From: Takakia lepidozioides
Lineage: Eukaryota > Plantae > Bryophyta
Assembly: GCA_030704615.1 (NCBI GenBank)
Contig: CM060733.1
Span: 30,132,001-30,196,000, forward strand
Length of the DNA stretch: 64,000 nucleotides
Direction of reading: 5' to 3'
A model generated the notes under the pieces. The model saw only the letters and a program-made list of their open reading frames with translations, was not told the DNA's origin and ran no database searches. Of this stretch, positions 1 through 64,000 are shown piece by piece. Within the stretch, counting starts at the first letter, position 1, and every line of letters starts with the position of its first letter. The position numbers were made by a program, and so were the translations under genes.

Positions 1-2330
1 TCCAATACATTCTAAAAAACTAGTCACTTTAATATCCCATGTTCCACTTCCAGAGCCTCTAGGTACTTTAGATGTGCATCCCATTCCTCCTTGTTCTTAG
101 GCCATGGAAAGTCCCGGCGATTAATGAATTTTACTCTAGCATCCTGAAAGTAGATATCCTTAGGTATTCCAAAAGGGTTCTGCTCATTGAAGGCCCAAGT
201 GCCATTTTTTAATGCCTTAACTTCTCCAGGTGGGGCTTCAGATGACCCATCAGAAAATCATCATTGTATGGATCTACAAGTGCTTCGTATTTAGGTAGGA
301 AGATGACAGTTTCAGTTCCCCTGTCACATACAGTGGTGTGTCGTCAGTAAGTGCTAAAAGCATTGCCGTCGACAGTGCTGTGATATTTCCCTTGGGATCC
401 AGCACCATTGAGGCCACAGAGTAGAACAAGGACGCAATGTAGTCGCTCGACTCTGCCCGCAATTCGTGTTTATACGCGGCACAATCTTTCTCGTGTTCCG
501 TAAGCTCAGTGTCCGGAGCCTTAATCACTGGTTTAATGGGGTTGAACATCAGCACTCCCTGCATGTGCTCCTCGTGGTTCTCAATCTGGGCAACTGTAGC
601 AAAAAATACGTAATCAAGGCACATGAGTGGCATTGAAAATGACTTTGGCCGGCTCATGTAAGGATTGTCGAACTCTCCAGGAAGATATAACCCCTGAAGC
701 AAAATATACTTAACCCGCCCCTCGCCAAACCTTATGTACGAAACCAGATTGGAAAAGGACCTCTGCGTTGAGAAGAAAACAAATGCATTGGGGTTCAGCT
801 ATTGTTCGAAGAACGCATCGAAAATATTCTTGTAATTTCTTTGCATGAAAACAGTTGAGTCATCGTTACAGACTGTGTTGACAAACACCATTGCGATGTT
901 ATCGAAATCCCTCTTTATCACAATTTTCAACTGTGTTTTGGTATCCATGAACCTCCGCTTCCCTCCTATGCACTGGTAATGTGACTTGAAGATATCCTTG
1001 AGGTTGCCCATTTCCTTCTCCATATCTTCAACCTTTTTCTTACATGAAAGCACGTATTTGATGAAAGCGTTACTCACTTTCTCGGTCTTCATATTCATGT
1101 TCACTTTGCTTTTCATGTATTTGGCCCCCAGTTTCGATCAGAATGTCTCGAACTCCGACTTGTTGAACTTATACCTTTTCTTCACTTCGAGCCATTATGC
1201 TTTTGTGTACGACTCTAGATGCTGCTTGCTCCTGGCATCAAATCCCAATACCACCATGACATCATCGATTATAAACCGTCTGTCCTTTATTCGATCGATA
1301 TAATCGGACAGGCAAAGAATCTTGGGGTCTTTTCCCTTGTAAGGACCACGAACGGAGGTTAGCTATTCCATGAGCATGAGCGGCATGAGCGGCATGAGCG
1401 GAATAGTAAGACAATCGGTTTTCATGAGCAGAAATACAAATTCTCGAAATAAAAAATTATTAAATAAATATTATTTTAATGGAATGTGTCAGAAAAAGCC
1501 AATATAATATTCATTGTTTGAAGTAGAAATTGTAGTTTTGAGAGCAGTGCTCATGATATTTCGTCTTCCACTCATGCGAATTCCGAGCGACAACTGCAAA
1601 AATGGCGCTGAATTTTGCGGTAATAGGTTCTGCAACCGGAGAAATCTGCGACGTATTGCGCGGTAATAGGTGTCTCCGGCGAAAAATGGTGCCGAATTTC
1701 GCGGTTATACGTCCCAACTTGATTGAAGTGTAAGCCCAAAATTTGGAAATGTGGCGCCGAATTTTGGTACATGGTGCCGGGCATTGCATAAATGTGGGCA
1801 GTTCTGGGCCATGTAACTGGAAATTCGGCGCCATTTTTCCAGACATCGTTCCCGTACATGTTGGGACTTAGCCAGTTTTCGGCCCAAAATAGGGAAATTC
1901 GGCGTCATTTTTCCAGAAATGGCCCCCTCAACTGCAACTGTTGGAACTCAGTTTTCTGGAAGATTTGCAAATTTTTCCTGCCGCCATCTTTGTATTGATT
2001 CTGTTTCGACATTGAATGGCCACTGGACATCAACGGATATCCAGCAGTCCATAGTGTTTAAAAGACACCACTTTAATATTGTCTGTCTCATTCCGGGAGT
2101 TTTGGGGTGCAATTCATTACACTGCAAAACAAAGTCTAATACATCAAAATGCATTTGCAAATATCCATATGGTGGATTCCCTTTGCCCCATCAATGATTT
2201 CTGGAATCCCGGCGGAGGAGTTTGTGCAGCTCGTTTACGCTCAACGCTGGTGCATGAATAAAGTTATCAATAGTCAAGTTCATCCTCAACCTCTTCAGGT
2301 AAATGTAATACAGATGCTTGCACGGTTAGT
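1..2330 (-). pseudogene. Decayed long intronless ORF of unknown family (TE cargo or endogenous viral gene), interrupted by a repeat insertion at ~1580-1985
   Basis: The 3' part of ORF 1511-1846 and ORFs 799-1116 and 274-702 are one reading frame broken only by isolated stops (..SHEWKTKYHEH..KQ*ILYWLFLTHSIK*YLFNNFLFREFVFLLMK..GPYKGKDPK..FFEQ*LNPNAF..). After frameshifts near 250-300 it continues ..NPFGIPKDIYFQDARVKFINRRDFPWPK... ORF 1948-2160 plausibly supplies the part upstream of the insertion. Confidence 0.55.
1580..1985. repeat. Foldback-like insertion built from an AAAATGGCGCCGAATTT motif
   Basis: Forward copies at ~1599, ~1683 and ~1748; reverse copies at ~1821 and ~1895. The same motif recurs as an inverted pair at ~49704-49795. 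Confidence 0.6.
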
Positions 2331-3054
2331 CTATACCCGCCATAGGGCAAGGTAAATCTATGAACTACATCATCTGGTTATATACTAAATACGGGTATAT
2401 GTCTTTCAAATACGCTTAAGGGTAGGTAATATTCAGGTATCATATGTGGCTGGGTCTGGGTATGTACCGTGCTATACCCAGCAAGTATATCAGCGTAAAT
2501 CATATACCTACACAAGACTTGGTTTGAACAACACTTGGTTTGAACTTCGCAAATGCAAGAACCGCCTAATACTGATTACTAGTGTTGGGAGGATAGAGGG
2601 ATACGTATAGGGTATTAGCACAGTGTATCAAGGCGGGTATGTGGACTCGGACTGGTAGGATACAATATGGACAGTAGTGGGGTTCATAATCTTTAAGTCA
2701 TGAGGTGATATTTATGTGAACCGTGGGATGAGGCTTTGATGGTATTGATGTTGATATTGATAAGGCTATTAAGAAAAATATAGGTTTCCATGTATGAATT
2801 TGGTGCCTAGGGTGGAGAGGGCTGTTGATGGCATTTAGCATGCCCTACTCTCAAGGTAGATAGTACATATAATATTATAAGCATTATGGCAGCTTTGGGG
2901 CACCCATCACTTTTAACACTCACATTGCCCAATATACACCAACACTTTGAAATAATAAAAGTTATTTAGGTAAATAATGATAATGGCCTTTGAGAAAGGG
3001 TTGAAGATTTTTTTGGGGAACCCTAAGTCGGAGTTGATAACAATAGGTTGTCAC

Positions 3055-3365
3055 CAGTGTTGTGCGGGTCTGGGTTTTGACCCCGGGTATCCGGTGGTTA
3101 GCCCGGGCTACCCAGACCTGCACCTGGACTCGTGCTATCACCAAAAACCGGCCAAGACCGAGGATTGTTTCTACAATGAACCCAGAACCGGACCCGCTTG
3201 CTGTGCGGGTCTGGGTTTTGACCCTGGGTACCCGGCGGGTTGGTGTCCGGGCTACCCGGACCTGTGCTATCACCAAAAACCGGCCCCTGACCGGCCCGGT
3301 TCAGGACCTAGCAAGTGGGTCCGGTTATGGGTTCATTTTAGAAACGATCCCGAGGTTGGGTTTTA
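3055..3365. mobile_element. hAT-type MITE fragment with internal duplication
   Basis: Starts CAGTGTTG; 3061-3155 is repeated at ~3201-3283; related sequence at 4882-5040. Confidence 0.5.
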
Positions 3366-3479
3366 AAAGCTTGGGCACGCGGGCTCCACCTTACATGTGG
3401 TAGGTTCTGCAACGTGTGTGGAGGGGACGAGCATAGGCCGCTGGCCCAGCCCTCACCACTCAAGTTAGGCCATTTGGAC

Positions 3480-3595
3480 AACCAAGTTGTAGCGGAGTGG
3501 TAATGGCCACATACCACCTCAAAAGTGGTTGTGGGGTCAATCCACGGATTGGTGTCACAAAGTTGTGCCCTTCGGGTCAAGTGACACCATAATTT
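3480..3595 (+). mobile_element. Degenerate copy of the tRNA-derived SINE
   Basis: AACCAAGTTGTAGCGGAGTGGTAATG...GTGGTTGTGGGGTCAATCCAC matches the 5' head of 5754-5930. Confidence 0.6.
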
Positions 3596-4404
3596 CATAA
3601 TTTCATATCACTCGTAACAATCAAGGGGTCTAGCAACTTCACAAACTTTTGCTCTCATATTCTTAGATGCGTTGGCTCAATCTTCCTTAGTGTTGATGAG
3701 ATTGAGCCACCACATCAACCACTCATAACAAATGTGAGAAATTATATGCCCCACTTATATTAGCTCTTGGGTCCAACGTGCATGGCTGGCAAGCTATCCC
3801 TCTCACCACGAGGGGGTGATTTGACAAAAAATATCTACACTTTGATACAAAACCTTGACTGAACACACATCAACCATACTTTACAAAGTCGACCTCATTG
3901 CCATTAGACTAGGCAAACTGTCGCTCTGTAGGCAGACTCCTATTTGGGGGCCTCTAGTAGAGAGAGAGAGACTATGCAACATGTTCAACATGTGGTAAAA
4001 GGACCTATACACTTGTCAAGGCTTTTGATTCGTACTGTGTTGTGCTAAGTGATGCCCCTTACTCTCACCTTCCTCTTATGTTTTGCCAAAGCAAGAGAGC
4101 CCATAGCGATTTTAGGCTTGTTATATATATATATATATCCAAATATACAAGCCCAGCCTTGAAATGGGGCAGGAAAAGGCTTCTATTTATGCTAATTTCG
4201 GTTGGTGTCGTACTATCTCTATCTATGTTGAGAAAGGTTCCAAGCAAGTCTAGCTGTTTTGTTAATGACTTGGTTTCTTGGGTTAACTTAGCATACCGAT
4301 TGAAGCTTGACTTGGGAGGTGTTGGCCTAAACTTGGATGGAAACACCTTGGAGCCAATCCATGCAAAAATGACAGCATGTCAAGAGTTTGTTTTCATGAA
4401 CTTG

Positions 4405-4758
4405 CATGAGCGGTTTGACGGTGGGCGGTTGGGCGGTTGGGCGGTTGGGCGGTTGCTTCAAATTTTAGGAAACTACTAATCTGCGGTTGCGGTTATTAAA
4501 TTTTTTATGGCTACATATAACCTGCGGTTGCGGTTACTTGCAAAAATCTCGAATAACCGGCGGTTTTCATCAAACAACCGTGGGTATTTGGAGGTTCTTT
4601 AAAAGGTTCTTTGCTTGGTTATTTGAATGCGAGACCTCTGCCGGTTCCTAACTGGACCGGTTATTTCATTTTTTGACCTCCGCCGGTCATATATATATAC
4701 AACCGGATGGGTAACCGCCGGGTATTAGAGAGAAATTTAAATAACCGCCCAACATTGG
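4405..4758. mobile_element. MITE-like fragment with GCGGTT/AACCGC subterminal repeats
   Basis: Clustered GGCGGTT repeats on the left, AACCGCC repeats on the right, ending CAACATTG (hAT-like end). Confidence 0.4.
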
Positions 4759-5753
4759 TTTGTACAATATGCCACACATTGATTGTCTACTGTTGGCATA
4801 TTGTTAAAAACAGTCTTATATATTGATGTTTCCAAGAAACCTAGGAGTTACGTCTACCTTTTTAAAGAACTTCGTTGTGTTCAGTGTTGCGCGGGTCATG
4901 GGGTCCGGCAGGTCCGGATCACCTGGATTGGCATTATCACCAAATACCTGGACCCGGACCCTTTGTTCATTTCAGAAATAGTGGATCCAAAACACACTAC
5001 TTATACCCATTACCCGCACGCCGGTGACGGGTAGGGTCTTTAAGTTTAATAAATGAAAAAAAAATTATTTTTTGTAGGGAAACACTAGGAATATATGTAA
5101 GAACTTAATATACAGGTGCAACCTCTGACACGACGGTACGCAAGTTTTTTACATGTCAAGAGAATGACATGGAATTGAATGGAAAAGAATGTAACTCCGG
5201 CATCGGGTTACATGGTGGGGAGTGTAACTCTACTTGGGGTTACACCAGTGTGTAACTCTACTCAGTGTAACTCACATTTGGTCTCGAAATTTGACTAAGC
5301 CCAAATTTGGCTAAGTATAAAATGGACTATGAGACACAGGGTGACACTACATAAGGTTACACCGTCAAGGGCCTACACTAACTGGAGTTACAGAGACCCA
5401 GGGTTACATTAGCCACCCCAGCGAGAGTTGAAGCCAGCACCTTTTTGTCTATAGCGCCGTTCTCTTACTAGTGGGCTACTCGCCTTTGCTTGGCAATCCA
5501 ATGTAGCTAATAGAATAGAGCCCACCCCCCAAAAGGGGGCAGTACCCACACAGGGAAGAGGCTCTTATTTAGCTTCTGCTGGCGTCATTTATATATATAT
5601 ATATATAGTTAATAGAGTGTAACTGTCCTGTTTTCGACGAGAAGGGGCTGTACCCATATAGGGGAAGAGGCTCTTATTTACGCTAGCTTACTGCCGTTAT
5701 ATACATATATAATGGTATATCAACCCAAATTGGGCTTAACCGACCATAGTTTC

Positions 5754-5930
5754 AACCAAGTTGTAGCCCAGTGGTAATGTGCACATACTATCTCGGAAGT
5801 GGTTGTGGGTTCAATCCACCCGTGGTGTCACAAAGGTGTCCACCTTCCTAGCGGAAGGCAATAGCCCTGGGGGGTGAAGTGACAAGTGACTCCATAAGTT
5901 ATGCTTCCTTGGGGAGGCGTCATACTTTTT
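5754..5930 (+). mobile_element. tRNA-derived SINE with target-site duplication
   Basis: Pol III A box TAGCCCAGTGG and B box GGTTCAATCC; T-rich tail; 16-bp TSD AACCGACCATA(G/A)TTTC at 5738-5753 and 5931-5946. Confidence 0.8.
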
Positions 5931-8098
5931 AACCGACCATAATTTCGTGCCAGTCGCTTTTTTGAAAATTCTTTACGGCCCCCTTAACCTGCCCAAGTTG
6001 CTAACATGGCAACTGCGGTCAGGTTAGGGTGAGTAAAAGATACCCCATAAAGGAGCGGGCGGAACGCTTCCCCAAACCCCTTGATTGCCCAAACCCCTTG
6101 ATTGCCCGGCAAGGGCACGGCGCAGGTCTGGGCATTCCCAGGCTGCGCCCTACCCTGAAATCGACGGTGATGGAAGCTCGGGCCAACACCATGGACCCAT
6201 AGCAGGGCGGACTGGGAGAATGCAGCGGCTATGGCGGCAGAGCTCGCGGCTTGAGAAAAACTCCCATGAGGGGTGGGCCAAACCTAGGGCGGGGGTTTGA
6301 TAGGGTTGAGGGTGGAGTGGGCCCCCATGAAAGCAGGGCCAGGTAGCCAAAGGAGCTCCCACACCCCCTGCACTTCCGGGCTATGGCTCCAAATATCCTA
6401 GGCCTGCAGGCTATAACATAGGTTTGTCATTGTAGTCTTGGGCAGGAAACCTAAAGATGCAATGTCATTGTCTGATTGGTCCCAGATTTTCTTGGGGACT
6501 TCATATGGATGCCCATGACTCTCAACCAGAGGGATTAGGTATTGAACGGCTGAATGGTTTTGTAGAATTTTAGGAATAGACAATTTGGCCTGCCCAAAGA
6601 AAATGGAACATTTTGACCCCCCAATTTGTCACTACAAAGGGGCCCACTTGAGAAAAGACTGAAAATTTCTGAGAATGTGTGTTATCAGGTATGGAACACC
6701 ATTCTTGAGACTCTAAAAAAGTTTAAAATTTAAACTGCCCAAATACGAGCAAAAAACTGCTTTTCTTTTGAAACCTCTATTTTTGCTTTGTGTTGTTTTT
6801 GTTTTTTGTGTTTTTGGCATCTATTTCTTTAGGGAAGATTTTTTTTGTCCCCACTATACACTTTATATATATTTTTAAAATTTATTTAAAAAGGGAAAGA
6901 CCTGGGAGCGACAGCTATACTGTTCTGCCTAATTGAACATTTTTGGAAAATGTGCCTAAAACTTGGAAGAAGTGCCTAATTGCTCGAAAATGTGAAAAAC
7001 ACAAAAATATCCAAATATGTGGAAAAAATGCCTAAATTGTATTATTTAAAGTCCAAAAAGACAAAAATGCATACAATTTATAATTTCATGTCCACACAAC
7101 TTCCAAATGGCCCTGCATTGATGCAACTACATCTTCATAAGTCTCATCACCTATCTCATGTGAATCTTCTGAATCTGAGAGAATGTTATTTTAAAGAAAA
7201 TTACCTCAACAATAGTTTTTGAGGGAGGTAAAAAACAATTGTTCATTATTATCCAGGGTCGACTGTAATACATGCCTAATGTTTGGGCCTACATAATAAA
7301 AACGAATCTGCTTAATAATATTCCATTTTTATTAATTATTAGGCGCGGAAGTGCCTAATAAACTAGGTCAGTACGGTATTCTTCAGATCTGGCAGACGCA
7401 TTTTGATGAAACTTTTTGTGGTAGGAGCCTGGTGGCGTAGGTGAGAAGTAATTCCAACGGTCAGTTTTACAGACAAAGAGATTCTCCAGATTTTTTTTGT
7501 TTTGTTTTGTTTTTCTTTTTGTCGTGTTTTTCCACGAGTGCTGGAAATGAGTTTTGGCACTTCAAGTTGCCTGACGAGACAACTTTGCTCTGCTTAAAAA
7601 ATTAGGGCAGTTGCCCAATCCTGGCAGCGCACAACACGGGCCTGTTGAGTAATACTAATACTAATTTCATAAAAATTGAAGCATATCAAAAACGCAATGT
7701 GCCCCAAATCCCGTTAAGGATTAATAGAGGATCGTCGGTAAGACATGGGGCTGGCACGTGTGCAGTAAGTTCTCACAGTACTCCTATTGTTTTCCTCGTC
7801 GTCGGTCTCCGCGTCCTCTAGGTATCTCATTTGGCTTCACGTTTGTTTACGGGGTGGCGTGAAGGTCGCACCTTTGGTCGTTGTAGGCTCCGAAGGCGAG
7901 CCGAGAAGGGAGGCTGCGAAGTAGCCCAGCTCCCACACCCCCATGTCTTTTTTGCTTACGTAATTTGGTTTTGGCTTCTTGTGGTGGTTGGGTGACGGAT
8001 GGCATGGCTGGCCAGTTGCAGATGAGACAGCCACCATACAGCCGCCATCGCTAGTAACTTAGGCCCATGTCCTTGGAGAATTATTAGTAATTTTGTTA

Positions 8099-8641
8099 TG
8101 GTATATCTTGAAGGAACATCTCTTAGAATAAAATTCACCACTAAGATCTAGTTTGATGAATCTCGAGGGTCGAGTGTGCCCACATTCGGTGGTATATCTT
8201 GAAGGAACATCTCTTAGAATAAAATTCACCACTAAGATCTAGTTTGATGAATCTCGAGGGTCGAGTGTGCCCACATTCGGTGGTATATCTTGAAGGAACA
8301 TCTCTTAGAATAAAATTCACCACTAAGATCTAGTTTGATGAATCTCGAGGGTCGAGTGTGCCCACATTCGGTGGTATATCTTGAAGGAACATCTCTTAGA
8401 ATAAAATTCACCACTAAGATCTAGTTTGATGAATCTCGAGGGTCGAGTGTGCCCACATTCGGTGGTATATCTTGAAGGAACATCTCTTAGAATAAAATTC
8501 ACCACTAAGATCTAGTTTGGTGAATCTCGAGGGTCGAGTGTGCCCACATTCGGTGGTATATCTTGAAGGAACATCTCTTAGAATAAAATTCACCACTAAG
8601 ATCTAGTTTATTTCTGATGGGTCGAGGGTGCCCACATTCGG
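8099..8641. repeat. 91-bp tandem repeat, 6 copies
   Basis: Units start at 8099, 8190, 8281, 8372, 8463 and 8554. Copies 1-4 appear identical, copy 5 has one substitution, and copy 6 diverges in its 3' half. Confidence 0.95.
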
Positions 8642-9062
8642 TCTGTGGGTGGCTGGATCGCTTCTGGTCAGAAGATGAGACCGTCGGCAGATCTGCAGCT
8701 GCGGCCACCTCTTCAATTCATTTGCAGCGGTACCGACCACCAGATGACCAGCATTTCAACTCGCAATCCTCCACCTCGATGTGAATTGAAAGTCCAAGGG
8801 GAGTCGATAAGTTCCTTGAAGCAACAAAAGAAGCGGTGGGTGTTGTAGTTGAAGCGAGGGGGGCCCGCCCTTGACTTTGTTGCCAATGACATTATGACCC
8901 CGTTCTCACTAATGGATGGTCTCCCTTTCTCGTACGCAACTGGATCAGACTAGGTGTACATGTACACGAGAGTCGTCGTCCATCTTATCCGGAACACCAT
9001 CCCAACTCGGTGGTCCCCTTGAGACCGCGGGCCTTCCTTGCGCGGTTTAAGGGAACGATCTA

Positions 9063-9340
9063 TCTAACAATATCCACTGTAACAGTAATCTCTAACGGTA
9101 ATCTAAACCTTTTCAATTAGAAGCTAAATTAAAATTGTTGATCAATGGCGTGAATGATGACGATACTTTCAAAGTGAGTCAAAGTGAGTTTTGGTGTCTT
9201 CTAACAATATCCCACTGTAACAGTAATCTCTAACGGTAATCTGAATCTTTTCAACTAGAAGCTAAATTAAAATTGTTTGATCAATGGCGTGAATGATGAC
9301 GATACTTTCAAAGTGAGTCAAAGTGAGTTTTGGTGTCTTC
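9063..9340. repeat. ~139-bp direct tandem duplication upstream of the acetate transporter
   Basis: TCTAACAATATCC(C)ACTGTAACAG...GAGTTTTGGTGTCTT occurs at 9063-9200 and 9200-9340. Confidence 0.9.
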
Positions 9341-9856
9341 TTCGAAGTGGCAATCGAAGAACAGCTTCAGGCTATTTCGAGACACTAAATCTGTTTTTCA
9401 CAGTTGTTGAGCCAGTTTAACGTCTCTGCAAACCCTTCCAATACCACCTATTTGGTTTTGGAAGTAGTCAAGCGCATGTATCGTGATCCGAACAGTGACC
9501 TGCACATGACGCCCATAGTTCGGACAGCTGACCTGTAGATAGAATTGACCTGACTTCGAATCACACCCATCATACTTTTGCACACCGAAGTAGTATAAAG
9601 CTTCAATTATGCTTGCATCTGGAATCAGATTGGATCCGAGAGGTATATGGATGCTCTTCCACGAAATCTAAACTTCGAGACCATTGACTAACTACTATTT
9701 TAAGGTTCTTACAATCGTAAGAATGATCAGGGAAAGAGCATTTGACTTTGGAGGGGTTTTTACTGATTTCTCAAGAGTAGAATTGAGATTGTGGTGGGTA
9801 AGTCAAATTTCTGGACATGATATCACGAGGGATGTGTCCCTCGAGCTCCAGCGAAA

Positions 9857-9870
9857 TTAAATATATATAG
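9857..9870 (+). promoter_or_regulatory. Putative TATA box of the acetate transporter gene
   Basis: TTAAATATATATAG about 150 bp upstream of the ATG at 10019. Confidence 0.35.
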
Positions 9871-10018
9871 GTGTCTCCTTATGGACTATGCAAGTTGAGT
9901 CCCCAAGCTTCTGTCTCTGTGTGTCATCGTTATTCGGGCCATTCTCGTATGCTTGTAACCATTTGAAGTGGACCGTGATTAGCTGAGATAGTTGGGAGCT
10001 CAGTTCATAGTTGTAAAC

Positions 10019-11333
10019 ATGGCTGAGGGGCGGAAGAATCACACAGCCTATCCAATATCTTCAGAGGAGTCACAGTATGCATACCCTCCGGCCGTTGTAG
10101 CGCCCGCAGTCGCTAACCCTGCGCCATTGGGTCTCATGGGGTTTGGTATCACCACTTTTGTGCTCTCCTGCTACAATACAGGGATCTTTGGCGTAGAGAC
10201 GACCTCACCTCCCAACGTGGTAACAGGCCTTGCTTTATTCTATGGCGGGCTTGCCCAGGGGCTTGCTGGAATGTGGGAATTCAAAGCAGGAAACACTTTC
10301 GGGGCCACAGTTTTCACATCCTACGGAGCTTTCTGGCTCTCCTATGCTGTTATATTAATCCCAGGCTTTGGCGTAAAATCTGGATATCTTAACGACGGCA
10401 AAGCCCTCGGTCCAGCAGTTGCTATCTTTCTGCTGGGATGGACAATATTCACTTTCTTGATGTGGCTGGGCACGCTCCGCTCCACCGTGGGCCTCACCTC
10501 TCTCTTCTTCACTCTGTTTCTCACTTTTGGGCTCCTTACCATGTCCGAATACGAAGCTGCTAATGGCCATAACCTGCACAGGGTAAACGACCCACACTCT
10601 CCCATTCATTACTGTTGCCAATTCTAAAGCTTATTAAAGTCATCCACATTGTTTACCATTGTTCTCACATCGCATTGTTGTCAAAGACGAGCGAACAGAC
10701 TTCCTTTCCAGAAGAGTGGAGAAGAAGGAGAGAGTTGTACATACCAAGACAGTTTCATTTACAGTACATACCCTGAAGTAAATGGACTGTGCTTGGCCAT
10801 CGGCGAATAAATCCTGTCATTAATCTTGTTCGTTCAATCCTTGAAACTACTTCTGGACAGCTAAAATTAGCACATATATGTTGTTAGATAACTATACATT
10901 CATAGCAGTCCGAGAATAGAAATTCTCGAAGAACCTACATTCCATAAGACTGGTATGAATATCTGGTTCAATAAAGATACTGTGAAGCACTCCTGCCTTC
11001 TGTACATATGGTTCAGTTTGGATTCCTGAGGCTAAGAGATTCTGTTTGTCCAGGCATCAGAGAATCTTAAGAATTTAATAATTCGTGCTTGATTTATCTA
11101 GAACTTGTTCCACAAGACAACTAGCAGGGGATTGCCCAGGGGAAAGAAGTCCAAGATCTAAGCAACCTGTAGACTAATCTCCGACCGTCACCTAACAAAT
11201 TTCGTGTGCTGTTTATCAGGCAGCTGGCTACATGGGCGTCCTTACTGCCATTATCGCTTTCTACAACGCCCTTGCAGCACTTTTGACAAAGGAAAACTCC
11301 TATTTTACCCTACCTATAGGAAAGTTGCAGTAG
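10019..11333 (+). CDS. GPR1/FUN34/YaaH (AceTr, SatP/Ady2-like) acetate uptake transporter, 2 exons (10019-10582, 11220-11333), 225 aa
   Basis: Family signature ANPAPLGLMGF; FYGGLAQGLAGMWEF..GNTFGATVFTSYGAFW. A phase-0 GT-AG intron joins ..HNLHR to AAGYMGVLTAIIAFYNALAALLTKENSYFTLPIGKLQ*. Confidence 0.93.
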
Positions 11334-12299
11334 ATTTTAGATAGATCTATATCATTAACTTGATATATCATTGTTGGTACTTGAGTCACTTCCACCTAAC
11401 TAGTCAACCGTCTGTAACCAAACCTCTTCACAAACAGGACGTAGGTTGCAAAGTATATGGTAGATGGTCGTGATCTATAGTGTTTCTTTACTGGTCCGGA
11501 AAACAGTACCGAGCAGAACTTGGAACAATAAGTTAACAAGTGCCGGTCTTCGGCCCATCTTCTTTGATTTCTCTAGAACTTTGCAAGTGTCAATGAGATT
11601 TTGATGAGAAGAACCTTTTGAGAGTGCGTAGCTAGCAGTACTGGAATCAAACAAACACCACCTCGGCTTGCAGATATGCGTGCGTATATATATGATCACA
11701 AGTACTGGGTCATGTATAAATATATTGTTTGTTTGGGCGCTGCTTCCAGGCCGGTCCTGCTATATCATGGGTACGCCATGGTGTAGAATTGAAAATTCTT
11801 TAATATGAACTCGCTCCGTTCAAATCTGCAAGTTTGTTATGCCACGGTAGACCTAGGATCTCTTACAGTCATGAATGTGGTCTGTTTAATGTGATAGTTT
11901 TCAAATTCTATGTATACCGTTGAACCCCAAGTACTGTGCAATGTGTGCAATGTTTTCAGGATTGTCTAAGTTCTAGTACAGTTCTTTTTTCCATGAGCGA
12001 GTATGTGCATATGCGTTGGCAATTGAAATGACCAGATGTACAACAGTTGCCCGGCCTCAACGATTATGAGGATCTGGAAGTTCAGCAAATCATTTGCTTA
12101 AAGCAACTAGTGACTCTCCGAGAAGCTTAATAAGTAGACTTGCCTAAGTTGAAGAAATCATTGAGGGAGGTAGGTAGCTGCAGCTGTAGAGCTACAAGGT
12201 CCATCGGTATACTTGAAATCTTTGGGGACAGCTAGATGAGAGGAAAGTAAGGGTCGCTAGCACTTATATATATATTGTCCATATGTATGAAGATAGCCC

Positions 12300-14780
12300 A
12301 AAGATCATAATTAGGGATAGGACTGGTACAACGAATAAACAAAGCCATGTTGAGAGGGAGACTAGAGATCCGGTTTAAAATCAAGCTTGCACAATATTAT
12401 GACTGTAGGCAATCCCATCCGACTGGTACAAACTGGGAATGTTCAAGAAACTCAATTTCATTCTAGATCTAATCTTTGAAGATTGCTTGAGCGAGCATCT
12501 TCTCCCTCGGAACTCAACAGTTTATCTAAAACACCCCCTTCGCATCCTACCAAATATAATCCACCATTTGGTACCAGCTGAGCTTTTAGCACGGCTTAGC
12601 AACTTACCAACGTTATACCCTAGTCCCATGCACACATTCTCGAAAGGTTTCAGAACTTTGCCAGAATGAATGACGTAGTACAAGAGATCTGAGAGAAGGA
12701 AAAAAGTCAAAACTAGCCCACGAACTGCACCTACGTTTTGAGCCATCTTTTCGTCCAGCTTGAAGCCAACCAGCATCTCTTTCATTGAAGCTGCAGTGTG
12801 TGATTTCGTGCTGAACCAGTGTATACCCCATTGCTTCATAACCGAGCTTGTCGCAGCAAGCACATGGTTAGACATAGACAGAACCATTCTCGTAGTCCAG
12901 AGAAATATAGTGACAGAGGACCATAACAGTCCTAGCCACAGAACGCAGTCCGCAAATTGACTAAAGGAAAACCTTGCAGGGCGGGGAATCCCACTAAAGG
13001 ATCCAAGGACCCATAACAATCCCCAGCCAGCAGCAAGGGACAATGCCCACCGGGCGTACATCGTAATTTGCCCATGATGCTTTCCACAGTCGAAGCCCTT
13101 GCCCTCGCCTCCCTCATAGGGGAGGCGATGGATGCTGCCGTTCAAGTTGCCGCTCCCAAGTACGCCACCGCGACCTGCAGTTCACGATTTCTTTAGTTTC
13201 AGGTAGTTACCAGAGACAGCTAGATAGAGCAGATCAGAGCTTGAAGATAGTCTAGCATGATGGAGGCTCTGCAAAATGAATCGTGAGTCGACCGATGATC
13301 TAAGTCTCTTAGAAGTACGTTTTCGAGAATGCAGTGTTATTCGGCAAATCCACTTACCATGTGCAAACTCCAGCAGGCTCCATGGCTGACGCTCCCAGAA
13401 GAACCTGAGCAGGCCTGCTCCCCCTGAGGGCCGGCAGATTTTCCCAGTGCCCCCGTCCTTGTTAGACCTTGAATAAAACAATCGAAAATGGAGGGAGAGA
13501 AACACAATCCGTTGCGTGTCTTCTTCGGTGGAGAGTGGTTTCCCGCTTCGGAATATTCTACCCCACATACAGTTATAAGAGGGCGCTGCGGTTGTCCACA
13601 CTGCCGAGGGAGCCTCTCCAATCCTGAACATTGTTCAAAGGCATTTCCAAGAGTATGTCAGTGTTTGTCGACGTTTACTTTCGCCCTTTCTAGGGTAAAC
13701 AGGAATTTTTGGTGAGCTCCTTCTTAGGCAGCCTCATCTGCGGAAAATCAATCTCCAACCCAATAGTGTACATATCCAATTTGAACGTTGTCGGACCCTC
13801 AGTTGGCATAATTGGTCAAGATGTAAGAATCGAAGTTGGAGAGCTCTGGGCACGTCGAGTGTTAGGTCCGGAAACCACAAGCCATGTGGACATGAAGGCG
13901 TCCCTAGAGTATGCAGAGGCAGCGTCTACAAGAGAAATTCTATTATGACTTCGACGTCAGATCAAGTTCCCAGGTCTAACCTTCAAAGTACCTAGCCTCA
14001 CTTTGCTTCATCTATCAGTATGGTCGAGCCGATCACCAGAAAAAATTGGAAGAACTTCTTCGAATCAGTTCAAATTGATTGAGAGGCAATGACCAGTTGC
14101 TTACGTGGCTACTCCAAATTCGTGGAACCATGGCTTTGTGATACCGCTGCTGATGAGATGTGTCCTAACCCGCGACTTGCCAGAGGGCACACTGTCTCTC
14201 CTATGCGAAACGCCGGTAGATTGCAGTCGTGATACCCCAATTTTGCAGACATTTCCATACCAAAGCCGTGTAAATTCAACCTTGTCCAGAGATATCGACC
14301 TTGGGTTAGTCTTTGCAGACCTCCATGTGTGTCCACTGTTGCTCAGCTTCCCATGGCAAGCATAATTATGAGAGAAAGAGAGGGACTGCCTCATAGTAGC
14401 GGGGATGAGAGAAATATCAAGACGAGGGTTTAAGGGGGTTTTTAGGGCTCAGGGGTTATACCTGAAATATGACTAATTCAGCCAGACTCGAGTCAACAAA
14501 ACCATTGATGATCTGGGAATTGAAGATCTGTGTGCAGTGGAAGCTGAAAGAAATCGTGCAAGCACTTGATGGCTCCAGCATCCGCTCCAAAATCCTGAAA
14601 GTTTAATTCGGTGAAAATTGAGCACCTGGAGGTAGAATGATCGTGTCCACTGAGAACTATAGGGTGACCCTTCTTCTTCCAGGAAGTTAACTAGACCCAA
14701 TAACCTCAGTGCAGTCTTGCCGTGTGCACGGTTTGTAGATGATGGAACGTCAACTGGAAAGTGTCTCAAGAGACCCTGAG
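12300..14780 (-). mobile_element. Heavily degenerate L1-type LINE ORF2 3' portion
   Basis: Fragmentary frames resemble post-RT and zf-RVT segments (RSAKTNPRSISL, RRSSSNFFW, KVFL*SICGL..CACC), with many stops and frameshifts. Confidence 0.4.
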
Positions 14781-14786
14781 TTCCAC

Positions 14787-16063
14787 TGTAACTCTTACAT
14801 CAATCCCGAATTCCATTTGAGAAAACTCCCCATAAATCTTTAAAGATGCATGACACAAACACGGAACTTGAGATAGACACGGAGCCAAACAATCAATCGA
14901 TGATCTATGAGACCTCGGAAGAAAATCAAGCAGAGTACAGTAGACGAGAGAGACGACAAACGAAGTACATTTATCGTCAGCCTCTTGAACTTAGCGTCTG
15001 TTCCGTTGAAGAAGGTTGCACGAACGACATGCAGCAATCGGAATCTTAACTATGCGTCGTGTCCAAAACATGTGCATCCACTAGTCATATCCACTGCCAC
15101 AGTGTGGACATAACCAATCTCCATCAGGAACCCTCTCAAGAGGTGGTGTCAAGCATCCCATGTGCCAACCTCTTGAGCATCGATCACACACCAGCATAGT
15201 GGCGGCACCACGAGCATGCCCACATAACATGCAACGCAATCCTGCAGGTACCACTACAAGGTTGGGATCTATCCTCCCATTCACATGTGGAAGGTGACAT
15301 GGCACACAATTACGCACATGGTCCTTCCATACCATGCCATCTCGACCCTCCAGAATCAACACTCCTGAAGGCAACACCTCCCCGACCCTTAGAATCACAC
15401 GTCCTGCTGTGACATCTAAGGTCGTAGGCACTGTCTGCTGCAGATACACATAGTCCCCAGGGTAGAAACGCCGAACACCTGGCCGATATCCCCCTCCACG
15501 TATAGTGGCATACCTCAATGTATCTCGGTGTTGGGCAATAGCAAGATTCTCAAAAGCCATAGGCATGACTCTCTTGAACAACTCTGCCCGCTGGGCACAT
15601 GCTTGTGTCCACACATCCAGATCATCAAGGTTGAGGACTACTGCAGCCTCCCTGCGAATAGACGCAGACAAATCTGGCTCTCGGCCAAAAAGAAGGAAAT
15701 ATGGTGAGAAGGAGGCAAGTGATTAAATCTGTAGCCCATGGCTAGCCAAGGTACCTGAAGATCCCAATCTCCTAGGTGTCCCTTTTGTAAGTCATACTTG
15801 CGCAAACCTCTCTTCACCATCTGCACCACTCTCTCTGCCAAGCCATCGGCCTCAGGATGATCCTGAGAAGTGGTACGGTGGTCTATCAAGGCTTTATCAC
15901 ACAAAGCCTGAAACTCCCCCAAGAACTCTCTCCCTTGGTCCGTGAGTACCTCAGCTAGAGCACCAAATTGGCTAAGCACACGATCCAGGAATGCATACGC
16001 AGCCCCCTCACTAGCCTTGTCAGGCAATGGAACCAACTCAATCCAGTTGGAGAAGTGCTCCAT
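14787..16063 (-). mobile_element. Ty3/Gypsy 3' remnant: integrase core plus C-terminal PHD finger, followed by probable LTR sequence
   Basis: EHFSNWIELVPL..VLTDQGREF..HPEADGLAERVV (rve core); SPYFLLFGREP; CMLC..MLVCDRCSRGWHMGCLTPPLERVPDGDWLCPHC (C4HC3 PHD); one frameshift near 15720; LTR-like end TGTAAC at 14787. Confidence 0.85.
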
Positions 16064-18362
16064 TCCTTTTCCCCCAATATGGTGCGCAATATGTTTTCAG
16101 AAATGTTTTTTTCACAGTGCATAACATCAAGTATATATCGTATCAACAAATCCTGCAATCATGGAACCACCATCAATATGGTATACTTTGATGGTAAAGC
16201 CAAGAGATGACATCTTAATAATGGGAAAAAGAAGAAACCAGCCTTGCATGCTGCAGACAGTATCCAGAGAGACAAAAGCCAGACATTTTCATGGAAAACA
16301 ACCATATTGCTGCTACATGTGCCATACATAGGCGACTCCAAACTTGCTTCATGCAATTTGCATTAGGCTGAAATCTAAGTCGTGTGTGATGATCCTTACA
16401 ACTGTATCCATGCAACTATGAAATCAGCCCTGCCGACAAACAAACAATGAAGACATACCTACCTTCCAATATGGCAGGTTCCAAAAGATCGACCTTCGCT
16501 TCATGCCATGGGATTTGGCAGGGCACACATTCTGGCGACGGCTGCCAAATGTTTCCATGAACCTCTCGTTTTCCTCCGCATTTTGGAGCTGATCCACAGT
16601 GGATACTTGGGGGGGGGGGGGGGGGTCTGTGATCGGAGGCTCCATTGAAGTGGTTGCGATTGCGTCTATATGGATGGCCTGCTGGTAAGAATTTTCTGTG
16701 CCCCTGGTACACCATTTTGCTTAGTGCACTGGAGTGCCTGGCATCAAGATTGGGCCCACACACGGGACAAGCCTTGTAGCCCCCAACTGCACACCCTGCT
16801 AGCATGGCATATGCAGGATAGTCATGTACTGACCACATCAGAATGGCTCTCATGACAAAGGTCCTTGATCCTTCATTGCCAGATGCATCATTAGCCCTAA
16901 CACCTTCCCACAACACGGTCAGCTCATCCACCAGAGGCTGCAAGAACACATCCGCATTGGTCTTCGTCACAGATGTCGGCCCTGGAATTAAGAGTGTCAA
17001 CATCATAAAAAAAGGCTTTGTGCTCAGCCAAGGAGGAAGGTTGTAGTTCATGAGCAAGACTGGCCACGTAGACCATTTTGTTGATTTATCACCAAAGGCA
17101 TTGATACCATCCCATGCCAAACCTAGTCGCAAGTTGCGAGGTTCAGCTGCAAAAGCAGGCCATGTATCGTCAATGTATTTCCATGCAAGACTGTCAGGCG
17201 GGTGTCTCATCTTCCCATCTTGACTTTGGTTCTCCATGTGCCACACCATAAGCTTAGATATCTCCTTGCACTTGTACATGCGCTGCAGCCGGGGAATCAA
17301 GGGGAAATGCCGCAAGACCTTCTGTGGAACCAACGTCTTCATGCCAGGGATGTACCGAGGCGCCCCACATTTAGGGCAAGATGGTGCATCCTGCAGATCT
17401 CCCCTGTATAGCACACATCCCTTCTCACAAGCATGGATGCTATCGTAATTAAGCCCAGCTTTTGTTATAAGTTTCTTCGCTTCGTAATGAGATTTGGGCA
17501 AAAAGTTCCCTTTAGGCAATAGATATCCGTGAAAAAGTTTCAAAAGCTCATCCATCGCTGCATTTGTGACACCATGAGTAGCACTAACATTGAGCAAAAG
17601 CAACGTCGCACTCAAGCAGCTGGTGGGGCAGCCAACATATAGAGGTGTGGTTGCTTGATGCTGAAATTGGAAAGCAGCACCGTCATCCCCATCCCCATGA
17701 CTTTGTCCATCATGATGGCGCTCGTCTTCTCCAAGCCCTTCATCCTCATTAATGGTGCTTTGCACATTATCTGCAACTACAAATGTTTCCTGCAACATGC
17801 GAACGATGTCGACGTCGGGGTCTAGATTCTCTCCACCACGAACAGGAACAGGGCTAATCTGTCTTTCCACATCATCCTCAGGGGGGCTACGTTCTTCCAC
17901 AAAGTCTTCGTCTTCGGAGTCGACACTCTCCACCTGCATGTTCACCTGCAAACTATAAGAGTATAGTCTTGTCCAAAATGTAACGTGTTGCATAAAACAG
18001 GGAATCTCCAAATTGACCGTGCTAGTTTCCATACAGTAGTCCACCGTACATGTACAGTGGAGGGCCGTTCAACATTACCATTCTAAGGGCTTCATCCTAA
18101 GTTATGTCTGCGAGAAGTGAGGCGAGAGATGCACGTCACTCACCATGGGATAACCCAACAGTGGATCCCGGTCGTTGGCAAGCAAATGCAATTTGGCAGT
18201 TTCCACGAATTGGAGTCGACCCCCATGGCAGTCGTTGCAGGGACACATTATCTTTGAAATACCCAGTCTAGTTGCACGTCGTTCCTCGATTTGCCAAAGT
18301 CCTGCGTCAGTGTGGGGCACCGCAGTGCGGCGCCGGATGTTTCTAGTTCCGGCCTCTCTCAT
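16064..18362 (-). pseudogene. CACTA transposase (TnpD; Transpos_assoc + Transposase_21), 3'-truncated
   Basis: Exons ~18362-18144 (CPCNDC..H), 17945-~16464 (IHACEKGCVLY..CPKC; LRHFPLIPRLQR; RNLRLGLAWDGINAF; WSVHDYPAY) and 16152-16064 (LDVMHCEKNI). One frameshift at the G-run near 16608-16625. Confidence 0.9.
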
Positions 18363-18588
18363 CCCCCACGAAACGCTTCTGGGTTTGGCTAGTTTTTGAA
18401 GTGGGAAGTCAGCGAGTGCTCGGATGTGGGGAACCTACGTTTGTGCTTGTAGGCGTTGGAGTATTCGTATGGCGGGTCCACCTCCCCTCTGTTTCCTACA
18501 TGCGCTCCTTCTATTGTTTGATCAGTAGATCATGGTAGTCTTGTTTGAGGTCGATTACTGCGATTTGAGCGACGAGGAGGAACCCGCC

Positions 18589-21500
18589 ATGGCACGGACA
18601 CGCAAGGCCTCTACACCCGACACCCCTCCACGCACTGCCTACGAGGAAGAGCAAGAGAGGCGCATAGCGGCCAACAAGGAGACGTTGGCTCAGCTGAACA
18701 TTGGGAGCGTTGCGCGCAGGTGAGCAGATCACCCTTGTCCTTAGTATGCATGCTACATAGGTAGTGAGTGGGGGTTTCCCACCACATTAGCCTACTGCTT
18801 TTCCCTCCCATAGGTTTCATGGTGATGACATTTTCACGATCGCCTTTTGTTTAGGGCAAGATTCACACAGGGTTTTGGAAATGTGTGCGCAGCATAGCTA
18901 GGAGTGTACAACGGCCGACTAGGAGCTCCAAAGTTGTGTGGAACGGGCCTCCTTGACAAAGTGGGCGCTTGAAAGAACTAGCATTACCTTCGATGGCGGA
19001 GGAAGAGCCCGAGACTCCCCAGTCGGTGGGCTCTGAGGCAGAGGAACTCGACGAGCGTGATCAGGAGCTCGATGAGGATTACAACATAGATGACGACGAC
19101 GATTCGGAGGAGGAAATGCACGAGGACATAGAGGAGGACGAGGATGGAGATGATGTGGACAAGGTATCAGATTTGGAGAACTACATCAGTGGTGCATGTG
19201 GACTGACCGAGCCTCCCAATGCAACGCATGCTCCGAGGGCACCAAAACGGCTAGCTCCTCTTCCACGAGAGGTAAGCGGGCATTTGCTGTACTGATTTCT
19301 TAGGTTTGTGGCAGGATTTGCATCTTCTTATTTGTTTTTCCTTTTGGTCCCAGCAGTTTTTTCCATTTTCCACTAGCAGGATGAAGCACCACTTTCTTGC
19401 TCTCTATACCTCATGATACAAGGGTTTATCTATTGTCTATTCCTTGGAACCCAAATCTGTTATTAAAGTCTTCTATACATTTTTCCATTTTGTGCCATGA
19501 GAAATGCAACTCTGCAGATTGCTGACTCCCTCACAGAAGGTTCAAACTTGTGATGGCCTGCCTTAATACCCAAAAAGTGCAAAGGGGGTTGTGGGAGGGA
19601 GGGACCTGCACAGGTGGGGGGCTGCATATTGTGGTGTCATGTTGCAACAAGAAAGAAATTGTAGTGGGAGAGGAGGAACCCCCAGGAGCACAATGGTAAC
19701 CGCCTCATCAGCCAGCCATGTCCGAGAGGGGGCGCTCACGACTCTTCCTCTCCCATCTTCCTGCTCCCTCTATTGTCAAATGTTGATAATATGTGAAGCC
19801 ATTATCAGCCATTATCATATTGTACTCTCATTGATATGTACGATGGTCATCGGGGCCAGATTATGCCTACAAGGGATTCCCCAAAGAACCCCGAAAGAGG
19901 GTCGAAACATACAAGGAGGACTTTCCCAGTGACGTTTGGCGTGTTCAATGGATCAGACCTAAATTCATTTTGGGTGCGATTTCTGCTGCATTCAGTGTAT
20001 GTATATTATAGAGCGCGTTTGTTGTTGATGTATCCTACATGATGTTCATGCTTTATCTTCCTACATAACTCTTTCCCACATGTTGATTTGCAGGATCCAG
20101 TGAGAAAGAAGAAGGGAGTTGCTCCGGCATGTGTCTTCAACCATCCCTCCCCACGTCTTCAACCAACCCCGGATGGACGAGGCCCTCCCTCCTTTCCACG
20201 TAACACTGGTGCATTTTATCCCCCTGGCATTCAGAGGTATGCACAGTATGAACAACAAACTGCTCATGTTCCAGCCGCCCTTGAAATTCACCCGCCCTTT
20301 TCTCAGTCGTATAATGCAAACAGCCCGTCAAGGGAGAACCAGTCATGTGCAGTTCCGTGTGGGGCATTTCCGCAAACTGGGGAAGCACAACATCCTCCTG
20401 TTCAGCATGGGCACTACCACGAAGGTGTGTGGTACCCTCACCCCAACCCTCCCCTACCTGCGCATCCTCCCCAGGCAACGTATCCCAGAAGCCCCATGTA
20501 TAGTGCGCCGTTGCATGGCCCTTATTCCAGGCAGCCCATAGCTTCACCCAATTGCAACGCTTTGCAGCCTCTTCAATTCCCAAGCTCACCAGCTCCGAGC
20601 ACAGGTTATGTTCCTGCCCACCCCACACCCCACGTTGGTGCGTGGCAGGGTTCATGTCCGCCCGAAGGGCCCCATGTTGCAGGTTGTGAGGGAGGAGAGG
20701 AGGCCCGCGATTCCAATATGACTCCAGATGCGCAACATTTGACTGGCAAGGACAGAGCCAATTTTTTGCGCAAGGTGAGGAGAGTAGCACGGAGAGGGTT
20801 GAAAGAAACGTCTTGTGCAAATGTAGCTGCTGGGCAAAAGAGATTCATAGTTGCGTGTGGCAAAAAGGGCCCATGCGGGGATGCACGGAATGACTGGCTG
20901 GCAGCCCTGCGAGGGCAATGCCAACGTGTGCTGGACTGTTCTGTGCCCATCCATCTTCAACCTCAAAGTCTGATTGACGAGGTGGGTGAACTATTAGCAG
21001 ATGATTGGGAATATTTACCTCCTGGGATAACTGGCGCCCAACTTCGAACTGAGATTGGAGGCGTCATTAAATACCAGCGCATCAAACTGTTTAGAAAAGT
21101 GTACTCCCGTGGCAAACCTAAGCCCCACTATGTTGCGGACAAGACTTGGGCAGAACTTGTGAGGCATTGGAACACGCCCGAATGGCAAAAGAGTCGTGAT
21201 AATGGCAAGCATGCACGGGGGCATGTTGGTGCCCCTTCGAGATCTGGACGCAGTAGCCTTAGCGGCGTTGAGGAACGTCTGGTAAATCTGCCTGTCTCAT
21301 GACATTGCCAATATATTCAGGTAGTGAGGTGTCTTGTCATTTGTATCTTACTCTTAGAGGATGGAACTAATATTCCCATATCATGTCCATGTGTAGGCTA
21401 AGACAAGAGGTCGTCCTCCACTTCTATCCAAAATTTCGGGGAGCAAGAATAGCAACAAGGGGTATGGTTCTGATTCAGCAAGGGCCACCCGATCTGTAAG

Positions 21501-22854
21501 TAACTAACCCACCTGCATTTGTTGCAATGATGTGCTTGTCAATTATTTATGGTTTTGCCTTCCTGTGTTGTTGTCCAATAGATTACCTCGCATGGCTAGT
21601 GCGATAGATGTATTGAATCGTATTTGCACTCTTTTTGTGGCAGGGCCTTGGAGCATTGGCTTCTCGGCTTGATGGCTTGGAAGGATGGAAACATACAATG
21701 GAGGCCAGCTCAATGGAGCACAAAATGGAATTGCAGGTAGTGAAATCCATGTTTGCCGCTGCAGTATCTAAGACAGACAAGTTCAACATGGCATTGGCAG
21801 CGAAGCTCGGTTTGGACCTGCCGAGGGATGAATCTCCATCAACATCAAACATTGTGTGTGAGTTGTCGCCCCCTGTTCATGGTGTTGTCCCACCTGCGAC
21901 TACTGTGGAAATGACAAGTACAGGTGAGCAGCCTCCTAGCAGTGGAGGCAGTGGACAAAGGAAAGGGGGCAATATTGTGGAAGAAGATGCCACAGGTGAG
22001 GACAAAGTTCAGAACATGGCATGTGACGATCCTTGCCTTAATTATGGTGCCAATGATGACCTATCCCCCCTTATTGAGAAGGGAGTGCCTGTACTGGAGG
22101 ATCACACCGGCAGTGAACTTAGACAGAGTGCCCAAGACATAGGGGCAGGGGCTAAGGGCACAGTAGTGGTTATTGTTGGGGCAGGGAAGAACATTGATTC
22201 AACAACAAAATTGGCCGTTGTACGGAAGGTAAGTACTCGTGTTCCTATATTCTTGTGCTGTTCCAAGTCGATTATGCAATACCTGCAGGCCGTTCATGAC
22301 TTCTGTGTACATGTGTGGGTTTCTATTGATTCAGAAGCCACCAAAGGAAATTGTTGCGGTGAATATGAGGAAGAAGTCCACAAGACTTGCTGCCGGCAAC
22401 GTTGATGGGAGCCGTATGGGAAGCTTCAAAGCGCCGGGACCTGTTGTAAGTTTTCCTTCGTGGAAGTACATCCGTATTTTGTTTGTAGGGCTATATAATG
22501 GCATCTCGCGTTTTCCCTGTCTATAACTGTTGCATGTGCATAACAAATGACAAGGGCACACATTGGTGGTGTTGGCTGTCCCAGTTTCAGGTTGGTGACA
22601 AGGTCACAATGTTTGACCCCAATGCACCCAAACGGAAGGCAGGCGTGGGCCATATATTGGGCATGTCGACTGACTGGCTGGCTTATGTCGTTCATGCCGA
22701 TTATCATGTTGTCTCGGTTGAATCAGTACATGGGGCAGATGTTGCTCTACCATACCCCAACAACGATGTTAGGCCTCCCATTGTGATGCTCAGTGACACT
22801 GTAGGCAGCACGGCCCTGTGGTCTGCCAAGTTCCTCAAACTGACCCGAACATGA
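18589..22854 (+). CDS. CACTA accessory TnpA-like multi-exon gene (Transposase_24-like domain, C-terminal Tnp1/En/Spm-like domain); exon structure approximate
   Basis: First exon MARTRK..YEEEQERRIAANKETLAQLNI; acidic and Pro-rich exons; KPHYVADKTWAELVRHWNTPEWQK..ARGHVGAPSRSGRSS; last exon FQVGDKV..VVSVESV..VALPYP..VGSTALWSAKFL; GT-AG boundaries visible. Confidence 0.7.
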
Positions 22855-24462
22855 GGTTGTGGGGGATCCTCAATTTGAAGGCAATTTTGACTGAACGCCA
22901 TTTCATATCGATTTCACCTTTTTTTCGTTATTGTGCGCATCAATGTAGGATTTGGGTACATTGTGGGGTTGTGATCAGCAGTGCAGACTCTGCAATACTT
23001 GCATGTTCAGACTAAACTTTATTTGGGCAATGAAGGGCGCACCCAACTTTGAAGCACCCTTGCATCTGGTCATTCTTTCTGTTGTTCTGGCCATGCTTAG
23101 TCAATTGTACATGTCATGAGCAGGTTGTTGCCGCAGTGCTTTGGAATTGTGTTTATGTATAAGAGTCATATTTCACATGGACTGTGAAACTGACAGTGTG
23201 GACAGTATCACGATTTGTGATATGATCATGATGCTTATGGACTACAACATCAGCAGTAGAATATTTCAGACCCACTATGGTATGCTCCTGTGGCTATGTG
23301 GAATGACCTACAGTATAGGCAGTAAAATACTACACACCCACTCCATGCAGATTACGCCACGTGCCGTCCTCTCCAAAATACACGCGTTGCCCATACCGTT
23401 GCCCACATGTCGTCAAGCCCAGATAACAGGGTGTCGCATCATTTTCCCGTAGGTGTGGACAAGTCCACACCTTTTGTACGTTTAGGATCCACGTGGCGTT
23501 GTTTGCCACGGAACACGTGGCCCCCAAACTTGCTGAAGCTGTGAAAACAGCCAGTGGATGGTCTCACACCGAATGGCTTTTTTCACACCCACATGCCACG
23601 CCAGATGTCCGCTCCACATAAGTGCACATCGCCTCTTTGTCTCCATACACGTGTCATCCCCACAAAAATACACGTGTTGCACACACCGTTGCCCAGATGT
23701 CGTGAAACCCTGGTGACAGGCAGTCGCATGGTTTTCCCATAGGTGTGGACAAATCCACACCTTTGTACATCTACGATCCACGTGGCGGTGTTCGCCAAAG
23801 CACACGTCGCTCGTGGAAAAAGCCATGAACCCCATGAAAAAGGCCACCCGTGGATTTAGCCACCCGTGGACTTTTCCACAGGGCCACCCGAGAGCCAGGC
23901 CGTCCACAGGGTGTCCGAAAGCACTCGTCGTTTCTTACACCCACGGCAGGTGTGGATTGGGGCGGATTCCACGGAAAAAAATGTGAAAAAAGCCGTGGAA
24001 AAAGCCGTTTTTTCTTCTAGTGATATGGGGGAGAAGCCTAAGACCATCACAAGTGCAAATCCTCGTGCATTGAAGGTAAATAGACATACCCTTGGAAATG
24101 GATACTTAGGAGGATATTATTCAGTCTTACGGATGTTTTCTGGCACCCAGATGTCCTTACAACAACCTGACAGTTTGTAATTATCCAAAAGTTTTTGTTA
24201 TTTGGAGTTTCGAAATACAAACCTTGTGTTTGCGGCGCCTGCAGCATTTCAGGCTTGACAAACAATGCCAGTCTCTTGATCATGAAGCCAACATTGAGGC
24301 TACCCCTGGTAATGCCCTAATCATCTTGAAGCCCCTGTTATCTTAGTTTGAAGCCCCTATTAACTTAGTTTCTGAGTCAGCTTACTGGTCCAGCAGTATC
24401 GTAAAGTACCAATGGCGCTGGCCAACATATATATATATATATATATATCTATGATCTGACCA

Positions 24463-24918
24463 GATTTGCTTGCTTGCATATGGGAAGGATCTCAAGGCTT
24501 GTTGGGAACAAGCACTGGTGGGAACTTCCAGAAGGAAGTTCAACTAGTTCCTGAACCTGTTTGCTCACTCCCCGCTACACCTATCAAGCTGATGGTGCCT
24601 ACTACAGAGTTGAAGGATTCTTTGGCATGTCTGCACAACTCTTCATATGGAGGCTTGGACATGAAGGTATGTAAATTCAAATAATGATATCAAATTTGTG
24701 AGCATTACAAAATATTGGTGCTATCTAATCAGATTGTTTCTCTAATTCATGTGCAGGAGGCCAAGAAACGGTTGAATCTCATATTCCCGAATTCCATCTA
24801 TGATGGGATGCTTGTTCAAAAGATTCTCAATGAGCTCGACCTGAATAAAAAGCTGAGTAAACATATTCCAGAACCACAGAAAAAGATAAAACGGACAAGA
24901 GGGGAGAAACCGCAGTAA
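24463..24918 (+). pseudogene. Two-exon gene fragment of unknown family
   Basis: Exon ..GGLDMK, GTATGT donor at 24667, TGCAG acceptor, then EAKKRLNLIFPNS..GEKPQ*. Confidence 0.35.
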
Positions 24919-25358
24919 AAGATGGCATTGAGACAAAAGGTTCAGACAGTGAGTCACAAGTCATCTTGACCTATAACATGAATTTTGGAGAGTTCACGAC
25001 TGCATTTTCATACTTTCTTTTCGAAATTTTCCATGATTTTAAAGTGTAAAGAGTTGAACCACACTGTATTCATCTTTGTGGGAGGAGGAGCCTAATCTAC
25101 AAGGATTGGGTGTTGCGCTGGTCAGTGGCCAGTCCACATCTGAAAGTTTCATTGGTATGGTGTTTGAAGCTGAAAACTGAACCCTAGTTTGGTTTGGTTT
25201 AGAGTAGTTTAGTTCTGAATGTGCTTTAGTTTATGTCAGATTAAAACAACAATACAGTCTCCTTTGTCACACACGTATATATGGAAGTCTTTAGAGGAAG
25301 ACTTAGCGTTGTGCAATTTTTTATTAAATTATGGATTTCGTTGGTTTGTCTCGCGCAG

Positions 25359-26103
25359 GGCCATCTGCCTCACCTGGAAATCCATATGTTGGTCAGTGTC
25401 TTTGCCCAAGACCTTTTTTATCTATGATTCTATGGAACTACAGTATACTCTCCTTGCTCACGGATAGCGGGAAATTTGTAGGGAAGCCTTACTATTTTGG
25501 ACCTATGTGAACAAGTAACTGATGGTTTGTCTGTTGCAGGGCCATCTGCTGCACCTGAAAATCCGTATGTTGGTTAGTATTTTGGCTCACGACATTTCCA
25601 GCCCGTGGCTCTAGTCTATTCTAGTGGGTTCAAGTAGTATGATGGTTTTTGGTATGAAGGTAAGTCATTGATGATTGTGGTTTTACTATGATGATTCTAC
25701 AGATGAAGTCATTACTGGACCCGCTAGGAAGCAGTTGGCTCGTCCAAAGAAGGTGATGACAAGCTTGCCCAAACCAGCTGATAAAGTTGTTCAAACGAAG
25801 TGGGTGTATGCCTCTAAGGTACAGGTACACAAATTGTCTCTTCATTCTAAAAAAACCATTGCAAAGCATGTCATGGGGTTACAATTTCTACATGAGGTGC
25901 TTCAAGGGGTATCAACATTCGCTCCACAACTACCTATCTTCTCAAAGGCAAAGGTGAAAGGGATGTCCATGAAGCTTCGAAAGCTGGAAGAGTTGGACAT
26001 GGTCGTGGCGTGGGCGCTGGGGAACAGAGTAAGACTTATCAACGTCAATCTGGATGCGGACGGAGAGCTCAAACTTGCTGCATCAAATATCGAGGACATT
26101 TGA
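25359..26103 (+). pseudogene. Unknown gene fragment with two duplicated 33-nt microexons and a terminal exon
   Basis: CAG|25359-25391|GTCAGT and CAG|25540-25572|GTTAGT encode GPSASPGNPYV and GPSAAPENPYV; terminal ORF ~25702-26103. Confidence 0.4.
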
Positions 26104-26290
26104 AGAGGTACCGCACTTTGCTTCCTTCCTTTCCCCCGCATTGTTTATGCCACCCTGTTTAGTCCAGAAAAGTACAATTTTTTTGCACATGCCCGCTATA
26201 CCACATGGGAGTTGGTAGACCCATATACAATATGACCTATCTATCTATGTTGATGCCGAATCTCCTCTAGCAGAAAGGGTTCAGAAACTA

Positions 26291-28221
26291 CCTTGCCAAA
26301 AGAACTGGCAACTGTCGTTGCAGCAAGGCCCATCTCCGTGTAATCACCCCCTGGATACCTCATCCCCACACAAATACTTTGTAAGGCACTTGTCACATAG
26401 GTTTCTCTGGAACAAAAGTACCCAGGCAACTACCAGTACCAACATGAATTTTGGGTGTGGTTGTCAGAATTGCTCTCATGATCACTTAGATAATCAATAA
26501 CCTTGTAGTCCTGCATGTGATGCAGCTTACAATGAAGGCTGAGGTCGGACCTCTAGGTGTAGCTGTTAGAGGGCTGTCTGGGACTTAGACACTTTTATGG
26601 GCTCTGTGGGGTACCCTTAATTTTTGCACAGCCTTATGGATGGTAGACTTAGACCAACAGAGGCCTTAGGGGTGACAGGCACAGGCTGTAGGGGTGGTAG
26701 ACAGGCTTACACTTGGTCATAGTCTTACACAGCCCGACACAACTTTACACAGCCAGTCACAGCTCGGCACAGTTACAGCCCGACACAGCTTGTCACAGCC
26801 ATCACATCGTACGTAGGGAACGGTTATCATTGGCAGGGAACGACTGTGTGGGAACGACATTTGCAGAGGGAACATATTACTTCAAGAGTGACAGTTAGTT
26901 AGTTAGGCAGTTAGAACAGCTTGCAGGTAGATTAGACAGAGCAGCAACAGGAGGGGGATCACTTTTTGGAGAGCGACTTGGTCAGGGGGAGAGGAGATGA
27001 AGCGGAGAGCGGAAATGGAACCAATGATGGAGGAAACGGCGAAGATGGGAAGATGACTTGATCGATGCTTAATTCATGCAAGCTGTAGAATCATACAGTA
27101 GGGCAGATTAGGGACACCATGGCATTGGCCTGATACCTGATAAATCTTAATCTGATACTTATTCGATACAATTCACACTGTGTAGAGAGACATGAGTGAA
27201 GCTGTGGAATGAATGGATGAGTGAATGGAACCTGGTAGTTACTGAAGCAATCTGATGCTTCAGTAAACACAGTAAGGTAATTTGCTAACATGAAGGTAAG
27301 AAGAAATACAAATATGAAGCACAACCATAATTCACTAGCTGTAGGTCATGACTGATTGTTCTGAGTGGGCTGAGTGTTTAGAGATATCCAACTCTTCTAT
27401 CTTGGAGTTTCCACCTCGGATAGCGAAGGGATGGGTGAGTAAAAGTCGTTCGACAGTAGTAGGAGTGCTTATGATGATGTCAAACTCAAAATCTTGAGTC
27501 AGACCTCTGTTGTAGCATCTTCAAACCTATAAGTAGGGTAAAGGTTGCTTTAGTTACCATAAATATCCCCAACAAGCATATCAATTTGGGTGGAATCTCC
27601 CTGTATTGCCAATCCGATTGCCTGCTCAAAACTGCAGCAGGACAAAGAGAACCATTTAGTAATGTTGTCTTGATTGCATAAAAAGTTGTCCACAGATCCA
27701 AACAAGACTGGCCCTAAAACCTTCTGCTCTAGGCATGCAACCATAGAAGACGTAACACAAACACTTTCCTACAAACCACATCAAAGTGAGGATGCACAGA
27801 AATCCTTGCCAATAGGCTATTTGGTACAACTCACCTGGTGCAGCCTGTGAGAGCTGATGCCAGCCGAAAGAAAGTGTTGCAGCATACAAGTAACCAGAAT
27901 GTTTCTCTTAGTAGCATTTAAAACTAGGCCTTCATAAAGTGAGCTGCTAGGTGGACCCCACTGACACAGGCCTCTATGATATTGGATATTGAGCACATAT
28001 ATGTTTGAGGAGGCTACAAAACTGGTTGACTTTCTACTTAATGGAATGTCTTTAAAATCGCTTGTGGATTTGCCTACATGTCACAGAAGAGACCAACAAT
28101 AAAGATTGGAGGAGAAGGCTAGGAAGAGGTTAGACCTTCCGCCAAGACTGGTTCCACCAACACGCTCAAACTTGTCAGCAGAGTCGACACGCAAAATGCT
28201 TACACCTGACCCTATATTCAC
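26291..28221 (-). pseudogene. PANK: Type II pantothenate kinase fragment, 4 internal exons (28221-28136, ~27880-27836, ~27632-27557, ~26350-26291)
   Basis: Spliced translation VNIGSGVSILRVDSADKFERVGGTSLGG(S)[58 protein letters not shown]. One acceptor is mutated AG>AA; flanking exons were not found. Confidence 0.85.
26500..27090. mobile_element. LTR-retrotransposon-like fragment inside a PanK intron
   Basis: CACAGC-rich repeats, GTTAGTTAGTTAG, purine tract GGAGGGGG; no coding domain recognised. Confidence 0.3.
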
Positions 28222-28539
28222 CTGGGCACCAAACCAACACTGAATGATAATTTCTGGAAGTGAAGATTATGTTCTGTTACTTAGTATGCTTGTCCCTTCT
28301 CTTTCGCTTCGACTGCTATGACTGCTTGCCTAGGGGAACTTTATCAGCTGAACAGATGCCATAAGATGAGGTTGACTACATGTAGTCTTCAGATGTGGCT
28401 ACTTGCAATGTTGCAGATTTAGATATTGGTGCCTTAGCTGCGTTTGTATTGCTATCATGCATGGTTCTAAGGCTCTCATAAGTACATGGAACTGTGTTTG
28501 CTTGATAGTGACGAAAGAGAGGGAGATCCAGAGAAAGCT

Positions 28540-28640
28540 CTCATCCCCTGGGTTTCCTGACGATCTAGCACTGCAATGCTTAGCCAAAACTTCACACGGC
28601 TACCATGGGTTACTCCAAACGTTGGCACTATCTAATTCAA
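28540..28640 (+). pseudogene. F-box domain fragment (F-box/kelch type)
   Basis: PGFPDDLALQCLAKTSHGYHGLLQ resembles the plant F-box/kelch consensus PGLPDDLALxCLARV. Confidence 0.55.
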
Positions 28641-28999
28641 AGCAAGGTAGTGCTGAATTTAGGTCTATGGTTTTTTGTTTCCCTGAGGGTGCCATGTTCT
28701 GTTCCTTACCATTGTTAGGTTTCTCTTTAAAGATTAGGTTCTTGGCTACAACTTTTTCTTGGCTGAATCTTTCTGTCACCATTCTAGAAAGATGTCAAAA
28801 ACTCAGTGGGGCTGTACCCACTCTGGGGGAGTCAATGGGACAGCCTGGTCAACATTATTCAAGAAGTTGCCTTGGACATCGGCTATCTATTTCCATTGAT
28901 TTACCTGTCAGATGTAAGGATGACGTTCTCCTGCCCTCTTAAATATACCAAGTGTTACACTTTTTTGCTCCCAGAATGCACAATAGCATAAGGAAGTGT

Positions 29000-29179
29000 T
29001 GTGTTATTTTGTTGCTTCCAAGAGATCACCCAGGGGTTAAGGCACTGTTGCCACACAAGGTGGTGGTCCTTGGCTCAAATTGATGTAGCTTGTGTTATTT
29101 TGTTGCTTCCAAGAGATCACCCAGGGTTAAGGCACTGTTGCCACACGAGTGGTGGTCCTTGGCTCAAATTGATGTAGCC
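29000..29179. repeat. ~91-bp direct tandem duplication
   Basis: TGTGTTATTTTGTTGCTTCCAAGAGATCACCCAGG...CAAATTGATGTAGC occurs twice. Confidence 0.85.
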
Positions 29180-30782
29180 TAGGGTGGGAAATCTTATTGC
29201 AGCATTTTATATTGGGGTTAGTTTGACTAATAGAGCTCAACAACTAATTGAGAAGTCAGGGTGTGGTTGACTGGTCAACGTTTCCTTTTTAAAACAACAA
29301 AAACACCCTGTACATTTCCACTACGTCGCATGAGGCAATGTGCTGTCTTTCACCTCCAATGATAGGTGGAAAAGCTAATAACATATCCAAATTCTTTAGT
29401 GTTGATGATGGGCAATTTGGCCCTTGTTTCCACTTTTGTCATGTGGTTAAATGATCATTGTTTCATTTCTGAAACGTCAAAAATACCCTACATTTCCACT
29501 ACCACATGAGGCTATAGGTTGTCTTTCACCTCCAATGATAGGTGGAAAACACTTATTTATATCCTGTGAGATGTGAACGTATTTTTTCCCTTTTTAAGGA
29601 TGAGGAAAAGTGAAAAAACATTTCCTTCTTGGCACAGTTTCCTCTTAAGTGTTAATTTAGGTGTCTTAAAGAGGAAACGTGGCCTATTTTCCTTCAAGGA
29701 AACACTCCAAATCCTCCTTGTGGCAGATATCAAATGCACTTCTAATGTAACATCAAATTAGTTTTGTTCTCTGTATCTGAGTAAAGTCAATGTGTGAGAA
29801 AACACTTCATAGTGCTCCACTTTTGATTGTCGTATGCACCTGACTCTCATTGTGACACTGTAAAACTGTTCTTCATACTTTGGGATTTTATAGAGCAGCA
29901 CTATGCTTTGTCTTCAGTGAGAGGCTACACCTCTCTAAACATCCACAGCAGTGCACACTGATCTTCGACCTTCTTGTCTCAACCCATTGATTCTACCGTG
30001 ATGTCTACCAGTTGGGCAAGACAGGGGCCACTTTGTAGAACATTACAGATTATAGCTCCCAGTCCATTTGCATCATTTCAGACCTCATGAAGTTTGAATA
30101 TCCCCTGTGAACACCAGATCCCCTTTGTCAAATCACCTGGAATAAAAAACTTTTTGAATTTCCCCTGTGACACTAGAGATCCCCATTGTCAAATCACTGG
30201 GTACCGAATTTTTTTGAATTTCCCTGTCGAAGGGGCTGGCACCCAGGAGGGAAACTGGCCAGTTTCCCTGCAACTTTCACAGGGGATCGGCAAAAAGATT
30301 CCTGTGTATGTAGTACCCAAAGAATCTAGACAAGTACGATGAACCAAGCAATGAGAGATCGAGATGGACATAGAAGATGTGAACCAAATCGATGATAATT
30401 GTATTCCAGCAATGAGCATTTATACGAATGGCCCAGCTTGACAAAAACTAGATCAGGGGCATTGATCTAGGAGATTAGCTATCCTTTGGGTGGATCACCG
30501 CTCAAACTGAAGTAACTCCTAGAAATCAGTTCGGTGCCTAGATTCTCCTGTTTGTCAGCTTATGTTTGACCGTTCATCAAGTTCCAACACACACAAGCTT
30601 GGGGGGCTTATTTGAATTCATATACAATTATGTATTTTGCATTGATGTTTCTTACTCTCTCCTCTCATGAATGTGTTGTACTCTAATCTTGAACTAAAGC
30701 TTAGGTCACAGGGACAAGGCCAGTAAACGATAGTTGAAGCAAACAGGGTCCGTTGATAAAATAGGTGGTGACTGGTGACCCA

Positions 30783-33700
30783 CTATTTCCAGTAAGTTGT
30801 GGTGGGGTCACCATGCATGCAGTCTGGGTACTTGCCGGTCCACAGTATAATCTCGCTGAAGCGCTGCATCTGCTGCTCTACTGAAAGTTTGGAGACCCAC
30901 TGTGGAACAAACTCAGCTTGCTCTGTCAGCTCCGTTGCATACTCGTGAAGACGGTTTATCCTTGGTATTCTTATCTCCTCAAACCTGTTACCACATACAT
31001 GTGCAAGGTTCATGAATGATGAACAGCAGCCCCATCCAGCAACAAGTGAACTTCAGTGTCAGACGCAAGATATGAGCAGAATCTGTGACTGCGTGTCGTG
31101 CTCACACGTCAGAAGTAGAATGCAGGCCCTTGCAAGCAACCAGTTTATTATACTCAGATGGGCCCAGGTATATATGTAATTTATAACCAGAATCTGTGAA
31201 GGTACTGGATATTATATTCAACCACTGCTCAAACATCAGAGTAGCAATTGCGGTTAAAAGTCTAGCACTGATGACGTGTGAGTGCACAAGTATTGTAACA
31301 ACATGATGTTTGAAGTCTCCTTACTTGTGGACAGCTGCTGGAATGCTGTCCTCTCCCCGTGACTCAAAAGCCTTCTCCAGAAGGAGGCTGAGCTGATGTG
31401 CATCTTCAAATGCTAGCCGGGCCCCCATCCCCAACGATGTGTACATACCATGCGCGGCTGTTCACACAGTATGTGCAAGATTAGAGGTCAGTTGCCTGAA
31501 TATATTCGGAGGGAAAGAAATGGAAAAATCATAATGTTCATCCAGTCCCGTAGAGGCCAAACAGCTTATCAAGAGAGTCGAACAGAGAGAGAGAAAGAAA
31601 GAAGTACTAGACCGAAAGCAACTTCATAACGTCGGCAGCGGAAGGTCAAGGCCGACGGAAGGTCCGCTTGACGTGGTGTTAGTTTAGCTCTTGCCTAAAG
31701 AGTCTGTTCATGCGGTGGATGTATCCAGCCCTTGGATTTATATATACTCATCCCCCGCGGAATTCATTCTTCTCTTATTCATTGTGATTCTGAGGATCCA
31801 CCCCACCTGGTTACGTGGGACCCAGCACCGAATACCAGCAGGCACGATCCGGCATAACTGCAGCGAGATGAGTGTTCATGTATATACAGGCGTTTCGGGC
31901 GCTACAGTATTATAAAGCATGAGGTTGAATGTATTGTTAGACATTGTAGTCGTGGAGCTAGCTCAATTCTGGATCGAGATCAAAGGAAAAGAAAGATTGT
32001 GAGAGGCCCAACAGACAATCAACTCTTGTTCTCGAAACTGTGGTGACGGCTCACCACTGTGCCAGCACTATAGTGTAACTAATTACAGCTACATCTTTCT
32101 ATCTCTTTTGCAACTAGGATTTGGGGCTTGGTAGATTAAAGTGGCATGTCATGCCCCCTACTTGTTTTCTTCCTCCTCGGAGGATTCTTGGTTCTATTGA
32201 GTAAATCTCTTCCTTTCCCCTGCGGAGCAAAAGAACAAAAAGGAAAAGAAAGAAGGTGACACCTACCGTCCCCAATGAGCAACACATGGCCGTTAGCATC
32301 GCTCCATTTCTTCAAAGGCAAGCGGTCCATAGACCTCCGCTCATATATGACACTGTCATCGGTTGCCTTGATTGCTGAAATCAAATCCTCCCAGCCTTCA
32401 AGGGCGGCCAATTGCTGCAATGCCAGTGCTTTGGATTCACTTCTGTTAAATTTTCTTGACCTTTCAAGGAAGTCTTTTTGCAGCTCACCATTCGTATCCA
32501 GAACGCGCAAGTGCCATAGCACATAGCCATGCCCTGTTTCAAGTAGATAGTCATGGTCATGAGACCGAAGTACAGTGTTACAAACAAGCTGGGATATAAC
32601 TCCGGGGGAAACACGTCAAAGATGATCTAATTGAGTAGCCACCCTGGGGTTGTACCTTGATCACTGATAAACGCCACCACACGACCACTGGCTGCATGTA
32701 GCATTTGAACCTCATTTTTGCCATAGCGAAACAATCTGCCATGACGAACCAGGTATCAGATTTCAGACGAGTTCATAACAACTGGTCAATACATCCCTCC
32801 TGGCGGTCTGAACAACCTTCACGTAATACTATTATTTGAATCACATGTTCAAAGCTTATGACTAAAGTCTAAGCTTAGAAGGATTTCTTTGGTCAAGTGC
32901 TCAGTTCATCAGGAGAGTCAACGACCACTCACTTTGCCGTAGGCTCAAGGGTCACCTACTGGGCATGTACATCAACAAGGGCGCTTTTTGGGCCTAGAGT
33001 TGGTAAACCAAGAATCCGGAAAACGAACGAGAATGACTCACTCTCCATTAGGATTGTAGACGAATGCGTTCCAATTGACGAAGTTCAAGTAGCGGGGGGC
33101 ATCTCCTGGCACCATGGTTTTCCGCACCCCTGACCACATTCCATCGGCTCCTACCAAGAGCTTAGCTCGAACAACTTTTACACTGCCAAAGGCCTCCGAT
33201 AGGCCTTTTGTAATCTGAAACTCGATGTCCACACCTCCCTGCAAAAAGTGCACTCTGGCACAAGCTATTAAGCGACGTTCAGGCTCTGGGTTTCCCTTCT
33301 GGGTCCCCCCTAGCTGTGAGAGCAATGTCATATAAGCTTCCAAATTTATGTGCCACATGCATTCGAGAGGAAGAACTTATAGGACCAGGTCTATAACGAA
33401 CGATGCGATGATTGCAGTGATGTGGGTGGCGAAAAAGATTAAACACAGAGTTGAGAAAGACGAGTTGTCTGCAAATTCCGATCATGATTTAACTAAACCA
33501 TCAGAATTTTATGTGCCACATGCATTCGAGAGGAGGAACTTACAGGAGCAGGTCTGTAACGAACGAAGCGATGATTGCAGTGAACGCTCGACTTGTCCAA
33601 AAGGCTTGCCAAGAGCTCCTGCGAGAAGCGCCAGCCAATGACGACAACATCACCGATCTTGTGCCCTACTGGGATGACGATGTCTTCCTCGCCGTTTCTT

Positions 33701-34941
33701 CTTATAATTTTCTTCAAACGCACCTTATCGTTCCCCAAATCAATCATCTGTTCTGCTAGTCCGGGATGCAACCCGTCCAGTGCCCGTATACCTGCAAACG
33801 ATGAATACGAAGCTCAGCAATACTACATGATCTCAAAGAACATGCTAAATCCAATGCCAGATCTATAAAATTCCTACGTTTCTGAAGAGAATTCATCTTA
33901 TGGAGGACTCTCTGCTAGACTTGCCACATGTATACAGTTTTACCTTCCAAATGGACTTTCAAATGGACCTTGGAGCTCCTCATTATTCTGGTCCGACCAG
34001 ATGTTGTCCATGTGGCAAATGATTTCTCCCAGACCTACAGGTATGTTTGCGTTTATAGCGATGTAGTGCATGCAGTGAACTATATTCCTGTGTGTACATA
34101 GATCCATTTTTTCCAAATCCGGTCTTGTGTGGCGGGATTTGAGCTTCTGCAGCTTGTCTAAGGTAAGTCCGACTAATCGGCCGCTACACTCTCGTGCGAG
34201 AGCCCTACGTGACTGAGTTCTACTCTGATAGATTGTACATAACTTATACATATATATATATTTATTCACTGAGGTCAATATTGCTGGCCAACATTATTGC
34301 TCGTGCACTGACGCACCATGCAGCATATATGTGCATTGTGAAGTCATGAATCCGGCAGTTCGAATTGGGTGCGAACGTAACTTCGAGCAAACTGGACTGC
34401 ATGAGCCTGCCCAATTCACCTAGTGTATCCTCTATTTGCGTGTCTGGATTCCTCCTTTATGGGCGATGTTTGACATCTCACAGGTCTAGCTTGCACGGTC
34501 ACTTCTTACCTCAGAAGGTCAAATCATGTCCCCTTGCTGTCGATGAGTTGTATTCAATATTCAATACATATAATCTTGATCAATTTTAGAAGCGAATCCC
34601 CTCTCAAGTTCCCCTAGTCTTCCTGAAGAAGTTCCTCTACTGTTATCACTTGATTCACATGTGACTCCTAAAGAGTGGACCTGATGGCATAATATACCAT
34701 TGGGAGCCAGGCTAATGCCAGTGGCGGAGTCAGTGCGAAGAGCAGGAGCTTTTTCGAACACATGAGCCTGTATGCCTCTAGTCTGGAGGCCCAGCGCCAG
34801 CGATAGACCTCCGAGTCCTCCTCCGGCTATGGCAACGTCCACTTCCATCTCCACAGGTCCCCATTCACGGTTGTCCGCCAATTCCAAATGCCCGTTTCCA
34901 GTTGCTGGATCGACCATTCTCTCTGGCTCCTCCTGTTTCAT
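30783..34941 (-). CDS. Group A FAD-dependent monooxygenase (FAD_binding_3; ZEP/MO/UbiH-like), 7 exons, 456 aa
   Basis: Exons 34941-34698, 33791-33544, 33238-33042, 32735-32656, 32533-32267, 31457-31325 and 30984-30783 sum to 1371 nt with consistent phases and GT-AG ends. Motifs VAIAGGGLGGL, LLVGADG and LLIGDAAH..G.GA.LAFEDA. Confidence 0.92.
31535..32237. mobile_element. Possible solo LTR in monooxygenase intron 5
   Basis: TGTTC...GAACA inverted termini, internal TATATATA and an LTR-like GA tract; no TSD recognised. Confidence 0.35.
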
Positions 34942-36522
34942 TTCGACTCTCGTAGTAGCTGTTTCAGAACTAGTGGGGATCGAAATCCACAGACTCCCTG
35001 CAGAGAAATGAACTTTATAACGTCCGCGGAAAGCTCATAGAGAGAAAGTGTACTTCTTCTGGCTTTGATTCCGGGGGAGAGGTGGGTGCATGCAATGTTT
35101 TAAAGAGTACTCATATCGTTGTTTAACGTAGCCTTGTGGCCAATGTTCTAGACAGAGAGACGTTGACGCTTGTAGTGTGGTCACGCCTACCTGACATCAT
35201 TGCATGTTACCATAGACACGGGCATGCTGTCTGCATGAGGATGGCCCACTGCGCGATCTATCCTCAGGGGTGCGCTTTACCTCTGATCTCTAGCCTACCA
35301 CGACAACAATCACCAGGAAAGTGCAGTCTCTCAGAAACAACTGTATTTAATATAAGGAATCAGCACCACGACACGCACACAGATCACACTTGTGCAAACC
35401 CCAATACAGTTACGTATCCCTATATTTCCTACGTCAATCCTCGGGCTAATTGTCCATGCAAGTTGGCTCCAACGTGTAAGCCTCGTAACAGCCCGGAGTC
35501 CCTTCTTTACATAGACCTCAATGCTTTTCGAGACTACCCAAGTTGATGATCCACAGTCAGTTCACTTCTCTGAGAAGAGGGCCTCGTCATCAAGTATGAC
35601 TTCCCAAGTGCACAATCTCCAAAGCCTTAGAATCGTGGAAGAAATGAGGACGAAGTGCAGCCACGACATTGGTGTCAAAGATCAGTAACTGACCGTTGGA
35701 GTGTGACCCGACCTACCCCTGCCACACAAAACAGTAAATTGGGACCACCCCCCGTCCAAGATTATAATGTTCGAGTAGCCTGGGGGAGGGATCCATTGGG
35801 CATGTTCGGACACTGCTGCTGCTGAATTTTCCACAGCCAGTCTGCTTTGTATTGACATTTACTAAGGGGTCAAAATGCTCAACTGTCTATATAAAACGTT
35901 TATCCAACAAAAAAGCCCAGCCAGTCTTGCATGCATGGCAGCCTCTGTCATCCCCGGCCTAAAGAACTTTCAAGTCCATCAGATATGTGGCCAAATTTCT
36001 TTGAACATGCACAGCCACTTGTCAGTCAACTGTATACCCGCGCAGCAGTAGAGTGTGCAGCTTCCAAGCCACGTCATCATTCTGGTAACGTGGTAACCCC
36101 AAAACCATGCAAGAAAGTTGAGTGGTGCGGATTATAATGGGGAGATCTTGTGGCTTGCTAAGTGCATAGGCAAAGGGGATGGTGTTGGCATGTCATGCAC
36201 GACTCCCTTCCCTTTCCAACAAAGCTTAAATAGCTTTACCATAATTTACGCAAGTTCCTTGGGGATGCGTCATCATTTTTTATTTTATTTAAATCTAAAG
36301 GTCACATTTACGCTTCATTGGGATGCGTCATCAATTTTTATTTTATTTTCTAAAGGTCACATTTCACCATATGGTAATTTACGCTTCCTTGGGATGCCTC
36401 ATCATTTTTTTATTTTGTTTTTTAAAGGTCACATCTAACTCGACCACGATAAAAAGTTTAAGCGAGAAAAATTGCAAGCTAGGTAATTGTGACTGACCCA
36501 ATTTGAGTTGCTTGGGGATTAA

Positions 36523-37297
36523 CCCTTAAAGGACGAGCTAACTTTTGGGACTTTTCCGAACAAGTGGGCCATACCCTCCATTGCTGAGCTCTAACTTCCT
36601 ACCCCCTTACATCCAGCTGGATGGACCGTTCCATTTCATCCCTACCTACTACATGAAGGTCCTCAGACAATTGTAGCACTTTTGACCGTTCCATTTAGTA
36701 GATTATAACAAAAGAAAATTGGCCAAGTTGACACCATCAACAAAAAAAAAAAAAGGAAAATTTGCTTTGACCATGCAAGTTTGGTGATTTTACAATTTTT
36801 CTTGGAGAAATGGCTTCCAGAATCCGGATGAGGGGCAATGAACAGGTCATCTCCCAGAATCTCAGACCAAAATGCCAGAAATATTGGGGCGCTACTTTGT
36901 ATGTGAAATCTGGGGGGTAAATTATCTTGTTTTGGCTTCTTTCCCAAGGACACCCATGAGGTGACATTTGTTTTCCAATTCCTCTGATAAGTAAGTGCAC
37001 AGTAACATTTTATGGTGCCTTGTCCAAAAAAATTGGCATTATGATAAATTTTCATCTTGAACATTGCCCATTTGACTGCCACGTAGGCAGGTCAATGGTG
37101 CTCTAACACTGGATTTCATGAAACCCTGGCACTTTGCAAAATTCTAGGGAGCAGAGCTTTTATGATTTTTTGGCGCTGTAAATTCTCACATGTGCTCCTC
37201 CCACATCTACCATTCATCTTCAAGGTTCACTTCCATCCACTATCATCCATGGGAGTTGGAGCGTGGCAAGTAATCTGGTCGCATCGTCCTTTAGGGG
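36523..37297. mobile_element. Non-autonomous TTAA-flanked (piggyBac-like) DNA element
   Basis: TTAA|CCCTTAAAGGACGA ... TCGTCCTTTAGGGG|ATAA: 14-bp TIR with 1 mismatch; TSD TTAA/ATAA. Confidence 0.6.
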
Positions 37298-37585
37298 ATA
37301 AAGGGGTGAAGTTGTGGTGAGTAGTGTGGTCAGCTCAATAATTTACATGTGAAGGTATTGTGTATACTAGATCAAATCCGACTGATGTGCATGCATGTGT
37401 ATACTAGATCAAATGAATTGATCCATGCGTTTCAATTTTCAAACTACTCTCTCTAGGAAGGTAGTAGTTTAGTACTTCACTTCCTTCCCAAAAATAGTTT
37501 TCTATTACGTTGGGTCTTGTATATCATTTCCCATGTTAAAATATGTAATATGTATATATATATGTCTGCCTCATGGCCTCCTGTC

Positions 37586-37861
37586 CAGTGATTTTTTTCT
37601 TAAATTTGAAAAATAGCACGAGTGGCTACAAGAAATAGCTATATATTCTATTCATCCATTGAAAATTTGGATAGAATCATCCTCATATGTACTTTCATCT
37701 ATTTATATCATCCACATTTGGCAAATTCATCCATCTTTTTTTTTTCCTTGTAGAAGTTTGGCAATTTCATCCATGAAAAAACAGGGAATTTGTGACAGAA
37801 TATTCCATTTTAATGGTTTGAGGTCGTCATTTCGCGATTTTTCGCCAAAAATAAAACACTG
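37586..37861. mobile_element. hAT-type MITE with 8-bp TSD
   Basis: CAGTGATTTTT...AAATAAAACACTG flanked by CTCCTGTC and CTCCAGTC. Confidence 0.8.
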
Positions 37862-38098
37862 CTCCAGTCTTGGTCATTTTTGCCAAGACACCTTTTAATA
37901 TGATTTAAAGGGCCTCCGTCCCCTTTTGTTTTATATATATATATGAGTTTGCAACATAATTAGTCAACTTGCTCTACGAGAACGTAGCCACAAGGTCAAG
38001 TGGCGCTAAGTTACGTCGCCGATGGCCAAAATCTTCCCTCTAGTCGGATTATCAACTTTTTGCATAACTTCAAACTTGATCCTTATCCCCGTCATTAC

Positions 38099-39060
38099 TA
38101 GTGTTGTACTGGTATATAGGTATTGCCTGGTATGTGCTCAGGTATCTCCAATGGTATCAAAGACCCTACCCGCCTAATATCAACCAAGAGAAATACCCTG
38201 GTTATTAACAGGTTGCCCCCAATAAATCCGAAAGACGTAATACCCTGACTTCTAGCAAACCAGTATGGTATTCATTTTTGTTCTGCCTCGTAAATACGAG
38301 TGTTCCCCCATCAATGTTGCTGTAAGGTCCCTCGTAGTGTTTGCTGTCATACATCATAGCTGCGGCGGCCCTCCTGGCTGCTAATGTGATTGATTCCATC
38401 TAATACTGAATCAATTTTTGCAATCATGCCATTGTTCTAGAGACACTTTCAGTTTTACTTTTTTTGTAACTACCAAAAGACTTCTTTGATTTGAAGTATC
38501 TGTTGGGGAGTTTTGTTACAACAATGCTCTTATTACCTTATGCTCTTATGCTCTTATGCTCTTATTACCTATTGCTTGTATCTTATCTAATACCAGACCC
38601 GGATATATGTACAACTGGTATCACCCAAACACCTACTCATGTATTTATACTAGATCCAAAAAATTCTCAATTCCTTCTATTTATACCAATCCAATACAGT
38701 GTTTTTATTTCTGGCAAAATTTCGCACTTTTCCAACCTCAAAAAAACAAATGGAATATTCTGTCATAAATTCCCTATTTTTCTCATGGATGAAATCGCCA
38801 AAATTCTCCAGAATTCGCCTAATATGGATGAAAGTACAGAGGACGATGATTCTGTCGAAATTTCAGTGGATGAACAGAAAATATGGCTATTTCCTGCAAA
38901 ACTCAGTAGCCACTCCTGTTATTTTCCAAATTTGAAAAAAAAATACTTGTCCAATATCTAAAATTGTGAAATTAATGTAATACCAGGACCTGCCATATCT
39001 CATACTTCACTACCGGTACTTACTCTGGTAGGTCAATATTCTGATATTGGTACAACACTG
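38099..39060. mobile_element. hAT-type MITE containing a nested inverted relative of the 37586 MITE (38697-38948)
   Basis: Outer TIR TAGTGTTGTAC/GTACAACACTG. The inner element starts CAGTGTTTTT, is reverse-homologous to 37586-37861 and is flanked by ATCCAATA/GTCCAATA. Confidence 0.65.
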
Positions 39061-40089
39061 GTCTGCTACATGCTTTAAGGCCAATATTGTACACCTCATT
39101 GCCATCCGATCCCTCATTGCTTTCATCCCTAATAAGCGTCAACTTGAAAACCATCAACCACCTTTAGCACTAGTTAAACCCATCCATCTTTTAATGTAGA
39201 GCCCACCCATGAAAAGGCAACAAGTTGGCCGGTTATAAGAATTTTACATATCCGCCGGTTAAGGTTACTTCAATATTTTTGGGATAGACACACTCCATGG
39301 TTATGTATAAGGATAAAAAAATTATTTTAATATATCCATCGGTTATCTATTCTACAAAATTCTTCAAATTTAGACGGTTACGAATAGGTTATGAATAGGA
39401 CGGTTAGAGGTGTTCTAAAATTGGCGGTTTCATATAATATATTGAATGGGCACTTCTCAATGATTTTTGTTAAAAATAATCAATTCTCACATGACATCCA
39501 AATGAAGATGAGAACCTTTAATAAAAATGAGTAATAGATAGGTAATGCTAGAATGCTCCAAGCACATGAGAGATTTATCCGCAATGACAAATAAAATGAT
39601 TAAAGTAAAAAAAGGAAGAAGGCCAAAGAGGGAAGTTGGCTAACATTTAACATAGCAATAAGTTATACATAGTGAGGCACCTCTTGCAAAAGTTGCCAAT
39701 AGCGAGGCATGCAGGCAATCAATGCAGTTGCATTGTGTGAGGAGGCGTGTCATATATTTCACAGTTCTAGGGGTGGTCAAACCGCCTTACTAATCCGGGT
39801 ATAGAGTGTAGTGCTAACCTTAATATAGGGTACATATACATACTCACCTCCCAACTGTTGTTTTGTAAAAATACCATGTATGCGGTTATGTATACTTACT
39901 AACCGGGGTGATAACCGACTCACTAACTGGGGTAGAGTGCTATACCCGGCCAACACTGGTTCACACATATCTCCACAAAGTTCGATCCATTGAAATATTT
40001 CGAGCAATAACATGGCACACCAACTATCATAACTAGGAGCCAGTGTACAACCCATTTCACACACCACAAACGATCCAATCCGCATAGCA

Positions 40090-42238
40090 CACTCCTACCA
40101 ATTTTGGCTTTCCTCCACCAAATCTAAGTGCCGAAAAATAGCCCCCATAATAGACTTGTATACATTAAGTTTTTTCACCGCATCTCCGAGCTCCATATCT
40201 GTAAACGGGGCAGAGAGGGAAATCAGATCTTCCGCAGAGATTGCGGATGGAATGGTGTCCAAAACCAAATTCTTGTAAGCTGCCTGCTGAGGGTTGGGAG
40301 CTGGCTTCTTGAACAGGGAAGAGAAGTATGAGGCTGCAAACAAAGACATGTCTAAATAGGGGTAGAAAGGAATGCCCCCTGGTCATTCTGAAAGGCACTA
40401 ATCGTTGTTGCGTCCCTCTTTTGTTTAGCCTTGAGAAAAAAATACCGTGACATTTTCTCTCCCTTCAACGACCAGTTAACACCTGCTTTTCTACGAAAAG
40501 CCTCCTCCATATCCTTAAGGAGCTCGGCAAGGTTGCGTTTCGCCAGGTTGAAGGATGACATCGTGTGGGGGCCCACCCAATTGGATTCAATAACACTCTG
40601 GCACTGGGCCAGGCACTTTAAAAGCGCTTTCTCCTTCTCATCCGCTCTGCAGCAAAGGATAGAGCTAGGGAACGAGCAACCTTCCTTGATTCCTCCAGTT
40701 TCCTAAGAAATCGCAGGGTGGGGGAGACAAACTCGTTCCCAGCTCACTTCCAGGTGTCTTTTAGCTGCTTGAGGAAATCTGGTTTGGCGAGGATTGCAGA
40801 GAAGCCACTTCTTTTGGCATTGGCTCCAGGCAGAGAGAAAGAGACTGACACACTGGCATGATCGAAATTCGGAAGAATAGGCCTTGATCCTGTGGAGCAG
40901 CCCAAATTAGAGGGGTGGGCGAGCAGTAAATTCGATCCAAGCGAGCCATTCTAAGATCCGGGGGTTGGCGGTTGTTGGACCAAGTAAAACAAAGGCCTTT
41001 AGAGTTATCATCCCTAGAATCCACCATCCCAGCAGCAAAGCAAAAGGACTCCCACGCGTCAGCTTCATCTGCTGATAAGCAGGGGGATGTGGATGCGAGT
41101 CTCACTCGACCATGTTAAAATCACCACCTAAAATCCAGTGGGTGATGTGAGGATGGCTCAGAAATTTCTGCCTTAAAAAGGACCAGAACTCCACCCTCTC
41201 AATTACAGAGTTAGGTGCATAAATGTTAACAAAAGTACATTCCTGAAAACCGAAAGCTGCTGCATAAATGCACACTGCACACTGCACCTGCCCCTGCAAC
41301 CAAGTTTCCACCTTAGCGATTGAGGGAAGCAGCGATGGAGAGACCAAAATGGCTGTCCCACCACGTGAGTCTGCAATTGTGGGGTTCCACTAGCTCGCCT
41401 GGGGGGGCCAAAACGAAGGATCCAGGGCATCAATTTTAGGTTGGTCCAGCTTCTGTTACTGAAGGAATATGAATTGGCATTGATCAAGGAGGAAGCCCAG
41501 CGTTGGAGACGTCTACGCTTAGGCATGGTAGCCTCCGAGCCAATGCCCCGCACGTTCCAGGTTATAAGAGAACAATTCATGTAGGGTTGATGGAAAAGCC
41601 CGTGGAGACACCACGAATTGATGGCTTGTTGTAATGGAGGCCGTAGAACACGTCGAGAAGAAGGTCACAGGCCTTGGAGCAGGCTGAAGAGGGCCGGAAG
41701 CAAGCAGTAAACAGGACCAGACTTGTCATGAAGGCAAGGGTACACCATGTTGCACCTGGCAGCCCATCGAAAATCATCCTGAAACTGAGCCATCGTGGCT
41801 CTTTAGGGACAAGATCAGGAAAGAACAAAGGAAACAACCTGATAAGAAGCAGAAGACAGGGAGCAACCAGATTGCTGGAAAAACAAGACAGATGGAGAGA
41901 GTAATTGTGAGCCTGGCTCACCGGAGGTGGTTCATGCAGTGCTAAATCCAATGGCGCCAGGTTGACCTCGACTGCTTCCACCATTTGTATGTTGTTGATA
42001 ATCATGAAGGTAGTTGCAAAACCAAGCTGAACTACCTCATGAGAGTAGTTGCACACCACCTCCTTGGAGGTAGTTACAGTAAGCGTCAACCATCGGAACC
42101 ACATTCACAGAATGGAACCTGAGGCCTGCGCATCGCCTCAGCGCTATCGACCTACCACCAGACCACAACCTCCACCGTACCAATCATCTGACGTTTTTTC
42201 GATATATAAGAGAAACAGGGGAATAGGGATCCTTTTAA
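40090..42238 (-). mobile_element. L1-type LINE: ORF1 tail and ORF2 AP-endonuclease region (RT missing); probable host of the nested insertions, with ORF1 remnants continuing at 55709-56408, 61309-61492 and 63225-64000
   Basis: MNCSLITWNVRG; FVNIYAPN; WILGGDFN; FTWSNN..MARLDRIY; WSLKGEKMSRYFF; LSAPFTDMEL; frameshifted throughout. Confidence 0.85.
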
Positions 42239-45204
42239 TGTAGCGGGGCAGCTGTCAGGTCCCTGTCCCCTCTGCACCGTGCGGCCTCATTACGACGAGG
42301 CCTTACAAAATTCTGAGGCCTTGTACACCCACTTCACATATACACTAACACCCGAGTACACTGCCTTGACCTTGTGTTAGGGCACCCTCTTTATACAAAA
42401 GCCCAAGCTTTAGTTGCCCGCCGCGTGGCGAGGCGTCACAAGCCAAAACCCACAGTGCCGCTTTCTTACCCTAGATCTGATGAAGGGCCAGGATGTAGCC
42501 ACCAACCAAAACTAACCCTAACCTAGATATCATTGTAACGGTCTAACGGCTTTATACGCCAAAAAATTATACTATGGATGTGTATCACCGTTTTGGATGA
42601 AACGAGCCATTTCTAGCCTAGGCAAATATGAGCCATCACATCTGTGAAGCCTACCCCCCCACAAAAAATCCTGAGCTCCGCGAAGGAAAACAAATAATAA
42701 GGAAGTATCACCCTCCACTGCTGGGTGAAAAACCTACCAAGGGAAAACCTGGCACCTGCAAGTTGGGCCGAGGACAAAACCCTTGGCTAGGAAAACCGTG
42801 CAGGGAGTACAAATGGTGATATACCATGAAACTAAAATGTTTCTAAGTCCTAGAGAGGTCAAGTCCTAGGATCCCAAGAGTCACCATCCGCAAACTAAGA
42901 CTAAGCCGATGAAGAGAAAGAGGATCAAGCTGAAGTAGATCGGCTAAGAAGATCAAGACATCACCCCACCATGCGCCCCTCCACATTGATACATGTAAGA
43001 TCAAAAACTAGCTCGGAATGCACCAAGTCCGTCAAGGAAACAGGTTCATCCCACACTTCAATATTAGAGCCTTGTGGAAGAAAGAGAGCACGTCACCCAT
43101 GTAAAATCTGATAGATCAAGTATGGACCGTCGATCTTGAGCTTAGATTTGCATGCATGCTTGCCATGTTGTAATTGAACGCACACGATCTGTCCCATCTG
43201 AAACAGGTTAGAATACTTGACACGCTTGTTAAAATTACGGGCCTAGGTTAGCTGAGCCTTACCAATGTTCGTTTTGGCATCATGGATAGACACCGCATAC
43301 CAAGCATGAAGATCCTCAACAAAGGTATCAAGATCAACCGGATCAGCAACAGGTAAAAGGAGTAGAATGCAAAGGAGAAACACATTTGCGACCATACAAC
43401 AACTCAAAAGGAGTCTTCTTGGTGCTAGCATACACGGCGGTGCGATAAGCAAAGAGAATAGGGGGAAGAAAGGTATCCCATTCCCTGGTAAACTTGAGCC
43501 ATTCTTCTCCAATATTCGGCAAAGAGTCTGGTTGAAGCGTTCCGTGAGGCCATTGGTCTGGGGATGGTATGGGGCTATGGTGGAATGCTTAACACCGAAA
43601 TTGAAGCAAACTATCGTGAGGAACTGGTTACAAAACTCCTCGCCTTGATCCGTTAGTATCTCCCGAGGACACCCATGCCGCATAAGGATCTCATTGAAGA
43701 AGAACTAAGCTACAACATCACTAGCCTTGGAATGCAAAGGCCGGACTTCTACCCACTTAGTCAAGTAGTCGGTAGCAACACAAAGGTAGCTTCGACCCTT
43801 TGATGTGAGTGCGAGGGGTCCTACTAAGTCAATGCCAACACGAGCAAAAACATGGGTGACAGGCAAAGGCTGCAGCTCATACAAGATCCGGGCCCTAGGG
43901 AGAGCAATATTAGCACGACAACCTTCACACTTAGAGATGAATTTCGTGACATCTCGATGAATGCCCAGCCAATAGTAAACATCTTGGATGTCGGCCACGG
44001 TCTTCTTGATACCAAGGTGACCTGCATACAAGGAACAATGAAAACGCTCCAATAAAGCATTCAGCTGGCTCCATGGTGGCACCTCCAAATAGCATGGCAC
44101 TCCCCCTCTAGTGAGCTCCTTGAAAAGCTTATCACCCATGAAACGGTGAGTAGACACATGCTATAGAATTTGTTTACACAAGGACTTGGAAAGGCCAGCT
44201 GGCGAACGCCATGATTGGCATCGCTGGAGTAGCGCAGCATGTAGCTGATCATCCATGACTGTACTGCACATAAGAGGTAGACAATGAGCTTTAGAGAAGG
44301 TGGTCTGGAGTACCTGCACCTATAATCTCCAGCCAGGGATACCTTCACCTCATTTATTACTACTCATGACAGCCAAATCAGGCCTTGAGGCTCAAGCCAA
44401 TAATCACACCGAAGTGCAGCAGCCGGATTACAACATACTCGGGGGCCTAGGAAAGAGAAGAGCTGAAACACAACAAGGAACTTCCACCAAACCATCCGAA
44501 TTCTCTCTAGGCGATAGATCCACCACACATACTAACACACGAATAAATCAACCAGGATCATCAAGAAGGCTAGACTAGCCCCAAGCAGCCAATATGCCGT
44601 TGGAATCCAAGGCCAAGGGGTGCTGATTTGCACAAAGAAGGTTGAGAAGAGGAGCAGGAGCAGGAAGAGGGGTTGCATCTGCAGCAACAAGGTCATCCAA
44701 GGTGAGCTTAGGCCTGCTGACAGGAGGATCAACCCGTGTAAGTGCATCAGCATTTGTGTTCTCTTTGCCCTTCTTGTAAACTATATCCATGTCAAATTCC
44801 TACAGGTACATAGCCCACCGAGCAAGTCTGCCATGCAGTTCCCTTGGCTTCACAAGAGCCTTAAGTGGAAGATGATCAGTCTCTACCACAAACTAGCTGC
44901 CATGTAAATATTGCCTGAAATGCTTCAAACCAAATACTAAGGCCAGACCCTCCTTATCAGATATGGAATAGTTCATTTCATGACGATCAAGACGGCGAGG
45001 TGTATAAGCTATGACATGCTCCTTGCCTTCTACAACTTGACATAAGTTTGCAGAAATGGCAACATCCGATGCATCAGTCTGAAGCAAGAAAGATAATTCA
45101 AAGTTGGGAAACATCAGGCTGGGTGTTGAACACAAAGCCTTGCGAAGGGTGTCAAAGGCAGCTTGTTGGGAGAAGGTCCATTCAAACCTGGCATCCTTGC
45201 ACAA

Positions 45205-46444
45205 TACCTTCTTTTTTTATATTCCCAAAAGCTGGATGATTTTCGCACAGTACTTCACCCCGATATAATCAAGAAGTGCGAAACAGGAAGAGCTGCAGGC
45301 ACTTGGTATTCTTTGACTCGAGAGGCGTTTCTGGAGTACATGTATGCGGTAAGGCCGAGCCTGTACTCACTTGTCTTTTTGAATACATGTTTGTAATTCG
45401 TTTTTACTCATCCCTACTTTGATCAATGCAGCAAGAACTGGCAGAGGCAGCTGAAAGGGGAAATCCGTATACTACCACACTACAACAGAGGAACTTAGGA
45501 CATCAAAGGGTGTGGAGGCAGCAATAAAGAAGGAGTATGAATTTCGGAGAACCAAACTGATGTCCGCCTTCTCTAAGCAGCTTAGAATAGTAGATCCTAG
45601 CCTTGGCGAGGAGTTCCTTCTGCAGATCAAATCTCACTATGACACGCACGTGCACCCGGAGATGCAGCAGGAGAAATTGCGCTCATATCCCGCTCATACA
45701 CCAAGTGTCACCTGATAAGTCCACAGTCTCCCACTCTCATGCTCTCCTGCAACAAACACAACCTTGAGGTTCAATCCTCCAAAACCTGAGGATCGCCAGC
45801 CACCCGCTGGACTATCAGGATCCTAGAGACCTTTCTGTCACCAGCGCCAGTGCGTCAGGGTGGTGGGGCCAGGCTTGCCTACCCAGCCTCCAGCCCTATG
45901 TAGGTGACAGTGTGGTTTCAGTTGAGGTTTCCCAATATAAACCTGCCTGCACTTCGGAAGAATCTACTTCTCAAATTCACGACATAATTGAGTATGTTGA
46001 GAAGCTCCCGCCCAAACTTATGAACACCGATTTATTGTGCATTCCACAGCTGATCAAGACACATCTAGTTGTGATATTCTTTGCAAAAGCTGGCCATCTC
46101 TATGGTTGACCCCCAAACCAAAATTAGATGGCTGGAGATTTGGAACTCAGATCAGACAGTGAAGGACTTGAATCAGTTCTCTAAGAGCACTATACAGCCT
46201 GGCACAAAGGTGGAGGGAATCAGTGACATTGTGTTTGACAATTGGCTTCACAAGGCTACATTTTGGAGTCATGTGTGTATTCATTCAAGTTTCATCTTTG
46301 TTGACTTCATGAATGTAATAACTACCTTATTTGCAAAACAGACAAATGTACCCTTTTTAGTTGGAGAAACGCGCCATCCTTGTCCTCGAGCAGAATTTGA
46401 AGGACTTGAATATTTCTATTGTTTCCCCGCCTCAAATGACATTG
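45205..46444 (+). pseudogene. Intron-containing fragment inserted in the Gypsy pol gene, possibly a ULP1/C48 protease-like TE cargo
   Basis: GTAAGG..TGCAG intron near 45349-45430. DLLCIPQLIKTHLVVIF(L)QK..WLEIWNS loosely resembles the ULP1 IP..H...YDS segment. Confidence 0.3.
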
Positions 46445-47385
46445 CACTACAGCAAATGGGGGGGGGGGGTTGCAACGCCAGCCGCGCCCCCATGCCCCGT
46501 GCGGCGCCGAGCGTGCGACGCCAACCCCGCGGAGCGTATTTGCGACGCCGGGCAGTCGCCGCCAAACCCCGCGGGCCGCCACTTGGCGCCGGGGCCAGGC
46601 GGCGACACCTGGCCGTCGCACGGAGTGATGGAGGGCAAATGGCAGCCCTTCCATGCGACGCCCAAGCATTGCCCCCAGCGAAGGGCAAAAGGCAGCCCTT
46701 TCGGGCAACGGCCGCTCATCGCACGCCGGAAAAAAAAAAAAAACCCCCTTCGTTCATCGCAGCCCTTTCTTGCGACGTCAGGCCGTCGCATAGTGCCATG
46801 AAAGGCAAAAGGCCCCTGCGACGGCCGGGCGTCGCAAATTGCCCGGCTGCCCTATTCTTGCAAAAAACAAAATTGGGTCACAGTGTGCGACGGCTGGCCG
46901 TTGCCGTGTGCAACCCCCGGCCTCATAAATCCATTCAAAAAAACTGGTCGCAGATGACGACGGTTGGCCGTCGCCGTTTGCGACCCCCGGCCTAAAAACT
47001 GCGTCGCAGGTGGCGACGCATAGGGGTCGCAGGCAGCGATGGCAGGGCTTTCTAGATTTAGGTTTAGGGCCTTTGGGGGTTCTTAGTTTTTTTTTTTTTT
47101 CATATGGTACTGGGATAGGGTGTTTGTTTTTCTTTATGGTTTAGCTTGTTGTTGTGGACCTTCTTGTAGATTGTGACATTCATTTTGATAATTCTCTTGA
47201 TACCACATATGTATGTATTGCTCCAACATATTCATTGCCTCTGCCTTCTTTCTTGAAAGACTATCAGCCACAGCTATATTTGATGAATCATTGAAATAAA
47301 CTACAATATGCATGTATATGTACAATCAATCGAAGGGATGGGTCCAGTTCGGTGCGAGAATTGTTATGTAGCTTTGATTTTGTGT

Positions 47386-49697
47386 CTAATCAACTTGAAC
47401 ATCATCATCCAGAGCCTCTTCATCCTCATCAAGCTGCAAGTTTTCTTGGTCATCGGAGTCATCGTCATAAATGGCCTGGCCCTCAAAAGGCACCTCCGAA
47501 TCAATCCTCCACCTCGTTGTCAATGGCCGTGTCTTTGTCTCTTTCTCCAACATCTGTATCTTCTCGAGCTTCATCATATAGGGTCCAGGATGCATTGTCT
47601 GGGGTGTCATCATCCTCTTCTACCCCCTCTACCTAACCTCCATCATCAGCATCATTATGACCAGTCTCTCCGTCCACCGTAATTGCCTCACCCCATGGAG
47701 ATCCGAGACCATGATAGATACGTCTTCCTCTTGGCTGAGCATGCACAACCACCTTCCAATTCCCCCCTCTTGTTTTGTCATCGGAGAAGAAAACTTGCTC
47801 CATGTCTGAAAGCCGTGAAAAAGGCTCATCGGAGGGACGATGAGTAGGGTTGAGCCTATCTGCATTGACGCGCATGAAACCACAATCATCTTGCACTAGT
47901 GTTGCGGAGCGCCCCACAAGATGTGGCTGGAACCACCTTCCTTTGAAGAGAAGAAGCCGGTACCTTGTATACTGAAGTTGGAGTATGTTCTCATGCTCTC
48001 CAATGTACTCAAGTTTGCTCATAGCAAGTCGTGTATCTCATTTGCCCCACTCGGAGTCTTGCCAATATGTGGCACACAAGCCAGAATCAAAGGTTGTTTT
48101 GTGCTTCATGTCAAGAGCACGAATGCGGAAATGACGACCGTGAACCCAAACCACCGTGTATGAGGTTGCGAATTGAGAAGGGCCCCTTGCAATGTCTTGC
48201 ACCAAATCTGAAACCACCTCTTCTTGAGCAACGGCGTCATAAACTGAAGTCATGCGCTTGCTCAATCACCAAGGTCGGCGATTTTTGGGGCAAAACGATG
48301 TCATTGGTTTGTGCATCCTCCTCTTCCTTCCACATCCGAGGGGCTTCCTCATCCACCCTTGCCATGTACTCCATGCAATAGAACATAGTTTCTTGCAACG
48401 TATACCCCTCCGCCATGCTACCCTCCGGGTGCGCAATTTGTCTTACAAATCACTTTGAAAGCAAGATGCCTCTCATCCGAAAAGATTGTCCGGCCATAGG
48501 GTCAAGTGAAGCATCCAATGTCGGGACCCCCCTCCATAGCTCTTTAAGTTCATCAACAAGAGGTCGCAAGTACGTGTCCATGTTTGCCACTTGTTTTTTC
48601 CCTATGAGATTTTCACATCATTGTTTCAATGCTCCACCAATATGCGGATTATTCTACAAAATGAATTACACGTCTTACTCCATGATTATGTCACTCATCA
48701 ATCTTGCATCCGAATTGCGTCAAAGATCAGAAGTTTAATGTAAAGTCGAAGGCAATAATAAACATGAAATGAGTACACTCACCTGGCACAATGGCAGCCA
48801 ACATGATATGGCATTTTTTAATTGAAAGATACGGAGGGATGTTGTAATTCACCATGGTCACCGGCCAAGTGGAATGACTACATGACTGGATAGAGAATGG
48901 GTTGACCCCATCCGAGGAGAAGCCGAGGTGGACATGTCATGGGTCCTCCAAGAGAAAAGGCCACATCTCTTCAATATGCCTCCATGCTTGTGAATCTTGT
49001 GGCCTGCACACCTTTCCCGGGGGGCTCCGATGCGAGGCGTGCCATCTCATGAGTCTGGCCAATTCGGGGCTTCGGTACTGTGCCCTCAATCGCGGGATGA
49101 TCGGAAAGTAATGCATTTTCTAGGATGAAATACCCCACGCCCCCCACATGTAATCATCCCATTAGTACACATAATACAACACCCTTATGTCTTTCCCTTT
49201 ATGCAGCCTCTCCCTCATTTGGGTGTGAATGGTCAAAACTATATGTCGCTTCTTCCACTCCTCACTCACTCCTTCCAAAACCACAATCAGATCTTGCATG
49301 AGTACTACTCTCTAAACCCTAAACTTTGTGGAACACACTTTACATACATTGAGAAGATTAAAGAAAATAATCTCCATGCGAGGGGGAATGGCGCTTATAC
49401 CTTGCGTGGTACTTTTTTCCCTTGGACATCATCCCGATATCGGTCTTTCTTGCACTTTGGGCACTTGGTGAGATGCGAATCCTCTCCGTAGTATAGGGTT
49501 TTATCACATGGACATGCATGAAAAATCTTATAGCCCATCCCCATAGAATCCAAGACTTCGCGCGCCTCTTTCCGCGATCGTGACATCTTGGGTTTCAAGT
49601 GTGGAGCAAGGATATAGTCTGCAATAGTTTGCATTATGGCAGACATCCCAACATTGTTTATGCCAAATCGAATTTGAAGATTGAGCAAAAGCCCCAA
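47386..49697 (-). pseudogene. CACTA transposase remnant (Transposase_21, DUF4218/DUF4216 parts)
   Basis: FHACPCDKTLY..CPKC..VPRK; HYFPIIPRL; LGFSSDGVNPF; YLRPLVDELKELW; FVRQIAHPEGSMAEG; LLFKGRWF..DEPF..QVFF. 5' end and middle are deleted. Confidence 0.88.
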
Positions 49698-49904
49698 TCT
49701 GGGAAAATGGTGCCGAATTTCTAGTTCAGGGCCCCGAAATGGCTAAGTCATTGGGGTGGCTGGCACCGAAACTAGAAATTCAGCGCCATTTTTCCACTTC
49801 CGGGCCTAGTCAGTTCGGCGTCTATTCGGCGTGCATTTTGCAGTTTTATTCCCTAAAATTTACCTCGTTCCCGGGACCTCATTCTGTGTGTTTCTTGAAT
49901 GCAG

Positions 49905-51613
49905 GTACTGCAACTTCTCCCTTTTGGAGAAAGGTCATCTGTCCTTTGAGCCGCCATTCTTCCTCGTATGGAGGAACCCTAGGGCTGACTCCATGTACAC
50001 TGACGTTATCGTGAAGGAGTGGCATCTGGAACATTTGCGCGACTGCCCTTGGTATGTGGACCTTCCGCCCGGCTCGCTCGACTCATCCGAGTTTCAATTG
50101 AAGCTGGATGCTGAGGCTCGACGAAACCGGGCTCCGCTGCCTCCGCTGGGTCCAAAGGAGGCGAAAGCACTTGCCAAGTCCAAGAAAGCGGCAGAGCTTG
50201 CTAAGGCAGGTATTCAAGAGAAATTGAATGAGAAGAATAAATGACAAAAGAAAAGGACACGGAAACAGGGGCAAAAAATAGAAAACCACCGGGGCACCAG
50301 AGGAGGCGCAGGAGGGGCCCCAAGGGAGTGACTCCGATGACGACTTTGTGCAAGGTCCTGCGACTGCTGCAACTGCTACCAAGTCACCGGTCGTCCGGGT
50401 TCCCAAGTCAGTTCGGACTGGGACTGACTCTGCCAAGAAGTTTGGCATATGAGGGCGAGCCTACACGGCGGTATTCGGCGGTGACGTTTCCGAAGAAGCC
50501 AAAGCTAGAACCCCCAACCATCATCCAATGTGTCAATGAGAGCTTCCTTGACGCTCTGGCTGCCAGGGCGAAGAAGGTGGCACACAGCAAGTCTGTGGCG
50601 GAACAGAAGGGGAAAGCCAAGAAGATGGCTCCCAGTACAGAGCCTAAAGACACCCCTGGTTTTGAATCCATGATGGAATTCTTCACGGCTGTGAGCACGG
50701 ATTGCAAGAGCACTCGGGGGGGGTGAGGTGGAGAGATCTTGCGATATGATTCTCCTCGATATTCCAGATGGGGAGCTGCTGGAGGGCCTGGATGGTGTGC
50801 CCACCTGGAACAGGTTCACTAAGGACTACTGGAGAGCCGGGTTTGGGCTGGCGGGGATGCTCCTGGATGACGGTGGATGTATGGTGGTCCTTGCCACAAG
50901 AGGGAAGACCACAGACAATGCTGTAGCAAGGTGGACACCGAAAAGTGTCACCCCGGTCCTCCTCAAAAAATGGTTCTGCATCAATACGCAGGGGTTGCGA
51001 ATAGAGGGCCAGAGTGTAAGTTATCAATCTATTGCATTCACTTCATATTGTGGTGTATCTGAACTAGACCCTGGAGTTGATCCCTCTTTTGTTGGATGTG
51101 CAGACATTGGTGTTTGAGGCATATTGTTTTGTGAAGAGAGGGTCTACGTTCAAATTCCGCAATGACGGTCGTCTTGTTGATGCCGCTGTGGACCCTGTTA
51201 CCTACGATGTCCTCTACAACTATGTGCCCTACTCCAGTATGCCGAAGGACACAAAGACAGGCAAACCATGGCGGTACAGCCGGACCCGGAGCCCTGCTTT
51301 CATCCAAACCCTCATGGAGACGTGCTCGGATGTCCAAGGGCGGATTCTTGACCTCACATGCGGCACGGGTAAGCCTTCACGTGCACAGTTTGTCCCCTGG
51401 CCCGATTGCAATTGCATGCCGCATGCTACTAACTGCCCGCTTTGTCCCTCAGGTGCCTCAATGTGGGCAAGGACGTTGTCCGACAGGCATGTCTTTGCTT
51501 TTGAGCCAGATACTGCCCTCCACAACTCCGAACTTGCAGCAGCTGAACGTCTACCGAAAGAGGAAGAGGCATCCTCGGAGGATGAGGAAGAATCCGACAA
51601 GGAGCAGGAGGAG
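49905..51613 (+). pseudogene. Transposon-borne beta-class DNA N6-adenine/N4-cytosine methyltransferase-like gene (5'-truncated, frameshifted upstream of the MTase domain)
   Basis: Motif IV-like DMILLDIPD (DIPD at 50758-50769) precedes KPWR..SPAFIQTLMETCSDVQGRILDLTCGTG|ASMWARTLSDRHVFAFEPD (motifs X, I, II). Introns 51016-51103 (phase 0) and 51369-51452 (phase 1, TACTAAC branch site) splice in frame. Confidence 0.72.
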
Positions 51614-54600
51614 GTACAAGTTGGGATCGAGGCGACGTGGCAGATGACGACGCAGTGCCACGTCAGCATTTGTCGCCATATCAGCCTGCTGACATCATGC
51701 TCACGCCACGTCAGCGTGGGTGCATGTTCACGCCACGTCACTCCTGTGTGAGCGTACGCTCGCGCGCTCACGCCATTGCGTCGTTGCTATATTAAGAAGC
51801 GAGACCAAGGAATGATTTGATACAATGTTTATCCCAGGGAATATGAAAGTCCCAAACAGACTCAAGCTTTGTAGGATCAGGAAGCAAACCATCCTTGGAG
51901 AGGATATGACCAAGAAAGTGTAGTTCAGGCATGAACAGCTTACACTTCTTTGGCTTCACTTTGAGGCCTGCTATGCGCAATTTGCTGAAAACGCACTGCA
52001 GGTCAGTCAAGTAGGCATCAAAACTGGCTGAATACACATTGATATCATCTACATTCATCCTTCTTGGTGATGTCATTCAGTTTCCTGAAGTCAACACAGA
52101 AGCGTGTGGTGCCATCTTTCTTTCCAACCAGAACAATTGGACTAGCCCAGGGAGAAACTGATGGCTTAATCACACCAGCATCAAGCATTTTCTGGACTTC
52201 CTCTTGGACTATAGCACGTTCCTTGACACTCTCTCGGTAATCAAATTGTTTGATAGGAGGTCCTTCGGTAACAATGTCATGTTGAAGAATGGGAGTGCGT
52301 CCTAAATCAGTGGACCCCAAGCTGAAGACATCTAGATTCTTGCAATAAGCATCTCAACTCTCTTTCTTTGCCCTGAGGAGAGGGTGGTACCCAACTTGAT
52401 TTCAGATAGCACTTTGGTGAGGACTTTCTTACCTTCAGGACTGAGATCAGAGACAGGTGGTGGTGCAATTGCAGCAAAGGCATCCAAGGGGCCATGTTGT
52501 ATGCCTATGGCCTCTAGTCCAAAGCCTCTAGAGGCCTTTCAGGAGGCTTGAACAAGGTCTTAGCCCATTCTATAAGGGTCGCACAATTGAGGCTGGGATC
52601 ATCCATGACTATTGCATGCAGCAAGTCCCGGGCTGACCCCTTCATGCTCATCTTAAAGATGGCCATTTTGAAGTTCTCAGGCACTCCATTTACGCTAGCA
52701 ACGACTTCAAACATTTGAAGGTACCTATCAAAGTCTTCTCCCATAGTATACTCTGGATAGGGTTGAGTGGTGAGCTGAGGGATCAGATGACAAGACAGAC
52801 TGTGGTTTATGTGCCCAGGAAGAACATATGCATGAGTAGCGCAGCAGGGAACAGTGGCCTGAGTAGGAACATAAGTGCTACTGGCAGCATGTATAGGATT
52901 AACAGCAGATGCAGTACTTTCGCAAGAAGTGGATGATCTGTTGTATGAGATATGTGATGAGGATCAGCTTTGGTTTGAGCGTATAGAAAGGGTTATCGTG
53001 GGTGACCTTGTTGTGTTAACCAGTCATCACGAAGCCCTGTTCACGAGACCTTTGCTTGAGCCTGGTGCAGTGGCGTCCAGAGCCAGACAGCTTGCTAGGC
53101 GAGAATTCGAGCTACGTAACAAAGAACGTTTGCCGTCCAGAACAATTACGTCGCGTTTTCTGCATCATCGAGAATTGACCTGGTTAGAAGTAGGTTTGTA
53201 TTTGTCTCTCTCTGGTGTTCGAAGTGCGGAGCTTCATCATGGCCCTAGTTTGGTAGGGCGAAGTTGGTTGTCGTTGATGTTACAAGGCACGGGGGCTTTG
53301 ATCTTGAGGGCGTTACGGTTTCAGCTCCGACCTTGCGCCTTGGCGCCTACTTATTCACAGTTGGTTGATGGTTTGAAGGGTAGGGCCTTGACAGTGCAGT
53401 CGTCTGATCTGGTAGTCTTGGGGGTGGGTACTACCTTTGCTTCACAACGGGTGGTTGGCCCGAGTGCATTTGAGAGATTGAGTGACTATTCGAACTCGGC
53501 TGTGCTTTCGCACACGTGGAGAGAGGGTGACACAACCCGCGTAGGTTTTGGCTTAAGGAAGCTGACGGTTGGGAGTGGCTGGCGTTGGGAGTCTACGAGC
53601 TGCAGTCACACAAGGTGCTGAAGGTGGTGTATTGTTTCACTTGGGTTCCAGAGGTCAGCTCGCCGAGCGCTCGGCCCACTCTCCATATTCCTGCTGCTTA
53701 AAGGTTAACTTTCCAATCTACTTTCGTTTCTTGCATGCTAGGTGATTCAAGAACTACTTGGCTGAGATCAGGAAGGCAGAGGTCCATGAATAGTTCAGAG
53801 GAGCCGCTGGCCGAAGGTGTAGTAGAAATGAACAAGGGATTGGACAACCTGCAAGCAGGTAATTTTGTGGCCAATGATGATGAATTTTGAACGATGGTAC
53901 GTTGGGAGCGGTTGTAGAATCCCCAGCTGGTATTGCGTTGGTAGATAAGGGTTCTGGGATAGCCAACCCCGAGGGCCTCTCTGCTTATGGTCGAGGTAAT
54001 GAGGCCATGGTGGCTGGACAACCTGAGCCTACGCTGGCTCGGGAATTGATCGATCTGCCCTCCCATCCTGTTCATATTCAGGGGGTAGACAGGTATGGTT
54101 CGGATGTTTGGGCTACTATGAGCGGTATGCCAGCCCCAGTGACAAGTATGATGCATGTGCCTGTGATTAGTCTCCCTAATCCCACTCTCGAGGGAGGGAC
54201 TAGTTCTTTGAATTCAAGTTTGCATCCGAGTACTGTCCCTTTGTTGAATGTCTCCAGTCTTGCTGCGGGTGGGGGGACAGTAGAATCAGTGCCCTCCACC
54301 TCGTTTGTTGGTCATGCACGTCATGTGGGAACTCTTCCTATTCAACAGATGGGGAGATTGCCATAGACTGCAGCTAATCAGGCTATAGGTACACATGCTA
54401 GCAATGTCAATACTGTCCCTGTTCATGTTGGCAATTTAAGCTCTAGAACAGCTCATATGGTGGGAGTGACATCCACTCCTCCCATGAGTGGTGTGCCATA
54501 GCCCCACCTACAGTCGGTTTACCCGGCAGCTTAGTCAAATGTGGTGTCACAACTCGATATCTCTCTCTAACTCTGATGCCTGCTTCCTACTCTCAAAATA

Positions 54601-56422
54601 CTTAGGTCCAGGATCAACAAAGTTGTCAAAATTATAGTATTCCGGATCACAACTATCTAGAGAGCTGTCAGATTTCTCAAACCTTGGCGACCACGCCTCT
54701 GCCTCATCTAAATTGTCATAATCAGTACCACCGGGAGAACCCAATGAAACAATAAGGGCTTGGATACAAGCGGTTGGTTCAGTGAGAGGCGACGCCGGCA
54801 ACGCAACACTGCCAGGCCGCGCGCCGTTGACTGTGTTAGCAACAGCAAGAACGTCAGCAGAGTAAGAAACGACAGGGTTGGTTTCAACAACGGGAGGAGC
54901 AATAAGAACAACACCAGCAGAATGAGGAGTGACAGCAGGGTTAGCTTCCACACTAGGATTAGTTTCAACAATGAGTTCCACACTAATATGAAGAAACGGG
55001 CTCTCCCCTTCTTTGCGAGCTACACAAGACAAGTCACGAACGGTAGCCATTTCCTGCAACCACACCCCAATGCGCAACGTGAGACGGCGATATTGCAACA
55101 GCAGGAGAAAATACGGCAAGGTGAGGAGCCGCCATTGATAACACGCATTAGCGAACCACTTAGGCAGCAGGATGTAGAGCAGATCCCGCGAAAAAGACCT
55201 AACTGACCCTGACAGCGCGGGCAAGATCCACCAACGCCTATGGTACCCTGCTTCTCTCCACCATAAAACAAGCCTGAAGCATATACTCGTTTCCTCTCAA
55301 GAAGCAAGGTTTCACAACAAAAGGGCAAGCGGAAAGAGCAGGCAATGCGCAATAGGAGGATCAAACACACGAATCTGACACAAAGCAGCTCTCATCCAAA
55401 GCTTGTACACCCACTTCATGTATACACTAATACCCGAGTACACCGCCCTGACCTTGTGTCAGGACGCCGTCCTTATACAAAAGCCTAAGCTTTAGTTGCC
55501 CGCAGCGTGGCCAAAACCCACGGCGCCGCTTTATTACCCTAGATCTGATGAAGGGCTAGGATGTAGCCACCAGCCAAAACTAACCCTAACCTAGATATCA
55601 TTGTGATGGTCTAACGGCTTTATGCACCAAAAAATTATACTATGGATGTGTATCGCCATTTTAGATGAAACGGGCCATTTCTAGCCTAGGCAAATATGAG
55701 CCATCACACATGATCCAGCCGAGGTAGGAATGCAGTCAGTCGGATATATGGACTACCCTAACTACTTTAGCAGATGAGAGCATCCTAGAAATGCTAATCC
55801 AGCATAACGAAGTCTCTCTGAACCCAGAGTACAGATTTTGGGAGTGTTCTGTCACAACCCACACACTATTCCACATTCATGACAAAGTCGCAGGGCAATT
55901 CTGTGGATAACTCCAGAGTTCTCACAGGCAATCCTCTTTGAAGACAAAGTGCACTTTTGGCGTTGTAGCAAGTAGTAACCTGGATCATGACCTTGGGAAC
56001 ATGCATAGTTGCCCCAAGAAAGGATATGTACATTTGGGTAGTATAACATACAAGATTTGAAGATAAAAATTATAATTGGTGAAAAGAGGCTTTCCTTTCA
56101 TGAGTGCCTTCCCCCATTCCCATCATATCCAACACCCCATCCTCAAAAACTGGCAAATGGAAAGCTTACAACTTCACCTGGACAGCTGAAAGGGGCTGCA
56201 CAATGGCAAGCTATGCAAGGCTAAAACAGAGTAGGACTGATTGAACCGATATGTAATCTCAGATTCTAATCAAGGTGAACCCTGACCCTCCCTCTTGTTT
56301 GCTCCACCCAAGCTGAGAATGATCCACCATGCAAAGTCCAAGTTGGGGGTAGGGTTTATGACCACAGTGATAACCATGAAGACTTCAAAAGGGTACTCTC
56401 CTGCAATGTCTGTTATGAAGGT

Positions 56423-59400
56423 TCTCTCCCTGTCCTCTAGGAAGCCTATTGACATTGGGTGGACTTGAAACGGGAGTACATTAATGTTTCTGTGACTAAA
56501 TGCCGGCCTTGTGACCTCGTGTCCTTGTTTGTTTCGACCTGAAGCGCTTTGCTTCAGGTAAGGTAGTGCATTGGATTTAGTTGGAAAGCTTGGGGCCTTT
56601 CCCTCTTTAGAATATGCCTACACGGGCCATTCCCTGCAACTCCCTGGAGTGTGATCTCTGAATGGTAACAAGCGGACTCCTACCGCTTGGGGGCAGCCCC
56701 TCCGCCCAAATTGGGCAGTCGTATGCTCTGTCTAGCATACTCGGCACTTGGGCTCGGGTTGGTTACTGTGCTTAAACTTATGGCCTGCGAACACAATCAA
56801 AAATTTAGCTCCTATCAACATCAACACTCCTCAGGGTGATCCCTGGGAATTGGTTACTTATGCCAAATCTAGGGCTTCATGTGTAGTTTTTGGGGTGAAT
56901 CCCAGGATGGACGATGTGTCCTTTAAAACTACATGCTCTAGCTTAGGCTTGGATTTCATGGCTAATGGTACCATCTCGAGACTTGATAACAGGGGTACGT
57001 TGAAGGTTGCAATGACCAAAAGTGCTTCTAATAGAGTCCCGCATCAATTCAATCTCAAAGAAGTTCGTCCCTTGACTGGCTGGAGAGCGGTCTTAGACAT
57101 TGGTGATTCAATGGGGCGCTCTAGGAAGACAACCAAGGGCAACAACTTCAACTTGAGAGTTTCTAATCAGTTTGATGCTCTGGATGAGGTTGAATCCAAA
57201 CAGCCAGAAGGACAAGATGCCCCTAAGTGTACGGAACCTGAACGTCCTGAATCTGAAGGATTTGGTACTCTGAATGGTTTACCAATCCTCAAGGTTTACA
57301 CAAGACGAACAAATTCTATACACGGGGTAATTGTCCCCAAGCCGTCAGATGGACAATCTGTCCCTAAGTGTGCAGAGCCTGAACGTCGTGTAACTGAAGG
57401 ATTTGGTACTCTAAATGGTTTACCAATCCTCAAAGTCTACACAAGACGAGCAAAATCTATACACGGGGTAATTGTCCCCAAGCAGTCTGACGGACAATCT
57501 GCCCCTATGTGTGCGGAGCCTGTGCGTCGTGTAACTGAAAGATTTGGTACCCTGAATGGTTTACCAATTCTCAAAGTTTACACAAGACGAGCAAAATCTA
57601 CACATGGGGTAACTGTCCCCCCTTTGCAGAACGGTTGGCCGTCCAGGAGCAATCACAAGCTACCTAGACGACAAACAATTCACACGCAAAGGGCTGGCTT
57701 GCGGCTGGCCACTTTCAACTTCTCAGGGTTGACCAACCAAAGGAAACAACTTGAAGTGGGACAAGTTCTTCGGACTAATGATATTCATATCTGTGCTGGG
57801 CAAGAAACATGGGAAACGTCGGATAAACTGGTTGGAGATGTCATTGGTTATAAATGGGCAGGTAAGATGTGTACTCTCAAGGCAGCCTCTGCCAAACGCG
57901 GTCAAAAAGGGGTTGGATTCTTTGTCCGTGATTTCTTGTTTGACAATTGTGAAATTATCAACAAGGGTTTGAGGTACGAGCATAGTATCTGGCTAAAACT
58001 GAATTTGAAGGGCGGCATGAGTACAAAGGACCTCTTTGTTGGTTGTGTTTACATGCCCACAGAGGGGACCCTTAGTGCTGACGCAGACAAGGCCTTCGAA
58101 GATGTAAAGCTGGACTGTGCTTCATTCCTTGCCAAAGGTCAGGTGGTACTATTGGGGGACTTCAATGCCCGGGTGGGCAAAGGGATCCATCAGGACGATA
58201 TCATTGGACCTTTTGGTGAGGACGAGCTGAATTCTAATGGCAGACGGTTAATTAACTGTCTAGAAGAGCTTCAGCTTTTGACCTTGAATAACAGGACAAG
58301 AGGTGACCAAGTGCAGTGGACTCGTGAGAAATCCCAAACTGGGGAACGTTCCATTGTGGACTATATCATAATGGACAAAATTTTGTTCCCCCAGTGTGCC
58401 AATGTGTTGATCGACAGAACTGATATTGGTACCTCTGACCACTTCCTGGTTTGGACTGAGATCAAAAGGTGTTTTCCCACCACCAAGAGATCTGTGAAAC
58501 GTTCGATTCGGAAGTGGCGCATAGAAAAATTCCACAATGAGGAGGTCAAGGCTGAGTACGTCCAGGCCTTGCAAGAGGCTCTCCCTCATTTTGTCCAATC
58601 GCTCCAAGAACTTCAGTCACGCTCTGTTAACGCAAGAAATGAAGTCGAAAGAGCAGTGGACTCTTGGGAGAGTTTCGTTTCCTCCGTGGCTGACAAGATC
58701 ATTGGGAGGAAACTAATTGTCTGCGGTAGAGCAGTTAATTGGTGGACTAATGAGATTAAACTCAAGATAGCTGAGAGACGAGCCCTCTATAAAGAGTGCT
58801 GCAATTTGGAAACCAACAGAGAATTGTGGGCGAGGTACTACCAGCTCCGTAAAGATATCAATCAGCTTGTTAGGTCTCAGAAGAAATTATACTGGGACAA
58901 GTTATACAGTGAAATAAACTCAAACCACCATGGTGGTAATGAGAAAGAAATTCTGGTTGGCCCTTCAACGTTTGTACAAACCGAAAAACGGTCAGCAAGT
59001 ACAAGCGCTGAAGACTACTAAAGGTGCAGTGGTGACTTCATCGCTTGACATTGTCAAAACCTTTGAAACTCACTACAGTATCCTTGGCAGAACTTCTAGG
59101 TCTAAGAGTGAGGGGTCTTCTGCTGAATGGAGGGACACAGTTGGAAAAACTGTTCCTATGATTCAAAACAGCCCTGATGAACTGGAGTATATTTCAATGG
59201 CTTATAATGCTCCCATTAGTTCTTCTGAGATTGTGGAAGCAATTGCACATTTAAATGGATATAAAGCTGGTGGACCTGATGGTATTGTCAACGAGCTTAT
59301 CAAGCACGGTGGCGATCCCATGATAGAGGCCCTAGTTCTCCTCTTTAACCTTATCTGGAAGACTGAAATGATCCCCTTTCGCTGGCGACAGGGGGTCATT

Positions 59401-61294
59401 GTCAATCTATACAAGAAGGGTGACAGAAGAACCGGGGAACTACCGTGGCATCACGCTCCTCAATGCTGTTGGCAAGACATTCTGCAGAGTTATAAGTACT
59501 CGTCTCGAGGTTGATCTGGAGTCAGAGGTTGTTTCCACAAAGGCCAAGCTGGCTTTCGGCGAAACAGGGGCTGTGTGGATCATATCTTCACTCTAAGCCA
59601 GATTATCCAGGGAAGGAAAAAAGAAGGGAAACCCACTTATGTCTTTTTCCTGGATGTCAAAAAGGCTTATGACACAGTGTGGAGGGATGGCCTATGGTTC
59701 CGCCTCTGGTCTTGGGATCAAGGGAAAGATGTGGAGAGTTGTCCACAACTTGTATGCTCACACCAAAAGCTGTGTCACTGTTAACGGACAGAAGTCCAAC
59801 TTCTTTGACATAGACCAAGGTGTAGCTCAATGATGTACTCTCTCCCCTCTGCTCTTCAATGTTTTCATCAATCAACTCCTCGAGGATGTGGAAAGTGAGG
59901 GATTTGGGTTAAGGGTGGGTGATACCACCATACCAGCCCCTATGTTTGCGGATGACTTCGCAGGCATAGGGGAGACTCCAACCAATCTCCAGGAGTTGAT
60001 TGATTGCGCGAAGAGATACTTTGATCTTTGGGGGCTAGAGGCTAATGTCAGCAAATGTGCAGTGGTAGCATTCAACGACAGAGGAGAGGGAGGAAGTGAT
60101 CTTAAGTGGCAGTGGGGTAGCCAAGAGATCCCGGTCCTCCCTTCCTACACTTACCTGGGCGTTGAGTTCTCCTCCAATTGTAATTGGGATGCACATATCC
60201 GGAAAGTTGTTCAAACTGGCAAGGGCAAAGCTCTGGGGCTCACTAAATTTTTCCACTGCAGAGGGGTCAACTCTGAGGTTAAGAAAACGATGCTTTGTCG
60301 CGTTATTAGACCTGCCTTGGAGTACGGATCTGCTATATGGGTTGATAACTCCAACCAGGCTAAGTCTCTAGAATCCATTCAAGTGGGGGTGCTTAAGGAG
60401 TGTATGTCAGCATGCTCCAAAACAGCCAATGTGGCTGTTCGGGGTGAGTTTGGCATTCCGTCCTTAAGCTCCCGACGAGATGAATTCAAGGTCAGATGGT
60501 GGGGTCAGCTGCAACATATGCCCAACACCAGATATCCTAAATTAATCGACTCTATATCTTGGAAACAGGACCGCCCTGTCAAACAGGCTAAGTCCTGGCA
60601 GAAGAGAGTAGAAGAGATCCTCAAGGACCTGGACCTGGATCCGCAAGTCTTGACCCTGCTGGATAAATCTGACTTAGAGGCTGTAGTGTCCTCAGCCATG
60701 TCTGTTGCCATGAGATTGTCTGATGAAAATGGAGTTAGGCAGAAAACTTCCCTGAACTTGTTTCCAGTCTGTGACATGGGGGAGGACATCTTGGATGACC
60801 TCAAGGGTCTACCCACTCTCGGCACTAGACTGAAATTTAAACTCAGGGCAGGAAGCCTACCTTTGAACAGCAAACAGAAGCAGAGAGGAAAGGGAGAGTG
60901 CAATTGCCCGTTGTGTGGGCAATCTGAAGACAATATTCATTTTCTGATACACTGTCCGGGGTTCTCTCACCAAAGAGACGCTCTCTTCAAATCTATTAAG
61001 GGAATTGTGCCTGTACCCCTGTTTACCAACTTTGAAAGTCTCAAGGCTGAGCCAAAAGCCCAGGCCCTCCTGAGGCCTAGTTTTTGGGCAAATCACACAC
61101 AGCAGATTGATGCTTGTGTGAAGGGATTTCTAGAGGATATCTGGAAAACCCGGATTAATTCTTTATATGGAGGTAAGTCTTACTACCAACGTCAGCCCCT
61201 GACAGAGGTAGGTTCTGTCCCTTTTGTTCCCGCTCAAACTGGGCGCAGGGTCAATGGCCACAAGGCTACGGCAAACAACGTCTTATGAGTACAA
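56423..61294 (+). mobile_element. Near-full-length non-LTR retrotransposon (RTEX/RTE-like: APE + RT + C-terminal CCHC) with a 14-bp TSD
   Basis: LATFNFSGL, GQETW, LGDFNARVG, SIVDY, TSDH; GNYRGITLL; FLDVKKAYD; QGVAQ*CTLSPLLF; MFADD; YTYLGV; CPLC..EDNIHFLIHC. TSD TCTGTTATGAAGGT at 56409-56422 and 61295-61308. About four frameshifts and one stop. Confidence 0.92.
57206..57620 (+). repeat. In-frame 141-bp (47-aa) tandem repeat, ~3 copies, in the LINE N-terminal region
   Basis: CCTA(A/T)GTGT at 57222, 57363 and 57504; peptide P(K/M)C.EP.R...E.FGTLNGLPILKVYTRR..S.HGV.VP three times. Confidence 0.92.
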
Positions 61295-61492
61295 TCTGTT
61301 ATGAAGGTGCAATCGCTGACCACAGACTGCTCATCCCAGAGGCAAGCTGCTTTGAAGACCCGAAATGCTTAATAGCTTAGCTTCACAAGCACTCCGGCTC
61401 GGTGCAGAAAGTTAGCCCCGTTTCCTACTGCTTTCCTTTGTGTAATTGTATCCATAGCCCATAAGCTCTTTTCTTCTCTGTCTCTTTTGGTA

Positions 61493-63223
61493 TGGTACCT
61501 CTGACAACTTTCTGGTTTGGAGATCAAAAGGTGTTTCCCCAACACCAAGAGATCTGTGAAACGTATTCGGAAGTGGCGCATAGAAAATTCCAAAATGAAT
61601 AGGTCAAGGCTGAGTATGTCCAGGCATTGCAAGAGGCTCTCCCTCACTTTGTCCATTCGCTCCAAGATCTTCAGTCTCGCTCTGGCGATGCAAGAAATGA
61701 AGTCAGAAGAGCGGTGGATTCTTGGGAGAGTTTCATCTCCTCTGTGGCTGACAAGATCATTGGGAGGAAACTAATTGTCTGTGGTAGAGCTGTTAATTGG
61801 TGGACCAATGAGATCAAACTCAAGATAGCTGAGACTAGTGCTCTATAAAGAGTGCTGCATTATGAAAGTCAACAAAGAATTGTGGGCTAGGTACTAGCAG
61901 ATACGCAAAGATATCAATCAGCTCATGACAAGAGATTCTGGTTGGCCCTTCAACGTCTGTACAAGCCAAAAATTTGTCAGCAAGTACAAGCGCTGAGGAC
62001 TACTAAGGGTGCACTGGTGACTTCAACAGTTGACTTTGTCAAAACCTTTGAAACTCACTACAGTACCCTTGGCAGAAATTCTAGGTCTAACAGTAAGGGG
62101 TCTTCTGAAGAATGGAAGGACACAGAAAAAACTGTTTCTATGATTCAAGACAGCCCTGATGAACTGGAGTATATTTGAGTGGGTTACAACACTCCAATTA
62201 GTTCTGGGATGGTGAAAGCAATTGAGCATTTCAACGGATACAAAGCTGGTGGACCTGATGGCTTAGTCAATGAGCTTATCAAGCATGGTGGCGACCCCAT
62301 GATCGAGACCCTTGTACTCCCTATTTATCTTCTTTGGAGAACTGTTGATAACTCCAACCAGGCTAAGTCTCTAGAATCCATTCGAGTGGGGTGCTCAAGG
62401 AGTGCATGTCAGCATGCTCTAATACAGCTAATGTGGCTGTTCGGGGTGAGTTTGGCATTCCTCCCTAAAGCTCCGAACGAGATGAATGCAATGTCGGATG
62501 GCGGGGTCAGCTGCAACATCTGACTAATATCAGATATCCTAAGTTCATCGACTATATATCTTGGAAGCAGGATCGCCCTGTCAAACAGGCTAAGTCCTGG
62601 CACAAGAGGGTACAAGAGATTTGCAAGGATCTGAATCTAAATCCATAAGTCTTGACCCTGCTGGATAAATCTGACCTAGAGGTGCCAGGAAACTGTCTGA
62701 TCAAAATGAAGTTAGGCAGAAAGTTTCGCTTTCTGTGACATGGGTGAGGCCATTATGGATGACCTCAAGGGTTTACCCATTCTCGGCACTAGACTGAAAT
62801 TTGAACTCAGGGCGGGAAGCCTACCTTTGAACAGCCACAGAGGTAGAGGGAAAGGGGGATTGCAAATGCCTGTTCTGTGGGCAAACCTGAAGACAATATC
62901 CACTTTCTGATTCATTGTCCTGGGTACTTTCACCAGAGAGGCATCCTCTCAAATCCATCAAGGGACTTGTTCCTGTACCTCTGTTTACCAACTGTGAAAA
63001 TCTCGAGGCTGAGCCAAAATCCCAGGCCCTTTTGGGTCTAGTTATTGGGCAAGTCACACACAGCAGATTGCTGCTTGTGTGAAGCGAATTCTAGAGGATA
63101 TCTGGAAAACTCGGATCAATTGTCTATTTCAAGGTAGCCCCTAACAAAGGTAGTTTCTGTCCCTTTGTGTTCTGCTCAAAAAAGGAGGTCAATGGCCACA
63201 ACGGCAAACGTCTTATGAGTACA
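61493..63223 (+). mobile_element. 5'-truncated, internally deleted and more decayed copy of the same LINE family
   Basis: Homologous to ~58428-59360 joined to ~60340-61293; same TTATGAGTACA 3' end; flanked by TCTTTTGGTA and TCTCTTGGTA. Confidence 0.88.
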
Positions 63224-64000
63224 TTCTCTTGGTACGTGTCATAGAGTTCCTCCATTGTTTCTTTTCCTCTCTCCCCCTCTCTCAGCTGGATGGCTAGACT
63301 TCAAAAGACCATATAGGGTGAAGTCCGCCGAGTTTTGTGTATGACAGTCCCTGTTTACCCGAGCCACCCACCAAAGCCCTCTGTTAAGTAGTTGAACATC
63401 CAACCAGCTATCAGTCTTTGGCATATTTTTGCTGTTCTTTGAGGGCTTGCAGGACGCTACTCCTGCCTTAGGGATTGCACCCATCAGGGTTAACAAATCC
63501 TCTCTAGTATGAGGAGAATGTCAATGTATACGTTTGACATCAATTTCCTTTATCTAATTTGTACAATGTTATGCCTAGTTGGATTTAGTCTCAAATACCC
63601 ACTAGGGCTGAGGCCTCAGAACTCCACGACTATGTCCTCACGGGTTAGAAACAAGCAATAACACCAGATCTCTTTTCTCTCTCCTTTCCCCAAAAAGACT
63701 GCTCACCTTATCAAAGTCTTTGACAAGCTTGCCCTCAGGAGATGAGTTGTTTTCATACTCCATCCATAGCACCTTCAAACTCTTCTGCCGCCAGGTGTAG
63801 ACACATACAACACATTCAAGAACTACTTGAAACCACAATCTTTACCGGGGAAGATAGAAGAATACTACAACTAAAATTAATGGAAAATTAATGACAAGGT
63901 CCTGAACTCTTGCCAAAACATGTCCCTATCCCGAAGGCACGAAGGACAAGGGATCTGGAGAAAGAATAGTTACTGTAGCTTCAGCAATGTCATGAACATC

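Follow-up and report, generated by a model that had tools for sequence, protein, structure and literature searches.

The DNA at positions 49905-51613 of the Takakia lepidozioides window (the whole stretch of 64,000 nucleotides analysed, to which all positions below refer) comprises the rear of a gene copy that is dead and truncated. The source gene is probably an accessory gene with introns, present at high copy number and belonging to a family of DNA transposons from non-seed plants; this reading best explains the observations as a whole. The last approximately 250 residues of its product appear to form a permuted domain like that of a beta-class DNA amino-methyltransferase. Profile comparison shows homology between the C-terminal half of this domain, which carries the putative SAM-binding site, and the part of beta-class N6_N4 DNA methyltransferases that spans motifs X, I and II. 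Comparisons between lineages indicate purifying selection on the domain, and members of the family are probably transcribed and spliced.

The first-pass annotation had described a spliced plus-strand gene with two introns, and this structure was borne out by a single contig (record 26 of run X9, 770 nt), in which 50717-51015, 51104-51367 and 51452-51614 are joined without a break. Run X9 is a probable RNA run, its RNA nature being a guess. Both skipped introns are canonical GT-AG introns, intron 1 occupying 51016-51103 (88 nt) and intron 2 51369-51452 (84 nt, in frame if retained). In fragments from other plants, homology stops at the same point as the boundary of intron 1. The position of intron 2 is common to the relatives P0005, L003 and L010, and intron 2 is missing from P0009/L001.

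The long exon (exon A, 49905-51015), delimited by the spliced contigs of X9 records 25 and 26, encodes first a conserved stretch whose fold is unknown, then a linker and, at 50728-51015, the N-terminal half of the methyltransferase-like domain, in which DIPD occupies 50758-50769. The variable region ends in exon B (51104-51368), which also encodes the motif X helix and the first part of motif I (ILDLTCGTG). Motif I is completed in exon C (51453-51630, defined from the translation), where motif II (FAFEPD) and an acidic tail follow. Exon C breaks off about nine codons short of the stop present in other copies, and contigs from X5, X9 and X10 take a different course after 51629-51633. All three exons lie on the plus strand, and the motifs quoted earlier for this gene (DMILLDIPD, KPWR, ILDLTCGTG/ASMWA and RHVFAFEPD) were found in the sequence as given.

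The gene had been taken to start at 49905. Further exons were located upstream, at approximately 45512-45679 and 46081-46290 within a 5' gene part spanning 45277-46444 (plus strand), and relatives have still more exons upstream of these. In tblastn searches, 45614-45679 matched the ORFs of L003 and L005 (E 0.006 and 0.44), as did 46081-46287 (E 1e-9 and 6e-9). These matches are collinear with the downstream exons, where L003 was also matched by 49894-50115 (E 7e-7) and by exon B (E 6e-13); exon A aligned with a family profile built without the window at an hhalign probability of 96.9% (E 1.6e-10). The gene extends from at least 45512 to 51630. The acceptor 49904/49905 is in use, X9 record 25 extending 255 letters upstream of 49902, and no match to the upstream exon of this RNA-like contig was found within the window. 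The 5' part is truncated just downstream of the place where relatives have a ParB-like exon.

Between the two gene parts lies a nested CACTA (En/Spm) fragment (46445-49688, minus strand) with one end (CACTACAG...), subterminal palindromes and transposase remnants. The subterminal palindromic repeat was matched 13 times, against 0.02 expected, and only within 46540-46975. DUF4216 was detected at 47633-48022 (E 1.3e-7), and pieces of Transposase_21 at 48450-48590 (E 2.4e-8) and 48727-48861; the transposase N-terminus and the other end of the element are missing. Because no CACTA DNA separates the parts of the orthologous contigs L003 and L005 that are collinear with 45614-46287 and 49894-51394 of the window, the CACTA piece is an insertion into the gene. 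A CACTA element inserted at 46445 and lost its far end later.

It had been proposed instead that a single CACTA transposon, running from its left end at 46445 to a right subterminal cluster at 51630-51790, has the methyltransferase gene as its cargo. The gene does adjoin a genuine CACTA end, together with subterminal repeats and remnants of Tnp2/DUF4216, and another CACTA element of the window (16416-21302) has genes on both strands, so that a second gene on the plus strand would not be odd. However, the CACTA end has exons of this one gene on either side, those to its left (45614-45679 and 46081-46287) being collinear with the CACTA-free L003 and L005. No right inverted end matching the left one was found in the window, the right-hand cluster has different repeats without the left-end palindromes, and contigs of the CACTA family diverge after 49688. 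The duplication flanking the whole block measures 9 bp rather than the 3 bp of CACTA elements. The cargo reading is highly improbable in view of these observations; the locus is a dead fragment, and a CACTA element with a methyltransferase gene is absent here.

Together with the CACTA piece, the gene fragment makes up a single block of 6.5 kb (45277-51790), which lies whole inside a Ty3/gypsy pol, between 9-bp duplications, and splits a pol that is otherwise uninterrupted. The downstream part of pol (43243-45267, minus strand) contains RNase H (45204-44893) and integrase (44157-43243), as recognized by RT_RNaseH_2 (E 7.2e-30, from profile position 1), Integrase_H2C2 (E 9.5e-16) and rve. The upstream part (51800-52320, minus strand) holds the end of the RT domain (RVT_1, E 5.3e-8, profile positions 153-205 of 205). 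The two duplication copies, ATCAAGAAG at 45268-45276 and ATTAAGAAG at 51791-51799, were read from the sequence and are identical at eight of nine positions. The gypsy pol frame runs up to the left copy, and the minus-strand gypsy RT ORF starts immediately at the right one.

The length of this duplication falls within the 9-11 bp of Mutator-like elements and is the one observation that points to a Mutator-like carrier. No inverted repeat of the kind expected for Mutator termini was found between the block ends, the left of which lies inside the gene. No MULE transposase was found in the block either, which cannot decide the matter for the family, as the copy is a deletion derivative. A Helitron-type insertion was considered and rejected; it needs no duplication and fits the gypsy reading frame worse than does the 9-bp duplication.

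Two repeat-rich segments were distinguished beside the exons. A hairpin repeat (49689-49816) is present as a single palindromic unit in the intron preceding the long exon; its 36-nt arms (49691-49726 and 49770-49805) form an inverted repeat with 81% complementarity, and the unit folds as DNA at -29.1 kcal/mol (z -3.65). In other copies this unit forms arrays, as five DNA contigs "go back 126" and inverted neighbouring units occur at loose ends. The block end (51634-51790) contains four GCCACGTCAGC-like copies and the palindrome GAGCGTACGCTC, a repeat motif that differs from that of the CACTA left end. It shows high copy depth and was fused to the gene by a copy-specific deletion, different sequence preceding 51634 in other copies.

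The breaks reported earlier for this copy proved real. A stop codon is present at 50242-50244, one extra nucleotide stands at 50441, and two additional G at 50715, present in other copies and lacking here, would bring 50241-50726 and 50728-51015 into one frame. With one stop, two frameshifts, a 3' truncation and missing 5' exons, the copy would be expected to make no functional protein. No other copies of the gene were found inside the window.

Membership of the spliced gene in a repeat family was supported by searches run exon by exon or with natural fragments. Exon B yielded 12 matches among 1.84 billion representatives (best E 3.4e-14), none of which extended beyond that exon, and exon A yielded 18 in the representative search; all were short fragments from plant-derived contigs. 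A word-based protein search with the 224-aa ORF of the window and with the exon A ORF gave no match. In X1, 6852 DNA contigs were placed on the stretch at a likeness of at least 80%. A metagenome scan with a narrow alignment returned one locus. The metagenome and Logan contigs that bear relatives are at most 5 kb long, too short to reach a transposase. In L010, a DUF7869 transposase-like ORF adjoins the gene in a rearranged context; no description of DUF7869 was found in the literature. Values of dN/dS were 0.25-0.34 for L003 versus L010 and 0.08 for L002 versus L005.

Such purifying selection, together with introns at conserved positions and spliced transcripts (from X9, RNA by guess), would also suit a domesticated host gene disrupted by transposons. 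Against this stand the thousands of DNA contigs at 80-99% likeness in one plant sample, and the recovery of relatives exclusively as short repeat-like fragments, several per sample. The copy itself has lost both ends and is embedded in a retrotransposon pol, flanked by a target duplication. A host gene is accordingly considered most improbable, and a transposon gene is the reading retained below.

The methyltransferase assignment rests on family members and not on the exons of the window. Pfam searches with each window exon and two upstream ORFs gave no match at E up to 10, and a PDB sequence search with the 224-aa ORF returned only a low-complexity match to selenoprotein S. P0009, an intron-less family member, is 39% identical to exon B (E 4.9e-5 library-wide). 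It matched Pfam PF01555 (N6_N4_Mtase) at profile positions 159-219 of 221 with E 7.6e-6, its score of 26.5 bits lying just below the gathering score of 26.7, so that formal membership was not attained. The same protein matched PHROG DNA methyltransferase families with E down to 1.8e-7 and the solved beta-class enzyme M1.HpyAVI/DpnA with E 0.002. Its matches to CcrM (E 0.19) and M.MboIIA (E 0.33) were weaker and non-significant. All 30 nearest Atlas clusters carry N6_N4_Mtase (score 0.95).

The C-terminal block of the family aligned with residues 286-357 of the Vibrio phage VHML methyltransferase (hhalign E 4.3e-5). Motif I and the acidic residue of motif II are present in the window, as ILDLTCGTG/AS and FAFEPD; relatives read V(V/L)DLTxxTG and GRHFFGIEE or CRHFLGFEED, the first glycine of motif I being variable. 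The beta-class identity claimed at first pass is thus upheld for the C-terminal half, through P0009 and VHML, but not by any Pfam match of the window exons themselves.

For the N-terminal half, neither sequence nor structure searches gave a significant match to a methyltransferase. Compared with VHML residues 27-117, four motif blocks fell in register, without significance (hhalign E 0.15). The exon A family profile found no match in PDB or Pfam. The AlphaFold model of this half has a beta-loop-alpha-beta-alpha arrangement. Models of both half-domains were of low confidence (pLDDT 61 and 63) and gave weak Foldseek and VIA rows (E of at least 0.3, Z of at most 3.8), with methyltransferases on top, a ranking that is no proof by itself; for the N-terminal half the best rows were mostly permuted DNA 6mA methyltransferases (E 1.5, Z 3.8). 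The strand-loop-helix-strand layout is nevertheless retained in this half, as is the order of the motifs. The earlier claim of the order motif IV, variable region, motif I therefore holds as to the order itself, which is that of the beta class (IV, V-VIII, variable, X, I, II), but reaches significance for the C-terminal half only. The string DVLYN in exon B was examined as a candidate motif IV and rejected, being too near motif X, with an alignment score of -0.4.

The motif IV place reads D-x-P-[D/E/S/K]-G in all 19 family fragments, and an aromatic residue at position 4 was found in none of them. The window has DIPD; its 18 relatives have DIPE, DMPE, DAPD, DFPD, DYPD, DAPS, DLPK and similar forms, and the canonical (D/N/S)-P-P-(Y/F/W) is absent. 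Because the residue is non-aromatic in 19 of 19 fragments, DIPD represents the family state, and the suggestion that it is a decayed DPPY or DIPY was dropped.

The protein of intact elements would be expected to bind SAM, but not to transfer methyl groups to adenine N6 or cytosine N4 in the canonical way. It may be a non-catalytic binder of DNA or chromatin, or an enzyme with an altered substrate, and may act on the palindrome arrays of its own element. That the family encodes an active N6A/N4C methyltransferase in spite of its odd motif IV, with the element methylating its own DNA, appears unlikely. The conservation of motif I (D-L-T-x-G/S-T-G), the motif II acid and the first aspartate of motif IV speaks for it, as does a dN/dS well under 1. 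Against it, the aromatic residue is missing from all 19 fragments, and another residue stands in place of the first proline. In all characterised amino-methyltransferases, to our knowledge, an aromatic residue stacks on the flipped target base. Activity would however be in keeping with algal transposon proteins of the same design, which have been proposed to modify their own element (PMC12477816; bioRxiv 10.1101/2025.02.11.637652).

A variant of this reading, likewise doubtful, is that selection maintains, in land-plant DNA transposons, a methyltransferase-like protein that binds SAM and has a new active-site signature, D-x-P-[D/E]-G-L-P-V-P; this protein might act on a non-canonical target or mark DNA by an altered mechanism at its own palindrome arrays. 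If so, it would constitute a transposon-encoded self-marking system in bryophytes. With its conserved non-canonical catalytic loop, this land-plant family allows two possibilities to be tested, namely that such transposons mark or protect their own DNA and that they employ a dead enzyme fold as a reader.

Accessory proteins combining a ParB-like part with an N4C/N6A DNA methyltransferase have been described for the algal DNA transposon Sola1-1_Ec32 of Ectocarpus (PMC12477816), and for Plavaka PAG2/PAG3 of Bostrychia and giant Plavaka/Mutator elements of Chondrus (bioRxiv 10.1101/2025.02.11.637652). The Takakia family resembles them, by design and not by sequence comparison, in that the accessory gene is carried by a transposon, contains introns and encodes a DNA methyltransferase-like domain of prokaryote type, and in having inverted-repeat arrays beside or within the gene. 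A possible further likeness is the upstream exon of L005, whose ORF (713-1558) contains a GNHR box of the GxHR type; it gave no Pfam hit, and its PHROG ParB-like match was weak (E 0.23). In contrast to the algal proteins, the family occurs in a land plant, has D-x-P-[D/E]-G at the motif IV place, and lacks the ParB-like part in the window copy.

The L005 ParB-like ORF found no match anywhere in the window, and its ParB-like part found none in a PDB search. Pfam detected no ParB in the upstream exons of the window, L003 or L005, and no description of a bryophyte Mutator ParB-methyltransferase was found in the literature. The protein of intact elements would nevertheless also have a ParB-like N-terminal part, as in relatives. 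The family shows that DNA-methyltransferase-like accessory genes of prokaryote type, recently reported from algal transposons, are retained in land-plant repeats as well, where they are probably spliced and evolve under purifying selection.

Comparison with the PF01555 enzymes (M1.HpyAVI/DpnA, CcrM, M.MboIIA and VHML) pointed to the same permuted order, with IV and V-VIII followed by a C-terminal X-I-II half homologous by profile. Unlike these enzymes, the family lacks the canonical tetrapeptide and has introns, a long N-terminal extension and a eukaryotic repeat context.

The bdelloid N4CMT is a host gene of prokaryotic amino-methyltransferase ancestry, with a canonical motif and demonstrated 4mC activity. 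Marchantia MpDN4MT1a/b are host genes as well, with TSPPY in MpDN4MT1 and demonstrated 4mC activity (bioRxiv 10.1101/2021.02.12.428880). The Takakia gene shares with both a eukaryotic setting and prokaryotic amino-methyltransferase ancestry; it differs as a high-copy transposon gene with a non-canonical site.

The MT-A70 clade includes non-catalytic partners with a degenerate motif IV, such as METTL14 (EPPL). Its members (Tetrahymena MTA1, METTL3/14) have a methyltransferase fold permuted in the same way, and MTA1 provided the top, though weak, structural rows for the N-terminal half. No match to the clade was seen at the sequence level; the C-terminal half matched N6_N4_Mtase and not MT-A70.

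Three exons of the gene lie on the plus strand (49905-51630), separated by GT..AG introns at 51016-51103 and 51369-51452. Contigs from four public runs were aligned to 49600-51900. A 770-nt contig from run X9, labelled RNA by guess, joined 50717-51015, 51104-51367 and 51452-51614 with the introns absent. The first-pass annotation had described a spliced plus-strand gene with two canonical introns and had quoted its motifs, which were recovered on translating the exons; that description was borne out by the translation and the X9 contig. A second X9 contig, likewise RNA by guess, covered 49902-50682 and extended 255 letters further upstream, indicating that the acceptor at 49904/49905 is used and that more 5' exons exist. 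Intron 2 (84 nt) is open in frame, and its retention would add 28 residues, with no stop, within the SAM-binding loop.

In the DNA run X1, 6852 contigs matched 49600-51900 at a likeness of at least 80%, which places this region in a very high-copy repeat. The window copy of the gene is dead. Comparison of contig tables with the window revealed a stop codon at 50242-50244 and one surplus base at 50441, and two G were missing from the G-run at 50715. Where these are present, in other copies, 50241-50726 shares a reading frame with 50728-51015. After 51629, about nine further codons are found in other copies. The right-hand 157 bp (51634-51790) has short repeats of its own and was joined to the gene via a copy-specific deletion.

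Sequence and structure searches were performed with single exons or natural fragments. No match was obtained in Pfam or PDB searches with the window's own exons. When the stop-free ORF 51077-51748 was compared exhaustively by HMMER with 1.84 billion representatives, 12 short proteins were returned (best E 3.4e-14), in all of which the matched region was exon B (51104-51368) only, ending at the intron boundaries of that exon. One of the 12, P0009/L001, is without intron 2 and therefore reads through motifs I and II. It matched Pfam N6_N4_Mtase over profile positions 159-219 of 221 (E 7.6e-6; 26.5 bits, cut-off 26.7); in PHROG it matched five families of DNA methyltransferases, the best at E 1.8e-7. 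Among solved enzymes, P0009 matched beta-class M1.HpyAVI/DpnA with E 0.002, and more weakly CcrM (E 0.19) and M.MboIIA (E 0.33), at the homologous C-terminal place, and in ESM-Atlas N6_N4_Mtase was found in all 30 clusters nearest to it. The family profile of exons B and C (exon C, 51453-51630) matched the C-terminal end of the methylase from Vibrio phage VHML with E 4.3e-5. The proposed methyltransferase identity is partly supported: through P0009 and the exon B/C profile, the gene is methyltransferase-like.

The N-terminal half of the domain (50728-51015) was searched with a small alignment made from the window and pieces of L003 and L002, which retrieved 18 further fragments, and exon A of the window matched a profile built without the window at 96.9% probability (E 1.6e-10). 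No significant match to known families was obtained with this half. Against the VHML enzyme it aligned in register over four blocks (E 0.15): VDLVIAD-x-P in the family versus VDLIATDPP in VHML, the P-x-W-N tryptophan, YLHDDGALLVF versus ILKPSGSLYLF, and W-x-x-x-N versus W-R-K-E-N. Its AlphaFold model (pLDDT 61) had the expected strand-loop-helix-strand-helix layout, and the best Foldseek/VIA rows were mostly permuted DNA 6mA methyltransferases (MTA1, M1.HpyAVI, M.MboIIA, M.BceJIV, CcrM), all weak (E at least 1.5, Z at most 3.8). The predicted structure of the C-terminal half behaved likewise, with weak rows.

The motif IV place was compared across 19 sequences, the window and 18 relatives. The window has DIPD; DIPE occurred in five sequences, DMPE, DAPD and DFPD in two each, and DYPD, EYPD, DAPS, DTPS, DLPK, DIHE and DVLE in one each, the tetrapeptide being always followed by G-L-P-V-P-like residues. 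In none of the 19 was the fourth residue Y, F or W. The first-pass annotation had remarked that DIPD is one base from DIPY; this count gives no sign of a decayed canonical motif, and, judged from the sequences compared, the acidic fourth residue is the family's own state. Motif I is retained as D-L-T-x-[G/S]-T-G, as is the acidic residue of motif II. For the domain, dN/dS in pairs of diverged lineages was 0.25-0.34 for L003 versus L010 and 0.08 for L002 versus L005, low values which indicate that the protein is maintained by selection.

Orthologous genes were found on metagenome contig L003 and Logan contig L005, and their ORFs matched the window as one collinear series at 45614-45679, 46081-46287 (E 1e-9 and 6e-9), 49894-50115 (E 7e-7), 50743-50940 and 51086-51394. 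From the second block to the third, both contigs have a few hundred bases with one more exon, where the window has a CACTA fragment. This fragment comprises a CACTA end at 46445 (CACTACAG), subterminal palindromic repeats confined to 46540-46975 (13 matches versus 0.02 expected), and minus-strand DUF4216 and Transposase_21 remnants, and is without the transposase N-terminus and a second end; no matching right end was found in the window. CACTA-family contigs part from the window sequence after 49688. The collinear orthologues and the one-ended fragment indicate that CACTA inserted into the gene and was truncated later. The earlier view of CACTA as the carrier, spanning from 46445 to the right repeat cluster, is contradicted by gene blocks on both sides of the CACTA end and by the lack of a right end in the window. 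Adjoining the fragment is a 126-nt hairpin unit (49689-49816; 36-nt arms; DNA fold z -3.65), single in the window and arrayed in other copies according to contig alignments.

Gene and CACTA fragment together interrupt a minus-strand Ty3/gypsy pol. ORF 52076-51792 contains the end of the RT domain (RVT_1 up to profile position 205 of 205), RT_RNaseH_2 starts in ORF 45201-44893 (from profile position 1, E 7.2e-30) with the integrase after RNase H, and the pol frame continues to about 45262, so that 45277-51790 (6.5 kb) is one insertion. It is flanked by ATCAAGAAG and ATTAAGAAG, a 9-bp duplication. Target duplications are 9 bp in Mutator and 3 bp in CACTA elements. The block ends are no inverted repeats, and the left end falls within the gene, a little downstream of the place where L005 has an ORF (713-1558) that carries FYVYEGNHRVTAWKRH, a ParB/Srx-like GxHR box (GNHR). 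This ORF matched a PHROG ParB-like family with only E 0.23, and a Pfam search with it gave no match. Mutator may be considered a candidate carrier, the 9-bp duplication being its sole support in the window. The first bases of the block (45279-45292, CGAAACAGGAAGAG) match the acidic tail of exon C (51555-51568) at 13 of 14 positions, probably by chance (E 0.12).

Comparable proteins are known from algae. The accessory proteins of Ectocarpus Sola1 combine a ParB-like and an N4C/N6A DNA methyltransferase domain and adjoin inverted-repeat arrays (PMC12477816, which cites green and red algal cases too), and red-algal Plavaka and Mutator elements have accessory proteins of this design too, next to such arrays (bioRxiv 10.1101/2025.02.11.637652). 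The window gene is a further member of this published kind; no land-plant report of such transposon proteins was found in the literature searched. The MpDN4MT1 enzymes of Marchantia are encoded by host genes and have the canonical motif in the form TSPPY (bioRxiv 10.1101/2021.02.12.428880), whereas the present family is a high-copy repeat gene with a DIPD-type site.

Metagenome contig L010 carries two copies of the methyltransferase-like gene, one on each strand (445-720, minus; 2856-3873, plus). Between them lies an ORF of 335 aa (1406-2413, plus) that matches DUF7869 (E 2e-45) and looks like a DDE transposase (MDNC..., GHTHEDVD). No mention of DUF7869 was found in the literature searched. 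A weak remnant of a DUF7869-type ORF was observed in the window at 31300-31425. Another element of CACTA type, its genes in divergent orientation, occupies 16416-21302, with a 542-aa Transposase_21 ORF (16416-18044, minus, E 2.8e-70) and an ORF matching Transposase_24 (20088-21302, plus, E 2.8e-5). A LINE-like pair lies on the plus strand (56748-61288), consisting of an endonuclease/exonuclease/phosphatase ORF (56748-59021) and, after it, an ORF (59888-61288) that matches RVT_1 weakly. The minus-strand ORF 34561-34941 begins with a Rossmann motif of the FAD/NAD-binding type (FAD_binding_2, E 1.6e-5) and may represent one exon of an oxidoreductase gene of the host.
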